Virus record (IMG/VR): IMGVR_UViG_3300045538_000396
Coordinates: 1 to 54,896 of that record
DNA: 54,896 nucleotides
Strand: one strand, 5' to 3'
DNA from: a virus
Taxonomy: Duplodnaviria > Caudoviricetes
Positions 1 through 54,896 of this stretch are shown here, piece by piece (position 1 is the stretch's first letter; the number at the start of each line of letters is the position of its first letter). Both the position numbers and the translations under genes were made by a program. The notes beneath the pieces were generated by a model. It was not told the DNA's origin, searched no databases, and saw only the letters and a list, made by a program, of their open reading frames with translations.

Positions 1-283
1 GAATTATAACTGGTATCCCAACCGTACTTTAAATACAAAGTTGCACTAGAGTAGGCTTGAGAAGCAAATTGTATATAACCAAACTGGTTAACACTTATAT
101 TGTAAGCCGTGGGCAAAGGTTTACCATAGGTGCTTGTATCATCGTAACTGCCATCGGTAGTGTTCCCCGAATTCGTCCAAGTAAGGTTTGCATCGGTTGT
201 AAATGTATTAGGTCTTACATTAACTTGTGCTTGCCATACAGTTGACCAAGCACCATTAACTCTGGCTTTTACCGCTGTGCAAT
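1..283. repeat. Terminal direct repeat / circular assembly overlap, copy 1
   Basis: 1-283 aligns without gaps to 54614-54896 (offset 54613). It is identical except at 127, 157, 158, 165, 173, 175 and 176. Confidence 0.97.
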
Positions 284-362
284 TGGTCCAAACGCCTCCC
301 ACCCTAACTTTAGGCTGAGTGACATTGACCCAATTCCCACCGACACGAACCTTGTAAGCCAT
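1..362 (-). CDS. Putative tail-fibre tip adhesin, 5' part (continues across the junction to 54286; about 229 aa)
   Basis: ATG at 362 just after the stop of 366..713. Reads MAYKVRVGGNWVNVTQPKVRVGGVWTNCTAVKARVNGAWSTVW..., with three (K/A)-x-R-V-x-G-x-W-like repeats typical of small proteins downstream of tail fibres. In frame with ORF 54286..54729. Missed by the ORF track. Confidence 0.8.
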   Translation of the reverse strand, partial: MAYKVRVGGNWVNVTQPKVRVGGVWTNCTAVKARVNGAWSTVWQAQVNVRPNTFTTDANLTWTNSGNTTDGSYDDTSTYGKPLPTAYNISVNQFGYIQFASQAYSSATLYLKYGWDTSYN

Positions 363-365
363 TCA

Positions 366-713
366 TTATTCCACTGGAGGTGCTAAAGGTGTTGGTGTAG
401 CCCAAGGAAGAGGCAAAGAAACGACAGGCGGGTTCTTTTGGTCTTCAATTTGTCTATCGAGGGTGGCTTTTATTTCGTCCACATTAATTTTTTCAGCAAC
501 CCAACCCCACACTTGTTGAAAGGTCAAATCTTCATAAGCAGTGAAGGGGTCACCTTCAGCCCAAGTTACAGCACAAGAGCCAAAAGCGGTTGCATGGTAA
601 GTGTCTTCCGAAGCATTCATACGCCAATAAATAGTGAAGACCACATCGGACTTCGATTCAAAAGTTGGATAACAATCCATTCTTTCAACGGTATCAACAT
701 AAACTTTAGACAT
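366..713 (-). CDS. Tail-fibre-associated (chaperone-like) protein
   Basis: Motifs DVVFTIYW, FTAYEDLTFQQVWGWV and QIEDQKNPPVVSLPLPW, a family commonly found right after phage tail fibres. Confidence 0.8.
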   Translation of the reverse strand: MSKVYVDTVERMDCYPTFESKSDVVFTIYWRMNASEDTYHATAFGSCAVTWAEGDPFTAYEDLTFQQVWGWVAEKINVDEIKATLDRQIEDQKNPPVVSLPLPWATPTPLAPPVE

Positions 714-864
714 CAGTCACTTCCTTTTTTTGTGCGTCGGCCTGGGCCTGAATTTCTTGTTGAAATTTTTGAACCAACAGGGCCACTTCCAAATAGGGCC
801 TTTGCGTTAGAGCATTGAACACGATGTTCAATTCTGCCTCGGTAAATTCTAGTTTGAACGACAT
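706..864 (-). CDS. Small tail-fibre-associated hypothetical protein (52 aa)
   Basis: AAGGAG RBS, then MSFKLEFTEAELNIVFNALTQRPYLEVALLVQKFQQEIQAQADAQKKEVTDV. Overlaps the next start. Below the ORF-track cutoff. Confidence 0.75.
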   Translation of the reverse strand: MSFKLEFTEAELNIVFNALTQRPYLEVALLVQKFQQEIQAQADAQKKEVTDV

Positions 865-884
865 AACTCTCCTTTAGGGTTGAA

Positions 885-3161
885 TTAGTATTGTAGCCAC
901 ACATCGCCATTATTAATAGTCCCACCAGGCTCGCCTGATTGAACAAAAGTTTTAGGGACTCGATGTCCCCCATAATGCGTAAGGTCAGTGGTAGCGTTTA
1001 TATGGCGAAGCATAGTCAAGTCACCTGACATATTAACTTGTAAGACATTTGCAGGTGCAGACCAACCGCCAAGCCTCAGAACATTATCAGGGTCTAGGCC
1101 AAAATTGACAGCGTATTGTGCTGAACGATGGAACGACATTGCGGCTGTTCCTCCGTCACTAGAATAGACTTGCAGTTGCATATTGTTGGTATTAGCAAGG
1201 TATACATTATTACCTTTATTACTTCTAAAATACATAATTCCATCGACTGTATCGCCATTCCTAGCAATTGCATAAGATGTGTAATTGGAGGAATCTAAAA
1301 CTGTTGCTTCCGTTCCTGCTCCATTAGCCCCTTTATTACAATATATGGTTCCTGCATTCCAACGCATTTGCCAACCGTGTGAATTATTGTGGAAACCTGA
1401 AGTTCCCCCATTTTGGGCAATCATTAAAGAGACATTACCATTTGCACTCGTTTCAAACTCTAGTCCGCACCACCCATTTCTACTTCCTAAAACTTTCCAC
1501 GAACCATAGGAAGATGAATTAGGTAAAAAGTGAGCACCATTATTAGGTGAGTAAAGACCCGTAAAGTTACTAAACTGTATCCACTCATTTGAATGTATGC
1601 GGTCTGTAGCCCTAACTGTTCCTGTAACATCTAAGGTATATTGCGGATTCGTATTGGCTATTCCGACCCTACCATTATGACGAATGACCATTCTTGTTCC
1701 AAAAGTATCAACACTATTGGAAGTATCAAAATTGATACCCATTCCATCGCCATAGTCCAACATTTGCAATCTGCCACCCCAAATAGATGGATAACCACCA
1801 TGCCTAAATAAAATTTCGGGTGAACCGCCATAAAATAATCTTAACTGCCCTGTTAGTGTTCCACCTGTAATTGGTAGAGCATAAGATGAATAGTTTGAAG
1901 TAGTCAAAAACTCTACCCAAGATTGCCAAGTGCTGTCGTTTCTTCTTCTTAAAAAAGCCCTATCCGATTCATAAGGAAATGCTAATTGGGTTCTTCTTCC
2001 GTAATTATCACCAATGTTTATAGTTCTGATATTAGGCGAGGAAATAGGTGGAGTTCCCGTAGGAACGGGGTCAAAAGTCTTAAATGATTGCCCCCAATCT
2101 GAATCAATGTTTGAACTTGTTGTGGGATTTGCTACAACTGCATAAGATGAGTAATTACCAGCGTGTAAGACTTGATTACCCGCTTGTGTGATTGCACCTG
2201 TAGAGTTGATTGTTCCCGATACGCTTAATCCTGTAAGCGTTCCAACACTCGTAAGCGATGAAGCGGTAACATTACTTGCTAAGGTTGAACCTGTAATTCC
2301 TGAAGCGGGAACAGAACCTGCAGAACCTGTCGTATTTTGATTAAGCGTTCCAATCGAACCGCCCAAGGTTAAACTACCCGAACCTGTAACTGTCCCTGTT
2401 AGCGTTATACCGCTTACATTACCTGTGCCCGCAACGGAAGTAACTGTTCCACTATTGGCTGTTGCTCCTGCGGTAATACCATCAAGTTTTGTGGCATAAG
2501 TTCCTGTCATATAACCATTAACACCCGAAGACGCAGCAGGCATACTTATTGCGGGCGTAGCACCACCACTTGAAACAACAGGTGATGTTCCCGTAACAGA
2601 AGTGACTGTGCCTGAGCCTTTGTTGTTAAAAGTCGTCCAATCGGTAGAGGATAAATATCCATTAGCCGAAGCCGTTGCAACAGGGATTCCAATGGAGACG
2701 GCAGCCGAACCATTGTAAGAAGTTCCGCTTAAAGGCGATGTGATGGTAAGGGTATTAGCAACAGACCCTGCCGAGCCTGTGGTGTTTTGATTAAGCGTAG
2801 GGAAGGTGCAATTTGTTAAAGTTCCTGAAGCCGGAGTTCCAAGAGCGGGAGTCGTTAGTGTAGGTGAAGTAAGAGTTTTATTCGTTAGTGTTTGTGTGCC
2901 TGTTAAAGTTGCGACAGTAGAATCAATTGTTATTGTTCCGCTAGTGGTAATCGGATTAGCACCCCCAGAAACACTTAAACCCGTTCCTGCAGTAATCGAA
3001 GTTACCGAACCACTACCTGCAGTGGCTGCAGTCCACTCTACTCCGGTACCGGTAGATGAAATAACTTGGCCACTAGTTCCTGTAGAGCCGTTAATTTTAA
3101 TTGGACCAGCGGTAATCTCTAGACCATTTTTAACTCTAAACTCTTTAGGATTAGTAGCCAC
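885..3161 (-). CDS. Long tail fibre protein
   Basis: Gly/Thr/Ser-rich shaft repeats (GTVTSV), RVGIANTNPQYTLDVTG motif, knob-like modules, C-terminal GDVWLQY. GTG start with GGGGAG RBS. Confidence 0.9.
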   Translation of the reverse strand: MATNPKEFRVKNGLEITAGPIKINGSTGTSGQVISSTGTGVEWTAATAGSGSVTSITAGTGLSVSGGANPITTSGTITIDSTVATLTGTQTLTNKTLTSPTLTTPALGTPASGTLTNCTFPTLNQNTTGSAGSVANTLTITSPLSGTSYNGSAAVSIGIPVATASANGYLSSTDWTTFNNKGSGTVTSVTGTSPVVSSGGATPAISMPAASSGVNGYMTGTYATKLDGITAGATANSGTVTSVAGTGNVSGITLTGTVTGSGSLTLGGSIGTLNQNTTGSAGSVPASGITGSTLASNVTASSLTSVGTLTGLSVSGTINSTGAITQAGNQVLHAGNYSSYAVVANPTTSSNIDSDWGQSFKTFDPVPTGTPPISSPNIRTINIGDNYGRRTQLAFPYESDRAFLRRRNDSTWQSWVEFLTTSNYSSYALPITGGTLTGQLRLFYGGSPEILFRHGGYPSIWGGRLQMLDYGDGMGINFDTSNSVDTFGTRMVIRHNGRVGIANTNPQYTLDVTGTVRATDRIHSNEWIQFSNFTGLYSPNNGAHFLPNSSSYGSWKVLGSRNGWCGLEFETSANGNVSLMIAQNGGTSGFHNNSHGWQMRWNAGTIYCNKGANGAGTEATVLDSSNYTSYAIARNGDTVDGIMYFRSNKGNNVYLANTNNMQLQVYSSDGGTAAMSFHRSAQYAVNFGLDPDNVLRLGGWSAPANVLQVNMSGDLTMLRHINATTDLTHYGGHRVPKTFVQSGEPGGTINNGDVWLQY

Positions 3162-3190
3162 AGTTCACTCTCCCCATGGATTATTTTTTA

Positions 3191-4876
3191 TTAAGCAGTT
3201 GTTAACGAAAGACTTGTTCTCGTAAATACAACATTGTAAGAGTAACCAGCACCATTTACTCCGATAGCGGTAAGTGTAGTTAAGCCACTATTGGCATTAA
3301 CACTTGCTGCAAAAGTTATAAAAGATTGGCTTTCACCCATTTCAATGTAGTTGAGGTCATAAACGGTAGGCTTACCAGTTACGCTCATCAATAATTTAAC
3401 AACAGCACGTGCCTCAGCACCACCAGAATTTGTTAGTTGATAGACAGCAATTAGATACTCAGCCGCACCACCCGTAAAAGTATCAATCGTAGTGACTGCA
3501 CCGGTACTGTTATTTACAGAAAGTGATTTAGAAACTTTAGTTTCTTCAGCAGTAACTAATTCACCCGTTGATGGTTTGAACTTTAAACGACTATCCGTAG
3601 TTTTAACGGCTTGATTGCCACTGGAAGTACCAACCCAAGTTGGGTAAACATAAGAAGAAGTCGTTGTGTCATTTGTAATAGCAACATTAGTAGCATTAGT
3701 TGCAGTCGTTGCAGTCGTAGCCGTAGAAGCATTACCAGTTAAATCACCGGTAATCGTACCAGCCGTAAAGTTTCCAGATGCATCACGTGCAACAATAGCC
3801 GAAGCAGTGTTCGCAGAAGTTGCAGTTGTTGCAGAATTTGAAACTTTGCCTGCAGTAGAAATAGTATTTAATTTAGTATCGGCAATAGAACCTGCCAACA
3901 TAGTGTTCGTAACTGTAGCCGTGTCCGTGGTATAGATACCATTTGTAACACTAGAAGCATTACCGGCTAATGAAGCCGTAATAGTTCCAGCAGCAAAGTT
4001 ACCCGAACCATCTCTCGCAACAATCGCTGATGCCGTATTTGCAGAATCAGCAGTCGTAGCAGAGTTAGAAACTTTTCCAGAAGTAGAAATAGTTGCCAAC
4101 TTGGTGTCTACAATAGCGGCAGATGCATTAATGTCAGCATCAACGATGGTTCCATCAGCAATCATCGTGCTGGTAACAGTTCCCGTATCACCCGTTGTAA
4201 CAACCGTACCCGTAGTTGCAGGTAAGGTAATGGTGTTAGTACCAGAAGTTGCGGCAGGGCTAAGAGTAATGGTTCCGGAAGTAGAGCCATTCAATAAAAT
4301 ATTTTTTCCTGAAGAAACGGAAACGTGTTCGGAAGAGGTCCAAGCATTTGTTGCACTTACCCAGTTAAAAGTTTTGTCCGTTGTGCCCTTAAGAGTAAGT
4401 CCACCACCATCTGCCGTTGTGTTGGTAGGAGTAGTAGCATCACCTAAGATAATGTTTTTGTCTTCAATAACTAAATTAGTTGAATTCAAATTTGTAGTAG
4501 TACCATTAACCGTAAGATTTCCGCTAATATTTAAATCGGTTAAAGAAACCGTAGAGGGAAGCGTTAAAGTAACTGTACCGGATTGTGCACTGTTGAAAGT
4601 TCCGTTAGCAAGAATTTGTTCTGAGGTACCCGTAACTGAGGTTGTTGCAGGAAGTGATACCCACGTACTATCTCCACGAAGAAAAGTAGAACTAGTTGCA
4701 CTACCACTTGCCAAACGAGCAGTTGATACAGTTCCTGTTGCTAAATTACTTGCGTTAGTTGAATAGGCTTTGGTTGCAACATCCTGTTCACTAGTAGGGT
4801 CAGCAACATTACTGATTGCCGAGTTGTTGGCATCAAACCCGTATTTTCCAAAAAGTTTTTTATTAGTAACAGCCAT
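3191..4876 (-). CDS. Tail fibre protein
   Basis: ISNVADPTSEQDVATKAY, GNLTVNGTTT..EDKNI.LG..ADGGG.TLKG and duplicated SANTASAIVARDxSGNFxAGTIT repeats. Confidence 0.88.
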   Translation of the reverse strand: MAVTNKKLFGKYGFDANNSAISNVADPTSEQDVATKAYSTNASNLATGTVSTARLASGSATSSTFLRGDSTWVSLPATTSVTGTSEQILANGTFNSAQSGTVTLTLPSTVSLTDLNISGNLTVNGTTTNLNSTNLVIEDKNIILGDATTPTNTTADGGGLTLKGTTDKTFNWVSATNAWTSSEHVSVSSGKNILLNGSTSGTITLSPAATSGTNTITLPATTGTVVTTGDTGTVTSTMIADGTIVDADINASAAIVDTKLATISTSGKVSNSATTADSANTASAIVARDGSGNFAAGTITASLAGNASSVTNGIYTTDTATVTNTMLAGSIADTKLNTISTAGKVSNSATTATSANTASAIVARDASGNFTAGTITGDLTGNASTATTATTATNATNVAITNDTTTSSYVYPTWVGTSSGNQAVKTTDSRLKFKPSTGELVTAEETKVSKSLSVNNSTGAVTTIDTFTGGAAEYLIAVYQLTNSGGAEARAVVKLLMSVTGKPTVYDLNYIEMGESQSFITFAASVNANSGLTTLTAIGVNGAGYSYNVVFTRTSLSLTTA

Positions 4877-4884
4877 GTCTTCTC

Positions 4885-5634
4885 CTATTCAAAGATGCTA
4901 TACTTTAATATTTTAACATACACCAATCCACTGACTGGCGTGCCATATAACTTATAAGTTGTTACATTGTTTGATACTTGTGCCTCGACTGTAAAATTGC
5001 ATAAAGGTGCGTCTAATTTAACAACTCTTGCATACTCAGTTAAAACGGCCTCAGTATCAGTAGCGGTTGTATAGCATAAAGTTAATATTTCTGATGACTG
5101 GTAGAGTCCACTTTCGTTTTTAACCTGAATTAAATACTTAGTTGTTGGAGACGATGGAGACAGTATGTCAAGTACGCTTTTGCTTGAAAAAGACTGTACC
5201 CCAATGCCAGTATAATGACCAACTGTGGGAATCTTAAATACATCAGATTCTGTAGCCTTTGTAATCCATTTATAACTATCTTGCACACTTAAGTCATAGA
5301 TATAGGTTTTTTTCGTATCTAGGGCGTAAAGAATGAGTCCATCGGGTCTCTGCGGAAAGTAATAAGTCCAATTAGTTCCATCCCAATGAGCAATGAATCC
5401 CTTATAAGAACCCCAATCTCCCGTAGCATTATTGGGGATTAGGTATTTTTTACCCTTATCATCATTAGAATTTGCAAGGGTCGGCTTAATACCTGTAGTA
5501 GCACTCATAACGCTTAGGTTTATAAAAGCATCTAATTGTTTAAGAGCCGAATTCATTGCCTCTAGCCAACCACCCTCACCATAGATTGACTGACCGCCAT
5601 AAAGCCCAGTTGAGGTACCAGTAATTTGACTCAT
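4885..5634 (-). CDS. DUF2793-like tail/virion protein
   Basis: KYLIPNNATGDWGSYKGFIAHWDGTNWTYYFP motif. Start placed at ATG 5634 (TAATG overlap with the upstream stop). Confidence 0.75.
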   Translation of the reverse strand: MSQITGTSTGLYGGQSIYGEGGWLEAMNSALKQLDAFINLSVMSATTGIKPTLANSNDDKGKKYLIPNNATGDWGSYKGFIAHWDGTNWTYYFPQRPDGLILYALDTKKTYIYDLSVQDSYKWITKATESDVFKIPTVGHYTGIGVQSFSSKSVLDILSPSSPTTKYLIQVKNESGLYQSSEILTLCYTTATDTEAVLTEYARVVKLDAPLCNFTVEAQVSNNVTTYKLYGTPVSGLVYVKILKYSIFE

Positions 5635-5909
5635 TATCCACCCCAATTATTACCGTAGTTACTACCATATCCATAATCGTATGGGGTAGTAGATACGCTA
5701 AAAGTTACTTCTGATGGCGGAATAACATACTCAGCCTTAAACGTTGTTATGCTTTGAGTTATTATACCTTGTTCTGCTCGGTAAGGATTCTTATCGGCAG
5801 ACCTTTCTTTTCGGCCTCTATCTGAAGCCACATTAATCCCACCAGTTTGAATCAATCTGAGGGCTCTATTTATTTCTTCTCTTGATGCTTCGTTAACTGA
5901 ATGTATCAT
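5634..5909 (-). CDS. Small virion/tail protein ending GYGSNYGNNWGG
   Basis: Translationally coupled at both ends. C-terminal GYGxNYG motif is typical of the gene preceding DUF2793-like tail genes. Confidence 0.6.
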   Translation of the reverse strand: MIHSVNEASREEINRALRLIQTGGINVASDRGRKERSADKNPYRAEQGIITQSITTFKAEYVIPPSEVTFSVSTTPYDYGYGSNYGNNWGG

Positions 5910-8900
5910 TAATCTTCCTCTGGCAATCTGTAAGCAATTTCCATAACAACTTTTGACGTTGAACCGTAAACCTCTATATCTAAATTATATCCAGTACGTT
6001 TTCCGGCAGGTAAATTGAGCCTTCTTGGTTTCTTATAAGTTTGTTCCATGACCACTTCACCAGAAATAATATAATCGCCATCAATGTATGCCTTTGCAAC
6101 CACGTTTCCATTACCATAAAAATCAATATAGTCATAGACTTTTGTATCAAACGGATTTCCAATTTGCTGAACTCCGTTCTTAACCATGTTTGAGTCAATA
6201 CGTTTGTATCCCGTTCTAATAGTCATGGGAATAAAATTATCGCCCGCAAATAATTGCCATATACTTAGACCCGGATTATCTTTAAACTTGGAGATATCAT
6301 ATATACCCTGCCTCACTTGGCTCTTAAACTCATTGTAGTTTTCCTGACTACCGTTTCCTTGATTTGCAAATAAAGCATAAACATTATCATTTTCATCGGA
6401 AATAATATCTACTGCGTTAATACCAAGTGTGGTGATTGGCAAACTTTCTACAGCCAAGTCTATACAAATAGCCGTATGACCGCTGAAATCATCAGATGGA
6501 GCATTGCTCCAAAACATAAAGTACTTTCCGTTCCATACAAATGAACGTATGGTATTGTTTATTCCAGTCAATTCTCTTATATCTCTAAATTTTGATATCT
6601 GTTGTTTGTTATTATCATAACCAAAACCAGAAACTAGATTGGCGTAAAAATAACTACCAACCGTTGGTATCCACCAAAATTTAAAATCCTCAGTTTGTTT
6701 AGAGGTTGCAGTAAAGAAACTTGGTTTTACTTTTCCCTCAGATATGCATTTAGCAACCTGACCATTCGTCAACATTAATCCACGTTTAGATAAATAAATA
6801 AGACCAAATGAAGTGGCCTGAACGCTATGCGGTGCAATACAGCCATCCTCAACCTGTGTCTTTGAAAGACTCATTTCTGTTGGCTTACCACCTTCTAGCC
6901 GATATATAGAATCCTCGCAAAGAATCATTAATGAATTAGCATAACTCTTTAGAGCCAAAGGCTTATAGGGTAACGTCACCATAAAAGTATCAGGGAAAGC
7001 ATCTGGTGTTCCCATAGGGGTCCATCGAACAGCATTACCTGAGATACCAAAATACATACCAAAATGTTCAGTTAAGCCCGTCAAGTCCTTGGGTGGAGTA
7101 TTAAACAATACATCAATCTCACCAAATGGACCTACGTCTGTATAGTATGAGGTTGGATTTTCACCCAAATAGGCTGTTGATTTTGAATCAAAATATAGGG
7201 ATTCATGAATAGGTACTTTATCAACCAACTGATAAGTACCAGCCGTACCCGTTCTATAGATATTCCAATATTTATAATATCCATTTCTAGGAACCCATTT
7301 AGCAGTAGACGTTAGAGTTGCTGAGTTATCCCAATAAGGTGTATATCTTTCAATCTCTATGTATCCTGTACTTAGTGGTACGCCACTTGAATCATATTTT
7401 CTTGCCTTAAACAAACCATCAATGACTTGTGTTTCTTTGTCATAAGTTGCTTTTATAAGAATTGTATATATTTTAAGACCAACTTTAGCACCTGTTGATA
7501 TAGTACTACTTGCAGTTAATACGTTACCGCCAGAGCCGGAGGTTGCCTGCACACCGGTAACCATAAATACTGGGTTATAGAAAGTACTGTTTATTAATCT
7601 TTCTGATGGATAATTCATGTTTACAGAGAGAGCATCATCAAGCAAATATCCACTTCCACCAGTTGCAACTGTTACGGAACTTTCAATAATAACTCCGGCA
7701 GCAACGGTAAATGTAACCGTGCCTCCAGTCCCAAGCGAAGTACCGGTTTGATTAAGTGCTTTTGTATAAGTTCCATCTACAAGTGGTTCAACATCAAAAT
7801 CTGTATTTATAGCAAGAGGTCTAATGGCCCTGATTGCAGTTATCGCACCGGAACCAGTAGGTGTGGTTGCGTCAACATCATAATCGTCATCAGAAACATA
7901 CTCATCTTTTTCTAGGATTTGAATTGATGGATAAGACGAGATATCTTTAGGTTCCTTAAATTGATTGCTAAAAGTCCCTGGTCTTTCTAAATTCTTAAAC
8001 CAAGTGTATGGATTTACTCGGTTGTTATTACCAGCAGCGTTTCCTTGGCTAATATTGGTTAAAGCAATTCTTGCTCTAATTTTAATCTTGGCTGGCGAAA
8101 CAGGTGAAAGATTATTGTAGATAACCTGTTCAATCTCACGTTTATTGTTATCCAGATATTTTTTGGAGTTTTCAAAATCGTCCGTAGCAAAAATATACCA
8201 GTCTTTTCCGTCATTAACGGAGTACTCAAAACCCACAAAGGTAGGGCCGTAAGTACCATCCACAAAATCAGTGTACGAGTATGTAAGTTTTATTGTATAT
8301 GCATTAAAGGGATAATCCGGCTCACCAAACTCATCAAAAGTCATGGTGCCTATGTTTGCAATATTTACTATGTTTCCACTTGCATTTGTTTTAGCCTGAC
8401 CATTAAATTCAAGTTTTAAATGTGAATCAAGACTTTCATCATACCAGGATTGCATATTATTAGCATTTGTCTGTGTTACGGTCAATGGCGATTCTAGTGC
8501 TTCAAGAGTTATTGCTACTTGACTCCAGTGACCAGCAGTATCTTTATCGTTGTAAATATAACCAGCAGAAAACTTAGCATTAGTATCATAAGATGCAGAA
8601 TCATCGTCATCGCCTTTAAGATTCTGAGACCAAGTATAGGACTGATTACTGTATTCTCTTAAAAGTAACCAGTGTGAAAAATCAGAAAACCCAGAGGTTG
8701 GTGCACTTGGAATCGCAACATTAATGCTTTGATTAGCAGAAGCAACAATAGATGCTTCGATAGAGGGTTGGGAAAATTCCCCATACTCAGAGACAGCGAT
8801 GACCCTATAGCGATAGGTACGACTCACAAGTGAACCAGGTGTACTTGCAATAGTTAAAGTAGGTGATGGTGGAACATAAACTTCACTTCTGTTAATTGGG

Positions 8901-10186
8901 TATAAATTTTGCGGAGATGATTGTCCTTCTATCGTATTATCTTTTGCATAAAAGTATACAGAATCTCCATCATACAAATTATTATCACTACCTTGTGGCA
9001 TAAGTATTCGGGTACGTGCAATTTGTATATAACAACCATCTTCTACATTATTATTAGAATCTAAATCTGTTGGAGCAGATAGGTTGGCAATGTTGAATAT
9101 AGTTGGAGATACAAAAATTACCTTACAGGTTTTTTTATAATAAAGCGGGTTAGCCCAACCAGGTCCAGCAAATACAATTAAATCGTCTGTTTTCAGTTTA
9201 TGGGGAGTTGAAGTAGTAAATTGTACATGTTTGATGTTTTCAATATAGGACATTTTGGTTACAGTTATTTTGGGATTATGACTTGCCGTTGGATAAACGG
9301 TAAAACCAGAACTTATATTCTGAACGTTATCTTGGTCAAAATAACCATCGCTGAGTACATTTCTTATTACAACTCTTTCTTTTGTCGTATTAAAAGTATT
9401 ACTAATAGGAGATAGGCCGCTTTCGTCAACCATACCGTTTACATCACGTTCATATGAATAAACGTAAGTATGGTCTGCTTTATCGAGTTGACTTGCTATA
9501 TCGTCAAACAACGTAGAGTCTTTTTTGTTTTCTCCTGAGTCTACAAAATTGGTTGATTCTGAATCTCCAATTCTCTCATATCCATCTCCAGAATCCCTGT
9601 AGATTGAATATTTACTAGCACCCTTGACTCCATCAAATGTAATGTCAACTTCGCCATCTTCTTCGAGTTGGTTATATCCATACTCATCGGAAGGATGTTG
9701 CCAACCATCTTGAGTTAATGCTGAAATTCTATATCTATACAATTGAGCCTTTAATTTTCCTTGAGATATCTTTTTGGGTTTAATTTCAATAGCCTGAACT
9801 GTTAACGGTTCATTGAAACCTACAGTTACAGATGATTTAGGTTTATTAGTACCAAGTGGAACCATGTCCGAATCGTTTACAATCTTTCGGGGTCTGAACC
9901 CATCGCTAGTAAAAAGAATACGTTCTTGGTCTTCAATAAATTGATAAACATAGTCCCTGTACTCATCTGAATAAACCCATTTACCACGGTACTTAAATAT
10001 CTTTTTGGTTGTAGATGGACTTACAACTTTATAGAAAATAGGTTCTTTAAAGCCATTAGAAAAACCACTTCTAATATCAACGTTATCTAAAACAGTAGCA
10101 AACTTTTCCGGTAATAGACTTTTATCTATTATCTCGTTGATACCATTTGAATAGTCGATGCGAAGGGTTTTTCTTAACATTATCAA
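5909..10186 (-). CDS. Tail nozzle / DNA stabilisation protein with large internal insertions
   Basis: Follows the adaptors. N-terminal LDNVDIRSG. C-terminal propeller-like motifs (VRWTPMGTPDAFP, GCIAPHSVQATSFGLIYLSKRGL) and internal FN3-like YRYR motifs. Confidence 0.75.
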   Translation of the reverse strand: MIMLRKTLRIDYSNGINEIIDKSLLPEKFATVLDNVDIRSGFSNGFKEPIFYKVVSPSTTKKIFKYRGKWVYSDEYRDYVYQFIEDQERILFTSDGFRPRKIVNDSDMVPLGTNKPKSSVTVGFNEPLTVQAIEIKPKKISQGKLKAQLYRYRISALTQDGWQHPSDEYGYNQLEEDGEVDITFDGVKGASKYSIYRDSGDGYERIGDSESTNFVDSGENKKDSTLFDDIASQLDKADHTYVYSYERDVNGMVDESGLSPISNTFNTTKERVVIRNVLSDGYFDQDNVQNISSGFTVYPTASHNPKITVTKMSYIENIKHVQFTTSTPHKLKTDDLIVFAGPGWANPLYYKKTCKVIFVSPTIFNIANLSAPTDLDSNNNVEDGCYIQIARTRILMPQGSDNNLYDGDSVYFYAKDNTIEGQSSPQNLYPINRSEVYVPPSPTLTIASTPGSLVSRTYRYRVIAVSEYGEFSQPSIEASIVASANQSINVAIPSAPTSGFSDFSHWLLLREYSNQSYTWSQNLKGDDDDSASYDTNAKFSAGYIYNDKDTAGHWSQVAITLEALESPLTVTQTNANNMQSWYDESLDSHLKLEFNGQAKTNASGNIVNIANIGTMTFDEFGEPDYPFNAYTIKLTYSYTDFVDGTYGPTFVGFEYSVNDGKDWYIFATDDFENSKKYLDNNKREIEQVIYNNLSPVSPAKIKIRARIALTNISQGNAAGNNNRVNPYTWFKNLERPGTFSNQFKEPKDISSYPSIQILEKDEYVSDDDYDVDATTPTGSGAITAIRAIRPLAINTDFDVEPLVDGTYTKALNQTGTSLGTGGTVTFTVAAGVIIESSVTVATGGSGYLLDDALSVNMNYPSERLINSTFYNPVFMVTGVQATSGSGGNVLTASSTISTGAKVGLKIYTILIKATYDKETQVIDGLFKARKYDSSGVPLSTGYIEIERYTPYWDNSATLTSTAKWVPRNGYYKYWNIYRTGTAGTYQLVDKVPIHESLYFDSKSTAYLGENPTSYYTDVGPFGEIDVLFNTPPKDLTGLTEHFGMYFGISGNAVRWTPMGTPDAFPDTFMVTLPYKPLALKSYANSLMILCEDSIYRLEGGKPTEMSLSKTQVEDGCIAPHSVQATSFGLIYLSKRGLMLTNGQVAKCISEGKVKPSFFTATSKQTEDFKFWWIPTVGSYFYANLVSGFGYDNNKQQISKFRDIRELTGINNTIRSFVWNGKYFMFWSNAPSDDFSGHTAICIDLAVESLPITTLGINAVDIISDENDNVYALFANQGNGSQENYNEFKSQVRQGIYDISKFKDNPGLSIWQLFAGDNFIPMTIRTGYKRIDSNMVKNGVQQIGNPFDTKVYDYIDFYGNGNVVAKAYIDGDYIISGEVVMEQTYKKPRRLNLPAGKRTGYNLDIEVYGSTSKVVMEIAYRLPEED

Positions 10187-10968
10187 GCACTTTGATTAGA
10201 ATAACGTACGCCAATAATGAGCCAGTTTAGACCCAATGGGATGTACATATGGGAAGAAGAACTTGCTGTATATAAGTCAACATAACTTCGGTATATTCTT
10301 GGGCTCACTTGCTGACAGAAAATAGTCTGAGTTTGCGTTGATGGTGTTGCAGAAGAAATGGTAGAGCCGCTGCTTCCTGCACTTGCAACCCATATACATT
10401 CGGATGCTTTAGCGGGGGTATTCTGGGTACCTGATACATAACTAGGAAAAGGAATTTCTTTGTGTGTTGGAATTGTTGAGGATGTTGCTGCAATGGGGTC
10501 GTAGTAACCAGATTTCTTTGCAATATTAGTTGATGTTCCAGCAGAAGAACCAGCAGAAGCAATTGCCTGATTAACTAATTGACTAATGGTAGAAGCAAGA
10601 GAATCTACTTGAGAAATAACATAAGTCTGAGTGGCTACCTGTTGATTAGAAACTGTTACATTCCCACTAAAAGCAGGATTATTAATTGGGGCAATGCTAG
10701 GTGCAGTAACGGAGCCAACAAAGTTTGCACCGGATAGTTTTGCTAGACCCCCGCCCGTTTCTCCAAGATTGTAAAGAAAGTCCCAAGAACCGCTATTTCC
10801 AGTTGCATAGTTCCATTCATAGACTTTATTAGTACTATTGTCTTGCCATACCCAGCCCCTAAAATCATTAGTAAACGTACCAAGTAAACCATTTGCTGAG
10901 GTCATGTCTGAATAGGCCGGAGAGCCACTGTCTTTAATAATTCTGTTTCCAATAATTTTAACAGCCAT
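10183..10968 (-). CDS. Virion tail-associated protein
   Basis: Fibre-like motifs (AKLSGANFVG, APINNPAFSG, QVATQTYV) in the structural operon. Confidence 0.65.
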   Translation of the reverse strand: MAVKIIGNRIIKDSGSPAYSDMTSANGLLGTFTNDFRGWVWQDNSTNKVYEWNYATGNSGSWDFLYNLGETGGGLAKLSGANFVGSVTAPSIAPINNPAFSGNVTVSNQQVATQTYVISQVDSLASTISQLVNQAIASAGSSAGTSTNIAKKSGYYDPIAATSSTIPTHKEIPFPSYVSGTQNTPAKASECIWVASAGSSGSTISSATPSTQTQTIFCQQVSPRIYRSYVDLYTASSSSHMYIPLGLNWLIIGVRYSNQSA

Positions 10969-10970
10969 AA

Positions 10971-11606
10971 TTACTCTGCCCTTCTTGTGTTAGGTTGTGG
11001 AGTTTGAATTCCAATGAATTGATTAAATAATTGCATATACATTAATGATTGTTCTATGTCTTGTTTATCACCATCAATCATAAAAAGCCAAGATGCAGCA
11101 GCATATTTTATATAAATGTGATGTGGCAACGGGATGCTTGAGTCAACTGTATCTGCTAATAGAGACATAATTAATGGATTCTTAACATAACCAAGTGTGA
11201 TATTTTTGTTTGATGTTGGATAAGGAGTAACTTTAATTGATTTACCATCATAAACAAGCCATCTCAATGGAGTCCCAGTTTTTGTTTCCCACTGTGGATT
11301 TTTCATTTCTTCTTCTTGCTTTGATGTTAACAAAAGAATTTTTGAATTATACTTACATCGTTCTAATGTAAGATAATCATTTACTGGAGCCGAAGTTTTA
11401 CCATAATCATCAATAACACGGGTCTCTTCTACGTAATTACAATTAGTTAGTCTGCAATATGTTTGTATTGCATAATTAATACCAGAAACAACATCGTCTT
11501 GAGACCAAGTATTTGAAACATCACTTGAATCCCCAATAAGAAGTCTTGTTTCTTCTATCAATTGTGATAAGTTTTTAGCAGCAATTTGATTAGCCATTAT
11601 TACCAC
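10971..11606 (-). CDS. Head-tail adaptor protein
   Basis: WSQDDVVSGINYA, GTPLRW, IKVTPYP and IPLPHHIYIKYAAASW motifs of podovirus adaptor/tail tubular A-like proteins. Real start may be ATG 11597. Confidence 0.75.
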   Translation of the reverse strand: MVIMANQIAAKNLSQLIEETRLLIGDSSDVSNTWSQDDVVSGINYAIQTYCRLTNCNYVEETRVIDDYGKTSAPVNDYLTLERCKYNSKILLLTSKQEEEMKNPQWETKTGTPLRWLVYDGKSIKVTPYPTSNKNITLGYVKNPLIMSLLADTVDSSIPLPHHIYIKYAAASWLFMIDGDKQDIEQSLMYMQLFNQFIGIQTPQPNTRRAE

Positions 11607-12265
11607 CCATAAGGATTATAGATACCATTTTTCCTTCTTCCGCCAATAGGGTTTGGCTTCATGGTAAGAGTTCCACTGTTACCTAAAATGGCAATTGATT
11701 TAATATTTGATATTTCGTTATTACGTTGTATTTTATAATTTTGTGCCATTTGAAGGTTCATTGCTGGTCCAGGTATTATATATATTTCACTTAAGCAACC
11801 AAATAAGATAGCCTCTTCCGCATCAGGTGGTAGCGTTATATCAAGTATTTCACCCTGTGGAATAATAGAATATTTTACCCTCAAGTTAGCACTTGCTTTA
11901 GTAATCGGATAGATACGTAATTCATTCTTTAAAACATCAAATCCCCAGTGTGAAGCAATGCCAATTTCGTGCTGTTCATTGACCTTATTGTTGATATCTA
12001 TGATATTTACTTCTTCTAGTATTTTATATTTTCCATTTGATAACTGAAGTTCAACCATATGGACTCTGTTGATGTCGTATCCTGACTTTGAAATTGTATA
12101 AGTATTGGCATTGGCAGAGACGGTTATACTTGATTCATCTTGCAAAATCATCGTTTGACGACATAATCGCCTAATGCTTTCCTGCATATAAAAGTCAATA
12201 ATACTATCTTTCAGGTCGGGTCTGTGAAGTCTTACTTGACCAAGCAATGACCTAACATTAATCAT
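11600..12265 (-). CDS. Second adaptor-like protein
   Basis: ELRIYP and EEAILFGCLSEIYIIPG motifs, position after the capsid gene. Confidence 0.7.
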   Translation of the reverse strand: MINVRSLLGQVRLHRPDLKDSIIDFYMQESIRRLCRQTMILQDESSITVSANANTYTISKSGYDINRVHMVELQLSNGKYKILEEVNIIDINNKVNEQHEIGIASHWGFDVLKNELRIYPITKASANLRVKYSIIPQGEILDITLPPDAEEAILFGCLSEIYIIPGPAMNLQMAQNYKIQRNNEISNIKSIAILGNSGTLTMKPNPIGGRRKNGIYNPYGW

Positions 12266-12423
12266 ACCTCTCCCAATTTAGAAGTGTTTATATATTTAAT
12301 AATAGCATCCGCAATTTGCTCTTTACTCATAAAGCGAACCTTACCGGGAAGCGTAATGTTATCTTTTTTTACTAACTTTAATAACTCAGGAACACTTAAG
12401 TTTTCTATGTCTTTTATGTTCAT
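12262..12423 (-). CDS. Small Rho-N/HeH-like helical protein (53 aa)
   Basis: MNIKDIENLSVPELLKLVKKDNITLPGKVRFMSKEQIADAII..., AAGGA RBS, ATGA overlap with the next gene. Not in the ORF track. Confidence 0.65.
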   Translation of the reverse strand: MNIKDIENLSVPELLKLVKKDNITLPGKVRFMSKEQIADAIIKYINTSKLGEV

Positions 12424-12434
12424 AATAAATCCTT

Positions 12435-12466
12435 AAAAGAATATGGGGGGCAAAGCCCCCCAATAT
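12435..12466 (-). terminator. Intrinsic terminator after the major capsid gene
   Basis: GGGGGGC-TTT-GCCCCCC hairpin (12445-12461) followed by ATATTCTTTT on the minus strand. Confidence 0.7.
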
Positions 12467-12484
12467 CCTCGATTACTCTGAAAA

Positions 12485-13441
12485 TTACGCAGAGTACACA
12501 GGTAGAATAACCAAAGATTCAGGTTTTACGATTTTGAAACCGAAAACTTGAAGACCTTTGACTCCGTAACCAAAACGGTCCGTCAAGGGCAGCATTTCAT
12601 GTTTAATGAATTGCGAAGCAAAGGTTAAACCACAGTTGTGACCCACAATAACAGGGCACTGTTCGCCAGACTCAAACTTGTTGGTATCACCATCACCAAC
12701 AGCATTAGTGGCGGAATTAGGCAGATTGTTGGAGACATAAATGGTCATTCCATCAATTTCACCAATTTGACCATTGCGCATGGGCGAAACAGAATCGCCA
12801 GTAATTAAAGCACTCTTCAAGTCAGAGTTCTTTAACGTACGAGCCATACCCGGATTCAGAACAACAAAACGTTTTCCATCACGGGGAACATTTTGCTCAT
12901 CTAAGGCCTGACCTGCTTCCAAAAGTTTATCTACGACAGTAGCAGCACCACTGTTGTAGTTAAAAGAAGCAAGTTGTTTAATTTCACCACTTGTAAAAGT
13001 GGGTGAAGTTTTGCTTGCAGCAGCAAGAGCGGCAAGAACTTGTTTGTCAATATTAATTGACATCTGCATAGCAGCGTCTTGAGTAGTCATGTCAATAACA
13101 TTCAAATCAGACATGAATTCATCAATGTAATCAACCGAGAAAGCATAGTACTTTGCTTGGTCAATGGTTAAGGTAATATGGTCCGTAAAATCAATAGCAC
13201 CCGCAGTGCCTAGTTGGTCATATTCAACAGTAGCACCACTAGTCGTCCAGTCTTTAATCGTGACAGTAGGAACAGTGCGAATAATAACTTTGTCGCCATA
13301 TGAGGAAATCTCGCCTTCCCAATCGGTGTTAGAGATAGCGGGGACGACTGCGGTTGAATAGAACTTCTCTTGCAACTTGGCAGAGTAAATCTGCGGAATA
13401 AAATTTTTGGCTGAAAGTACAGCCTTTGGAGTGTAAGCCAT
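12485..13441 (-). CDS. Major capsid protein (HK97 fold)
   Basis: FIPQIYSAKL, WEGEISSYGDKVII, LTIDQAKYYAF, LDEQNVPRDGKRFVV, GQIGEIDGMTIYVSNNLP and VKGLQVFG motifs. Confidence 0.95.
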   Translation of the reverse strand: MAYTPKAVLSAKNFIPQIYSAKLQEKFYSTAVVPAISNTDWEGEISSYGDKVIIRTVPTVTIKDWTTSGATVEYDQLGTAGAIDFTDHITLTIDQAKYYAFSVDYIDEFMSDLNVIDMTTQDAAMQMSINIDKQVLAALAAASKTSPTFTSGEIKQLASFNYNSGAATVVDKLLEAGQALDEQNVPRDGKRFVVLNPGMARTLKNSDLKSALITGDSVSPMRNGQIGEIDGMTIYVSNNLPNSATNAVGDGDTNKFESGEQCPVIVGHNCGLTFASQFIKHEMLPLTDRFGYGVKGLQVFGFKIVKPESLVILPVYSA

Positions 13442-13457
13442 TGTAAAATCCTTTTAA

Positions 13458-14468
13458 TTAAGTTTTAAATTGTTTTGAGAAAAAGTTATCGGCTTTTTTC
13501 ATAAGTTCTGCCCGTTTCACTGGGTCTTTTACTCTATGAATATTTTGCGATATCCTCATGAAATCAACTTCTGTAAGTTCTTCGACATTTTCTAAACGCA
13601 TGTTTGAACTTACGCTTGGAGATGTTTTAACTCGCATTTCTGCAGGAGCGACTTTTTTTACAGTTGTTGGGACGGTAGTTTTATTAGTAGATAATTTATA
13701 ATCATCAAAAACTTTAATAACATCATTGACATCAAAAGGAATAGTCCCTTCGTAAACACCCCTGTAAATACTTGGTGCAGAGCCATAAATCCATTCTTTA
13801 AACTCGTCAGAAAGCCTCACATCATCAAAATCGGGATGAACCTGTTTGATTTGCTCGTCTCTTTCATTAATTTGTTTTCGGATTTTAGACTCATCAAGTT
13901 CGGCTTTAATGGTATTAACTTGGTCTTCAACAGTTTTAAACTTGTTGTTTAACTCGTTTTTTACAACTAAAGCCTTTTTTTCAGCGATTCTAGCGGTCTT
14001 GGGAAACTCTGCTTCCCAATCACTAACCTCATCGTTGGTAGTGTCCATGTTAAAAAGTTCTGATAAATTATCAGTATCTACATTTGAAACCTTTTGGTTT
14101 CTAATATCTTCTAATTCCCGTTTAATAGACTCATTTTGTTCCAAAATATCTTTCAAGGTTTTCTCGTACTCAGAGCGTTCTTTTTGAGCAGCATTCATGG
14201 CTTTTACAGCAGATTTATACTTAGATTCTGAAACCATTGCATCCTGTGGTTCTTGGATTTCGTTGGCACTAGAAGTTTCAGATGCCACAGTTTTTTCAAT
14301 AGTTTCGGTTTCGGTATTATATGCTTTGCCAATCGAATTAGGCAATTCAATGCTTGTTGATGGTTTTTGACCATCGTGAGCAGTGAGTTCACCACTTGCC
14401 ACAAGTTCAGCAATTGCTTCATTTGCACTAGCAGAGTCTTGTTTTATTTTTTCGAGTCTTCGGTTCAT
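13458..14468 (-). CDS. Capsid scaffolding protein
   Basis: Acidic coiled coil with HPDFDDVRLSDEFKEWI, located between portal and capsid. Confidence 0.8.
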   Translation of the reverse strand: MNRRLEKIKQDSASANEAIAELVASGELTAHDGQKPSTSIELPNSIGKAYNTETETIEKTVASETSSANEIQEPQDAMVSESKYKSAVKAMNAAQKERSEYEKTLKDILEQNESIKRELEDIRNQKVSNVDTDNLSELFNMDTTNDEVSDWEAEFPKTARIAEKKALVVKNELNNKFKTVEDQVNTIKAELDESKIRKQINERDEQIKQVHPDFDDVRLSDEFKEWIYGSAPSIYRGVYEGTIPFDVNDVIKVFDDYKLSTNKTTVPTTVKKVAPAEMRVKTSPSVSSNMRLENVEELTEVDFMRISQNIHRVKDPVKRAELMKKADNFFSKQFKT

Positions 14469-14749
14469 AGTTTACTCCTGACGGTTCCAATGGAACTTGG
14501 TCCTAATGATTCACGCTCACGAGATTGTGAGTTGGTGTCTAATTGTTTAATGCTATCTTCTAGGCAACATATTTCACGCAAAGCGGAAATATAGCCACGA
14601 ATACGTAGTACTTCATCAAATGAAGTAACCATTTCAAGTGACTCTCTCTTTTGTTCAATAAAGAATTTTAATAATTCTTTCATTTGAGTCCAATGCGGAG
14701 AGAATACAACAGGTTTTGTATTTTCTAAAAGTTTATCAATATTGCTCAT
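14465..14749 (-). CDS. Small conserved protein downstream of portal
   Basis: DEVLRIRGYISALREI motif, conserved position between portal and scaffold. Confidence 0.7.
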   Translation of the reverse strand: MSNIDKLLENTKPVVFSPHWTQMKELLKFFIEQKRESLEMVTSFDEVLRIRGYISALREICCLEDSIKQLDTNSQSRERESLGPSSIGTVRSKL

Positions 14750-14767
14750 AAGTTTAATAGTATCACG

Positions 14768-17044
14768 TTATAAAATTTCATTTTCATCAATTTGAACGGG
14801 TTCTTGTGAGGGGTCACTGGGCTGCTGTTGAATATTTTGAGTCATGCCATCCATGGGATTGCCCATATTTTGATTCAAATCCGTAGATTGCATTTGTTGA
14901 GATACATCACCAACCGAAACGGGAGATGGACTTACACCCATTTGTCCTTGTTCAATCTGATTCTGGGCAGCACTATTAATTTGTTGCGATGCCATCATTC
15001 TTTCTTCATTATTTGTTTCAGAAGAACGAGATTTTAAGTCTGTCAAAACATCAGTAATTGACATCTCCTTCATTTGTTCAATGGCTTCTGTCATTGAAGG
15101 AGTCATTGCATCTTGTGACATCATAACAAGTTCGTAAATAGCCGGATAGGCTGGGCTATTGGGCTCAGTGTTAGTAAGAATTTGCAACAAAGCATCAGGT
15201 CTAGGAGTCTCTGAACGCACTTTAGGCGCGGCTTGTTGTGCTGCTTCCGCTTGTTGCTTAATCATCATTTCCATAATTTTTGCAGCCTCTTCGTCTGAAT
15301 TAACAATCTCAGAGCCATTAAATCCATGTAGGCGTATCCATTCCTTCAGAATAGCAGGCTTATTGATAAAAGGTTTGTAGTCTGGGTCCATCATAATTTG
15401 CGAGAGTTCTTGCATGTTTGCAAGTTTAGATTCGGTATTAACAAGTTCAGTAACTCCTCCTGCGGAAATAGAAAAATCACCCTTCATATTTTCATTAGTT
15501 GAGTACTGCATATTCCAATCATAAATTTTTCTAATAAGAGGTTTTGTAATAAAGTTGTCAATGTTAAAAATAATGCCCTTAATGTAAGAGTTTGCTGCGT
15601 TAAAAAGCATACTCATTCCAGAAGCCGTACGATTATGTTGGCCCGAAGCCGTGCCCGCAAAACCCTGAGTCATATCAGGCATTGAGGTCACTTCTTGGAT
15701 AAAAAGTTTGAAATTATCTTGAAGAAGTTTTAATTCTCCAAGGATACTAGGAGTTTGTACAAATTGAACAGGTGGTTGGCTCATTCCTTCCATGGATTTT
15801 ACACTCCAAACACCCCAAGGCTTAAGTCCATCAAACTTGAATCCATTTACCATGCGACTCGTGTCATAAATAACTTGAGGACCCGCAGCGATACCCATAT
15901 TATCAACCATTGCACGCGCGGAAGCATTAACAATTTCCTGTGGGTCACGCATCTTTTCAGGTAGGCTTCTGCCCCATATACTGTAAAGTACTCTTTCGTA
16001 TGGACAAACCATAAAAGGTAATGAAGGATTTTCCAAGCCAGAAACGGCAATTTTGATGCAATAATTTCCAACCGACCAAATACAAGTCATAACAGGTTGA
16101 TTATCTTTTCTGTCTTCAATGGCAAAACCTGCTTTTCTTAAATCATCAGGTTGCATCCAACCCCAATGTTCATAAGCAACATAACGGTCATAATGATTCA
16201 TTTGGTTATTATTCTTATTCAAAGAAAAAACTCTAGACTCCCAGGGCTCGGCTGACCAATTACCTTTAGGGTGAGCCTCAACTACTTTCATAATTTCTTT
16301 TTCGTCAAAATCTTGCTGTTTGGCTAGTTGCAATAGTTGTGCTTGATTAAGTACATGACGCTGTATAGCCCACATAGCATCATCAATGTCAAAAGCAGCA
16401 GGGTCTGGATAAAACTCATAGGGCGATACTACATCTACGTCTGCTCTAATATCTTCTTCTTGCGTCATATCAAAGACACCCATGGTCTTAGACTTAGACC
16501 ATTTATTTTTTTTCTTTCCAGAGGCAAATGGTCCCTTAATAACTGCTGTACCTGAAATAACTAAATCAAGAATGGCTCGTGAAAATTTTTCGTTCCAATT
16601 GGCTTCAATCAAATCATCTGCAATTCGTACTCGCATGGTATCGCAAGCAATATTAGCCATAACAATTTTTTCTTTAATGGACGGAGGAAGAGCAGGATTT
16701 CTTTCTGCCTCTTTTGTATCAGTGATACCCAGAGAAACAAGTATAGGTTCTGGTGTTGGCTTAATTGACCAAGGATATCCATTTGGTCCACACATAGTGG
16801 TCATAATTTGAGAATACGCAGACATGCATTTCATTTGAGTAAAATTCAAGAAAATTCCAGAACCATTTGGATTATCATCACTGGTTGCATGAGATAAACC
16901 ATCAAATTGCATTTTACTTTCAATCCATCTCTGTTCCTGTATTGTTCTAAGATTTTTTACAGAAATAAAACGATGATGAATAAGCCTAGCCAAATCACTA
17001 GTTTGACTTATCGGTTGTCCTTCGTTGAGGTCAACAATTTCCAT
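14768..17044 (-). CDS. Portal protein
   Basis: ISGTAVIKGP, VSPYEFYPDP, PYERVLYSIWG, ARAMVDNM and RTASGMSML motifs. Follows terL. Confidence 0.93.
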   Translation of the reverse strand: MEIVDLNEGQPISQTSDLARLIHHRFISVKNLRTIQEQRWIESKMQFDGLSHATSDDNPNGSGIFLNFTQMKCMSAYSQIMTTMCGPNGYPWSIKPTPEPILVSLGITDTKEAERNPALPPSIKEKIVMANIACDTMRVRIADDLIEANWNEKFSRAILDLVISGTAVIKGPFASGKKKNKWSKSKTMGVFDMTQEEDIRADVDVVSPYEFYPDPAAFDIDDAMWAIQRHVLNQAQLLQLAKQQDFDEKEIMKVVEAHPKGNWSAEPWESRVFSLNKNNNQMNHYDRYVAYEHWGWMQPDDLRKAGFAIEDRKDNQPVMTCIWSVGNYCIKIAVSGLENPSLPFMVCPYERVLYSIWGRSLPEKMRDPQEIVNASARAMVDNMGIAAGPQVIYDTSRMVNGFKFDGLKPWGVWSVKSMEGMSQPPVQFVQTPSILGELKLLQDNFKLFIQEVTSMPDMTQGFAGTASGQHNRTASGMSMLFNAANSYIKGIIFNIDNFITKPLIRKIYDWNMQYSTNENMKGDFSISAGGVTELVNTESKLANMQELSQIMMDPDYKPFINKPAILKEWIRLHGFNGSEIVNSDEEAAKIMEMMIKQQAEAAQQAAPKVRSETPRPDALLQILTNTEPNSPAYPAIYELVMMSQDAMTPSMTEAIEQMKEMSITDVLTDLKSRSSETNNEERMMASQQINSAAQNQIEQGQMGVSPSPVSVGDVSQQMQSTDLNQNMGNPMDGMTQNIQQQPSDPSQEPVQIDENEIL

Positions 17045-17053
17045 TATAAACTC

Positions 17054-18445
17054 CTAATAGCCAATCCGTTTGTTAATAGGCTTCCACTCATAGTTTACCA
17101 AATGTTTTTCAATAATGTGGTTTCTATGGTGAACTTTATCCCAAGAAGTAACACAATACCTAAACGCATCCATCAAATCATCTTCTTGTTTCAAAATATC
17201 TCCATTAGGTTTAAATCTATATAATCTCATTTCCTTCAATGTTTCTATGCAAGATTCAAATATATATAATTGTTCTGCGGCTATTTTTGACCTTATAAAA
17301 GATATGCCGTAATTTACCCTATTATCAGCAATAATCAATTTTTCTTCACCAAGTATGTCCTGATAAAGTTTAAAAGGCGAGTCCCCCGTTGCAATAGACC
17401 TTTGCCTGGAGTTGGGGTCTATGGAGAACTTGCACTCCCAGTCACGTAGTCTATAGGCATGATAAATAGAAGTCTCACCTGATTTTTTATACTCTTGGTA
17501 TATGTATCCAGTATTACTTTGTGGGTCAATAGCCATCACTACAGCACAAGTAGGGTGGGCAATACCCACATCCAATCCACCAATAATTTTCCAGTTAGGG
17601 TTGATTTCAAAATCCGGAACAACATATTCTTCTTCGTCAAATTGATACACTTTTCCTGTTCCAACCGTTGGTTTTCCAAATTTACGACTATCTATTTCGT
17701 GGGGTCCTAGGCCAGCCAACTGTATCCTTTTATCATCTTCCGATAAATGAGTTACGTCATCCCAAGTTAGATAATGTACGCCATATATACCATCTTTGTT
17801 GTTTATCATTTCATCGCACAAAGGAGTCACTCCCCTTAATGGTGTAAATGTTAGAAACACGTACCCAGATGTTGCAATGGTACGCATCTTGGCTTCTTTA
17901 AAAATGTCTTCGGGCGGTTCTTCATCACACCAAACAAAATTAACCGAAGAACCTTGAAATTTTTCTCGACCTTGGTCATAAGAAAAGAACTGAATAGTAC
18001 TATTTTCTCCCGATTTGTGCTTAATTCTTGCAATATCAATGGCTCCTGGAATACCACTCTTTCTAATAGGGTCGCCAACCAAGCATTCCCTTGGAATTAG
18101 ACCCGTACCCCATTCGCCAAGGGGTCCAAAGAGTTTTTCTTGCAAGGTATCACGTACACGAGTCGATGATTCCCCCGCTACCCATACAGTGACAGGTTTA
18201 TCGTATCTTACACCCTCGTACCAGTCAGGATAATACCCCGTTAGATGGTAGGCACAAAAAGCAGAACCAACGGTTGTTTTTCCAGATTGATTTCCACCAA
18301 ATAAAGCCACAATTTTATGTTTATCGTTGATAAATTCTCTTTGTTTTGGGTAGGGATTAAATGTCTTTAACTTATTTTCACGATTACGCCTATTTATTTC
18401 GGCTTCGTACTCCATAAGTTTCTGTATTTCCATAATTTCTTTCAT
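17054..18445 (-). CDS. terL: Terminase large subunit
   Basis: Walker A GGNQSGKT, Walker B VWCDEEP, TFTP coupling motif, RNase H-like GGLDVG..HP and DDLMDAFRY. Confidence 0.96.
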   Translation of the reverse strand: MKEIMEIQKLMEYEAEINRRNRENKLKTFNPYPKQREFINDKHKIVALFGGNQSGKTTVGSAFCAYHLTGYYPDWYEGVRYDKPVTVWVAGESSTRVRDTLQEKLFGPLGEWGTGLIPRECLVGDPIRKSGIPGAIDIARIKHKSGENSTIQFFSYDQGREKFQGSSVNFVWCDEEPPEDIFKEAKMRTIATSGYVFLTFTPLRGVTPLCDEMINNKDGIYGVHYLTWDDVTHLSEDDKRIQLAGLGPHEIDSRKFGKPTVGTGKVYQFDEEEYVVPDFEINPNWKIIGGLDVGIAHPTCAVVMAIDPQSNTGYIYQEYKKSGETSIYHAYRLRDWECKFSIDPNSRQRSIATGDSPFKLYQDILGEEKLIIADNRVNYGISFIRSKIAAEQLYIFESCIETLKEMRLYRFKPNGDILKQEDDLMDAFRYCVTSWDKVHHRNHIIEKHLVNYEWKPINKRIGY

Positions 18446-18503
18446 AAGTACCTGTTATTATCTAAGAAGGGTCGAGTTGGCACTCAACCAAAAAGGATTT
18501 AAC

Positions 18504-18638
18504 ATGAAATACTGCACTAAATTCAGTAAGGAACCAAAGCCTGCGAAAGAATTTTCGCAAAAAACCTTCCCTGCAATGGGCAAAAAAGGTAAAGGATTTG
18601 TTTCTCGTCCCAAAGGGTACGAAACGACAGAGGGATAA
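18504..18638 (+). CDS. Antisense basic mini-protein between terS and terL (44 aa)
   Basis: AAAGGA RBS, then MKYCTKFSKEPKPAKEFSQKTFPAMGKKGKGFVSRPKGYETTEG. Fills the intergenic gap and is followed by a terminator. Confidence 0.6.
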   Translation: MKYCTKFSKEPKPAKEFSQKTFPAMGKKGKGFVSRPKGYETTEG

Positions 18639-18660
18639 TTCCCAACATCGTTTAAGAACG

Positions 18661-18691
18661 AAAAGGGTGGGGCTTTTGCCCCACTTTTTTT
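18661..18691 (+). terminator. Intrinsic terminator, probably bidirectional
   Basis: AAAAGG-GTGGGGC-TTTT-GCCCCAC-TTTTTTT. Confidence 0.8.
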
Positions 18692-19202
18692 ATACATTTT
18701 CATCTGAAGCATTATTTTCCTCTAGGATTTCCGTTTCTTCGGGAGGTTTCCAACCTTGTTGCGAAAGTTCTCCCTTTATTTTTTCTAACAGAAGATTTCT
18801 ACGCTCGTTTAATTCTGATTCAGATAGTGTTTTAACATCTGTTTCAGCGCGAAATACCTGCTTGTCCTGAAAACGTTGATTCATTTGTGCGGCTCTGCGA
18901 GACATAGCATCATATTTTAACTTTGCAGCAGGTACTTCTTCAGGAGCATTGACATACATAGCCGCCATAAGGGCTCTGTCTCCAAGTGAGTGTCCACCTG
19001 CTTCTTCTGCATACCTAAAGTCATCATGAAAGTCTGGGTAATTTTTAAACCAATAATAAACTTTACCCACGGAAGGTGCACCGGGTTGGTCACAAAACAT
19101 TTTTAAAGGATTACCGTCACTCACCCACTCAATAATTTTTTTCATGATGGCTTGTCTAGTGTAATCAACACCATTGATATTCCACATTTCTTCGTGTGCC
19201 AT
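18690..19202 (-). CDS. terS: Terminase small subunit
   Basis: KIIEWVSDGNPLKMFCDQPGAPSVGKVYYWFKNYPDF resembles the Sf6/P22-type TerS HTH. Directly upstream of terL. Start moved to ATG 19202 (GAGG RBS). Confidence 0.8.
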   Translation of the reverse strand: MAHEEMWNINGVDYTRQAIMKKIIEWVSDGNPLKMFCDQPGAPSVGKVYYWFKNYPDFHDDFRYAEEAGGHSLGDRALMAAMYVNAPEEVPAAKLKYDAMSRRAAQMNQRFQDKQVFRAETDVKTLSESELNERRNLLLEKIKGELSQQGWKPPEETEILEENNASDENV

Positions 19203-19245
19203 AGTTTTTTTAACCTCAATACGTTTTAAATAACCTTTTAATGTA

Positions 19246-19743
19246 TTAGTTTCTTTCCGTTTCTTTAATTTCTTTATGTAGTTCTTTTGTGCTTGACTCA
19301 ACTTGAACTTGTATTTCCGATATCTCTTGCATGTTCTTTTCATATCCAACTTCCTTTAAAATGCTAGATGATTCACCCAAAGTTTTAAGCAATTGTTCTT
19401 TGGCCTGTTCGGCTCCAGTCACACTATTAAGCGATGTAATTGCCATAGTAATATCTCGCACAAAAGCCGTGTACGTCTTAACGTACTCAAACTTCTTAAG
19501 TTCTTCTAGGTTATCTTCTACTCTCTTCTCTCTGCGACTGGTCTCATCAGCCACTGTGGTCAGCATTGCATTAAACTTTTCATATTGTTCATCATTCATA
19601 ACTACACCAAATCCACTATCTTCTTGTATAGGTTTATGTATCAACTTCTCAAGAAGTTCCCCGATTTTTTTATAACTCCTATATATAGCAACCTTTAAGT
19701 TCTCCTTTAGATACCCAAGAAGTAACTCCATTTTTTTTATCAT
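19246..19743 (-). CDS. Hypothetical helical protein
   Basis: ATGA overlap with the upstream ORF, charged coiled-coil composition. Confidence 0.65.
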   Translation of the reverse strand: MIKKMELLLGYLKENLKVAIYRSYKKIGELLEKLIHKPIQEDSGFGVVMNDEQYEKFNAMLTTVADETSRREKRVEDNLEELKKFEYVKTYTAFVRDITMAITSLNSVTGAEQAKEQLLKTLGESSSILKEVGYEKNMQEISEIQVQVESSTKELHKEIKETERN

Positions 19744-20000
19744 GTCAAGTCTCCTTCATTTTTAATTCCTAATTTTTTACACCACATATCATGCTCTGAG
19801 GTATCTCTATATTTTTCATTACAGTCTAGCAACAACAGATGTACGCACATAACCAAGTGTACATATATTTCTAGTAACTCCTCAAGGGACTCATCGTCAA
19901 CACCTTGACCATCAGCCGGAAACTTTTCTTTTGCGTGCTTTAGATACTCCGACATACCCTCATGGGCTTCTGAGTCTAACTTAGCCCAGTTCTTTTTCAT
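19740..20000 (-). CDS. Hypothetical protein
   Basis: In operon, overlapping both neighbours. Confidence 0.6.
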   Translation of the reverse strand: MKKNWAKLDSEAHEGMSEYLKHAKEKFPADGQGVDDESLEELLEIYVHLVMCVHLLLLDCNEKYRDTSEHDMWCKKLGIKNEGDLT

Positions 20001-20577
20001 TTTCTAAATTCCTTATGATGGGTAATTCTTGTGGTTGCTTTTTAAACGTTCTCCTGATTCTTTGCCTAGTTGTACTAAATTGATTGTAGTAAAAAATATT
20101 AGGAACAATATTTACTTTACCCGTTTCTAGGGTAGGGGCTACGGTATCAAAAGGAATATACTTTTGTTTTTGAAATACAAAAAACTCTACGCTTTTATGC
20201 TGTAGGTTTTGGGCTACGGCTTGCCGGCTCACACCCCTCAAGCGTGCTAGTTCAGATTGCGTTATAAGCCCAATAAAGCCATTCGTAAAGTCGTGTAGGG
20301 TAATCTTGTGCCAAAGGTCATCATTGATGGGTAAAAGCCCTGTAGCGAGTTTTTCTGATGGTTTTAAAATCTTCCTTAACGCCACAGGAGGTATCTGTTC
20401 TAGCAGGGCCTCTATCTTAATCGCCACAGCCATTTCTACGTTTCTAAAAGCAGCGTCAAAAGTTTTGCTTATAGAATAAACAAAAGGTTTACTTTCGGAA
20501 TCAAAGACAACTACTTGATGATTGGTATCAATCACATCGTGTCTGAAACTTAACTTAGGGCAAGGTTTGATAGACAT
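19981..20577 (-). CDS. HTH DNA-binding protein with HicB-like N-terminus
   Basis: ITQSELARLRGVSRQAV HTH. VYSISKTFDAAFRNVEMAV..IPP resembles the HicB fold signature. Confidence 0.55.
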   Translation of the reverse strand: MSIKPCPKLSFRHDVIDTNHQVVVFDSESKPFVYSISKTFDAAFRNVEMAVAIKIEALLEQIPPVALRKILKPSEKLATGLLPINDDLWHKITLHDFTNGFIGLITQSELARLRGVSRQAVAQNLQHKSVEFFVFQKQKYIPFDTVAPTLETGKVNIVPNIFYYNQFSTTRQRIRRTFKKQPQELPIIRNLENEKELG

Positions 20578-21131
20578 TACTTTTTCTCTATAAGTGAAAT
20601 ATGAATTTTACCACCACAGTTAACATCATAATTTAATGCAGCCTGTAGTGCGGTGCGGATTAACTCTTTTCCACTTTTATTTCTGGAAACGTAGGCAGCC
20701 CCCAGTGCAAAAGATTCTCCACTACCTATAGCCACAAAAGTAAAATCAGGAATTTGTACGACAGAAAAATCACTGCCAACCCGGTAGATATTATTTTTAA
20801 AAATAATTAGGATATCTATGTCGTAGTTCTGGGGTTCTCCGCCCTCATCCTTTTCTTCTTTCCAAGCATCCGTAATCACGGCTCGTTTAATAAAATCGCC
20901 GATTTCAAAAGCCGAGGTCGCACCTTCGATAAGTTTACTGTTTGCCATAATTAAACTATCCAACCGAGCCGAGCCCGCACAGCCAATGTAGATGCTGAAC
21001 TTAGAGCCCTTACTCCTGAGTAAACGCCACTTGTTACCGAGGTCGTATTTAGGTCCGTTTGAGTAGGTAACCCTTGAGTCGCTACCCAAGTGAATACCGA
21101 TATCGTCTTTGTATGCAGCAATTACAGTCAT
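20577..21131 (-). CDS. Ntn-hydrolase (HslV/proteasome beta-like) protein
   Basis: N-terminal M-T nucleophile, GSDSRVT, AIGSGESFALGA and DVNCGG motifs. Confidence 0.85.
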   Translation of the reverse strand: MTVIAAYKDDIGIHLGSDSRVTYSNGPKYDLGNKWRLLRSKGSKFSIYIGCAGSARLDSLIMANSKLIEGATSAFEIGDFIKRAVITDAWKEEKDEGGEPQNYDIDILIIFKNNIYRVGSDFSVVQIPDFTFVAIGSGESFALGAAYVSRNKSGKELIRTALQAALNYDVNCGGKIHISLIEKK

Positions 21132-21410
21132 GAATATAAGTATATATGGTATGTCAAGTGTTATTTCTAAATTTCTCTGTAAAAAAAAGACGGAGGTCTT
21201 TTACCTTGGCCCACGTCTTGGCTGTGGTCCCTTCCCCCCCTACCTAATATAAATGATTAATTATCAATAGACCAAAAGCAAAAGCAACTGATTACCGATT
21301 TTCCCCCTTCGGGTGAAAGTTTGCTTGTGTAAACTCTCACAAATCTCTTGGATTCTGAATCATCCAATTGTTTGTTCTCTCAATTGATTCAGGTACACTA
21401 GGAGCCACAC

Positions 21411-22220
21411 ATGGCACTCATCAGAAACTTAGTTGTTCCATCAACCGTGATGGTATCGACTAGCACTAACGGCAGCACTGCCGGTAACCTTTACAACGGA
21501 GAGTCCGGTCTTAACCTCGACGCTATCTCCGTCTCAAAGAACAATGACGCTGTTGAGACTATGAACCGTCTCATCTACGCAGCCAATCTGTTGATTGGTC
21601 TTAACGAAGAAAAGCCAGAACTGGCAGAAGGTGCTACAGTTTTGGGACTCACTTTACCTCGCGTCCTTTCTCAAATCGTGTTTACGCTTACGGGCAATCC
21701 ACGTAAAGACTCACGACTTGCAGTTCTTAAGAATCAGACGCTCGCTGGTAAGTTAGTAGAAAAATGTCCAAGCCTTCATCATCGAACAGGCAAGGTAGAC
21801 ATGGCTCCGTTCTTAAGTCTTAAGAAAGCGGAGACTGATGGTTCCACACAAATTCCTTCAACCCTATTCAATATTGGTAAACTGAATCGCACCACCAAAG
21901 ACAAGCCAGTCGGTGACTCTATTGCTATCGCATTGGCTATTGTTGGTGGAGAGGTTGATAAAGATAGAGTAATTACCAACAGTTATAAACAGGGTCTACC
22001 TAAAGCCGGTTCTACCTTCACACCTATGGTGCTCGATGTAGAAGCCGGTCAGAAAATAAACGTAGTTCGGGAAGCACACTTTAAGTTCGCTAAGTCGCTT
22101 CCTAAAGGTATCCCGAACCGTTCCACACCAGCAGGCTCCAAACAGTTCCAGGCCTGGCTGTCGGAAAACCTACCCACCCTCATGTCAGAGATGGTAGTGA
22201 CAACAAAGTCCAAAAGTTAA
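21411..22220 (+). CDS. Hypothetical protein, first gene of the early arm
   Basis: AGGAG RBS, 269-aa ORF, followed by a hairpin. No family recognised. Confidence 0.85.
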   Translation: MALIRNLVVPSTVMVSTSTNGSTAGNLYNGESGLNLDAISVSKNNDAVETMNRLIYAANLLIGLNEEKPELAEGATVLGLTLPRVLSQIVFTLTGNPRKDSRLAVLKNQTLAGKLVEKCPSLHHRTGKVDMAPFLSLKKAETDGSTQIPSTLFNIGKLNRTTKDKPVGDSIAIALAIVGGEVDKDRVITNSYKQGLPKAGSTFTPMVLDVEAGQKINVVREAHFKFAKSLPKGIPNRSTPAGSKQFQAWLSENLPTLMSEMVVTTKSKS

Positions 22221-22236
22221 TTAACCATACAACCTA

Positions 22237-22266
22237 GAGACGGGGGGCTATCACCCCCCTTATCTC
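22237..22266 (+). other. Stem-loop after first early gene (terminator or processing site)
   Basis: GAGA-CGGGGGG-CTATCA-CCCCCC-TTA-TCTC, with no strong U tail. Confidence 0.5.
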
Positions 22267-22286
22267 TCAAACCTTACGAGGTATCT

Positions 22287-22664
22287 ATGAAAAATTTTCG
22301 CCTGTATTCAGAACAAGTTCTCCGTATCCTTACGGACAAACTGTCCACCCAACAAGCGTGGATAGAAGACCCAAACTTCCGAAAAATCTATACCCCAGTC
22401 AACGTGGTATTAGAGTTGAAGGAAGGTTGGAAATACTTCAACTCGGTTGACCCCTCAGTCTCGCTAATCCAAGTTCATCTTAAGTTTGCAAGCATCGTTG
22501 CGCTCATAGGTGAGAAAGGACAACTCTTTGAGTTTACGCGAGAAGAGAATAGAGAGTTCGTTGATATGATTAGACTGGCTATCGAACATCACAATTACCG
22601 TGTCCATTACTGGCACGGCAATGACATGTCCGAAACAGTTGGTTTTACTGTTACTAAACGTTAA
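22287..22664 (+). CDS. Hypothetical protein
   Basis: GAGGT RBS, 125-aa ORF. Confidence 0.8.
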   Translation: MKNFRLYSEQVLRILTDKLSTQQAWIEDPNFRKIYTPVNVVLELKEGWKYFNSVDPSVSLIQVHLKFASIVALIGEKGQLFEFTREENREFVDMIRLAIEHHNYRVHYWHGNDMSETVGFTVTKR

Positions 22665-22757
22665 TGGAGTCAACCATGAGTATCTCAATGTATTAATACT
22701 TAGAGGTTAACCTGAACACCACACAATAAGCAGTCTGTCCGACTGCATCGTCACATT

Positions 22758-22798
22758 AAAAGGGGGCTCCCGCGTCCAAGGGAAAGCCCCCTTTTTTT
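22758..22798 (+). terminator. Intrinsic terminator
   Basis: AAAAGGGGGCT...AGCCCCC-TTTTTTT. Confidence 0.75.
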
Positions 22799-23227
22799 AT
22801 GTTCGTTGTGTAGCCAGAAGTTCCGGCCCCGGTTGTTACTACTTCAGTTACAAACATAAAGGTGAGGGGCTATCATAGAATGCAACCTAGCAATGCAGTT
22901 AACTTGATAACGCTCACGCGACTTAATATCCAATCTATGAATGCATAGCAATGCCATTAGAGGGCAGAGGAATGTTATACCCTGTTAGGTATGTCCTATG
23001 AAGCAGAGGCACCCTGTAGGGCACTATAGAGAGGAATTAGGGGTATTGTTTTGCACTGTGTAGACAGAGAGTGTGCTTTATTATGTCAAGTATCCAAAAA
23101 AACAGTTAAGAAGTCTAGGTTTTTTAAAAAGTATTATCTTTCCTATATAGAACGCTTCTGATTCATCAACAGATAAATAAAATATAGGTTAAGTAAGTTT
23201 ACATTTATAACAAACTAATAAAATGAC

Positions 23228-23355
23228 TATAAGTAACTTATAGAATTACTTATATATATACTTATATAGAAACTTATATAGTTACTTATATATACTTATA
23301 TGAATACTAATAAGTAACTTATATAGATACTTATAGATATATATATATACTTATA
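23228..23355. repeat. AT-rich ACTTATA iteron-like array (candidate replication origin)
   Basis: Nine ACTTATA copies at 23236, 23248, 23260, 23272, 23284, 23294, 23317, 23329 and 23349, plus the palindrome TATAAGT-A-ACTTATA at 23228-23242. Confidence 0.7.
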
Positions 23356-23414
23356 AGATTTACTATTTAATTGTATGTAGATACATATATATTATATATA
23401 AGGAGCCGAGAGAG

Positions 23415-23482
23415 GCGAAAAAAGGGCGAAAAAAAAGCGAAAAAAGAAAGTTCTTGACAGGTTTTTGAAATCGTGAGAAACT
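23415..23482 (+). promoter_or_regulatory. Putative early promoter with phased A-tracts
   Basis: GCGA(6-8) at 23415, 23426 and 23437 (11-bp period). TTGACA at 23454-23459, 17-bp spacer, TGn-GAAACT -10 (non-consensus). Confidence 0.55.
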
Positions 23483-23527
23483 GATTTTCGGTTCGGTTTT
23501 AACGCTAAACACTCTAAGGAGAATAGT

Positions 23528-23809
23528 ATGGCATTACTTAAATTACAACCTAAAAACATCACTTGGTTTAAACGAGATGCTAAAGGTAGTAAATCATACA
23601 GAAGAATTGATAATGTTATAGATATCACCCCCGAAAAGGCTATGTCTATTCTTACAACAGAGACCGACCAGGGTTACTCAGATGAGATTATCTATTTCTG
23701 TTATAAGGTATTACTAGATAATGGATATCTAAGACAATTAAGAGACCATAATTACAAGAGACCCTTACTAGCAAGGGCACTAGAGTTAAGGAAACAGGGA
23801 GTTATTTAA
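23528..23809 (+). CDS. Hypothetical early protein
   Basis: TAAGGAG RBS. Confidence 0.8.
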   Translation: MALLKLQPKNITWFKRDAKGSKSYRRIDNVIDITPEKAMSILTTETDQGYSDEIIYFCYKVLLDNGYLRQLRDHNYKRPLLARALELRKQGVI

Positions 23810-23831
23810 CTTAAGTTTTATAGGAGGCTAT

Positions 23832-24071
23832 ATGCCAAAGCAATACTATGTAGTTCATAGAGATACAGGTGTTCTCTATTACAAACAAGGATTTTACACT
23901 TTGTTTGATGTGATGGAACACTTTATATGTGATTCAGAAAGCACTCCAGATGAGATAGATAACTTTATCTCTATGGGGGTAGATACTTTTTGTAATTCTT
24001 TTATGACCAGCATAGGTCTACGAGTTACCAATCTAAGACTTAATAGCAATGCCTTGGAGAATAGTTTATGA
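23832..24071 (+). CDS. Hypothetical early protein
   Basis: AGGAGG RBS. Confidence 0.75.
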   Translation: MPKQYYVVHRDTGVLYYKQGFYTLFDVMEHFICDSESTPDEIDNFISMGVDTFCNSFMTSIGLRVTNLRLNSNALENSL

Positions 24072-24138
24072 GTTTGTTCAATAGAGCATATTACTTTATT
24101 CTCACTTTAATTGAACACCTTACTCGATAGGAGAGCCG

Positions 24139-24234
24139 ATGGATATACTAATAACCCTAGTGTTTGCAATAGTTACATTCTATACACTAAGTAAGATTAT
24201 CGACATATGTTTTAACAAAAAGGAGAGCCAATGA
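24139..24234 (+). CDS. Membrane mini-protein (31 aa), ends KESQ
   Basis: MDILITLVFAIVTFYTLSKIIDICFNKKESQ, flanked by junction motifs. Confidence 0.65.
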   Translation: MDILITLVFAIVTFYTLSKIIDICFNKKESQ

Positions 24235-24689
24235 AAAGCACATATATAGTAAAAATTAAAGAAAAGTTATCTCTACCTGCTGGTGCTTATTACATCGGCG
24301 ACCCTTGTTATATATTAACTGCAGAAGTATATGACAGAATCCTAATGCCTGCTTCCTACGAAGCAGAAAGAAATAGGCGAGATGCTTATGAGTTTTACAG
24401 CAACCCAAAAAATGAATATACTCAGCGTGGTGTTGTTATGCGTACGCTTCACGGAGATGGTTGTTTTACAAGCAATATAGGCTTCACTTTTCCCGTAGAC
24501 TCAGGGCAAATTGCCTGTATTGATATCGCTTCTATTGGAATAAGAGAACTTATTCATAGTGGTATCGACAAAAAATGTGTGTATCTTTATACCGCTAGTA
24601 AACCCTTTGATTGTGTTCGACACGACAATGGGGTGCTTAGATTCAATAGTGTTTCTATTAACACAAGTGATATGGAGGAGAGCCAATGA
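24231..24689 (+). CDS. Conserved phage hypothetical protein (YYIGDPCY family), ends EESQ
   Basis: YYIGDPCY, TLHGDG and FPVDSGQI motifs. Confidence 0.85.
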   Translation: MKSTYIVKIKEKLSLPAGAYYIGDPCYILTAEVYDRILMPASYEAERNRRDAYEFYSNPKNEYTQRGVVMRTLHGDGCFTSNIGFTFPVDSGQIACIDIASIGIRELIHSGIDKKCVYLYTASKPFDCVRHDNGVLRFNSVSINTSDMEESQ

Positions 24690-24823
24690 TTGATATGGGT
24701 GCATATGATTCTATCGTAGAAAGAACAATATCAAGTAAAGAAGAACAGGAGACAGCATCTGCAAGATTTAAAGAAAGAGTAAAGAAAATGTTGGAGGAAT
24801 TAGATTCAAAGGAGAGCCAATGA
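24686..24823 (+). CDS. Mini-protein (45 aa), ends KESQ
   Basis: MIDMGAYDSIVERTISSKEEQETASARFKERVKKMLEELDSKESQ between two junction motifs. Confidence 0.7.
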   Translation: MIDMGAYDSIVERTISSKEEQETASARFKERVKKMLEELDSKESQ

Positions 24824-24963
24824 GAAAAGATTTAACTTACATTACCATTCCTATTTACCACTCTGAAATTGATAAAAAAATAATCATAGACCGAGAACTA
24901 ATGATTCGAGATTTTGAAGAACAAATTGACCGCATCGAATTAAAACTAAAGGAGAGCCAATGA
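24820..24963 (+). CDS. Mini-protein (47 aa), ends KESQ
   Basis: MRKDLTYITIPIYHSEIDKKIIIDRELMIRDFEEQIDRIELKLKESQ between two junction motifs. Confidence 0.7.
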   Translation: MRKDLTYITIPIYHSEIDKKIIIDRELMIRDFEEQIDRIELKLKESQ

Positions 24964-25274
24964 GCAACGATAAAACAGAACATAATGGTTGGACAAACTA
25001 CGCCACTTGGCGAGTCAATCTTGAAATGTTTGACGCCCCCGACTATTCGTGGGACATTACTGCCGATACTGATGTTCACGAACTCGCACAAAGATTAAAA
25101 GATTCTGTGATATGTTTTGTGGACGAAACTTGCGAACTTGCTACTACGAGAGGTTGGGCAATAGCATTTGTAGATGAAGTTAATTTTTACGAGATTGCCA
25201 AGCACATGATTGAAGCCAATGAATTCTATTGTGAGATTGGCAAGAAAGTAATCGAAAACCATAAGGAGAAATAA
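24960..25274 (+). CDS. Conserved phage hypothetical protein (NGWTNYATW family)
   Basis: NGWTNYATWRVNLE..VNFYEIA motifs. Confidence 0.85.
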   Translation: MSNDKTEHNGWTNYATWRVNLEMFDAPDYSWDITADTDVHELAQRLKDSVICFVDETCELATTRGWAIAFVDEVNFYEIAKHMIEANEFYCEIGKKVIENHKEK

Positions 25275-25275
25275 A

Positions 25276-25446
25276 ATGAACGAAGAACTGAAAGAATACA
25301 CTTGCAATATCGTAATAGATTTTGGTAGAAGTTATATGGCAAAAGACGAGCAAGAGTTTAGGCAAATGGTTACAGATGATTTTTATGAGGAACACGGCAT
25401 AAAATTAGCCTACTCAGAAATTAGAAACATTACAGAGGTAAGATGA
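25276..25446 (+). CDS. Acidic mini-protein (56 aa)
   Basis: AGGAGAAATAAAATG start context, MNEELKEYTCNIVIDFGRSYMAKDEQEF... Confidence 0.7.
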   Translation: MNEELKEYTCNIVIDFGRSYMAKDEQEFRQMVTDDFYEEHGIKLAYSEIRNITEVR

Positions 25447-25607
25447 TTAGCATAGGCGATAAAGTAAAAGTTAAAGACCAAGATATCACCGGCATAGTTG
25501 TTGAGATGTGGAATAATAAAGTAGTTATTCAGGACCTGGACTCCGAATATAAATCTCCCGATGACCGACTAGAGTATCGCATATCAGACCTTGAGGAGAG
25601 CCAATGA
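25443..25607 (+). CDS. SH3/KOW-like mini-protein (54 aa), ends EESQ
   Basis: MISIGDKVKVKDQDITGIVVEMWNNKVVIQD..., ATGA overlaps at both ends. Confidence 0.7.
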   Translation: MISIGDKVKVKDQDITGIVVEMWNNKVVIQDLDSEYKSPDDRLEYRISDLEESQ

Positions 25608-25798
25608 AATTAATAAAAAATAATTGTGAGGCTTGTGATTACAACGCACCTTACATTAATAATTTAAGCGACAAGGTAGAAGATAGATTATGCGGTGCTT
25701 GTTTAAATGTTTACGAAAAAGAGAGCCAAGATTTTAACGCACCTTTCTTCTTTGATTTTCGCAATGCTAGCAAATTGATATTAAAGGAGAGCCAATGA
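25604..25798 (+). CDS. Zn-binding mini-protein (CxxC..CxxC), ends KESQ
   Basis: CEAC and CGAC motifs, flanked by junction motifs. Confidence 0.7.
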   Translation: MKLIKNNCEACDYNAPYINNLSDKVEDRLCGACLNVYEKESQDFNAPFFFDFRNASKLILKESQ

Positions 25799-25968
25799 GC
25801 AAACCCATTAGTTATAACGCCGTTACAGATATCTGTATCAGAATAATGGACTTCTTAGTGCCCGAAAAAGAAGAAGACGATAGTTATGATTTTGAAGCGC
25901 AAGATGAGTTAAGAACAATTGTTGAGGCTTGGCTTCGACAAAACAACCTACCTTTTGAGGAGAAATAA
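25795..25968 (+). CDS. Acidic mini-protein (57 aa)
   Basis: MSKPISYNAVTDICIRIMDFLVPEKEEDDSYDFEAQDELR...FEEK, starts in a junction motif. Confidence 0.7.
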   Translation: MSKPISYNAVTDICIRIMDFLVPEKEEDDSYDFEAQDELRTIVEAWLRQNNLPFEEK

Positions 25969-25969
25969 A

Positions 25970-26371
25970 ATGAGTATTACTAAAAGCGAATTAGGAACAC
26001 TAGCAAGAAAGAATAGAGGTCGTGGAATTAACGCAGAAGATGTTGTTCAAATACTTAGGTCAAACAACATAGTTACTATGTCGTGGGGCACAGAAAAATT
26101 AACTGGATTTGGTAGCCCAACTTTCTATGCACGCAATAATAATATAGCAGACGGATTCGGTTTCAAAGTAAACGGAAGATTACATAAAGGCTGGGTTTTA
26201 ATAACCGTTAACTTTGCAGATTTGTTTGATATTTATTTAACCAAACCACAACTCAAGTTTGGTAGCACAGAAGGTATGAAACCAACTGTTACCAATGTGT
26301 TCATAGAAGACTTAATGGAAACCCTAGATTACTTAATCGAAACACCCAAAGAGGAGTTAATCAATGCCTAA
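25970..26371 (+). CDS. Conserved hypothetical protein (FKVNGRLHKGWVLIT family)
   Basis: Start moved to ATG 25970 after GAGGAG. Motif is familiar from mobile elements. Confidence 0.8.
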   Translation: MSITKSELGTLARKNRGRGINAEDVVQILRSNNIVTMSWGTEKLTGFGSPTFYARNNNIADGFGFKVNGRLHKGWVLITVNFADLFDIYLTKPQLKFGSTEGMKPTVTNVFIEDLMETLDYLIETPKEELINA

Positions 26372-27062
26372 CTGGTGCAGTAACATCTTACGAATTACTT
26401 CTGAAGACAAAACAATCATTGATAAAATAGTCAAAGGAATTGAAAACGACGAGGGATTGTTTGCGTTGTTTTATCCGATTCCAGAGGAATTAAATTACCA
26501 AGTAGGAAACCCACCCACTAAAACAGACGAGGAAATACAAGCACTCAAAGAAAAATATGGTGCTACCGATTGGTATGATTGGTCGCTTAAAAATTGGGGT
26601 TGCAAATGGGACGCTTGTGATATTGATATCACCGACGGCGGAACAGATTCTTTATCTATAATATTTTCTACGCCTTGGGGTCCACCTATAGATTTTTATA
26701 AAAAGTTTGCCAACGATTATAAGGTTGAAATCTATGCTGATTACAGCGAGGAGGGTATGGATTTTTGCGGTAAGTTTCAGTCTTATATTTTAGATGGCGA
26801 AGTATATGCTAATGAAGATTACAGAAATATAGATGAAATGAGAAACGATATTCTGTCTTGCTATCTTGTGGCAAACAAAGATAAAAAAGTAACTCCAGAT
26901 GATTTCTTACATGAGGTGAGAAGTTTGTATTCAGAAAACTACCCTAAAGTTAATGACTATTACGATTGTTTTCAGGTCTTTAATGATTATTGGATTGAGA
27001 GCCGATTGGAAGATGATGAATTTTGTAAGCAGTATGGAATCATAAACGAAACAACTAATTAA
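26364..27062 (+). CDS. YubB/DUF1281 (Api92-like) ferredoxin-fold protein
   Basis: MPNWCSN, DWYDWSLKNWGCKWD, FSTPWGPP and YSEEGMDFCG motifs. Confidence 0.85.
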   Translation: MPNWCSNILRITSEDKTIIDKIVKGIENDEGLFALFYPIPEELNYQVGNPPTKTDEEIQALKEKYGATDWYDWSLKNWGCKWDACDIDITDGGTDSLSIIFSTPWGPPIDFYKKFANDYKVEIYADYSEEGMDFCGKFQSYILDGEVYANEDYRNIDEMRNDILSCYLVANKDKKVTPDDFLHEVRSLYSENYPKVNDYYDCFQVFNDYWIESRLEDDEFCKQYGIINETTN

Positions 27063-27072
27063 AGGAGGGCTT

Positions 27073-27240
27073 ATGTCCTGTGATTGCAGTAGTAAAAGAA
27101 AAAACGAAGACAGAGAGTATGTATTAACAGTTAAAGCGTTTATAACAGTAGACGCTTGTTGCGAAGATGTCGCAGAAGATTCTGATTTTTCATTATCAGA
27201 TGCAGATGACTGGGAAATTGTAGATGTCGAGGAGGCATAA
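27073..27240 (+). CDS. Acidic Cys-containing mini-protein (55 aa)
   Basis: AGGAGG RBS, MSCDCSSKRKNEDREYVLTVKAF...DDWEIVDVEEA, TAATG overlap. Confidence 0.7.
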   Translation: MSCDCSSKRKNEDREYVLTVKAFITVDACCEDVAEDSDFSLSDADDWEIVDVEEA

Positions 27241-27590
27241 TGAAAATAGAATTAAAAAGTATAGATATAAATCTTAAGTTTTCCGAAGAGACTGTAATGT
27301 TTATGGCAGATGTTTATGTTGAAGGAAAAAAGGTAGCCTATGCACAGAACGATGGTCGTGGTGGTGCAACTTACTACAACATCTACGCTAGACCTGAAAC
27401 CCTGTATGAAAGAAACCTCGAACTTGTAGAACAAGCAGAGGTTTATTGTGATGCCTTACCGGATGAATCATTAACCTACGAGTTTAATGGTGAGATGAAA
27501 ACAATAGAACTTAAGAGTTCACTCACTTATGTTATCGATAAGTTAGTCGAAGAATATATAGAGAATAAAGAATCTAAGAAGTCCGCTTAA
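27240..27590 (+). CDS. Conserved hypothetical protein (SEET..F.A..NDGRGG family)
   Basis: SEETVMFMADVYVEGKKVAYAQNDGRGG motif. Confidence 0.8.
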   Translation: MKIELKSIDINLKFSEETVMFMADVYVEGKKVAYAQNDGRGGATYYNIYARPETLYERNLELVEQAEVYCDALPDESLTYEFNGEMKTIELKSSLTYVIDKLVEEYIENKESKKSA

Positions 27591-27613
27591 CTTAACCCCA
27601 AAGGAGAAAGACA

Positions 27614-27931
27614 ATGCAACGAGAAGTAAATACGAAAGATATAAATACATTAGTAAATCATTTATCCGCTGAACAAAACAAAGATTTTATGTTTAACATC
27701 ATTTGCAATTTCTTAGAGGAACGCACTGGTGTTTCTATTAAGAAAACTTTTACCGGCAATGTAGTAATAAGTTTTGAGTTCTCTGTCGAGCAATCGGGAA
27801 ATGTTGATGATGTAAAAGAACAAGTTACACAACAGATAAAACAAGCATTGCGGTCAGATAGGTCGAGGCAAGGTTTCTATATCCTGACAGAGGAAGATAT
27901 CGATTTCAACAATATTGAATCACGCAAGTAA
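27614..27931 (+). CDS. Hypothetical protein
   Basis: AAGGAG RBS. Confidence 0.75.
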   Translation: MQREVNTKDINTLVNHLSAEQNKDFMFNIICNFLEERTGVSIKKTFTGNVVISFEFSVEQSGNVDDVKEQVTQQIKQALRSDRSRQGFYILTEEDIDFNNIESRK

Positions 27932-27948
27932 CCACAAAGGAGAGCCTT

Positions 27949-28968
27949 ATGGCAAAAGAAAAAGGAATGAGTCAGAAAGAAATGTATGAAAGTATTACTA
28001 ATAAAATCATTGAAGCCATTGAATCAGACAATGGAACTGAGTGGGTAAAACCTTGGAGAAACTTAATGTCTAACGAGGTTAGGTCTATTGACAATCGTCA
28101 GTATCACGGAGTCAATCAGATGATTCTTAATGCTCATCAGTATTATTTGCCCAATAAAGATAGATGCCACAGTAAAGTATGGGGAACCTATAAAGCCTTT
28201 AAGCGACACGGCTTTCGGATTGGCTCAGAACAATACAAAAAACATGCAGATATATATTACTTTAAGATGCTCAAAGTTAAGAACAAAGAGAAGTCTAAAG
28301 AAAAGAATAAGGATGTATACGATAAGATTCCAATGATGAGATTCTATAGGGTTTATAACGGTGGACAATGTGAGAATTGGGTTGAGCCAAAAAGGGAAGA
28401 AGTATTAGTTGCCTGGAGTGATGACCAACATTGCACACCAATAGAGAATAGAATTGCTGAACTTAATCCTAAGATTGTATTCGGAGAAAACCAAGCATAC
28501 TACTCACCTATTACTGACCATATTGGTATGCCTCATAAAGAACAGTTTGATACACCGGTTAATTACTACGCCACTTTATTACATGAGTTAACCCATTGGA
28601 CTAAACCCAAGCATAGGGCAGATAGAAGGCAAGACCTTGCGGACAAGAGTATGTCTGAGTTCAGAAATTCTTATGCGTTTGAAGAATTGGTTGCAGAGTT
28701 AGGGGCTACCTTCTTGTCATCACATTACAACCTGTCGAACGATACGGCTATGAGAGAGTGTCATATCCCTTACCTTGCGTCTTGGTTAGAAGGAATTAAA
28801 GAAGACTCTAAAGCCATATTTAAGGCATCCTCACTAGCACAAAAGTCTTCTAACTTTATCTTGGGTATCGTCCCTGAATGGGAGAAACAAGAGAGTGATG
28901 AAGATACTACTGGTAAAAATGAAACGACAGGTCTCGACTCTGAACTTGTCTGTCAATTAACTAACTAA
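27949..28968 (+). CDS. ardC: ArdC-family antirestriction protein (ssDNA-binding plus zincin-like domain)
   Basis: ITNKIIEAIE..WVKPW, YHGVN, AYYSPITDHIGMP, YYATLLHELTHWT, YAFEELVAELGA and YLASWL motifs. Confidence 0.92.
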   Translation: MAKEKGMSQKEMYESITNKIIEAIESDNGTEWVKPWRNLMSNEVRSIDNRQYHGVNQMILNAHQYYLPNKDRCHSKVWGTYKAFKRHGFRIGSEQYKKHADIYYFKMLKVKNKEKSKEKNKDVYDKIPMMRFYRVYNGGQCENWVEPKREEVLVAWSDDQHCTPIENRIAELNPKIVFGENQAYYSPITDHIGMPHKEQFDTPVNYYATLLHELTHWTKPKHRADRRQDLADKSMSEFRNSYAFEELVAELGATFLSSHYNLSNDTAMRECHIPYLASWLEGIKEDSKAIFKASSLAQKSSNFILGIVPEWEKQESDEDTTGKNETTGLDSELVCQLTN

Positions 28969-28982
28969 CTTACGGAGGCAAT

Positions 28983-29132
28983 ATGACTAACTTAAACCCG
29001 AAACACATTGAAAGACTTTTCGCTTGTAGCGATAATTCGCTAGACGAATATGACGTAGAATCTGACTATCAAGAACCAACCGAACAAGAGGAACGAATGC
29101 GTGAACTTACGCAAAAGATACTCGGTATCTAA
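28983..29132 (+). CDS. Acidic mini-protein (49 aa)
   Basis: GGAGG RBS, MTNLNPKHIERLFACSDNSLDEYDVESDYQEP... Confidence 0.6.
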   Translation: MTNLNPKHIERLFACSDNSLDEYDVESDYQEPTEQEERMRELTQKILGI

Positions 29133-29166
29133 TCTAACTGAGCAACTAAACAAAGGAGAATAAATA

Positions 29167-29325
29167 ATGTATAACCTAAATCAAAGAGAAGAAATGGAAA
29201 TAAGTTTACGTGTATGGCTTATGAATCGTGGAGTTAGTAAAATTAATTTAGAAGATATGAACGATAAAGAACTATCTGAATGGACTCATTTCATTAGGTT
29301 CATGAGTGATAAGGAAATCAAGTAA
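29167..29325 (+). CDS. Mini-protein (52 aa)
   Basis: AAGGAG RBS, TAATG coupling to the next ORF. Confidence 0.6.
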   Translation: MYNLNQREEMEISLRVWLMNRGVSKINLEDMNDKELSEWTHFIRFMSDKEIK

Positions 29326-29480
29326 TGAAATTCAAAGATAGACAAGAAAAGGAAGAACTTATTATCAAATCCCTTGGAGAAAGACCCAAAAACCTTCAGT
29401 CTTGGACTGATATGCAAGTCATTACTATGTTTAATAAAATCATATACATACAAAAAATGAAGGAGGCTAAAAAAAAATGA
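29325..29480 (+). CDS. Mini-protein (51 aa)
   Basis: Coupled start, MKFKDRQEKEELIIKSLGERPKNLQSWTD... Confidence 0.55.
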   Translation: MKFKDRQEKEELIIKSLGERPKNLQSWTDMQVITMFNKIIYIQKMKEAKKK

Positions 29481-29481
29481 C

Positions 29482-29510
29482 TTGACAACCCAAAAAAAAT
29501 CACTTAAACT
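29482..29510 (+). promoter_or_regulatory. Sigma70-type promoter for middle genes
   Basis: TTGACA (29482-29487), 17 bp, TAAACT (29505-29510), then TAAGGAGG RBS. Confidence 0.75.
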
Positions 29511-29529
29511 TTATAAGGAGGTAAGGCTT

Positions 29530-29718
29530 ATGGAAACTGTTTATTCAATAGAACATCAGACACAAACAAGTTCTAAAGCAGTAGGTATATTTAGTCACTT
29601 AGAAGATGCCCTGGGTTTTCTGGAGGCAATGATGAAGGATGAAATGCTCTTCACCCCTGATTCAAAATTAATTATTACTAGAGCAACAATAGGAGGTCAT
29701 CATGACCAAACACATTAA
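29530..29718 (+). CDS. Hypothetical protein
   Basis: Start moved to ATG 29530 after TAAGGAGG. Confidence 0.7.
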   Translation: METVYSIEHQTQTSSKAVGIFSHLEDALGFLEAMMKDEMLFTPDSKLIITRATIGGHHDQTH

Positions 29719-29959
29719 TATTTATAACAACATTAAAGAAGCCCTGGATATGCCAGGATTTGATGAACACTTTGAAATTAGAACTTGGTATGACCACAGT
29801 GGTTATCATGCAGTAACAGGTACATCTGATGGAATTAACTTTAGTCAGATTTCTGAAGCAACAACGGGTAACTCTGAAGTTGAAGCCGTACTTGGATTGA
29901 CTACCATTCTTCCATACAATGCAACCAAGTCTTATGTAGTAGATGCAGAGGTGCTTTAA
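29702..29959 (+). CDS. Hypothetical protein
   Basis: AGGAGG RBS. Confidence 0.75.
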   Translation: MTKHINIYNNIKEALDMPGFDEHFEIRTWYDHSGYHAVTGTSDGINFSQISEATTGNSEVEAVLGLTTILPYNATKSYVVDAEVL

Positions 29960-30318
29960 TGAATATTATATTTCCATTCATTTCAAGATGCACAATCTTT
30001 ACAGAAAATGATATCGAAAATACCCCGATATCTAAAGACATAGAAAGCATTCTTTTGCTTGACCATTTTTATGGCTTTACTGGGCTACACGCAATCAAGA
30101 GAGCCGTATTAACTCTTGGGAATATAAAGAGTGCAATTAGAATCATTAGTGTAGATAGATACTTTTTGGGTCAAGGGTTTAAACCACAATATCTATTGGG
30201 TAGTGGATTGACTTGCAATGAAGATGTCTCAAAGGGCACCGAATTATCTATACTGATACTAGATGAGAACACAAATCTCACCCCCCAAATACCTGTCAAC
30301 ATGGAAAACTACAGATGA
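29959..30318 (+). CDS. Hypothetical protein
   Basis: TAATG coupling. Confidence 0.65.
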   Translation: MNIIFPFISRCTIFTENDIENTPISKDIESILLLDHFYGFTGLHAIKRAVLTLGNIKSAIRIISVDRYFLGQGFKPQYLLGSGLTCNEDVSKGTELSILILDENTNLTPQIPVNMENYR

Positions 30319-30632
30319 ACAAAAGCACTTTTATAAAAACAAAAATTAAAGAACTACCTGATGGGTTGTTTATTTGTTTTGACTTTAATGAAGTGCATCT
30401 ACAAATACAAACTGATTTAAATTCTGCCATTAAAGAGTTTGAATCTTTAGTGGTTGAACTTAAAAATATAAAGACTGAAAGACAAGAAGAACACTGGGTT
30501 CAGGAGTATGAATCAAGAGAAAGATTAAACTTTCAGTCTAGTGCTGTTGATGGGTTTGCTGGTGAAGACAAGCCTATCAATGCAGCGCAAAATATAATAA
30601 CTCCGCTTAATAATTATAAATTTTTTGAATAA
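30315..30632 (+). CDS. Hypothetical protein
   Basis: ATGA coupling. Confidence 0.65.
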   Translation: MNKSTFIKTKIKELPDGLFICFDFNEVHLQIQTDLNSAIKEFESLVVELKNIKTERQEEHWVQEYESRERLNFQSSAVDGFAGEDKPINAAQNIITPLNNYKFFE

Positions 30633-30656
30633 CTTTTACCTAGGAGGTAACACGCA

Positions 30657-31271
30657 ATGAGCAAGAAAATTATCAGTGCAGCAGAATCTAATCTTGAGTA
30701 TGCCAACCGAGACCTAAGCGATTGGCTAAGGAATAGACGAACCGGTATTACAGGTACAGACGTAGGTAAAATTATGGGTGTATCCAAATGGGGTTCACCC
30801 CAAGATGTTTGGAAAGATAAGGTGGGTATTAGCCAACCCATTGAGGACAATGAATCAATGCTGTGGGGTCGTATCCTTGAAGACGTAATAGCAATGGAAT
30901 ACTCCAGGCGTAATTGTGTTCGTTATTACAAACCTGAAACCCTAAGAGGTAAAGAAGAGTGGATGATTGGCTCACCAGATGGAGTAATAGTAAATGATTC
31001 CAATGAAGACGAGTACGGACTAGAGGTTAAAACATCTCGAAGTCTTAAAACTTTTTCAAACGGTATACCTGCAGATTATGAATACCAATGCAGATGGTAC
31101 ATGATGATATGTGATTTACCTTATTGGGATTTGGCTGCTCTTATTATGGGTAGTCAGTATCAACAATTTAGAGTCATGAGAGATAATGATATAGAAGAAC
31201 AAATGATTAAAACTTGTGGAGACTTCTGGTTTAACCACGTGAAGGCACTGGTTCCGGTTGTTTCAATTTAA
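30657..31271 (+). CDS. YqaJ / lambda-exonuclease family nuclease
   Basis: WLRNRRTGITGTD, WGRILEDVI, GSPDG, GLEVKT and YEYQCRWYM motifs. Confidence 0.92.
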   Translation: MSKKIISAAESNLEYANRDLSDWLRNRRTGITGTDVGKIMGVSKWGSPQDVWKDKVGISQPIEDNESMLWGRILEDVIAMEYSRRNCVRYYKPETLRGKEEWMIGSPDGVIVNDSNEDEYGLEVKTSRSLKTFSNGIPADYEYQCRWYMMICDLPYWDLAALIMGSQYQQFRVMRDNDIEEQMIKTCGDFWFNHVKALVPVVSI

Positions 31272-31306
31272 CCACCCTTAATGGGTATTCTAAAAGGAGT
31301 AATGAG

Positions 31307-31900
31307 ATGAACCTAAAATTTAATTTAGACTCTCAGTCAGCAAAGAAAACGCAGTACGAAGTACCAAGTGCAGGAGGTAGTGTTGCAAGACTTTACCGAA
31401 TCATTGACCTAGGTACACAACAAACAACCTACTTGGGTGAGTCGAAAATGACCCCTCAAGTTATGTTGGTTTTTGAACTACCTAGTGAACTAACCAAGGA
31501 TGGCAAACCTATGTCCATTAGTTCAATCTATACCAAGAGTTTAAACGAGAAGGCTAAACTTCGTGGTGTTGTTAAAGCACTCACCGGTACCAACATTACC
31601 GATGACAATGTTCGTAACTTCAACCTACAAGATTTAATCGGAAAGGTATGCACTCTTGATATTATTAACAAAACCGGTAAGGATGGAACAGTTAAAGCCT
31701 ACGTGCAGAACGTTAGTTCAGCATTAAAGGGTATGCCGGTTCCCGAGCCACACAACGAAACTTTAATCTTTGACCTTTCCGAGTTTAGTAAAGAAGTGTT
31801 TGATAAAATTCCTGCTTACTGGCAGAATAAAATTCAAACAACCAAAGAGTACGATGCCGTTGCAGTAAGACACGGAAGAACAGACGAAGTACCTTTTTAA
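31307..31900 (+). CDS. Putative OB-fold ssDNA-binding/annealing protein (NGO0469-like)
   Basis: ARLYRIIDLGTQ and SLNEKAKLR motifs, acidic SSB-like tail DEVPF. Adjacent to the exonuclease. Confidence 0.75.
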   Translation: MNLKFNLDSQSAKKTQYEVPSAGGSVARLYRIIDLGTQQTTYLGESKMTPQVMLVFELPSELTKDGKPMSISSIYTKSLNEKAKLRGVVKALTGTNITDDNVRNFNLQDLIGKVCTLDIINKTGKDGTVKAYVQNVSSALKGMPVPEPHNETLIFDLSEFSKEVFDKIPAYWQNKIQTTKEYDAVAVRHGRTDEVPF

Positions 31901-31911
31901 TTAAACAATCA

Positions 31912-31958
31912 GTATGGGGTTGGTTATTACCTCCAACAGCAACCACCCCATACCTTTT
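31912..31958 (+). terminator. Stem-loop/terminator after the SSB-like gene
   Basis: GTATGGGG-T-TGGTT...AACCA-CCCCATAC-CTTTT. Confidence 0.55.
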
Positions 31959-31970
31959 ACTGGAGGCTAT

Positions 31971-32387
31971 ATGCCAATCATTTTAAATAATTACAGTGAT
32001 ACGTTTGAAGAAACCTGGAAATTGTATCAAAGCACACACGCTAAGATGGTGCTCACAACAGTTAATGCTGGTGTTAGAAACGATAAAGTGTATATCCCGG
32101 TTAACATCGGCTCAAAAGAAACTGCTTGTATTAAGTGGAAGTTTCTACTTGATGAGGTCATTATCGTTGATGAAAAAATAGACGAGCAACTTCTTTTTGA
32201 GGCGGTTGCTCTTTATTGTCATGACCGTATTCGTGAAACCAAAAGCGGCAACTATAGACTACCTATGCTTGCAACACTACTACGTACAGATAGTACTGAC
32301 CTAGGCAAGACGGTAGAGATACTAGACTATATTAGAGAAGCGAAGCGTCTTACGGACAAACTAAAGGAGAATGCCAATGCTAAGTAG
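31971..32387 (+). CDS. Hypothetical protein, possibly replication-initiator-related
   Basis: GGAGG RBS before ATG 31971. FEETWKLY, GSKETACIKW and LPMLATLL loosely resemble phage initiator C-terminal domains. Confidence 0.55.
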   Translation: MPIILNNYSDTFEETWKLYQSTHAKMVLTTVNAGVRNDKVYIPVNIGSKETACIKWKFLLDEVIIVDEKIDEQLLFEAVALYCHDRIRETKSGNYRLPMLATLLRTDSTDLGKTVEILDYIREAKRLTDKLKENANAK

Positions 32388-32802
32388 ACTAGTAGAAATG
32401 GTTGACGGTCAGGTTGTAGGTAATGAGGAACTTGTGCCTAGCCTGTTAAAAATTATGTATTCACAACCGGACTCTACAACAAGAGAGAGTACCAAGCCTG
32501 GCGTTAGGGTATGCCGCAATAGACCCATGAAATGCCCTCATTGCGGAGATACTTTTTACTATTGGTCGGATAGCACAAAGACATACGATGAGGTGTTTGT
32601 TCAGCCCATTCCTAAAGCAAATGGTTTTGGTTGGATAACTAGTAGAGCAACTTGCGGTAGTAATGTATGCTCAGTTAAAGAGTCAGATTTTTCAATGAAA
32701 ATTAGTCCAGAGTGGATAAGATTAAATGGCGGTGTTAACATAACCGCTCCCAACAACAACAGAGTCAGTAGACTTATTGAGGTGAGAGATGAACGAAGTT
32801 AA
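32377..32802 (+). CDS. Zn-finger hypothetical protein
   Basis: CPHCG..ATCGSNVC motifs. AAGGAG spacing favours ATG 32377. Confidence 0.7.
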   Translation: MLSRLVEMVDGQVVGNEELVPSLLKIMYSQPDSTTRESTKPGVRVCRNRPMKCPHCGDTFYYWSDSTKTYDEVFVQPIPKANGFGWITSRATCGSNVCSVKESDFSMKISPEWIRLNGGVNITAPNNNRVSRLIEVRDERS

Positions 32803-32980
32803 TGAAATAAGTAGAATCTTAAGAGAACACGATAAATTATCAAATGAACTAGCCGTTATCAAAAAGAAAATGGAGGATGTTTCAATATCGCTGGGTATGA
32901 ACAAAGAGTATGCAAAAAACCATATTGCTTCTAGCGGATTCCTTCGTGGTTGGATTGTTGCTGCAAGGAATAACAGTTGA
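32789..32980 (+). CDS. Hypothetical protein
   Basis: GAGGTG RBS, overlaps both neighbours. Confidence 0.65.
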   Translation: MNEVNEISRILREHDKLSNELAVIKKKMEDVSISLGMNKEYAKNHIASSGFLRGWIVAARNNS

Positions 32981-33363
32981 TTATATTTAGTGCGTCACTA
33001 GAGATAGAGCCTGTAGCAAAAGGAAGACCTAAGTTTGTAGTTAGGGGAACTTTTGCTACTGCCTATACCCCAAAGAAAACGAGAGATTATGAGGCTCTTG
33101 TGTCGGAGTGGGCTAGGGCTGTATACAACAAACAACCTAGCGAAAAGGCTTTATCGGTGACTCTCAATGCTTTCTTCTGTAAGGCAAAAAGTAATAAGAA
33201 AAAATATCATACGCAAAAACCCGATGCAGATAACATGAAATCTGTATTGGACGCACTTAATGGCATTGTGTATAAAGATGATTGTCAGATTATTGAATTA
33301 AGAATAAACAAACACTGGTCCGATAAGGGCTCTGTTCATGTAGTTGTAAAGGAAATAGAATGA
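32977..33363 (+). CDS. rusA: RusA-family Holliday junction resolvase
   Basis: PVAKGRP, YTPKKTRDYE and KPDADNMKSVLDALNGIVYKDDCQI motifs. Confidence 0.92.
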   Translation: MIIFSASLEIEPVAKGRPKFVVRGTFATAYTPKKTRDYEALVSEWARAVYNKQPSEKALSVTLNAFFCKAKSNKKKYHTQKPDADNMKSVLDALNGIVYKDDCQIIELRINKHWSDKGSVHVVVKEIE

Positions 33364-33554
33364 AACGAATGGAAATCAAACGAAAAATAAAAGAATTAAA
33401 AGAAGAGTGTTTAACCCTTAAACACAGCAGGCTTAAGAAAGATAGGGAAAGAAAAGACCAACTACCAATACTTCAGAAAAAATATGAGTACTTTTATAGC
33501 CTGTTAAAACAAATTAACGATATTGATTACACCATAGACAAGGAGATGCTATGA
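33360..33554 (+). CDS. Basic hypothetical protein
   Basis: ATGA coupling at both ends. Confidence 0.6.
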   Translation: MKRMEIKRKIKELKEECLTLKHSRLKKDRERKDQLPILQKKYEYFYSLLKQINDIDYTIDKEML

Positions 33555-34138
33555 GGAATAAGATACTTTATATACTACTTGCTATAGTCATATGTTCTTG
33601 GGCCATCATACTTTTCAAAGATAACAATTCTTTAATTGCCCTAGCGGAAGAAAGTAATAAGCGTTCTGATATTCTATTGTTAGAAGCCAATTCATTAAGA
33701 AAGAAGAGTAATGAACTTGAATCAAACATACACAATAAAAATATCAGGATTAACGAACTTAAGGGGTTACTCAAAAGAAACCCAACTAATGATGATGGGG
33801 GGGTACCACCTACCGGAACTGAACTGGGTAATAGTGATACCCTTTCTGGAATCATTAAACGCACCCTACCTAAAGACACTAAGTATGAAGGACAACTAAT
33901 CACTGCTCTTCAATTGGTTGATGAAGTAGAGCAAGAATCTGTACTTAAAACAAAACAAATAGAAGTTCTAACTATTGAGAATGCTAAACTTAGGGAGTCT
34001 CTTCAATATAAAGACCGAGCCTACGAAGTACAACTTGATGTCATAAGGGCTCACCATGAAGCAATGACTAAAGCAAAGATGCTTTATGGCGGTAGTGGAA
34101 TTGCTGTAGGCTTTATCTTATCCATCATTAGTAACTAA
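33551..34138 (+). CDS. Membrane-anchored coiled-coil protein (spanin-like)
   Basis: N-terminal hydrophobic helix, long coiled coil, C-terminal hydrophobic GGSGIAVGFILSII. Confidence 0.6.
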   Translation: MRNKILYILLAIVICSWAIILFKDNNSLIALAEESNKRSDILLLEANSLRKKSNELESNIHNKNIRINELKGLLKRNPTNDDGGVPPTGTELGNSDTLSGIIKRTLPKDTKYEGQLITALQLVDEVEQESVLKTKQIEVLTIENAKLRESLQYKDRAYEVQLDVIRAHHEAMTKAKMLYGGSGIAVGFILSIISN

Positions 34139-34148
34139 AGGAAACAGC

Positions 34149-35273
34149 ATGAGAGAAAGAGATAAAGGAAGAGCCCAGGAACGTAAACAAAGAAGAAACG
34201 TACTACTACTAGACAATAAGTTGTCTGACAAAGATAGGATACAGGTTCTCTTGTCTGAAATAACAGCCATGCGTGGAGAAATTAGAGACGCTAAAGCAGA
34301 GGCTCTATCGACTACGTTAATCAAAAATGAAATATTTAAACTATCCGATGCAAATCTAGATATACCTAAGTGGTTGTATCAAACAAAACCACAGAGCAGT
34401 AAGGTACTAGGTATTCCAACTATATTTGCTAGTGATTGGCACTATGGGGAAAAAGTATTCGCCTCTCAAATAGGTGGAATCAATTCCTTTGACCTTGCCA
34501 TTGCAGATAAACGAATTCAATACCTAGTCAATAATTCATTAGACATTTTGTTTAATCATTTGGCTAACCCCAAATATGACGGGCTTGTATTCCCGTTAGG
34601 TGGAGACATGTTCTCCGGAAACATACACGAAGAATTAGCGAATACAAATGAAGAAGAGATGATGCCTTGCGTATTAAGATTAGCGGGTAGGATTTCGTGG
34701 GCTATTAGCGTGTATCTACAACACTTCGACCACATCCATATTCCTGTTGTTACCGGTAATCATGGAAGAACAACACGTAAGCCTATCCATAAAAACAGAG
34801 TCTATTCAAATTATGATTGGCTATTAGGTTGTATTCTTGCCAAAGAATATAAGAATGAAAAAAGAGTTACGTTTCAAATCTCAGATGGAACCGACTGTCA
34901 ATTCCAAATATATAATCACCGTTACCTACTAACTCATGGAGACCAATTCTCAGGTGGAGATTCTATTATTGGTGCCATTGGAACAGTAGCGAGAGGCGAC
35001 TCTAAGAAAAGAAATAGAGAATCACAGATTGGTAAACCCTATGACACCCTTATTTGCGGTCACTTTCACCAACTATCTATTATGAAGAAACTCATCGTCA
35101 ATGGCTCACTTAAAGGCTACGATGAGTATGCTTACGCCCACAACTTCCCCTTTGAGGAACCTCAACAAGCCATGTGGTTGACTCACCCTGAACATGGTAT
35201 TACTTTTAATATGCCTATCTTCCTGGAAGACAACCCAAAAAAACAACACTACAAACTACCTATTACTTTTTAA
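34149..35273 (+). CDS. Calcineurin-like metallophosphoesterase with N-terminal coiled coil
   Basis: SDWHYGE, GGDMFSG, GNHGR, HGDQ, GHFH and NGSLKG motifs. Confidence 0.9.
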   Translation: MRERDKGRAQERKQRRNVLLLDNKLSDKDRIQVLLSEITAMRGEIRDAKAEALSTTLIKNEIFKLSDANLDIPKWLYQTKPQSSKVLGIPTIFASDWHYGEKVFASQIGGINSFDLAIADKRIQYLVNNSLDILFNHLANPKYDGLVFPLGGDMFSGNIHEELANTNEEEMMPCVLRLAGRISWAISVYLQHFDHIHIPVVTGNHGRTTRKPIHKNRVYSNYDWLLGCILAKEYKNEKRVTFQISDGTDCQFQIYNHRYLLTHGDQFSGGDSIIGAIGTVARGDSKKRNRESQIGKPYDTLICGHFHQLSIMKKLIVNGSLKGYDEYAYAHNFPFEEPQQAMWLTHPEHGITFNMPIFLEDNPKKQHYKLPITF

Positions 35274-35281
35274 GGAGAGAA

Positions 35282-35833
35282 ATGAGTTTAACTCTAGAAA
35301 TAAAACCTGACTACCATACCTTCGAGGACAAAGATAAACTTGCACAGGTAGGCTTTATTCACTGTCAACGATATCTTAAAACACTGCCAAATGTTCTTGC
35401 TGTCTTTGATGTACAAGCAGATAAAAAATACCAAGAACTTGATATTGATGGGATAGCCGTAATAAAGAATGGCGACTCTAATGAAGAACGTACCTTTGAA
35501 ATTAAGGTAGATACTTACTTTGACAAGAGTCCTAACTACTTCTTTGAAACCATTAGTAACTCCAACAAATGCTCAGAGGGATGCTTCCTTAAGAGCAAGG
35601 CTCAGTATCTCTTTTACTACTTCCTAAAGAAAGAGTTACATATCTTTAAACTACCGGAAGCCCAGGAGTGGCTCAAAAAGAATGGGAATAACTACAATGT
35701 AGCCAAGGCTAAGAATAGGTACTACTATTCAGAGGGGCTACTGGTTAAGCGAGAAGACTTCATCCGTGATAATAATGTTAAAATTATTGATGTCAGGGAT
35801 GGCAAACTTATTAGTGGAGATGACAATGCCTAG
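35282..35833 (+). CDS. PD-(D/E)xK restriction-endonuclease-like protein
   Basis: YQELDID..TFEIKVD..NYFFET..G..KSKAQYLFYYF motifs. Confidence 0.7.
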   Translation: MSLTLEIKPDYHTFEDKDKLAQVGFIHCQRYLKTLPNVLAVFDVQADKKYQELDIDGIAVIKNGDSNEERTFEIKVDTYFDKSPNYFFETISNSNKCSEGCFLKSKAQYLFYYFLKKELHIFKLPEAQEWLKKNGNNYNVAKAKNRYYYSEGLLVKREDFIRDNNVKIIDVRDGKLISGDDNA

Positions 35834-36080
35834 AAAAGAACCCAGAAACTATAAAGAAGAATATGGTGAGTATCATGCTAAACAAACTCAAAAGAAAAAT
35901 CGTGCTGCTCGTAATCATGCTAGGGATATCATGGAAAAGAAAGGTCGAGTACGTAAAGGAGATGGTAAAGCGGTAGACCATAAAACACCACTTATGCGTG
36001 GTGGAAGTAAATCTGTTTCAAACCTACAAGTTATGTCTGCTAAATCAAACCGAAAGAAAGGTATTAAAAGGAGCAAGTAA
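35826..36080 (+). CDS. HNH endonuclease
   Basis: RKGDGKAVDHKTPLMRGGSKSVSNLQVMSAKSNR. Start moved to ATG 35826. Confidence 0.85.
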   Translation: MPRKEPRNYKEEYGEYHAKQTQKKNRAARNHARDIMEKKGRVRKGDGKAVDHKTPLMRGGSKSVSNLQVMSAKSNRKKGIKRSK

Positions 36081-36196
36081 TGCACAAAAAAGAGTGGATA
36101 CAAGAAGTAAAGAATAAACCCAACGCCTCTAAACGTGGCAAGCCAATTGTGGCAAATAAACCTTCCATGCGTAGAGCAGGAAACCGAGGTAAATAA
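36080..36196 (+). CDS. Basic mini-protein (38 aa)
   Basis: AGGAG RBS, TAATG coupling, MHKKEWIQEVKNKPNASKRGKP... Confidence 0.55.
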   Translation: MHKKEWIQEVKNKPNASKRGKPIVANKPSMRRAGNRGK

Positions 36197-36197
36197 T

Positions 36198-36305
36198 ATG
36201 AAAAAAGTTACTAAGAAAAAAGCAGAGAAAGCCCCTAAAGCGAAAATGGCTAAAGGAAAAATGCCTTTCGTTATGTTCGGAAAAAAGGAATCTAAGAAGT
36301 ACTAA
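36198..36305 (+). CDS. Lys-rich mini-protein (35 aa)
   Basis: GAGGT RBS, MKKVTKKKAEKAPKAKMAKGKMPFVMFGKKESKKY. Confidence 0.6.
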   Translation: MKKVTKKKAEKAPKAKMAKGKMPFVMFGKKESKKY

Positions 36306-36306
36306 A

Positions 36307-36468
36307 ATGAAAACAGAGAAAGCAGTTTGTCCATTTTGTAAAAAAAAGTATCCACTTGATGAACTTACAAAATACTCCGACAAACTGTTTTTTTTGTTCT
36401 GTAAATGCCCCCAATCTATGGGCAAATCTCAACCCTGGAGAAGTGATGACAAAGAAAAAAAGCGTTAA
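36307..36468 (+). CDS. Zn-ribbon mini-protein (53 aa)
   Basis: CPFC..CKC motifs, fills the gap in the operon. Confidence 0.55.
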   Translation: MKTEKAVCPFCKKKYPLDELTKYSDKLFFLFCKCPQSMGKSQPWRSDDKEKKR

Positions 36469-36703
36469 TCTATCCGTGGGTCGTGGAGAAAAACTTCCTG
36501 TTTCTAAGGGCGCAGGACTAACGGCCAAGGGTAGGGCTAAGTATAATAGAGCAACCGGCTCTAACCTTAAAGCACCGCAACCACAGGGTGGTCCTCGCAA
36601 AAGGTCGTTTTGTGCTAGGATGAGTGGAATGAAGGGACCTATGAAAGACGAAAAAGGCAGACCGACAAGAAAGGCTGCTTCACTTAAACGATGGGGGTGT
36701 TAA
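36446..36703 (+). CDS. DUF6321-like basic phage protein
   Basis: GAGLTAKGRAKYNRATGSNLKAP..RKRSFCARMSG..SLKRWGC. GGAG RBS before ATG 36446. Confidence 0.8.
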   Translation: MTKKKSVNLSVGRGEKLPVSKGAGLTAKGRAKYNRATGSNLKAPQPQGGPRKRSFCARMSGMKGPMKDEKGRPTRKAASLKRWGC

Positions 36704-36805
36704 ATGCAAAATCACTACGAAAGAATGAAAAACCTATACGGTAGAAAACCTTTTCTATCGGGATTCATTACCGGAATGCTGTTAGTATTTCTGGTTTGTT
36801 GTTAG
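36704..36805 (+). CDS. Membrane mini-protein (33 aa)
   Basis: MQNHYERMKNLYGRKPFLSGFITGMLLVFLVCC fills the gap between two genes. Confidence 0.45.
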   Translation: MQNHYERMKNLYGRKPFLSGFITGMLLVFLVCC

Positions 36806-36806
36806 C

Positions 36807-37139
36807 ATGAAGAGAGGAGAAAAAAAATACCTAGATAAGTTATCGGGTATGGGATGCTATTGCTGTAAGGTTGACTATGGTATAGAAACCCCAGCCAATA
36901 TACATCATATAAGAGAGGGACAAGGCATGGGACAACGTTCTGAACATATCGGTGAAACTATACCCCTATGCGAAGGTCATCATCAAGGTAACTTTGACAC
37001 AACGAAACTAGCCTTCCATAATAATCCCAAGCAATGGAGAGAGAAGTATGGTTCAGAGGCAGAGATTGCAAGGGGCTATCATACTTTGATTCTCAAACTA
37101 GACAGTGAAAACCCCGGATGGGATGGTAACTTTGATTAA
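36807..37139 (+). CDS. Ref-like (DUF968) HNH recombination-enhancement nuclease
   Basis: GCYCC..PANIHHIREGQGMGQR..TIPLCEGHH..KYGSE motifs. Confidence 0.85.
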   Translation: MKRGEKKYLDKLSGMGCYCCKVDYGIETPANIHHIREGQGMGQRSEHIGETIPLCEGHHQGNFDTTKLAFHNNPKQWREKYGSEAEIARGYHTLILKLDSENPGWDGNFD

Positions 37140-37404
37140 AAACATAACTGACTTTATAGAAGAATCAGGGTATATGGATGAGAACATCATTCTTTATGAT
37201 GGATTTGAGTCTGCATTTATAGGTATCTCAGTACAAAATAACATGTCAATGGCAACCTATGACTACGATAAGTGCCTTAATATACTTATAGATAGAGATA
37301 ATATGTCCGTAGAAGAGGCTGATGAGTACATGCAGTTTAATGTAATAGGTGCACATCTTGGGGACTCTACCCCTATCTTTATCATGTGTAAAATTAACGA
37401 TTAA
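37105..37404 (+). CDS. Conserved phage hypothetical protein
   Basis: DGFESAFIG..YDYDKC..EEADEYMQFNVIGAHLGDSTPIF motifs. Confidence 0.8.
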   Translation: MKTPDGMVTLIKNITDFIEESGYMDENIILYDGFESAFIGISVQNNMSMATYDYDKCLNILIDRDNMSVEEADEYMQFNVIGAHLGDSTPIFIMCKIND

Positions 37405-37475
37405 ACGACCATTAACCTAGGTCAAGGCTCCCAGGCTTACTTGGGTAGTCCGGGGCTCGAGAAGGGGCTTAAACG

Positions 37476-37694
37476 CTATTTAATGGTAAATTTATCTACC
37501 GTACTAGCACCTAGGCATACGCAAATAACCGTTACCGCCCCAGTAATGAGTTCAGGAGACGGCGCATAATTAATATCGGTAAAAGAATTACAAAAAAAAG
37601 TAATAAACAAAGTAATCGAACCCACCATAGCAATGAGCCGTTTGGTGCTAGGATTTTCTCTTTCATCGGTGAGCACCTTTTTGAGCCATTCCAT
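37476..37694 (-). CDS. Holin-like membrane protein
   Basis: PSTKRL followed by two hydrophobic helices, in the lysis cassette. Confidence 0.65.
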   Translation of the reverse strand: MEWLKKVLTDERENPSTKRLIAMVGSITLFITFFCNSFTDINYAPSPELITGAVTVICVCLGASTVDKFTIK

Positions 37695-38062
37695 TATTTT
37701 TTATTCCTCTTAGGTCTAACTACTTTCTTTTTTGACCGTACAGCCTCTAAATAAACCTGCAGAACTTCTCCAGCATCATCTTCTTTTTTCTTTATAAAAA
37801 CTGAAGCGGCACTCATTAGTGAGTAACCAATAAAACCACAAATAAATCCAGACGCTAACTGCCATTCCCAATTTTGGTAGGGAAGTTCAAAGTAAGCGAG
37901 AACCGGCACACCAAATACAATTGAAAAGATAACGGACAAACCGCCACGATAGAATCCATCTTGAATACTTTTTGCGTGAAAAAATCTTAAAGCAGAAGTA
38001 CCACCCAAAAGACCACCCAAAGCAGAAGAAAGTTTATGTTGTAAATATTCAAGCACAACCAT
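37694..38062 (-). CDS. Putative holin
   Basis: About three TM segments and a basic C-terminus, downstream of the endolysin. Confidence 0.7.
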   Translation of the reverse strand: MVVLEYLQHKLSSALGGLLGGTSALRFFHAKSIQDGFYRGGLSVIFSIVFGVPVLAYFELPYQNWEWQLASGFICGFIGYSLMSAASVFIKKKEDDAGEVLQVYLEAVRSKKKVVRPKRNKK

Positions 38063-38065
38063 AAG

Positions 38066-38173
38066 TCACCTTCCCTGTCCTATGTAAAGTTTAACACGCT
38101 TAGACTTAGGCCCAGTTTTAGGTGATTTTGTAACCTTGGTTTTGTATTGGAAGCGTAATTTCTCTTTAGCCAT
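38066..38173 (-). CDS. Basic mini-protein ending YIGQGR (35 aa)
   Basis: MAKEKLRFQYKTKVTKSPKTGPKSKRVKLYIGQGR. The Y-x-GQG end motif is common in aquatic phages. Confidence 0.6.
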   Translation of the reverse strand: MAKEKLRFQYKTKVTKSPKTGPKSKRVKLYIGQGR

Positions 38174-38624
38174 TTGCCACCCTAAACAAAGAACCATCTT
38201 TCGTTTTATTTCCGTACAGTACCGAACGCCTAGGAGTCTCGCCATCTTTAGCAATAGCAATATGAATCCATGTAGAGCCACTAGAACTTGACTCTAGGAT
38301 AAGTTGGTCGAACTGCAGGTCGCTGTCTCTAAGAGCGTCAAAAACAGTATGAGGAAATTTGCCATGTACATTGAAGTCACATGCCCTGCAGTCTTTGTGG
38401 GCAGAATTTTTACTGCCACCGACCAATTTATTTAATTCTTCATTGCGATAAAAAGACATTATTCTAATGGGTAGATTAAAAATACTTCTTACTTCCTCTA
38501 AAAAGTTGCACATTCTCAAAAGATTTGATTTAAGATTTTCTGGAATAGTATTATTAATATTTTTATTTTTAGCGGTATCCGAATGTTCAGCCTCTGCTAA
38601 GGTAAAGTGCTCTGTAATTTTCAT
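38166..38624 (-). CDS. Endolysin, peptidase M15 family
   Basis: ITEHFTLAE, SFYRNEELNKLVGGSKNSAHKDCRACDF, FDQLILE and WIHI motifs. Confidence 0.92.
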   Translation of the reverse strand: MKITEHFTLAEAEHSDTAKNKNINNTIPENLKSNLLRMCNFLEEVRSIFNLPIRIMSFYRNEELNKLVGGSKNSAHKDCRACDFNVHGKFPHTVFDALRDSDLQFDQLILESSSSGSTWIHIAIAKDGETPRRSVLYGNKTKDGSLFRVANG

Positions 38625-41600
38625 TTGATAAGTCCATACTTCTTAAAGGCTTTACCTTGTAATTCAATAATTTCATCTTGTTGTCTGTTAAATTTATCGA
38701 GCGTCTCTTTGAATTCAGGAGTATTCATAGTTCCGTTAATTCTAGACCTTCTAACAAATCGGTTTCTTTCCTCAGTAACATTGCTTCTTTTCCTAGATAA
38801 ATTTATAAGTTCTTTATTGTTATATGGCATTCGAGCACTAGCAATAAGTCTCTGAGCAGAAACTTTATCTCCGGCATCTTCAAACTTCTTAATAATTGCG
38901 TCACTTCTTCTCCTCTTCTCGTCAAGTTCATAAATTAACTGAGCATTTCCGCCAGTTTTATCTGCCGTTCCAAAGGGCAATGGCGAAATGAGAGGATTAG
39001 ATGTAGGTTTATATACTGTTTCATCTCCTATTTCAGATAAAGATTTAACAAGTTGAACTGATTGTGTAACTGCACCAGTTGCGTAAACCTTAAATAAATA
39101 CTCAAAATCTTGGGGACTAAAATCAAGTTTTCCGTTTGTTACTTCATACAAACCTCGTGCAATATTATCAGCAACAGGGTTGGTACCCGCACGTGCAAGC
39201 ATCCATTGAGGAATAAGGCCCTGTGGGTCTTCACTTTTTATTTTAGAACCCGTCCAAGACTCGTTCGTAGTAGTAGCCACAAATGGTTTTAAGAGCGTGG
39301 GGGATAGATTCTGTATGACTCCTTCTGCACCTCCACCACTACCCGTGAATGAGAAAGAATTTAAAATATCTTTAGTAGCAGTTAAAGCATCCATATCGCC
39401 ATTAGATAACTTACTTAAATTTCTTCCAAGTTGAAATAACATACCAAGACCACGGATTCTGATTTTAATATATGAACCATCAGAAGCAGGCAAAACCATG
39501 TATTGTCTTTTAATGTAATCAGGAATTGCTGAAGAGTCTAAACCATCCATTTCGTCATACATAGATTGTTGTACCATTCCTGCAAGAAGTGCACTACCAA
39601 TTAGTCCCAGGCCTTTTTTCCCGGTAAGACTCTTAAACACACGCGATTGGCCTGCAATATTGGCCGTTGTGTAAGAATAAAATCCGTTTATTTTTCTAGT
39701 AATCAAACCTTTTCTGTCAAAATTTGCTGTTATATCCTTACCCAACAAAGTGGCTTGGTCTAAGGACATCCCTGATTTTCTACCTTCTTTGTAAGAGGCA
39801 AATCGTATAGAGTTCTCAAGAGAGTTCATTTCAATACTGACAAGATTACCAATACCTTCCAAAATCTGTCTACCGCCCTGATAACCCGCGCCTTTCCTTA
39901 ATTTAGCAGATAGATTATCTGTAATTTCACTGATAACAAGATTATTGTCCTCAACGAAGTTATGAGAACCCCCCTTAAGGTAGTACTCATTGTATTCACT
40001 TAATAGTTGGTCTTTCTTAATTGCATCATCAAAAGCCGCTCGATTACCGTCTTCTCTTAACTTCTTCATTAATAAGTTATGTTTTCCAACAGTTTTAATT
40101 GCTGAAGGTATTTGTTGCGTAATTGCCCATCTTTTACCTGCTATGGGAGTATTGGTTATATTAGTTAGCATATCAAAATAATCTGCTGTAAAATTTTTAA
40201 ATGCAAAAAATGGATTATAGCCCGTGTTCAAGGCGTTCCAGTTTTTAAGAATTTTAAAGTAAGCCTTACCAACAACACCCGTTGGCATCCAACCGCTATC
40301 CAAAGAACCATTATAAAGTTTTGCCATGTGCATGGCTATTTCATTAGTAGTATCAAACGCAAGATAAATTTTCTTGGACACACCTTGGCTATCAAATATT
40401 TGTAATGGAACTATGTTATCAGCAGGAGGTGGGACAGAAATTTCTTTAACAGTTAGTTGCCCATTTTTATCTACGTATGTCTTTTTAATGATTTTACTAG
40501 AAAACCCTTCAGATAATTGTTTTGCATCACTGTAGTTCATTCCACCTTCAACCAAAGCGTTAACAGTACTCATGGTTTCGGGGTCAACAATGGCAACAAA
40601 ATTCTTTTCAAATATATTGTTTTTAAGACCTAACTTTACAAAATTATATAAGGAATTTTGTGCGGGCGCAAAAGCAACAGCCCTTGCTCTTTTCTTTAAC
40701 ATCTGCAAGGAGTGTTGTAAAACTTCTCCTCTAGGTTTTTCACTATTTCCAATTCTGTATTTTAATGCAATATCAAGACCTGCAAATCCCATTGCGCCTC
40801 TTTCGTTATAAACGTTATACTTGGTAAAGTTCGGTGAGTTTAAAGAATCTTCATAAGCATAAAGAGGAGCGTAAGTTTTATATTTTGTTGTTAACGATGT
40901 GTAAGTTTCCATGGGTAGTATCCCAGCCGTAACGAGTTCTTTTAATGAACTATTTAATAAGTTGGTAAGATTCTCATGGGCTAAAGTAAATACCTGATTT
41001 AGTCTTGGTTCTCTTCTAGCCATATCTGCCAACAATTTATCTGCCTCTACCTTGGACCGAGGTGGCGTAAGTTGTCCAATCATTTTAGGTTCTTTTTCAA
41101 CCCACTCTTGGTAAGCAACATTTAAGTCTTCGGCAGACCTTAACTCTACAAATAAATCAAAATCAACCATAAAGTCTCCAGCAGCCGTTTTTTTACTTAT
41201 ATTAGGTCTTGTTTTCACGTATTGACTAAAAGCCACTTGCAACGGCTTCATAATTTGTCCATCAAAAATTGCTTGAGAAAGATTTATGTTTGCATTTTTC
41301 TTCTGATTTGCCAAAGATAGTTGCAGGAAAGCATTAAAATTGTCTGGAAGGGATTCACCTAGTTTAGTTTCAAGTTTAGAAACTAATTTCTGTAATGGTG
41401 AGTCATCACTAATCCAATGATTTTTAAATTTTTCCCATAGTGTAAATTTTTCTTTGTTATCACTTGCTTCGTCAAGCATTTTTCTTCGTTTTTTAGAAGT
41501 AGCAAAGAAGTCAGAACCACCACTGTCGTCTATTTCATCAGGTGGTTTAGGGGGTTCGGGAGGTACGGGAGGAGTATTTCTACTTTCTTGTCGACTACTA

Positions 41601-44600
41601 CTTTCTTGTCGACTACCGGCAGTTGGGGTAGCATAATTGTTATCTTTAGAAGTTAATCTTGCAATTGGTTCTTCTGCTGAAGACATAGATACATTAACCG
41701 GCTCTCCATTATTAAATACCTGAGCAGTTTGATTGGTAATAATTGGAGGCACTTCTTTTGTAGACACTTCTTCTGAACCCTCCCAAGGGTCATCTAGGTC
41801 ATACCAGTCATCTGGGGGTTGTGGTCCGTCTTGTAGACGTTGCTCTGCCGCTGCTTCTTCATCGTAAGATTCTTGGGTTCTCGGAGCGGGTTCTTCCCAC
41901 TCCAAATCTCTTGGGTCTTGTTGTGGGTCTTCTAAGTGTTGTCTATCGTTAGCGTAGTATTCTCTTTCATTCTTCATCGCTTGTAATTCCTGAAATTCCG
42001 CAACTTCTTCAGCCGTGGCTTCTCTAGAATTAAGCCATAAATCATCTGAAACTTCTTCTGCACCAAGTTGTTGATTCTTTTTGGCTTGATTAGCGGTAAC
42101 GGCAGTAGGGTCAGTAAGCATTGAAGATGGAGGTAAAGACCCGGACTGCGCATTAGGTTTAGAGACGTTACCAGTAGTTTCGGGCTTACCGCGAAGCGTG
42201 CTTGACTGTTGTAAATTAAATTGGTTAGCACGCGTAATGGCTGAAGCAGACACACGAGCACTCTCATTATCTGGTACTTTCATATTCATAATGGTTGAGT
42301 TTGAATCTGTTCTTAGTAAACCATCTCGTACTCCTTGCAAAATTCTTTTTTGTTCACTTAAAATACTAGAAATATTTAAAATATCATCAGCAGCATATGC
42401 ATTGTCACCCAAACCAGCATCGGCTAAGGTTGTTTTTCCATCTAATCCAATAGCAGGCTTGTTAGAAGTGCCTTCAACAAGTTTGTAAGTAACTAATTCA
42501 TACTTATCTTTAAATTTACCATTCTCATCAAAATAAAGTTGTTTTATCATGTTATCTTTGGGGCTTTTAGAAATTTTTTCTAAGTCGAAACCGGTACGTT
42601 CAAACTTGAGCCTAGAAGAAATTTCTTTATCAGTAACAACATCTAGATTGAGGTCTGGCAATTTTTCAATTCCGGTAACAACATATTTTCGTGTACCTAC
42701 TTTAAACACATCGCCCGCTTTATTTAACTTACGCCCATTACTTGGTTGTATAAGAGCCGTTTTTAGATAGGTATTTACACCATTAACGTCTACAACCGTT
42801 GATGATAATGCATCAAACCCAAAAGACTTTGCGTTTGGAAAAGTATTATTAATTATGTTAAGTGTGAGATTGCCAACGAGTCTGTTCTTGTTGGGCTCTA
42901 TATTTAGTTCAATAATTTTTTCTTTTTTATCCGAAAAAGAATCATAAAGTTTATTTAAGTCATCTCTTGATGTCATTGTATCCGTAAACTTCATTGTATC
43001 TCTTACTAAAACTTCATACACAGCAAGTTGGTTTTGAATTTCTTCTATTTTTGATTTTGTTGCTGCTAAAATTTTATAGTTTGCATCTAACGCTGAGTCA
43101 GAATTTCCTTCATTGGGGTCTAAAAGTGATTCAAAATTTCGATTTTCGTTTTTAATTTTACCTAAAAGTTCATCGCCAAAAGACATCCCACTTTCACTAT
43201 TAAAACTACTCTCAGTAAGCAATTTAATTATTGGTTTATTTGCTTCATCGGGATTATCAAACTTATTCCTGAATAAATTTGCTTCTTTCATAAATTCTCT
43301 AAATTGCTTAACAGAAACTTTATCTTTTGTTGTGGGCATTTTTTTAAGTAGTGCCTCAAACATTGAAACAATTCTATTAATTGACTCAATTCTAGCATTT
43401 GTAAATGAAATTTCGTAATCACTAGGTGCTGCATCTTTAATGACTTTTTCTTCGATTAATTTTGCTCGGCCTTCTTTTGTCAATCTAAATTTTGCCTTGT
43501 TTATAGTGTTTTTAAGAAATGATATATCCGTTTCAAGTAAGGGTCGTATCTCATTTACAATACGTGATGCGTCAACTTCAGCGGCAAATTGTGATTCTTT
43601 TTTAAACTCTATAGTATCCAACTGTTTTAATTTTATTGATTTTTGTTCGTTTTCTTTAAAGATTTTTGCAAATGATTCTGCTTTTCCAAGACGAGACCAA
43701 ACATTAGATGCTGAATCTAATGTCATAAATCTATTGCTAACATTTTTAGTTAAAGTATCATTTAAAATTTTCTCTTGTTTATCTTTCTTTTTTTGATATA
43801 TATCTTTTAACTTATTATTTAAATCCTCCACGCTCCAAATATATTCTAAGCCATCGTCTTTATATGTCAGTTCTTCACCCTTGTCTATTAAGAGGTCAAG
43901 TGTTTGCTCTTGAGTTTCAAAGCCTCTTACTTTGGCTTCTTCGACCCATCGTGAGTCGGCTCCTGTTGAACCACCGCTTCTTAAAATAAGTCCTTCAACG
44001 TTTCCTTTTCTTGCTTTTTCAATCCTTTTTATTGTATTATCAATGGCATTCTTACCCCTAAAACTTAAGTCTCTGTTACCAATACCAGCATACACATTAT
44101 GTTCTGCATTGATTGGAGGCTCTCCCTTCATCGGAGAAAAGTATCCATTTTTTTGACTTTCATACCATTGCTCATCAAAAAAGTAAACCTTTTTGCCAAA
44201 AGCAAGAGCAAATTTAACACCATATTCTGTTCCACTAGGTTTTACTAAGTATTGCTCATTATTTACTCTTTGTAACTTACCAACAGCAAAAACAACATCC
44301 GCCTCATGAACAATATAATAATTTCTTCTTACTAATGCTTCTTTAAATCTAGTTTTGCGTCTTTGAAAACCGTCGGGAGGTTTTTCAATATTTTTTATAA
44401 GAGAGTCAAAATAATTTATTCTATTAACGCTATCTTCAAGTCTTATTAAATTAGAATCAATTAATGGGTTTTTACTTAATTTAACTGCTTTAATCCCACT
44501 ATAATCCAAGCCCCTAAGATAATATAAACTATCTTGGTTATACTCTCGAATTAGAATTGTGCGTCCTAAAAGGTTACTTTCTATCTCTTCTAAAGTGTAT

Positions 44601-47600
44601 AAATCTCTAGGGAGAAGTTCTCGAACTAAACCCGTAATAGTTACTTCACCATCTTGATTAGGTTCCGATACCCTCACATCTTTGTCTTTACCCAAAGTTA
44701 CTAAATAACCTGGATTTGCTGCCTTGTCATAGGCATTTCCTTCGTAACGTCTTGTTTCAACTATATACTCATCACCTTTTTTTAAATTCCACAAATCTTG
44801 TGTTGTGTTAATAACATCTTGTTCCACAGTATTGTTTTTTTCAAGTGCTTCAATTGTAAATTCTTCTGCATATCTTTCTACGGGTATTCTTTGTACAGGT
44901 TTTTGTTCTTCTATAATTTTGTTTATACTATTTGCATTAGATTTTAATTCTTTCCGCGCTTTTGCTACAGTGTCATGCTTAAAATCAACTAATTTATTGC
45001 CTTCCCTACCATAAACGCCCCATCGGTATACAAGATTTTGAGGCTTAACAAACTTGCCAGTCAGCCCTCTTTTTATATGTTCTTGTCTAGTAAGAGGCCC
45101 TTTGTAAACTTTTAATGTTTCAGACTTAGATTTATTTAATTTGTAGGCCAATTTAACAAAAGTAAAATCATGACGATTAACGGAGCCAACATCATCCTTT
45201 AACCATGTGCTGGGACTTGAATCAAGGTCGTTATAATTTGTTTTTAATACTTCTTTTGCTAAACGCAAATTGTTTACAAATTTTTCTTGTTCAACCTTTT
45301 TTTGTTTGAGGAGTTTGATTTCTTCTTTGGGTGTTCTAGGTGCGTCTCCTGTTTCATTTGTGGCTTGCTCTTCGGGGGCTTTTTCTTCGGCCCCAGTTTT
45401 ATAGGTAGTTTCTGCGTTTTCAATACTTACGATTTTAAATTCCTTTTGTTTACCAAAATCTGGGTTCACATCATAAGGACCTACCCTCGTATAAGTCTTT
45501 GGATTATAACTACCTGCCGCATCTCCCAAAATAGTTGCTTCAGTTTTACGGATATTATTAAAAATAAATTTTGTGAACTCTTGTAAATTACTAATCTGTT
45601 TTAATTTATCTACTACTTCAGTAAAATCAGTAATATTATTTGGTTGTTCAAAATCTTTTTTAAGGTCATCATATAATTTTTTTATTTCATTTACAGTATT
45701 TTCTACTTCGTAAGATTTAGCAGGGTCGCTCTTACCAAGAAGTTTGTAGACTTCAGAAATCTTATTATAAATATTCTTATTAAGTTCATCCTTTTTCATT
45801 ATTTCTTTATCTAAAACATCAATGTTTTCTAAAAGTCTTTTATAATCTAATGGTAATTGTTCGGACAGTGGAACTGTACCATCTCCCTTTGAAGATTCCA
45901 TCCATTGTTTAAGTAAAGATAAATCAGAATATGCTTGTTGAAATTGAATTAAAATCTGTTGTCCATGTACTGTTGGCGAAAAGTCTTCTCCAAATATAGC
46001 GCGCAAAGCAGTTTCGTTGTTTGTTAAAAAAGAATAGTGTAGGCTTTTGTGCGCTTCTAGTGAGCGTATAGCGCGATTTATTTTATTTACTTCAATATTA
46101 ATAACTGCATTAATTTTCTCATCAGATTTATTTGCAGGATTTTTGATAATTTTTTCTAATTGAATATTTCTAATGGCTTTTAACTCATCAAGTTCATTAT
46201 TAAATTTGTCTTGTTTAGTTTTGTCAGGTAAGTTTTCAATAAATTCGGTTGGAATAACTCTTCCGTCGTCTGTTTTTACTACGCTTCCACCATCCTCATT
46301 AAGAAATTTAGTACTGGGGATAATGTTTGTAGTTTCAGTCGTACCATCTGGTAATCGAATTACAACTTTAGTAGGTGTATTATTATTCTTGTCGTCAAAA
46401 CTATCAACATAAACCCTTTCTAAAGAATTAATATCAGTAATAAGTGGTAATTGTTCGGTTTCATCTTTAATTGGTGCTTCTTCATCTTTAGGTTTTAGTG
46501 TTGGGGCTTCTTCAGTGGCAACTTCAGGTAGAGGTTCTGCTGCACCAGTTGGTGGTGGAGATGGCTTTTTGCCAGGTCCATTGGGGTCATACTGCTCGGG
46601 GCCTATAACTGGGGGAAGTACCGGGCCCTGTACCGGTGGTTCCTCGCTACCCTTAACAAGTTGTTTCTCTATATTTTTTCTTGCCCGGTCCATCTCGGCG
46701 ATAGGACCAAATTTTCGATATGGAAGAGTCATGGTATGAAATAGTGCACCAATAGAAAAACTTTCTAACGCACCCTCATTGGTCTTTCTTAATAAATAAT
46801 CAAAGTAAGTTTCACCCTGTCTAGGTTCATCAAGTTTTAACTTGTTATCAAGCATCGCTTGAACGGGCATCATTAAAACATTCACGCCACCCATTGTTGC
46901 GGCTTCACCCATAAATCTAAGAAAAGATGGGTTTAATTGACCAAAAGCGGGAAGGTATACAAAAGCAGCAGTAGGTAACGAAGAAACAAAAGATTTATAA
47001 TATGCTTCATCTGTATTCATACCAGAGTTAATAAGGTTTTGCCTAGATTGTCCCATAGCACCAACAGCAAAATTAAAAGCAATTGGAGTTTGAGCCCCAA
47101 GTCTTTGCATTAACATCATGCTTTTAGAAGCCTCTTTTGCAGTATTGATACTTGCAATAGTTTTTGATGGGTTAATTCCACTACTCAATAGAGAAGTTGT
47201 TCTTGCAAGAACACCATTCGCAGTATAACCTGCTGCATTTTCAGCAATTGTTGCACCAACAACATTTGTCTTAACTAATTTTGAACCCAAACTTATACTC
47301 TTACCAAGCAATCCGGCAACTCTGGCAATTGGAATAAACGAAGGAGCCATATGCGCGGCTGTATGCAAACCCCAAGTTAAAAATGAACCAACACCTGTAA
47401 CATCGTCAAATTTGTTTGTGTCACCCTTATCTCTTTGCACATAGTTAGACATATAACCAGACATTAAGGACGTTTCTGTACCCCATTTAGTTAAAATATT
47501 TTCGCTAGTATTTCTGGTAACTAAATCAAAAGCACCGCCAAAGAATTGAGCCGTACCTCCAGCCAAAGAGTCTAAACCAGACTGCAGGCTTCTTGTAATA

Positions 47601-47965
47601 GGTGTATCAATAAGATTAGTTAGACCCCTGGTCTCTAGATTTTTTTTCGTAGACTTTACTATTTCTTCTGTGTACAGTCTTCTATTTTTGTTTTCCACTT
47701 CCTCTAAATTAATTTTATTTACTTCATCCTCTGGAATAAATGACCACCAATAATTTGTATTGGGTAATAATCTGGATTCATAATTATCACCGCTTTTCCC
47801 AATGAAATTTAGTCTGTTGCGTGCAAGGTCGTCCCTCGTTGGATTAGATAAAGGTTCAAAAGTAGGATTTGGTTTTTTAATAGAGTTCTCTTCGGAACCA
47901 GAAACTTCCGTGGTTTCATTAATGCTATCTAGATTTGATTCTTCTTCTGACCCGCTATAAATCAC
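38621..47965 (-). CDS. Giant internal virion/ejection polyvalent protein with C-terminal LPD38 domain
   Basis: 3114 aa, last gene of the ejection trio. C-terminal ENSIRFASY..ITANFDRKG..IPDYIKRQY..YIKI matches LPD38. Internal SLOG-like and ASCH-like segments. Confidence 0.85.
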   Translation of the reverse strand: MIYSGSEEESNLDSINETTEVSGSEENSIKKPNPTFEPLSNPTRDDLARNRLNFIGKSGDNYESRLLPNTNYWWSFIPEDEVNKINLEEVENKNRRLYTEEIVKSTKKNLETRGLTNLIDTPITRSLQSGLDSLAGGTAQFFGGAFDLVTRNTSENILTKWGTETSLMSGYMSNYVQRDKGDTNKFDDVTGVGSFLTWGLHTAAHMAPSFIPIARVAGLLGKSISLGSKLVKTNVVGATIAENAAGYTANGVLARTTSLLSSGINPSKTIASINTAKEASKSMMLMQRLGAQTPIAFNFAVGAMGQSRQNLINSGMNTDEAYYKSFVSSLPTAAFVYLPAFGQLNPSFLRFMGEAATMGGVNVLMMPVQAMLDNKLKLDEPRQGETYFDYLLRKTNEGALESFSIGALFHTMTLPYRKFGPIAEMDRARKNIEKQLVKGSEEPPVQGPVLPPVIGPEQYDPNGPGKKPSPPPTGAAEPLPEVATEEAPTLKPKDEEAPIKDETEQLPLITDINSLERVYVDSFDDKNNNTPTKVVIRLPDGTTETTNIIPSTKFLNEDGGSVVKTDDGRVIPTEFIENLPDKTKQDKFNNELDELKAIRNIQLEKIIKNPANKSDEKINAVINIEVNKINRAIRSLEAHKSLHYSFLTNNETALRAIFGEDFSPTVHGQQILIQFQQAYSDLSLLKQWMESSKGDGTVPLSEQLPLDYKRLLENIDVLDKEIMKKDELNKNIYNKISEVYKLLGKSDPAKSYEVENTVNEIKKLYDDLKKDFEQPNNITDFTEVVDKLKQISNLQEFTKFIFNNIRKTEATILGDAAGSYNPKTYTRVGPYDVNPDFGKQKEFKIVSIENAETTYKTGAEEKAPEEQATNETGDAPRTPKEEIKLLKQKKVEQEKFVNNLRLAKEVLKTNYNDLDSSPSTWLKDDVGSVNRHDFTFVKLAYKLNKSKSETLKVYKGPLTRQEHIKRGLTGKFVKPQNLVYRWGVYGREGNKLVDFKHDTVAKARKELKSNANSINKIIEEQKPVQRIPVERYAEEFTIEALEKNNTVEQDVINTTQDLWNLKKGDEYIVETRRYEGNAYDKAANPGYLVTLGKDKDVRVSEPNQDGEVTITGLVRELLPRDLYTLEEIESNLLGRTILIREYNQDSLYYLRGLDYSGIKAVKLSKNPLIDSNLIRLEDSVNRINYFDSLIKNIEKPPDGFQRRKTRFKEALVRRNYYIVHEADVVFAVGKLQRVNNEQYLVKPSGTEYGVKFALAFGKKVYFFDEQWYESQKNGYFSPMKGEPPINAEHNVYAGIGNRDLSFRGKNAIDNTIKRIEKARKGNVEGLILRSGGSTGADSRWVEEAKVRGFETQEQTLDLLIDKGEELTYKDDGLEYIWSVEDLNNKLKDIYQKKKDKQEKILNDTLTKNVSNRFMTLDSASNVWSRLGKAESFAKIFKENEQKSIKLKQLDTIEFKKESQFAAEVDASRIVNEIRPLLETDISFLKNTINKAKFRLTKEGRAKLIEEKVIKDAAPSDYEISFTNARIESINRIVSMFEALLKKMPTTKDKVSVKQFREFMKEANLFRNKFDNPDEANKPIIKLLTESSFNSESGMSFGDELLGKIKNENRNFESLLDPNEGNSDSALDANYKILAATKSKIEEIQNQLAVYEVLVRDTMKFTDTMTSRDDLNKLYDSFSDKKEKIIELNIEPNKNRLVGNLTLNIINNTFPNAKSFGFDALSSTVVDVNGVNTYLKTALIQPSNGRKLNKAGDVFKVGTRKYVVTGIEKLPDLNLDVVTDKEISSRLKFERTGFDLEKISKSPKDNMIKQLYFDENGKFKDKYELVTYKLVEGTSNKPAIGLDGKTTLADAGLGDNAYAADDILNISSILSEQKRILQGVRDGLLRTDSNSTIMNMKVPDNESARVSASAITRANQFNLQQSSTLRGKPETTGNVSKPNAQSGSLPPSSMLTDPTAVTANQAKKNQQLGAEEVSDDLWLNSREATAEEVAEFQELQAMKNEREYYANDRQHLEDPQQDPRDLEWEEPAPRTQESYDEEAAAEQRLQDGPQPPDDWYDLDDPWEGSEEVSTKEVPPIITNQTAQVFNNGEPVNVSMSSAEEPIARLTSKDNNYATPTAGSRQESSSRQESRNTPPVPPEPPKPPDEIDDSGGSDFFATSKKRRKMLDEASDNKEKFTLWEKFKNHWISDDSPLQKLVSKLETKLGESLPDNFNAFLQLSLANQKKNANINLSQAIFDGQIMKPLQVAFSQYVKTRPNISKKTAAGDFMVDFDLFVELRSAEDLNVAYQEWVEKEPKMIGQLTPPRSKVEADKLLADMARREPRLNQVFTLAHENLTNLLNSSLKELVTAGILPMETYTSLTTKYKTYAPLYAYEDSLNSPNFTKYNVYNERGAMGFAGLDIALKYRIGNSEKPRGEVLQHSLQMLKKRARAVAFAPAQNSLYNFVKLGLKNNIFEKNFVAIVDPETMSTVNALVEGGMNYSDAKQLSEGFSSKIIKKTYVDKNGQLTVKEISVPPPADNIVPLQIFDSQGVSKKIYLAFDTTNEIAMHMAKLYNGSLDSGWMPTGVVGKAYFKILKNWNALNTGYNPFFAFKNFTADYFDMLTNITNTPIAGKRWAITQQIPSAIKTVGKHNLLMKKLREDGNRAAFDDAIKKDQLLSEYNEYYLKGGSHNFVEDNNLVISEITDNLSAKLRKGAGYQGGRQILEGIGNLVSIEMNSLENSIRFASYKEGRKSGMSLDQATLLGKDITANFDRKGLITRKINGFYSYTTANIAGQSRVFKSLTGKKGLGLIGSALLAGMVQQSMYDEMDGLDSSAIPDYIKRQYMVLPASDGSYIKIRIRGLGMLFQLGRNLSKLSNGDMDALTATKDILNSFSFTGSGGGAEGVIQNLSPTLLKPFVATTTNESWTGSKIKSEDPQGLIPQWMLARAGTNPVADNIARGLYEVTNGKLDFSPQDFEYLFKVYATGAVTQSVQLVKSLSEIGDETVYKPTSNPLISPLPFGTADKTGGNAQLIYELDEKRRRSDAIIKKFEDAGDKVSAQRLIASARMPYNNKELINLSRKRSNVTEERNRFVRRSRINGTMNTPEFKETLDKFNRQQDEIIELQGKAFKKYGLIK
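41580..41615. repeat. 18-bp tandem duplication in the giant gene
   Basis: CTACTTTCTTGTCGACTA twice, encoding SRQES twice. Confidence 0.85.
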
Positions 47966-50900
47966 TATTTCCTCACTATTGGGATTGGTTTAATTTGGTA
48001 ATCAGTTACATTTCCCTTTTTATCGTACACAACAGTAATTTTAGAGTCAAAACTTGGACTTTTTCCTAAAACAGTAAAAAACTCACCCAAAGCCCTAGAA
48101 GTTAACTCAGTTGTTTTATTTACTTTAATCGGAGAATCTTTATAAAGGTCCCTATTTCCCTGTTTAAAAGCGTTACTGTTAACATGCTCAAGTGCTCTTG
48201 CAAAATTAACTTTAAAGGCTTGCGATGTACCAAGTTGTTTTATTTCTTCTTCGATTTTAGTTAACCTCGGACTTCTTGATTTGTTCCTCCAGTCAAATGT
48301 ATCTTTAGCAATAAATTCTGTTGGATAACCATTTTCATCTTGTTTTATTATTTGATAACTAAGTCCACCCCAACTAAACTGTCTCATTGCAAGGTCAAAC
48401 TTGCCAGAAGTTCGATTATTCCATTCTGAACCCTCTACACCACCCTTACCCAATGGTCTACCTTTTAATCCATCAGCAAGTGCCTGAACATCTGTTTTAT
48501 CCAAAATATTTGAAAAATTAAAGTCTTTCAGTGCACCCGGAACTGCATTTGACATAATACCAGCAAGAAAAAATTTAACTGGGGCTGGTAGTGGTCGTAA
48601 TGCTGAAGAGAATTCCAACGCACTGGATGACTCACTAGGTTTGCCAATAGCAGCCTTTGGAAGTTTTGTTTCATTTTTAAACTTTGAGTCAAGACCCTTA
48701 AAGAATGTGGCAAGAGTCGCAGCAAATGGAACAATTGGATTACTTGTGGCTGTTACATTCTTTTTGCCTACTTTTGTTTTTGAACCAGTAGGAGTTAAAC
48801 TTTTTTCTACATTGTTATATATACTTTTGATTTCCCTCATAGAATCTTCAAACATACTTTCAACAGCGTTTTGCTTAGAACCACTAACATTCATCATAGC
48901 CATTGGAGGTACCTTATTTGATATTCCTAATCCCTTATTACTCGACGCATTCTTACTTGATAAACCAATACTGTTTGTAAAATAATTGAGAGCCCTTTTG
49001 CCGCCTTCAAATTCGGTCATAGCAAGAGCAATAGACTCAGTATCTTTTCCAGCAATTTTTTGATAATCACCAATTCCGGTTTTACCAGAAACAAAATCAA
49101 TATATTTTTGAGTATCATTTTCACTTTTGGGTGCGTATTTATTTAAAAAAGAACTAAGACTGTGCCCCCTACTGGCATCAAGTTCAATTTGTCTCGTTAA
49201 AGCACTAAATCCTTCTTGCGGTGTTTTAAATTTAGCAAATCTTCCACCATTAGTTGCACCTGGTTGACCTTTAAATTCCAAGGCTCCGGGATTGTTGTAC
49301 CTCTCAGATAGCGGTACCTTTTCATTACTGCTTGATTGGTTACTGTTTGTTGAACTTGATGGTGTTTTGATTTTAAAATCAATCATATTAGGCGGAAGGG
49401 GGGCCGATTTGGGTATAAAGAAAATCTCACCGTTTGTAGTACTTTGAACTGGCCTTCTTGGTCCGCCGTATACATCTTCTTTTGCTTCTGCATCAATTGA
49501 CATTTGAAGAGTTTTATGATTTTCTCTTTTTAATGATAAATAAGAACCTGGTGGTAAGTTATAAAGTTTAATTTCCTTTTTGTTTGCCTCAGCAACACCG
49601 CCCATTTTACCATTTTCGTCTGGTACAATTCCTGCCTCTTTGGCTCTTGCATCGTTATAATCACCGGGGGCTCTAAAATATAACGGGTTTGCACCAATGG
49701 GTTTTCGGTCCGGGTCATCTTTCCACATATTATTTTTTAACGAACTCAATCCATCACTTATTTTATTACCTAAACCTTTTAACTTGTTAACATCCTCAGT
49801 TGAAAGTGGTTTACCACCCAACTGCAGACTAGATAAAAAACTTTTTTCATTTGAGGAAGAAGGTGATTGTTCTACCGCTGAATTTTTTGAAACACTATCT
49901 GTTGAATTTTTACTTTCAGGTTGAGTCCTCAAGTAATCATCAAAGATTTGTTGGGCAATAGAATAACTTGTTGGCACATCCATATTTTGAAAATCTGTTG
50001 TTTTCATTATATGAAGTGAAAGGTCTTTAAACCATTGTTGTTGCGCTTTTCTTACGTCCTCTTTTGTGCCGTTAGAAATACTGGTAGGAAAAGGTTTATC
50101 AAAACTTTTTTTAATAGCATCCATAGAAGTCGTATCTTGCTTTATTTGATTTACACGTTCTAACCAACCTTTATGTTGTTGAGCCATAATGCTAGGGTCT
50201 AAATAAAATTGTGTTTTGATAACTCCATCTGCATCAGTAACACTTACGGCCTTTATGGCATTCTTAACCAGGGCTTCTGTACTCGGATTGTTAAAAATTA
50301 CATTTCCTTCTCCATCATCTAATCTCAATCCATTTAATATTGCTCTGGATAAACTTTTTTCTTTAAATAGGTCTGCAACGTCAATATTCGTTTTTTGTAA
50401 CATTTCCATTAATTTAGGATTTGCTGATTGTCGTGTCAGTGCATCCATAAGATAGGCAACTCTATCGTCATTGTTTTCAGGCTTGCCTCTCATTAGTACG
50501 CTAGAGTTAAATGTGTCCATCAACCCATTCACAGCAGAAGTTGTGTCTAATTTCTCGCCAGCCGCATTATAAGCAAAAAAAGCAGAATCCCCACTTGTAC
50601 CCTGTCCCCTTCTGGAACCCGAACCCGAACCACTTATCGCTGCTCTTAAATCACCAGTAAATTTAGTATACAGGTCTAGTGTTGTAAGTGAAGTCTCAGG
50701 TAATGGTTTTCCACTTGAATCTACGCCACCAGAAAAAATAAATGATGTAACTTGGTCACCGTTACCATCTATTGAAGTACCAATTTTTGCTGGCCTTCTA
50801 TACTCTTCTGGAACCTGTTGTCGCTTTGAAGCGTAATAGTCAAATATAACTTTGCTAAATCTTTCGGAGTCCTGTAGTTGAATTGCTTCAATGGCTCTAC

Positions 50901-51339
50901 TCTGTATATTGCTGTTCATTTGATTTTGGTAATCTTGTACTTGTTGAGTATATTGTTGAACTTTCTGGGGATTATTCTGATTGGTAGCAACCCGTAAAGC
51001 ATCTTCTGCATTTAACAACTTAGTTAAAGTTGGGTCTATTTCTATCGGCTTGGGTGGTGAAGCCCCCACTCCGGTTATTGAAATTTGAGTCGAGGCTGTA
51101 TCTGGAGTTGAAATTGCGGGCTGCTTAGGATTTACAATAGGGGGGGGATTCACCGCATTAAAGTAATCTTTCATAGACTGAGTTAAATTTTTATTAGTAC
51201 TGTCTTTTTCTTTTTTGAGGTCGTCATCCCAACGCAACATATTAACTGTTTCTTTTACTTTTGCAAGATTTTCAGGCTCTAGGGATTTGCCAATTCCTGC
51301 CCCAAAACCCGCTAGTGCTACTCCAGACCAACCACTCAT
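47965..51339 (-). CDS. Internal virion/ejection protein with lysozyme-like domain
   Basis: RYNNPGAL..GRFAKFKTPQEGFSAL..KYAPKSENDTQKYIDFV..AMTEFEG (about 49000-49310), a virion-associated peptidoglycan hydrolase motif. Confidence 0.8.
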   Translation of the reverse strand: MSGWSGVALAGFGAGIGKSLEPENLAKVKETVNMLRWDDDLKKEKDSTNKNLTQSMKDYFNAVNPPPIVNPKQPAISTPDTASTQISITGVGASPPKPIEIDPTLTKLLNAEDALRVATNQNNPQKVQQYTQQVQDYQNQMNSNIQSRAIEAIQLQDSERFSKVIFDYYASKRQQVPEEYRRPAKIGTSIDGNGDQVTSFIFSGGVDSSGKPLPETSLTTLDLYTKFTGDLRAAISGSGSGSRRGQGTSGDSAFFAYNAAGEKLDTTSAVNGLMDTFNSSVLMRGKPENNDDRVAYLMDALTRQSANPKLMEMLQKTNIDVADLFKEKSLSRAILNGLRLDDGEGNVIFNNPSTEALVKNAIKAVSVTDADGVIKTQFYLDPSIMAQQHKGWLERVNQIKQDTTSMDAIKKSFDKPFPTSISNGTKEDVRKAQQQWFKDLSLHIMKTTDFQNMDVPTSYSIAQQIFDDYLRTQPESKNSTDSVSKNSAVEQSPSSSNEKSFLSSLQLGGKPLSTEDVNKLKGLGNKISDGLSSLKNNMWKDDPDRKPIGANPLYFRAPGDYNDARAKEAGIVPDENGKMGGVAEANKKEIKLYNLPPGSYLSLKRENHKTLQMSIDAEAKEDVYGGPRRPVQSTTNGEIFFIPKSAPLPPNMIDFKIKTPSSSTNSNQSSSNEKVPLSERYNNPGALEFKGQPGATNGGRFAKFKTPQEGFSALTRQIELDASRGHSLSSFLNKYAPKSENDTQKYIDFVSGKTGIGDYQKIAGKDTESIALAMTEFEGGKRALNYFTNSIGLSSKNASSNKGLGISNKVPPMAMMNVSGSKQNAVESMFEDSMREIKSIYNNVEKSLTPTGSKTKVGKKNVTATSNPIVPFAATLATFFKGLDSKFKNETKLPKAAIGKPSESSSALEFSSALRPLPAPVKFFLAGIMSNAVPGALKDFNFSNILDKTDVQALADGLKGRPLGKGGVEGSEWNNRTSGKFDLAMRQFSWGGLSYQIIKQDENGYPTEFIAKDTFDWRNKSRSPRLTKIEEEIKQLGTSQAFKVNFARALEHVNSNAFKQGNRDLYKDSPIKVNKTTELTSRALGEFFTVLGKSPSFDSKITVVYDKKGNVTDYQIKPIPIVRK

Positions 51340-51349
51340 TGTAATTCTC

Positions 51350-52228
51350 CTAAGCCACTAGTGCTGAGTATTCATTGTAGGTTTGCATTTCAAAACCCAA
51401 CTTAGAATAGTCAACAACATAATAGCCGTTATCAACAGAAACTGCAGATTCATAAGGCGTATTCAAGAGGTCTTGCGCCATGACCCCAACGTAAATTACA
51501 TCGCTCCATCTGTATTGAAACTTATAAATTTTTAAATCGTTTTTATATTCTAAAAATTCTACATTACGTTTTAACCTGATGTCGGAAGGGGGAGTGGTAG
51601 TGGTAGTGGTAGTGTTTGTTTGTCCTTGACTATACATTCCATAACCTAGTGCTGCGTCACCAATTGTTTTTCCTGCCTGAGCATAAGCATTAGCAGCAGC
51701 CTGACCAAACGTACTCGCTTGTTGACCATACACTTGAGATTGATTTCCCATGCCTTGAGCATATACTTGTCCGGCATTTACTATCGATTGTGAACCGGGA
51801 GAAACTAATGAAGTTTGTAAATTTAATCTATTTAACAAACCTTGATTAAAAGCGGCAACTTTACCGGTTGCATTGGATAAACCTAGTTTAGTTAAGCGGT
51901 CATACTTTAGACCACCGTATTGACCCTGACCACCCATTTGAGTAACTTGTCTTACTTGGTCCGAATATTGATTAGAAATTTGACCACTTATTTGAGACCA
52001 ATTGAGAGGTCCGTCTGAGTTTGCTAAAGCCATAAGTCTTTGCTGTAGAGGACCATAAAGTGCCTTTTGGTCGTTATACATGCTCTCACGGAATGCCAAA
52101 TCTTTTTGTGCCATTGCCTCTTGTCTGCGTGCAGCATCCTCAGCAGCGGAAGCCGCTTTATTCCCACCAATAATTGAAGACGCTGCTCCAATTAACGCTG
52201 CACCTACTAACCAAGGACCTAAAGCCAC
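51350..52228 (-). CDS. DNA ejection/pilot protein with C-terminal peptidase S74 chaperone domain
   Basis: Hydrophobic Gly/Ala N-terminus and Gln/Ala-rich helix. SDIRLKRNV..YKFQY..GVMAQD..VDYSKL at the C-terminus. GTG start with GAGGAG RBS. Confidence 0.8.
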   Translation of the reverse strand: MALGPWLVGAALIGAASSIIGGNKAASAAEDAARRQEAMAQKDLAFRESMYNDQKALYGPLQQRLMALANSDGPLNWSQISGQISNQYSDQVRQVTQMGGQGQYGGLKYDRLTKLGLSNATGKVAAFNQGLLNRLNLQTSLVSPGSQSIVNAGQVYAQGMGNQSQVYGQQASTFGQAAANAYAQAGKTIGDAALGYGMYSQGQTNTTTTTTTPPSDIRLKRNVEFLEYKNDLKIYKFQYRWSDVIYVGVMAQDLLNTPYESAVSVDNGYYVVDYSKLGFEMQTYNEYSALVA

Positions 52229-52319
52229 ACTATTCTCCTCATAAGAATATATATACCTTTATATTATCATTGTGTTTTCAACTACTTACAAGTTTGCCCA
52301 ATAGTTAAAATAGTATTAA

Positions 52320-53159
52320 TTAAATATCATGTTCCCCTGATACCGTCCACTCAGACTTACCGCTAAAGAAGACACTTCTAACGGCAATCTTAAAGGGGTA
52401 ACTTAAATCAATAGCCTTGGGAGTCCAAGCCGACTTATAAACATAATGAGTGCTGTTCTCTGTGATGTGGGTACCAATTTTGACTTCTCTTAGGGGTGTC
52501 AGGTAGGAGGCTTGGTCTGATGGGTCGTAAATGTTGTTTAAAGCCTTATAGACCACTACCTCGAATCCAAGTGGCTGGTTAGAGGCTTTAGGATACGTAA
52601 AGCGTATATCGCCATATTTGGCGTCATATTTGACAACAATTAAACTTGATTCAACATAATCACCGGGACCCTCTCCGGGAAGGTATATAGTAATGGGTGT
52701 CTCTATGTAGTTTGTATTAATAAGTCCAGTAATACCAACAGTTAAAGACTTTTCCGTGTATGTACCTCTACTAGCAGTACTTGTTAAACTTATGGTAATG
52801 CTTGCCTCGTTTTCAAATAGCAAAAGTGGAGTTTCTCTCGTAATAGCAACGGTTAAACTTTTCTCTTCAACAATCGAAGCAATTGTTGTGTAATCATTAA
52901 TCCCAACGGTTAGACTTCGTTCTTCAGAGGTCGAAGCAACTGTCATGTAATCATTAACACCAATTGTTAAACTGCTCTCTTCAATAATTGGAGCAACAAA
53001 CATGTAGTTATTGATACCTACCGTAATAGAGGCTTCATCTTGACTTTGCATAGAAGCCGGAGTGGTTGTATAAACCGTCAGCGTACTTAAAGCAGAATCG
53101 GATGTAATACTACTCGGCTGATTTACATATACTTCTATAGAGGATTCAACATAAGACAT
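52320..53159 (-). CDS. Virion protein with about 19-aa ExSLTVGI repeats
   Basis: Tandem repeats DEASITVGINNY / EESSLTIGVNDY / EERSLTVGINDY / EEKSLTVAIT. C-terminus looks FN3-like (KIAVRSV..SEW). Confidence 0.7.
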   Translation of the reverse strand: MSYVESSIEVYVNQPSSITSDSALSTLTVYTTTPASMQSQDEASITVGINNYMFVAPIIEESSLTIGVNDYMTVASTSEERSLTVGINDYTTIASIVEEKSLTVAITRETPLLLFENEASITISLTSTASRGTYTEKSLTVGITGLINTNYIETPITIYLPGEGPGDYVESSLIVVKYDAKYGDIRFTYPKASNQPLGFEVVVYKALNNIYDPSDQASYLTPLREVKIGTHITENSTHYVYKSAWTPKAIDLSYPFKIAVRSVFFSGKSEWTVSGEHDI

Positions 53160-53166
53160 TTCATAC

Positions 53167-54039
53167 CTATTGAGTGGCTGTTACCCTTAGCGTGAAAGTC
53201 GTTGTTTCTGTGATTTGAGTTGTAACAGCAACACCGCTAGTACAAGCAATGCTTGTTGCACCACCCGTGAACGTACCTTTGCTTCTAGTTATTGAACCAG
53301 AGCCATTACTAAATGTTGGTGTTATCTGAAAACTGGCACCTGAGTCAACAGTCTGACTAGAAGATGTAAATCCAGAAATAGTTGGATTTAAAGCAGAGGC
53401 TGTAACTGTTGCGGTTCTTTGGTCACCATAACCTGCTTCATTTTTAACTTCTAGGGTATAAACGGTTTCAACGATAGGTTTTGCAACCGTATAAGTTGTA
53501 CCACTTACAACATTATTTATTGTAGTTGTTCCATAAACAATTTTAGCAATGGTACCTGAACTTGGAGTGTACGTTGGAACAAGTAGTACATTATTGCCAG
53601 ATACAGTAGCCGTAAAAGCAGATATCTGCGGCAATGTTAAAACACTTATTTCTTTTGTCATTTGGTCAGAATTTGGAGACGCAATAGCACTATTAACTGC
53701 AGTTATTGTATAGGTTAAAGTACCCGTTGCTGTAGGAGTAATGGCAGCACTTTGAACGCCATTAGCAACACTTAATCCTGGAGCAGAAATACCGCTTCCG
53801 GTAATAAGACACGATGTATAATCATTAAAAATATCTACAGTAAACTTTACAAATCCACCAATAGTAAGTTGATTTTTATCTGCAGTAACACTCAAAATAA
53901 CAGGTGCTGGGGTTACTCCCGTTGGACCTCCACCTCCACCTCCACCTCCACCTCCATCTTCAACTGGAGAAATAATTATTTTGGCTTTAGCCTCGGCAGG
54001 GTCAAGGAAATACTTACTAAATAACTCTTTACGTGCCAT
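53167..54039 (-). CDS. Ig-like domain repeat protein (virion decoration/adhesion)
   Basis: Poly-Gly linker, then three Thr-rich beta domains ending TYTITAVN, VYTLEVKN and TFTLRVT. Confidence 0.75.
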   Translation of the reverse strand: MARKELFSKYFLDPAEAKAKIIISPVEDGGGGGGGGGGPTGVTPAPVILSVTADKNQLTIGGFVKFTVDIFNDYTSCLITGSGISAPGLSVANGVQSAAITPTATGTLTYTITAVNSAIASPNSDQMTKEISVLTLPQISAFTATVSGNNVLLVPTYTPSSGTIAKIVYGTTTINNVVSGTTYTVAKPIVETVYTLEVKNEAGYGDQRTATVTASALNPTISGFTSSSQTVDSGASFQITPTFSNGSGSITRSKGTFTGGATSIACTSGVAVTTQITETTTFTLRVTATQ

Positions 54040-54041
54040 AT

Positions 54042-54278
54042 CTATTCTCCATTATCTATTGTATCACTATGGTATTTGTCAATTAGCCTATCCAAAATAT
54101 CCCCAATAGGCTCGCTATAGAGAGAGGTATCCAATTTCCCATTAGGCAGAACCCTTGTTAATACTTGGTCTTGAGTTGTGTCAATAATAATTTCACCCCC
54201 ACTGTAAACGAGTTTCTCAATAAATTGAGTCTCTGGATGGCAGTGGATAATAACTTCTAGGTGGGTAGGTTTTGACAT
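54042..54278 (-). CDS. Hypothetical protein
   Basis: AAGG RBS before ATG 54278, fills the gap in the operon. Confidence 0.6.
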   Translation of the reverse strand: MSKPTHLEVIIHCHPETQFIEKLVYSGGEIIIDTTQDQVLTRVLPNGKLDTSLYSEPIGDILDRLIDKYHSDTIDNGE

Positions 54279-54285
54279 AAATACC

Positions 54286-54896
54286 TTAAGGTGTGTAAAT
54301 AATATAACAGTCGTAGATTTTGAACCCAATGTCGCTTTCGTAAGTTATAGTTCCATATTGGATACAGGATGCCCCCCATTCTTCCATTTGATAAGCAACA
54401 CAGGTGTTATAGTCCGTCTCCGTAATGCGTGCTTTTCTGTACCCAACCTTAACCTTTATATAATTAAGATTGTTATTGGCCCCTAAACTAAATGTCGCTG
54501 TTTGTACAGACGAACTGCTTGCATCAGAGAAACTTTTTGTTGCAATCGTTGAAAGATTGGCACTATTACTTGTTTGCATAATACTGAGCGTTGTGGAAGC
54601 ATCGCCTGTAGCAGAATTATAACTGGTATCCCAACCGTACTTTAAATACAAAGTTGCACTAGAGTAGGCTTGAGAAGCAAATTGTATATAACCAAACTGG
54701 TTAACACTTATATTGTAAGCCGTGGGCAAAGGTTTACCAGAGGTGCTTGTATCATCGTAACTGCCATCGACAGTGTTACCCGAATCCCACCAAGTAAGGT
54801 TTGCATCGGTTGTAAATGTATTAGGTCTTACATTAACTTGTGCTTGCCATACAGTTGACCAAGCACCATTAACTCTGGCTTTTACCGCTGTGCAAT
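54286..54896 (-). CDS. Putative tail tip adhesin, 3' part (start at 362 across the junction)
   Basis: The frame of ORF 54286..54729 stays open to the window end and joins 1..362. Confidence 0.8.
   Translation of the reverse strand, partial: CTAVKARVNGAWSTVWQAQVNVRPNTFTTDANLTWWDSGNTVDGSYDDTSTSGKPLPTAYNISVNQFGYIQFASQAYSSATLYLKYGWDTSYNSATGDASTTLSIMQTSNSANLSTIATKSFSDASSSSVQTATFSLGANNNLNYIKVKVGYRKARITETDYNTCVAYQMEEWGASCIQYGTITYESDIGFKIYDCYIIYTP
54614..54896. repeat. Terminal repeat / circular overlap, copy 2
   Basis: Matches 1-283 with 7 clustered mismatches. Confidence 0.97.

Follow-up and report, generated by a model that had tools for sequence, protein, structure and literature searches.

The window analysed here is the whole 54,896-nt record of an uncultured freshwater phage, which is podovirus-like and has a genome of around 55 kb; the 54.9-kb record is about 99% complete. 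The head of its + strand early operon is formed by small genes, which are linked by a repeated junction (Table 1). The motif AGGAGAGCCAATGA occurs six times, on the + strand only and within a span of 1.6 kb. Exact matches to RAGGAGAGCCAATGA start at positions 24220, 24675, 24809, 24949, 25593 and 25784, in each case one letter before the 14-mer listed in Table 1. Six copies of this 15-mer compare with an expectation of 0.01, and none of 100 shuffled sequences reached this number. Across the whole record, the motif is present in six forward and no reverse copies, a backwards control yielded none, and the 12-mers of the motif are the most repeated 12-mers of the 54.9-kb record. The repeated junction had been noticed in the first-pass annotation of this DNA, and both the six start sites reported there and the variant at 24129 could be confirmed. 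In total, there are six exact copies, two intact variants and one decayed copy, which cover about 1.7 kb apart from one variant located 2 kb beyond.

Table 1. Cassette genes, junctions and further features of the window. X3, X4 and X6 are metagenome runs; L187 and L188 are related metagenome contigs.
Feature	Position	Strand	Remarks
Variant junction AGGAGAGCCGATGG	24129..24142	+	2 mismatches; precedes 31-aa membrane-peptide ORF
g4, 31-aa hydrophobic ORF, C-terminus KKESQ	24139..24234	+	
Junction copy 1 (SD, AGCCA, ATGA)	24221..24234	+	X3 contig: different upstream sequence up to 24221
g5, 152-aa ORF, C-terminus EESQ	24231..24689	+	phrog_20074, function not assigned
Junction copy 2	24676..24689	+	X3 joints 24675->24810, 24675->24950
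g6, 45-aa ORF, C-terminus KESQ	24686..24823	+	left out in X3 contig
Junction copy 3	24810..24823	+	X4 contig: 255 other letters before 24809
g7, 47-aa ORF, C-terminus KESQ	24820..24963	+	X6 record 25: ~90% identity, g10 next
Junction copy 4	24950..24963	+	X6 joint 25593->24950; GGAGAGCCAATGA retained before L188 g8 homologue
g8, 104-aa DUF7249 protein	24960..25274	+	PF23907
Second junction type GGAGAAATAAAATGA, left copy	25265..25279	+	flanks g9-g12 block with right copy
g9, 56-aa ORF	25276..25446	+	
g10, 54-aa SH3-like ORF, C-terminus EESQ	25443..25607	+	
Junction copy 5	25594..25607	+	
g11, 64-aa CxxC...CxxC ORF	25604..25798	+	complete zinc-ribbon gene fused to second-allele remnant
Decayed in-frame junction copy inside g11	25716..25729	+	GAGAGCCAA retained, ATG and TGA lost
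Junction copy 6	25785..25798	+	X4 record 12 matches from 25785 on only, after 114 other letters
g12, 57-aa ORF	25795..25968	+	
Second junction type GGAGAAATAAAATGA, right copy	25959..25973	+	precedes g13
g13, 133-aa ORF	25970..26371	+	presence varies among relatives
Variant junction AGGAGAGCCTTATG	27938..27951	+	precedes ArdC-like gene; identical in L187 and L188
ArdC-N and zincin metallopeptidase, anti-restriction-like	27949..28968	+	phrog_7245 1.1e-61; PF08401, PF18818
YqaJ/RecE-like exonuclease	30657..31271	+	phrog_434; PF09588 8.2e-26
RusA	32977..33363		
HNH endonuclease-like ORF	36807..37139		

Each copy of the junction consists of the Shine-Dalgarno sequence AGGAG, the spacer AGCCA and an ATGA stop/start overlap between two small ORFs. 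As had been described before, all six exact copies provide the Shine-Dalgarno sequence, the TGA of the upstream gene and the ATG of the downstream gene: the upstream ORF closes with (K/E)-E-S-Q-TGA and the overlapping ATG opens the next ORF. The ORFs ending in ESQ encode proteins of 31, 152, 45, 47, 54 and 64 amino acids, and the cassette genes overlap by 4 nt without any intergenic gap, an arrangement that suggests translational coupling. Exact identity among the copies extends over 14 to 21 nt, with a fixed core of 14 nt that has sharp edges, with no conservation of the flanks. Internal symmetry, an inverted repeat and an attC-like hairpin are all absent from the motif, folding of the junctions revealed no hairpin or RNA structure common to the copies, and searches for Rfam families and tRNAs returned none. 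Between positions 22500 and 28500, promoter-like sites (15 versus 22.7 expected) and terminator-like sites (3 versus 2.7 expected) gave no signal. The window also contains a second repeated junction, GGAGAAATAAAATGA, which is a 15-nt direct repeat with two copies.

The conservation of the junction goes beyond what a ribosome binding site needs, as had been proposed for the spacer in the first-pass annotation. Genome-wide, 19 GGAG-N5-start sites precede an ORF of at least 30 codons; the spacer is AGCCA at six of them and AGCCG at one, and the remaining 12 have 11 different spacers. ATGA overlaps elsewhere in the genome likewise carry spacers other than AGCCA. Canonical pairing with the anti-Shine-Dalgarno sequence would continue with GUGAUC after AAGGAG, which is not matched by AGCCA; the spacer should hence be unable to extend the pairing with the canonical 16S rRNA tail, a comparison that uses the textbook anti-Shine-Dalgarno sequence. 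The codons at the end of the upstream genes are infrequent ones: GAG accounts for 28% of the glutamate codons, the rare AGC for 9.6% of the serine codons and TGA for 28% of the stop codons of the phage. Since all six copies use these same infrequent codons and the same stop, the identity of the junction resides at the level of the nucleic acid. The tails of homologous proteins vary. Among 13 homologues of g5, nine end in GDE, two in ESE, one in ESQ and one in ESQ plus four residues, and the ESQ tail reappears among them at 70% identity; five of the seven non-self homologues of g10 end in EESQ. Across the homologues, ESE, ELSR, ESQ plus four residues or no tail of that kind are seen. Judged from these sequences, the tail is not inherited together with the gene, and ESQ is evidently a by-product of the nucleotides; the common C-terminal ESQ tag, which had been offered as an alternative explanation, is dropped.

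The proteins encoded by the cassettes appear to be unrelated to each other, as the lowest E-value in an all-against-all BLASTP comparison of 16 proteins was 0.077. The most widely shared cassette is g8, which is about 99% identical in X5 and X6 (1 and 2 differences in 322 nt, respectively). The genes g6 and g7 have similar lengths and share 80% likeness across 40 nt of the flanks of their junctions (family D5). The gene g11 contains the internal repeat D12 and has the homologues P0009 (45 aa) and P0010 (36 aa); its decayed junction and second-allele remnant look like the footprint of a tandem duplication. Comparison with PHROGs, Pfam and NCBIfam assigned no function to most of the small ORFs, and PDB sequence searches with two ORFs in the vicinity of YqaJ gave no useful information. 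The model of g5 computed with AlphaFold from 14 sequences was unusable (mean pLDDT of 31), and the look-alikes of g5 and g13 in a structure atlas are viral hypothetical proteins. The only anti-defence label near the array belongs to the ArdC-like neighbour, which is a conserved anchor downstream of the array.

The search of metagenome contigs identified only L187 and L188; the latter, which is of marine origin and about 81% identical overall, is the only diverged relative available as DNA. L188 retains GGAGAGCCAATGA in front of g8 in spite of differences in both flanks; the gene preceding g8 has no homologue in the window and likewise ends in ESQ. L188 lacks g9 to g12, a block that is flanked in the window by the GGAGAAATAAAATGA direct repeat. 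The gene content of the two phages thus differs at two places, and both are repeated junctions; motif-free junctions show the same degree of conservation in this comparison. In IMG/VR, the 14-mer is found in at least 117 stretches, all 80 of those listed carrying a single copy, and a 16-mer is found in 86 stretches, again with one copy in each of the 80 listed; a second phage with an array of the motif was not among these 80 of 86 listed 16-mer matches. Homologues of g5 are also encoded on contigs of 56 to 57 kb. A blastn search of the phage collection with positions 23500 to 27500 gave no match, and tblastn detected only distant relatives, with identities of at most 40% for g5 and at most 40% for TerL. 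Viral contigs yielded nothing with the ArdC-like protein, alignment A1 or alignment A3, and with TerL two fragments at 76% identity, both of which lack the early region; genome contigs searched with alignments A1 and A3 also yielded nothing.

Rearrangements of the array were studied in assembled contigs, not reads, from four runs of four studies (X3 to X6) at a likeness of at least 80%. The joints considered are the 15 listed of 25, with most pieces lying outside this list. The first-pass annotation had named in advance the check whether breakpoints of gene gain, loss or reordering in relatives coincide with the motif. The natural joints indeed cluster there: 16 of the 30 listed endpoints are no more than 5 nt away from a repeated junction, versus 1.46 expected (binomial 8e-14). 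A repeated junction is found at one end at least in 12 of the 15 joints and at both ends in four, namely 24675->24810, 24675->24950, 25593->24950 and 25729->24129. In the first three of these, the 14 letters of the motif fit either side of the joint, and one copy is kept. Five further endpoints are located at gene boundaries without the motif and nine in the interior of genes; six of the latter constitute three pairs within the same gene, which may be diverged stretches that were left unaligned. The joints at junctions comprise motif-to-motif deletions, one reordering (g7-g10-g8) and sharp changes of identity. Both of the latter are present in an X6 contig of 1045 nt, which has the order g7, g10, g8 with 14 differences in 143 nt, 21 in 151 nt and 2 in 322 nt, respectively; the level of identity shifts abruptly at the junctions. 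Loose ends, at which other genes adjoin the motif, occur at 24221, 24809 and 24964. Insertions, deletions and replacements among close relatives are accordingly bounded by the junction, as they are by the promoter early stem-loop (PeSL) elements of T4-type phages.

Joints also lie in the neighbourhood of the less typical junctions. In the region of the decayed copy, X6 shows the above joint 25729->24129 as well as 25446->25730, and X3 shows 27231->25733. The X3 joint 25972->26364 removes g13, and AGGAGAGCC precedes 25969 in an X3 contig. At the variant junction on the side of the ArdC-like gene, X3 has the joint 27539->27936, and the match of X4 record 14 starts again at 27936. The exact motif is not required for such arrangements, because g7 and g10 are joined via other spacers in X6 and X4.

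An identical junction at which relatives show deletion, reordering and replacement resembles a minimal linker for gene shuffling. We consider it somewhat probable that the 14-nt shared translation junction doubles as a short-homology linker by which small early genes are shuffled. The junction would delimit the small, unrelated genes, none with a promoter of its own, with which the early operon begins. On the mRNA, it would end one ORF and start the next by termination-reinitiation coupling, as the anatomy suggests, and it would rewrite the last codons of any upstream gene to E-S-Q. On the DNA, the 14 to 21 nt of exact identity between copies would act as the linker: exchange between copies within one genome might lead to the deletion or duplication of a cassette, and exchange between co-infecting relatives to swapped or reordered cassettes. 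Every product would keep one intact junction and would therefore remain in frame, translated and coupled. A stretch of 14 to 21 nt is short for homologous recombination; recombination patches in T4 are cited as shorter than 50 bp (PMC2839356).

Exchange through the motif would presumably proceed by annealing or short-homology recombination, possibly via YqaJ. YqaJ and RusA are the only recombination functions identified, and the exonuclease is possibly the driver of short-homology annealing. The first-pass annotation had proposed YqaJ together with an SSB-like protein as drivers; the former is present, but neither an SSB (PF00436) nor RecT or another annealing protein was found in the record. 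Of the plug-and-play cassette system suggested there, the clustering of rearrangement joints at junctions holds. No integrase was found either. The data fit motif-mediated exchange and exchange at any boundary followed by selection alike, and the motif may be a cause of exchange or a marker of viable boundaries. A filter for viable recombinants could yield much of the pattern, because five of the 30 endpoints are at boundaries without the motif and nine are within genes.

In T4, factors of the RegA/RegB type recognize common sequences in the region of the ribosome binding site, whereby one factor controls a set of early genes. In a rival explanation, the junction has no role beyond that of a start-associated sequence or translational operator. 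A host or phage factor, be it a protein, an RNA or the ribosome, would recognize it in the mRNA and so turn one set of immediate-early genes on or off jointly; the motif would not promote exchange, and the joints would only indicate viable gene boundaries. This explanation is rather unlikely, but several observations agree with it. All copies lie within the initial 2 kb of this operon of early genes, the motif is retained in L188 despite the overall divergence, and both the endpoints at boundaries without the motif and the equal conservation of such boundaries are in line with it. [quoted passage not shown] However, no candidate regulator, shared RNA structure or Rfam match was found, and a protein like RegA or RegB was not identified in this phage. 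In relatives, the motif gives way to different spacers or tails at the ends of these genes, which makes it dispensable for any single gene. An operator would also not account for the three junction-to-junction joints that keep exactly one copy, nor for the contig in which identity shifts at the junctions, and the flanking of the g9-g12 indel by a different direct repeat is unexpected for a factor-binding site.

A dedicated, strictly integron-like system, in which the 14-bp site is the target of an unrecognized recombinase or nuclease of phage or host that excises and inserts cassettes, is very improbable. The exact identity over a fixed length with sharp edges and the single orientation of all copies would suit such a system, and the phage encodes an HNH endonuclease-like ORF, RusA and many ORFs without assigned function. 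Yet tyrosine (PF00589) and serine (PF00239) recombinases had no match in the record, with the control for the former giving a signal in 14/14 genomes, the site has neither an inverted repeat nor an attC-like hairpin, and joints also occur at the second, different repeat and at boundaries without a repeat.

There is hardly any likelihood that the repeat is a relic of a tandem duplication of one ancestral gene with its ribosome binding site, the coding parts of which diverged later. The second-allele remnant within g11 and the resemblance of g6 and g7 in size and junction flanks would agree with this, but the paralogue array is rejected at the sequence level by the lack of a detectable relation among the cassette proteins, which range from 31 to 152 aa and are of different kinds (DUF7249 in g8, SH3-like in g10, CxxC zinc ribbon in g11). 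In addition, 14 neutral bases would not remain identical amid full divergence of the genes, and other genes adjoin the motif in relatives. Equally negligible is the chance that the junction reflects a C-terminal ESQ peptide tag or a spacer that extends the pairing with the 16S rRNA tail: six proteins do end in (K/E)ESQ and a strong Shine-Dalgarno sequence opens the motif, but the tag is disfavoured by the codon identity and the variable tails of homologues, and the extended pairing by the mismatch of AGCCA with the textbook anti-Shine-Dalgarno tail.

The junction is best read as a start-associated-sequence-like ribosome binding element that may represent a minimal relative of the gene shuffling seen in T4. 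For the modules of lambdoid phages, it has been proposed that crossovers take place preferentially at short conserved sequences located between genes, and such linkers share with the junction both their shortness and their location. The linker model has remained mostly conjectural versus illegitimate recombination with selection. In T4-type phages, PeSL recombination shuffles ORFans, and the 3' ends of the PeSLs contain a Shine-Dalgarno sequence and a start codon (PMC2839356). In both systems, conserved regulatory elements flank small ORFans, in T4 within a hyperplastic early region, the element delimits the differences seen among close relatives, and products are viable because the expression signals travel with the gene. 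In contrast, PeSLs have around 100 bp and combine a sigma-70 promoter with a stem-loop terminator, which makes each cassette its own transcription unit. The junction has 14 to 21 nt without either; its genes overlap by ATGA in one polycistron and the C-terminus of the upstream protein is rewritten. Nothing closer than PeSL was found in the open-access literature searched for a recombination linker at the level of the ribosome binding site in phages.

The SAS of Cluster K phages is a 13-bp motif with AGGAG and conserved positions that are unable to pair with 16S rRNA (PMC3203893). In the portions available of the two papers on these motifs (PMC3203893, PMC7302621), the function of SAS is given as unknown and there is no mention of recombination at these sites. 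SAS and junction are both short asymmetric motifs in the position of the ribosome binding site, directly upstream of starts among which ATG is favoured, with an AGGAG core and bases conserved beyond the need of the ribosome. Both occur in one orientation, only in front of non-structural genes and with unrelated gene families, and the upstream stop codon is at times located inside the SAS as well. However, the described SAS are present in 10 to 19 copies over half a genome at 3 to 7 bp from the start, and about half of them are extended upstream by an inverted repeat (ESAS) that lies in an intergenic gap, whereas the junction contains the start and stop codons, its copies are packed into about 1.7 kb, and the 4-nt overlaps and non-conserved flanks accommodate no such extension. 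With integrons, the array has in common promoterless and unrelated small genes in one orientation, a repeated boundary site between them, one upstream promoter region and a cassette content that varies among relatives. In contrast to integrons, the boundary is a translation signal inside overlapping genes, and neither an IntI tyrosine recombinase in the record nor attC sites in the junction folds were detected.

Whether phage mosaicism stems from homologous exchange at short linkers or from random illegitimate recombination with selection is an old debate. The array is a compact natural test case for it: its 14-nt linker has a clear molecular role and is repeated six times in 1.6 kb, gene boundaries of the same operon that lack a repeat are available as controls, and public metagenomes from freshwater and the sea contain many natural variants. 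Should the linker drive exchange, the shuffling of regulatory cassettes known from PeSLs could be reduced to a bare ribosome binding site, start-associated sequences would gain a candidate second function, and a simple rule would be suggested for the design of arrays in which translationally coupled genes can be swapped. It is tentatively conceivable that selection has made the junction an adaptor with two purposes, a 'translational integron' without a dedicated recombinase, which gives access to a population-wide pool of ESQ-tailed cassettes for host takeover or counter-defence. The linker would then be both the attachment site at which co-infecting relatives exchange cassettes by short-homology annealing and the entry signal of a captured ORF to a coupled immediate-early translation programme. 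In other samples, the motif already adjoins at least four partner genes not present in this genome.

RAGGAGAGCCAATGA occurs six times against an expectation of 0.01, and none of 100 shuffled sequences contained six or more copies. All copies lie on the + strand within 24220-25798, and the most repeated 12-mers of the whole genome are those of this motif. Each copy consists of the Shine-Dalgarno (SD) sequence AGGAG, a constant 5-nt spacer AGCCA and the overlap ATGA, in which TGA is the stop codon of the upstream ORF and ATG the start codon of the next one. The upstream ORFs encode proteins of 31, 152, 45, 47, 54 and 64 aa, which share the tail (K/E)-E-S-Q. The six exact copies and their anatomy had been reported in the first-pass annotation and were confirmed here; its description of the cassette proteins as unrelated also holds, as no pair among 16 proteins has a BLASTP E-value below 0.077. 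Variant, decayed and further repeated junctions are listed in the table. The third repeated junction precedes the early gene g2 and an in-frame start at 31971; both proteins start with MP and are otherwise unrelated.

The motif contains more than is needed for ribosome binding. Among the 19 GGAG-N5-start sites that open a reading frame with a minimum length of 30 codons, six have the spacer AGCCA and one has AGCCG, while the remaining 12 sites use 11 different spacers. Five further ATGA overlaps of the operon have spacers other than AGCCA; thus, coupling per se does not require this sequence. Judged by the canonical 16S rRNA tail, AGCCA following AAGGAG would not extend the complementarity. 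The codons GAG (28% of Glu), AGC (9.6% of Ser) and TGA (28% of stops) are used in all six copies, and the chance of these choices would be about 0.0056 per copy if the peptide alone mattered. The identity of the motif resides in the nucleic acid. No common predicted RNA fold was found among the junctions, nor any Rfam family or tRNA. Promoter-like sites (15 versus 22.7 expected) and terminator-like sites (3 versus 2.7 expected) are not in excess, and the array therefore forms a single polycistron of overlapping genes.

The protein tails vary among homologues. EESQ ends five of the seven non-self homologues of the SH3-like g10 (81-96% identity); among those without it, one ends in ELSR (85%) and two have other tails (60%). 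The 13 homologues of the 152-aa protein g5 include one ending in ESQ (70% identity), one with ESQ read through by four residues (91%), two ending in ESE (86-87%) and nine ending in GDE (66-82%), and the distribution of the tails does not agree with the tree of g5 itself. The zinc-ribbon gene g11 (25604-25798) contains an internal repeat (family D12, 93-nt spacing), and its two homologues, P0009 and P0010, are separate forms of 45 aa and 36 aa. The 45-aa form stops three residues past KESQ, and the N-terminal part of the 36-aa form resembles the C-terminal extension of the window g11. Together, the two forms and the internal repeat show that g11 is a complete zinc-ribbon gene ending in KESQ, fused at a decayed junction to the remnant of a second allele. 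Such a fusion is the trace left by a tandem duplication.

Parts of 23500-27500 are present in 20 public runs from 13 studies, and the entire stretch in two of them, which may be the source of the record. Contigs of four metagenome runs from four studies (X3-X6) were compared with 23000-28500 at a likeness of at least 80%, and joints between window positions that are not adjacent there were collected. Among the 15 listed of 25 joints (30 endpoints), 16 endpoints are no more than 5 nt away from a repeated junction, where 1.46 are expected because such sites make up 4.9% of the stretch (binomial 8e-14); breakpoints in relatives at the motif had been predicted by the first-pass annotation. Of the other listed endpoints, five are located at other gene boundaries and nine within genes, six of the latter forming three same-gene pairs, which may represent unaligned diverged stretches. 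Four of the 15 listed joints run from junction to junction. Natural deletions, permutations and replacements are concentrated at the motif. A 1045-nt contig of X6 has the gene order g7-g10-g8 with 14/143, 21/151 and 2/322 differences in the respective pieces; hence, adjacent cassettes have very different histories, which switch at junctions. The gene g13 is absent from one X3 contig (joint 25972->26364), and in another X3 contig AGGAGAGCC is located immediately 5' of g13. At 24221, 24809 and 24964, loose contig ends with other sequences abut the motif. In the frame of the motif, those before 24809 and 24221 are open and end in ...VYD and ...IQY, respectively, and the one after 24964 continues as a different N-terminus. 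Contig pieces also start or stop at 24689, 24950, 25608, 25785 and 27936. Chimeric joins caused by the repeat are not expected, because motif copies share at most 21 bases of exact identity, fewer than the 31 letters of the words from which the contigs were presumably assembled.

In many contigs of X4 and X5, the core of the DUF7249 gene g8 (24975-25042) is the sole matching part, with flanks unlike the window; the loose ends lie at 24975-24990 upstream and 25033-25042 downstream, and the core forms a depth spike in X4. It is probably a conserved motif common to DUF7249 genes of other organisms.

A 3.7-kb marine contig (L188) is about 81% identical to the window over 25958-28895. It carries an ORF ending in ...FPWESQ, for which no homologue was found in the window, followed by GGAGAGCCAATGA, a g8 homologue, AAGGAGAACAAATGA, g13-g14-g15-g16-g17 and the ArdC-like gene. 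The motif forms a conserved island with diverged flanks on both sides. L188 lacks the g9-g12 block, on either side of which the window has a copy of the 15-nt direct repeat GGAGAAATAAAATGA. The gene content of window and contig differs at two places, both of them repeated junctions, and no such difference falls at the five non-repeated junctions shared by the two. Conservation alone, however, does not mark out the motif, because the non-repeated junctions are also well conserved.

In the preferred reading, the element is a SAS-like junction (SAS, start-associated sequence) that doubles as a cassette-exchange linker. We infer that exchange relies on the 14-21 nt that are identical between copies and takes place through annealing or short-homology recombination. 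Exchange between motif copies of one genome would yield deletions and duplications, and exchange among co-infecting relatives would swap cassettes; every product would retain one intact junction and thereby frame, SD sequence and coupling. Candidate recombination genes encode a YqaJ exonuclease and RusA. The YqaJ gene had been proposed as a driver and is present; the SSB-like protein proposed alongside it is not supported, as neither SSB nor RecT was found in the whole record. The gene just after YqaJ encodes an NGO0469-family initiator rather than a single-strand annealing protein. In the main rival explanation, the motif has no role beyond that of a translational signal or operator, and joints accumulate there since recombinants at gene boundaries alone survive. 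Three observations speak for this rival: joints are also found at non-motif boundaries, g7-g10 joins in X6 and X4 use spacers other than that of the motif, and non-motif junctions are equally conserved; the breakpoint excess at repeated junctions and the g9-g12 difference fit exchange at the linker. The two readings are mutually compatible.

The closest published mechanism in the sources consulted is the modular shuffling of promoter-early stem-loops (PeSLs) of T4-type phages. PeSLs are described as conserved regulatory cassettes with an SD sequence and start codon at the 3' end, which flank ORFans, bound differences between close relatives and recombine into mini-circles (PMC2839356). The motif, in contrast, has neither promoter nor terminator and comprises 14-21 nt rather than about 100 bp, and thus falls outside the PeSL definition. 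The closest anatomy is that of the SAS of Cluster K mycobacteriophages and Microbacterium cluster EF phages, whose function is stated as unknown in the relevant sections (PMC3203893, PMC7302621). Compared with the SAS as described there, the motif has the core features but lacks the upstream inverted-repeat extension (ESAS) and contains both start and stop codons. No closer linker at the level of the ribosome-binding site was found in the open-access literature covered by the terms chosen. An integron is ruled out because both an integrase and an attC-like site are absent; no tyrosine or serine recombinase was found. The cassette system envisaged in the first-pass annotation is partly supported: the breakpoint pattern that it predicted is present, and a causal role of the motif, the driving enzymes and the functions of the cassettes are putative. 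As a compact natural test case, the array can set linker-mediated against selection-filtered phage mosaicism, and it points to a candidate second role for SAS-type motifs.

Features of the junction array, its rearrangement joints and the surrounding phage genome
Feature	Position	Strand	Remarks
Variant junction AGGAGAGCCGATGG	24129	+
Variant junction AGGAGAGCCTTATG	27938	+	precedes ArdC-like gene
Decayed in-frame motif copy	~25716-25729	+	within 64-aa ORF
Second repeated junction GGAGAAATAAAATGA	25265 and 25959	+
Third repeated junction TTTTAnnGGAGGCTATATGCCAA	23816-23838, 31955-31977		91% identical over 23 nt
Joint	24675->24810		g6 lost; 14 motif letters fit both sides
Joint	24675->24950		g6 and g7 lost; 14 motif letters fit both sides
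Joint	25593->24950		14 motif letters fit both sides
Joint	25729->24129		junction-to-junction
Large and small terminase		-	PHROGs/Pfam
Portal/adaptor		-	PHROGs/Pfam
Major head protein		-	PHROGs/Pfam
Internal virion and DNA-ejection proteins		-	PHROGs/Pfam
Tail fibres		-	PHROGs/Pfam
Endolysin		-	PHROGs/Pfam
HslV-family peptidase-like ORF	20577-21131	-	phrog_1040, 1.6e-15
Early/middle operon	~23.5-37.4 kb	+
ArdC N-terminal domain fused to zincin metallopeptidase	27949-28968	+	PF08401, PF18818
YqaJ exonuclease	30657-31271	+
NGO0469-family phage replication initiator	31307-31900	+	NF046043, 1.8e-48
RusA	32977-33363	+
SbcCD-like exonuclease	34149-35273	+
HNH-like ORF	36807-37139	+
3114-aa ORF	38621-47965	-	C-terminal part resembles giant phage proteins, function unassigned (phrog_14770, 8e-46)

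The record (54,896 bases) is a complete IMG/VR virus record with an estimated completeness of 99%. Its minus-strand structural genes are podovirus-like according to PHROGs and Pfam, and no close cultured phage was found, with no blastn match and TerL identities of at most about 40%. Residues 1290-1392 of the 3114-aa ORF contain a weak DprA-like stretch, and the HslV-family peptidase-like ORF adjoins the divergent boundary between the structural and early operons. The ArdC-like gene is the best conserved among relatives: it is 100% identical in the related metagenome contig L187 and 83% identical in L188, and contigs from all four runs X3-X6 show only few differences. A terminator-like hairpin (22778-22793) is separated from the first early gene (23528) by 860 nt of non-coding sequence. 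An iteron-like array (23229-23349) with the core ACTTATATA, a mostly 12-bp period and six overlapping 40-nt copies is located in this gap and may represent an early promoter/operator region or an origin.
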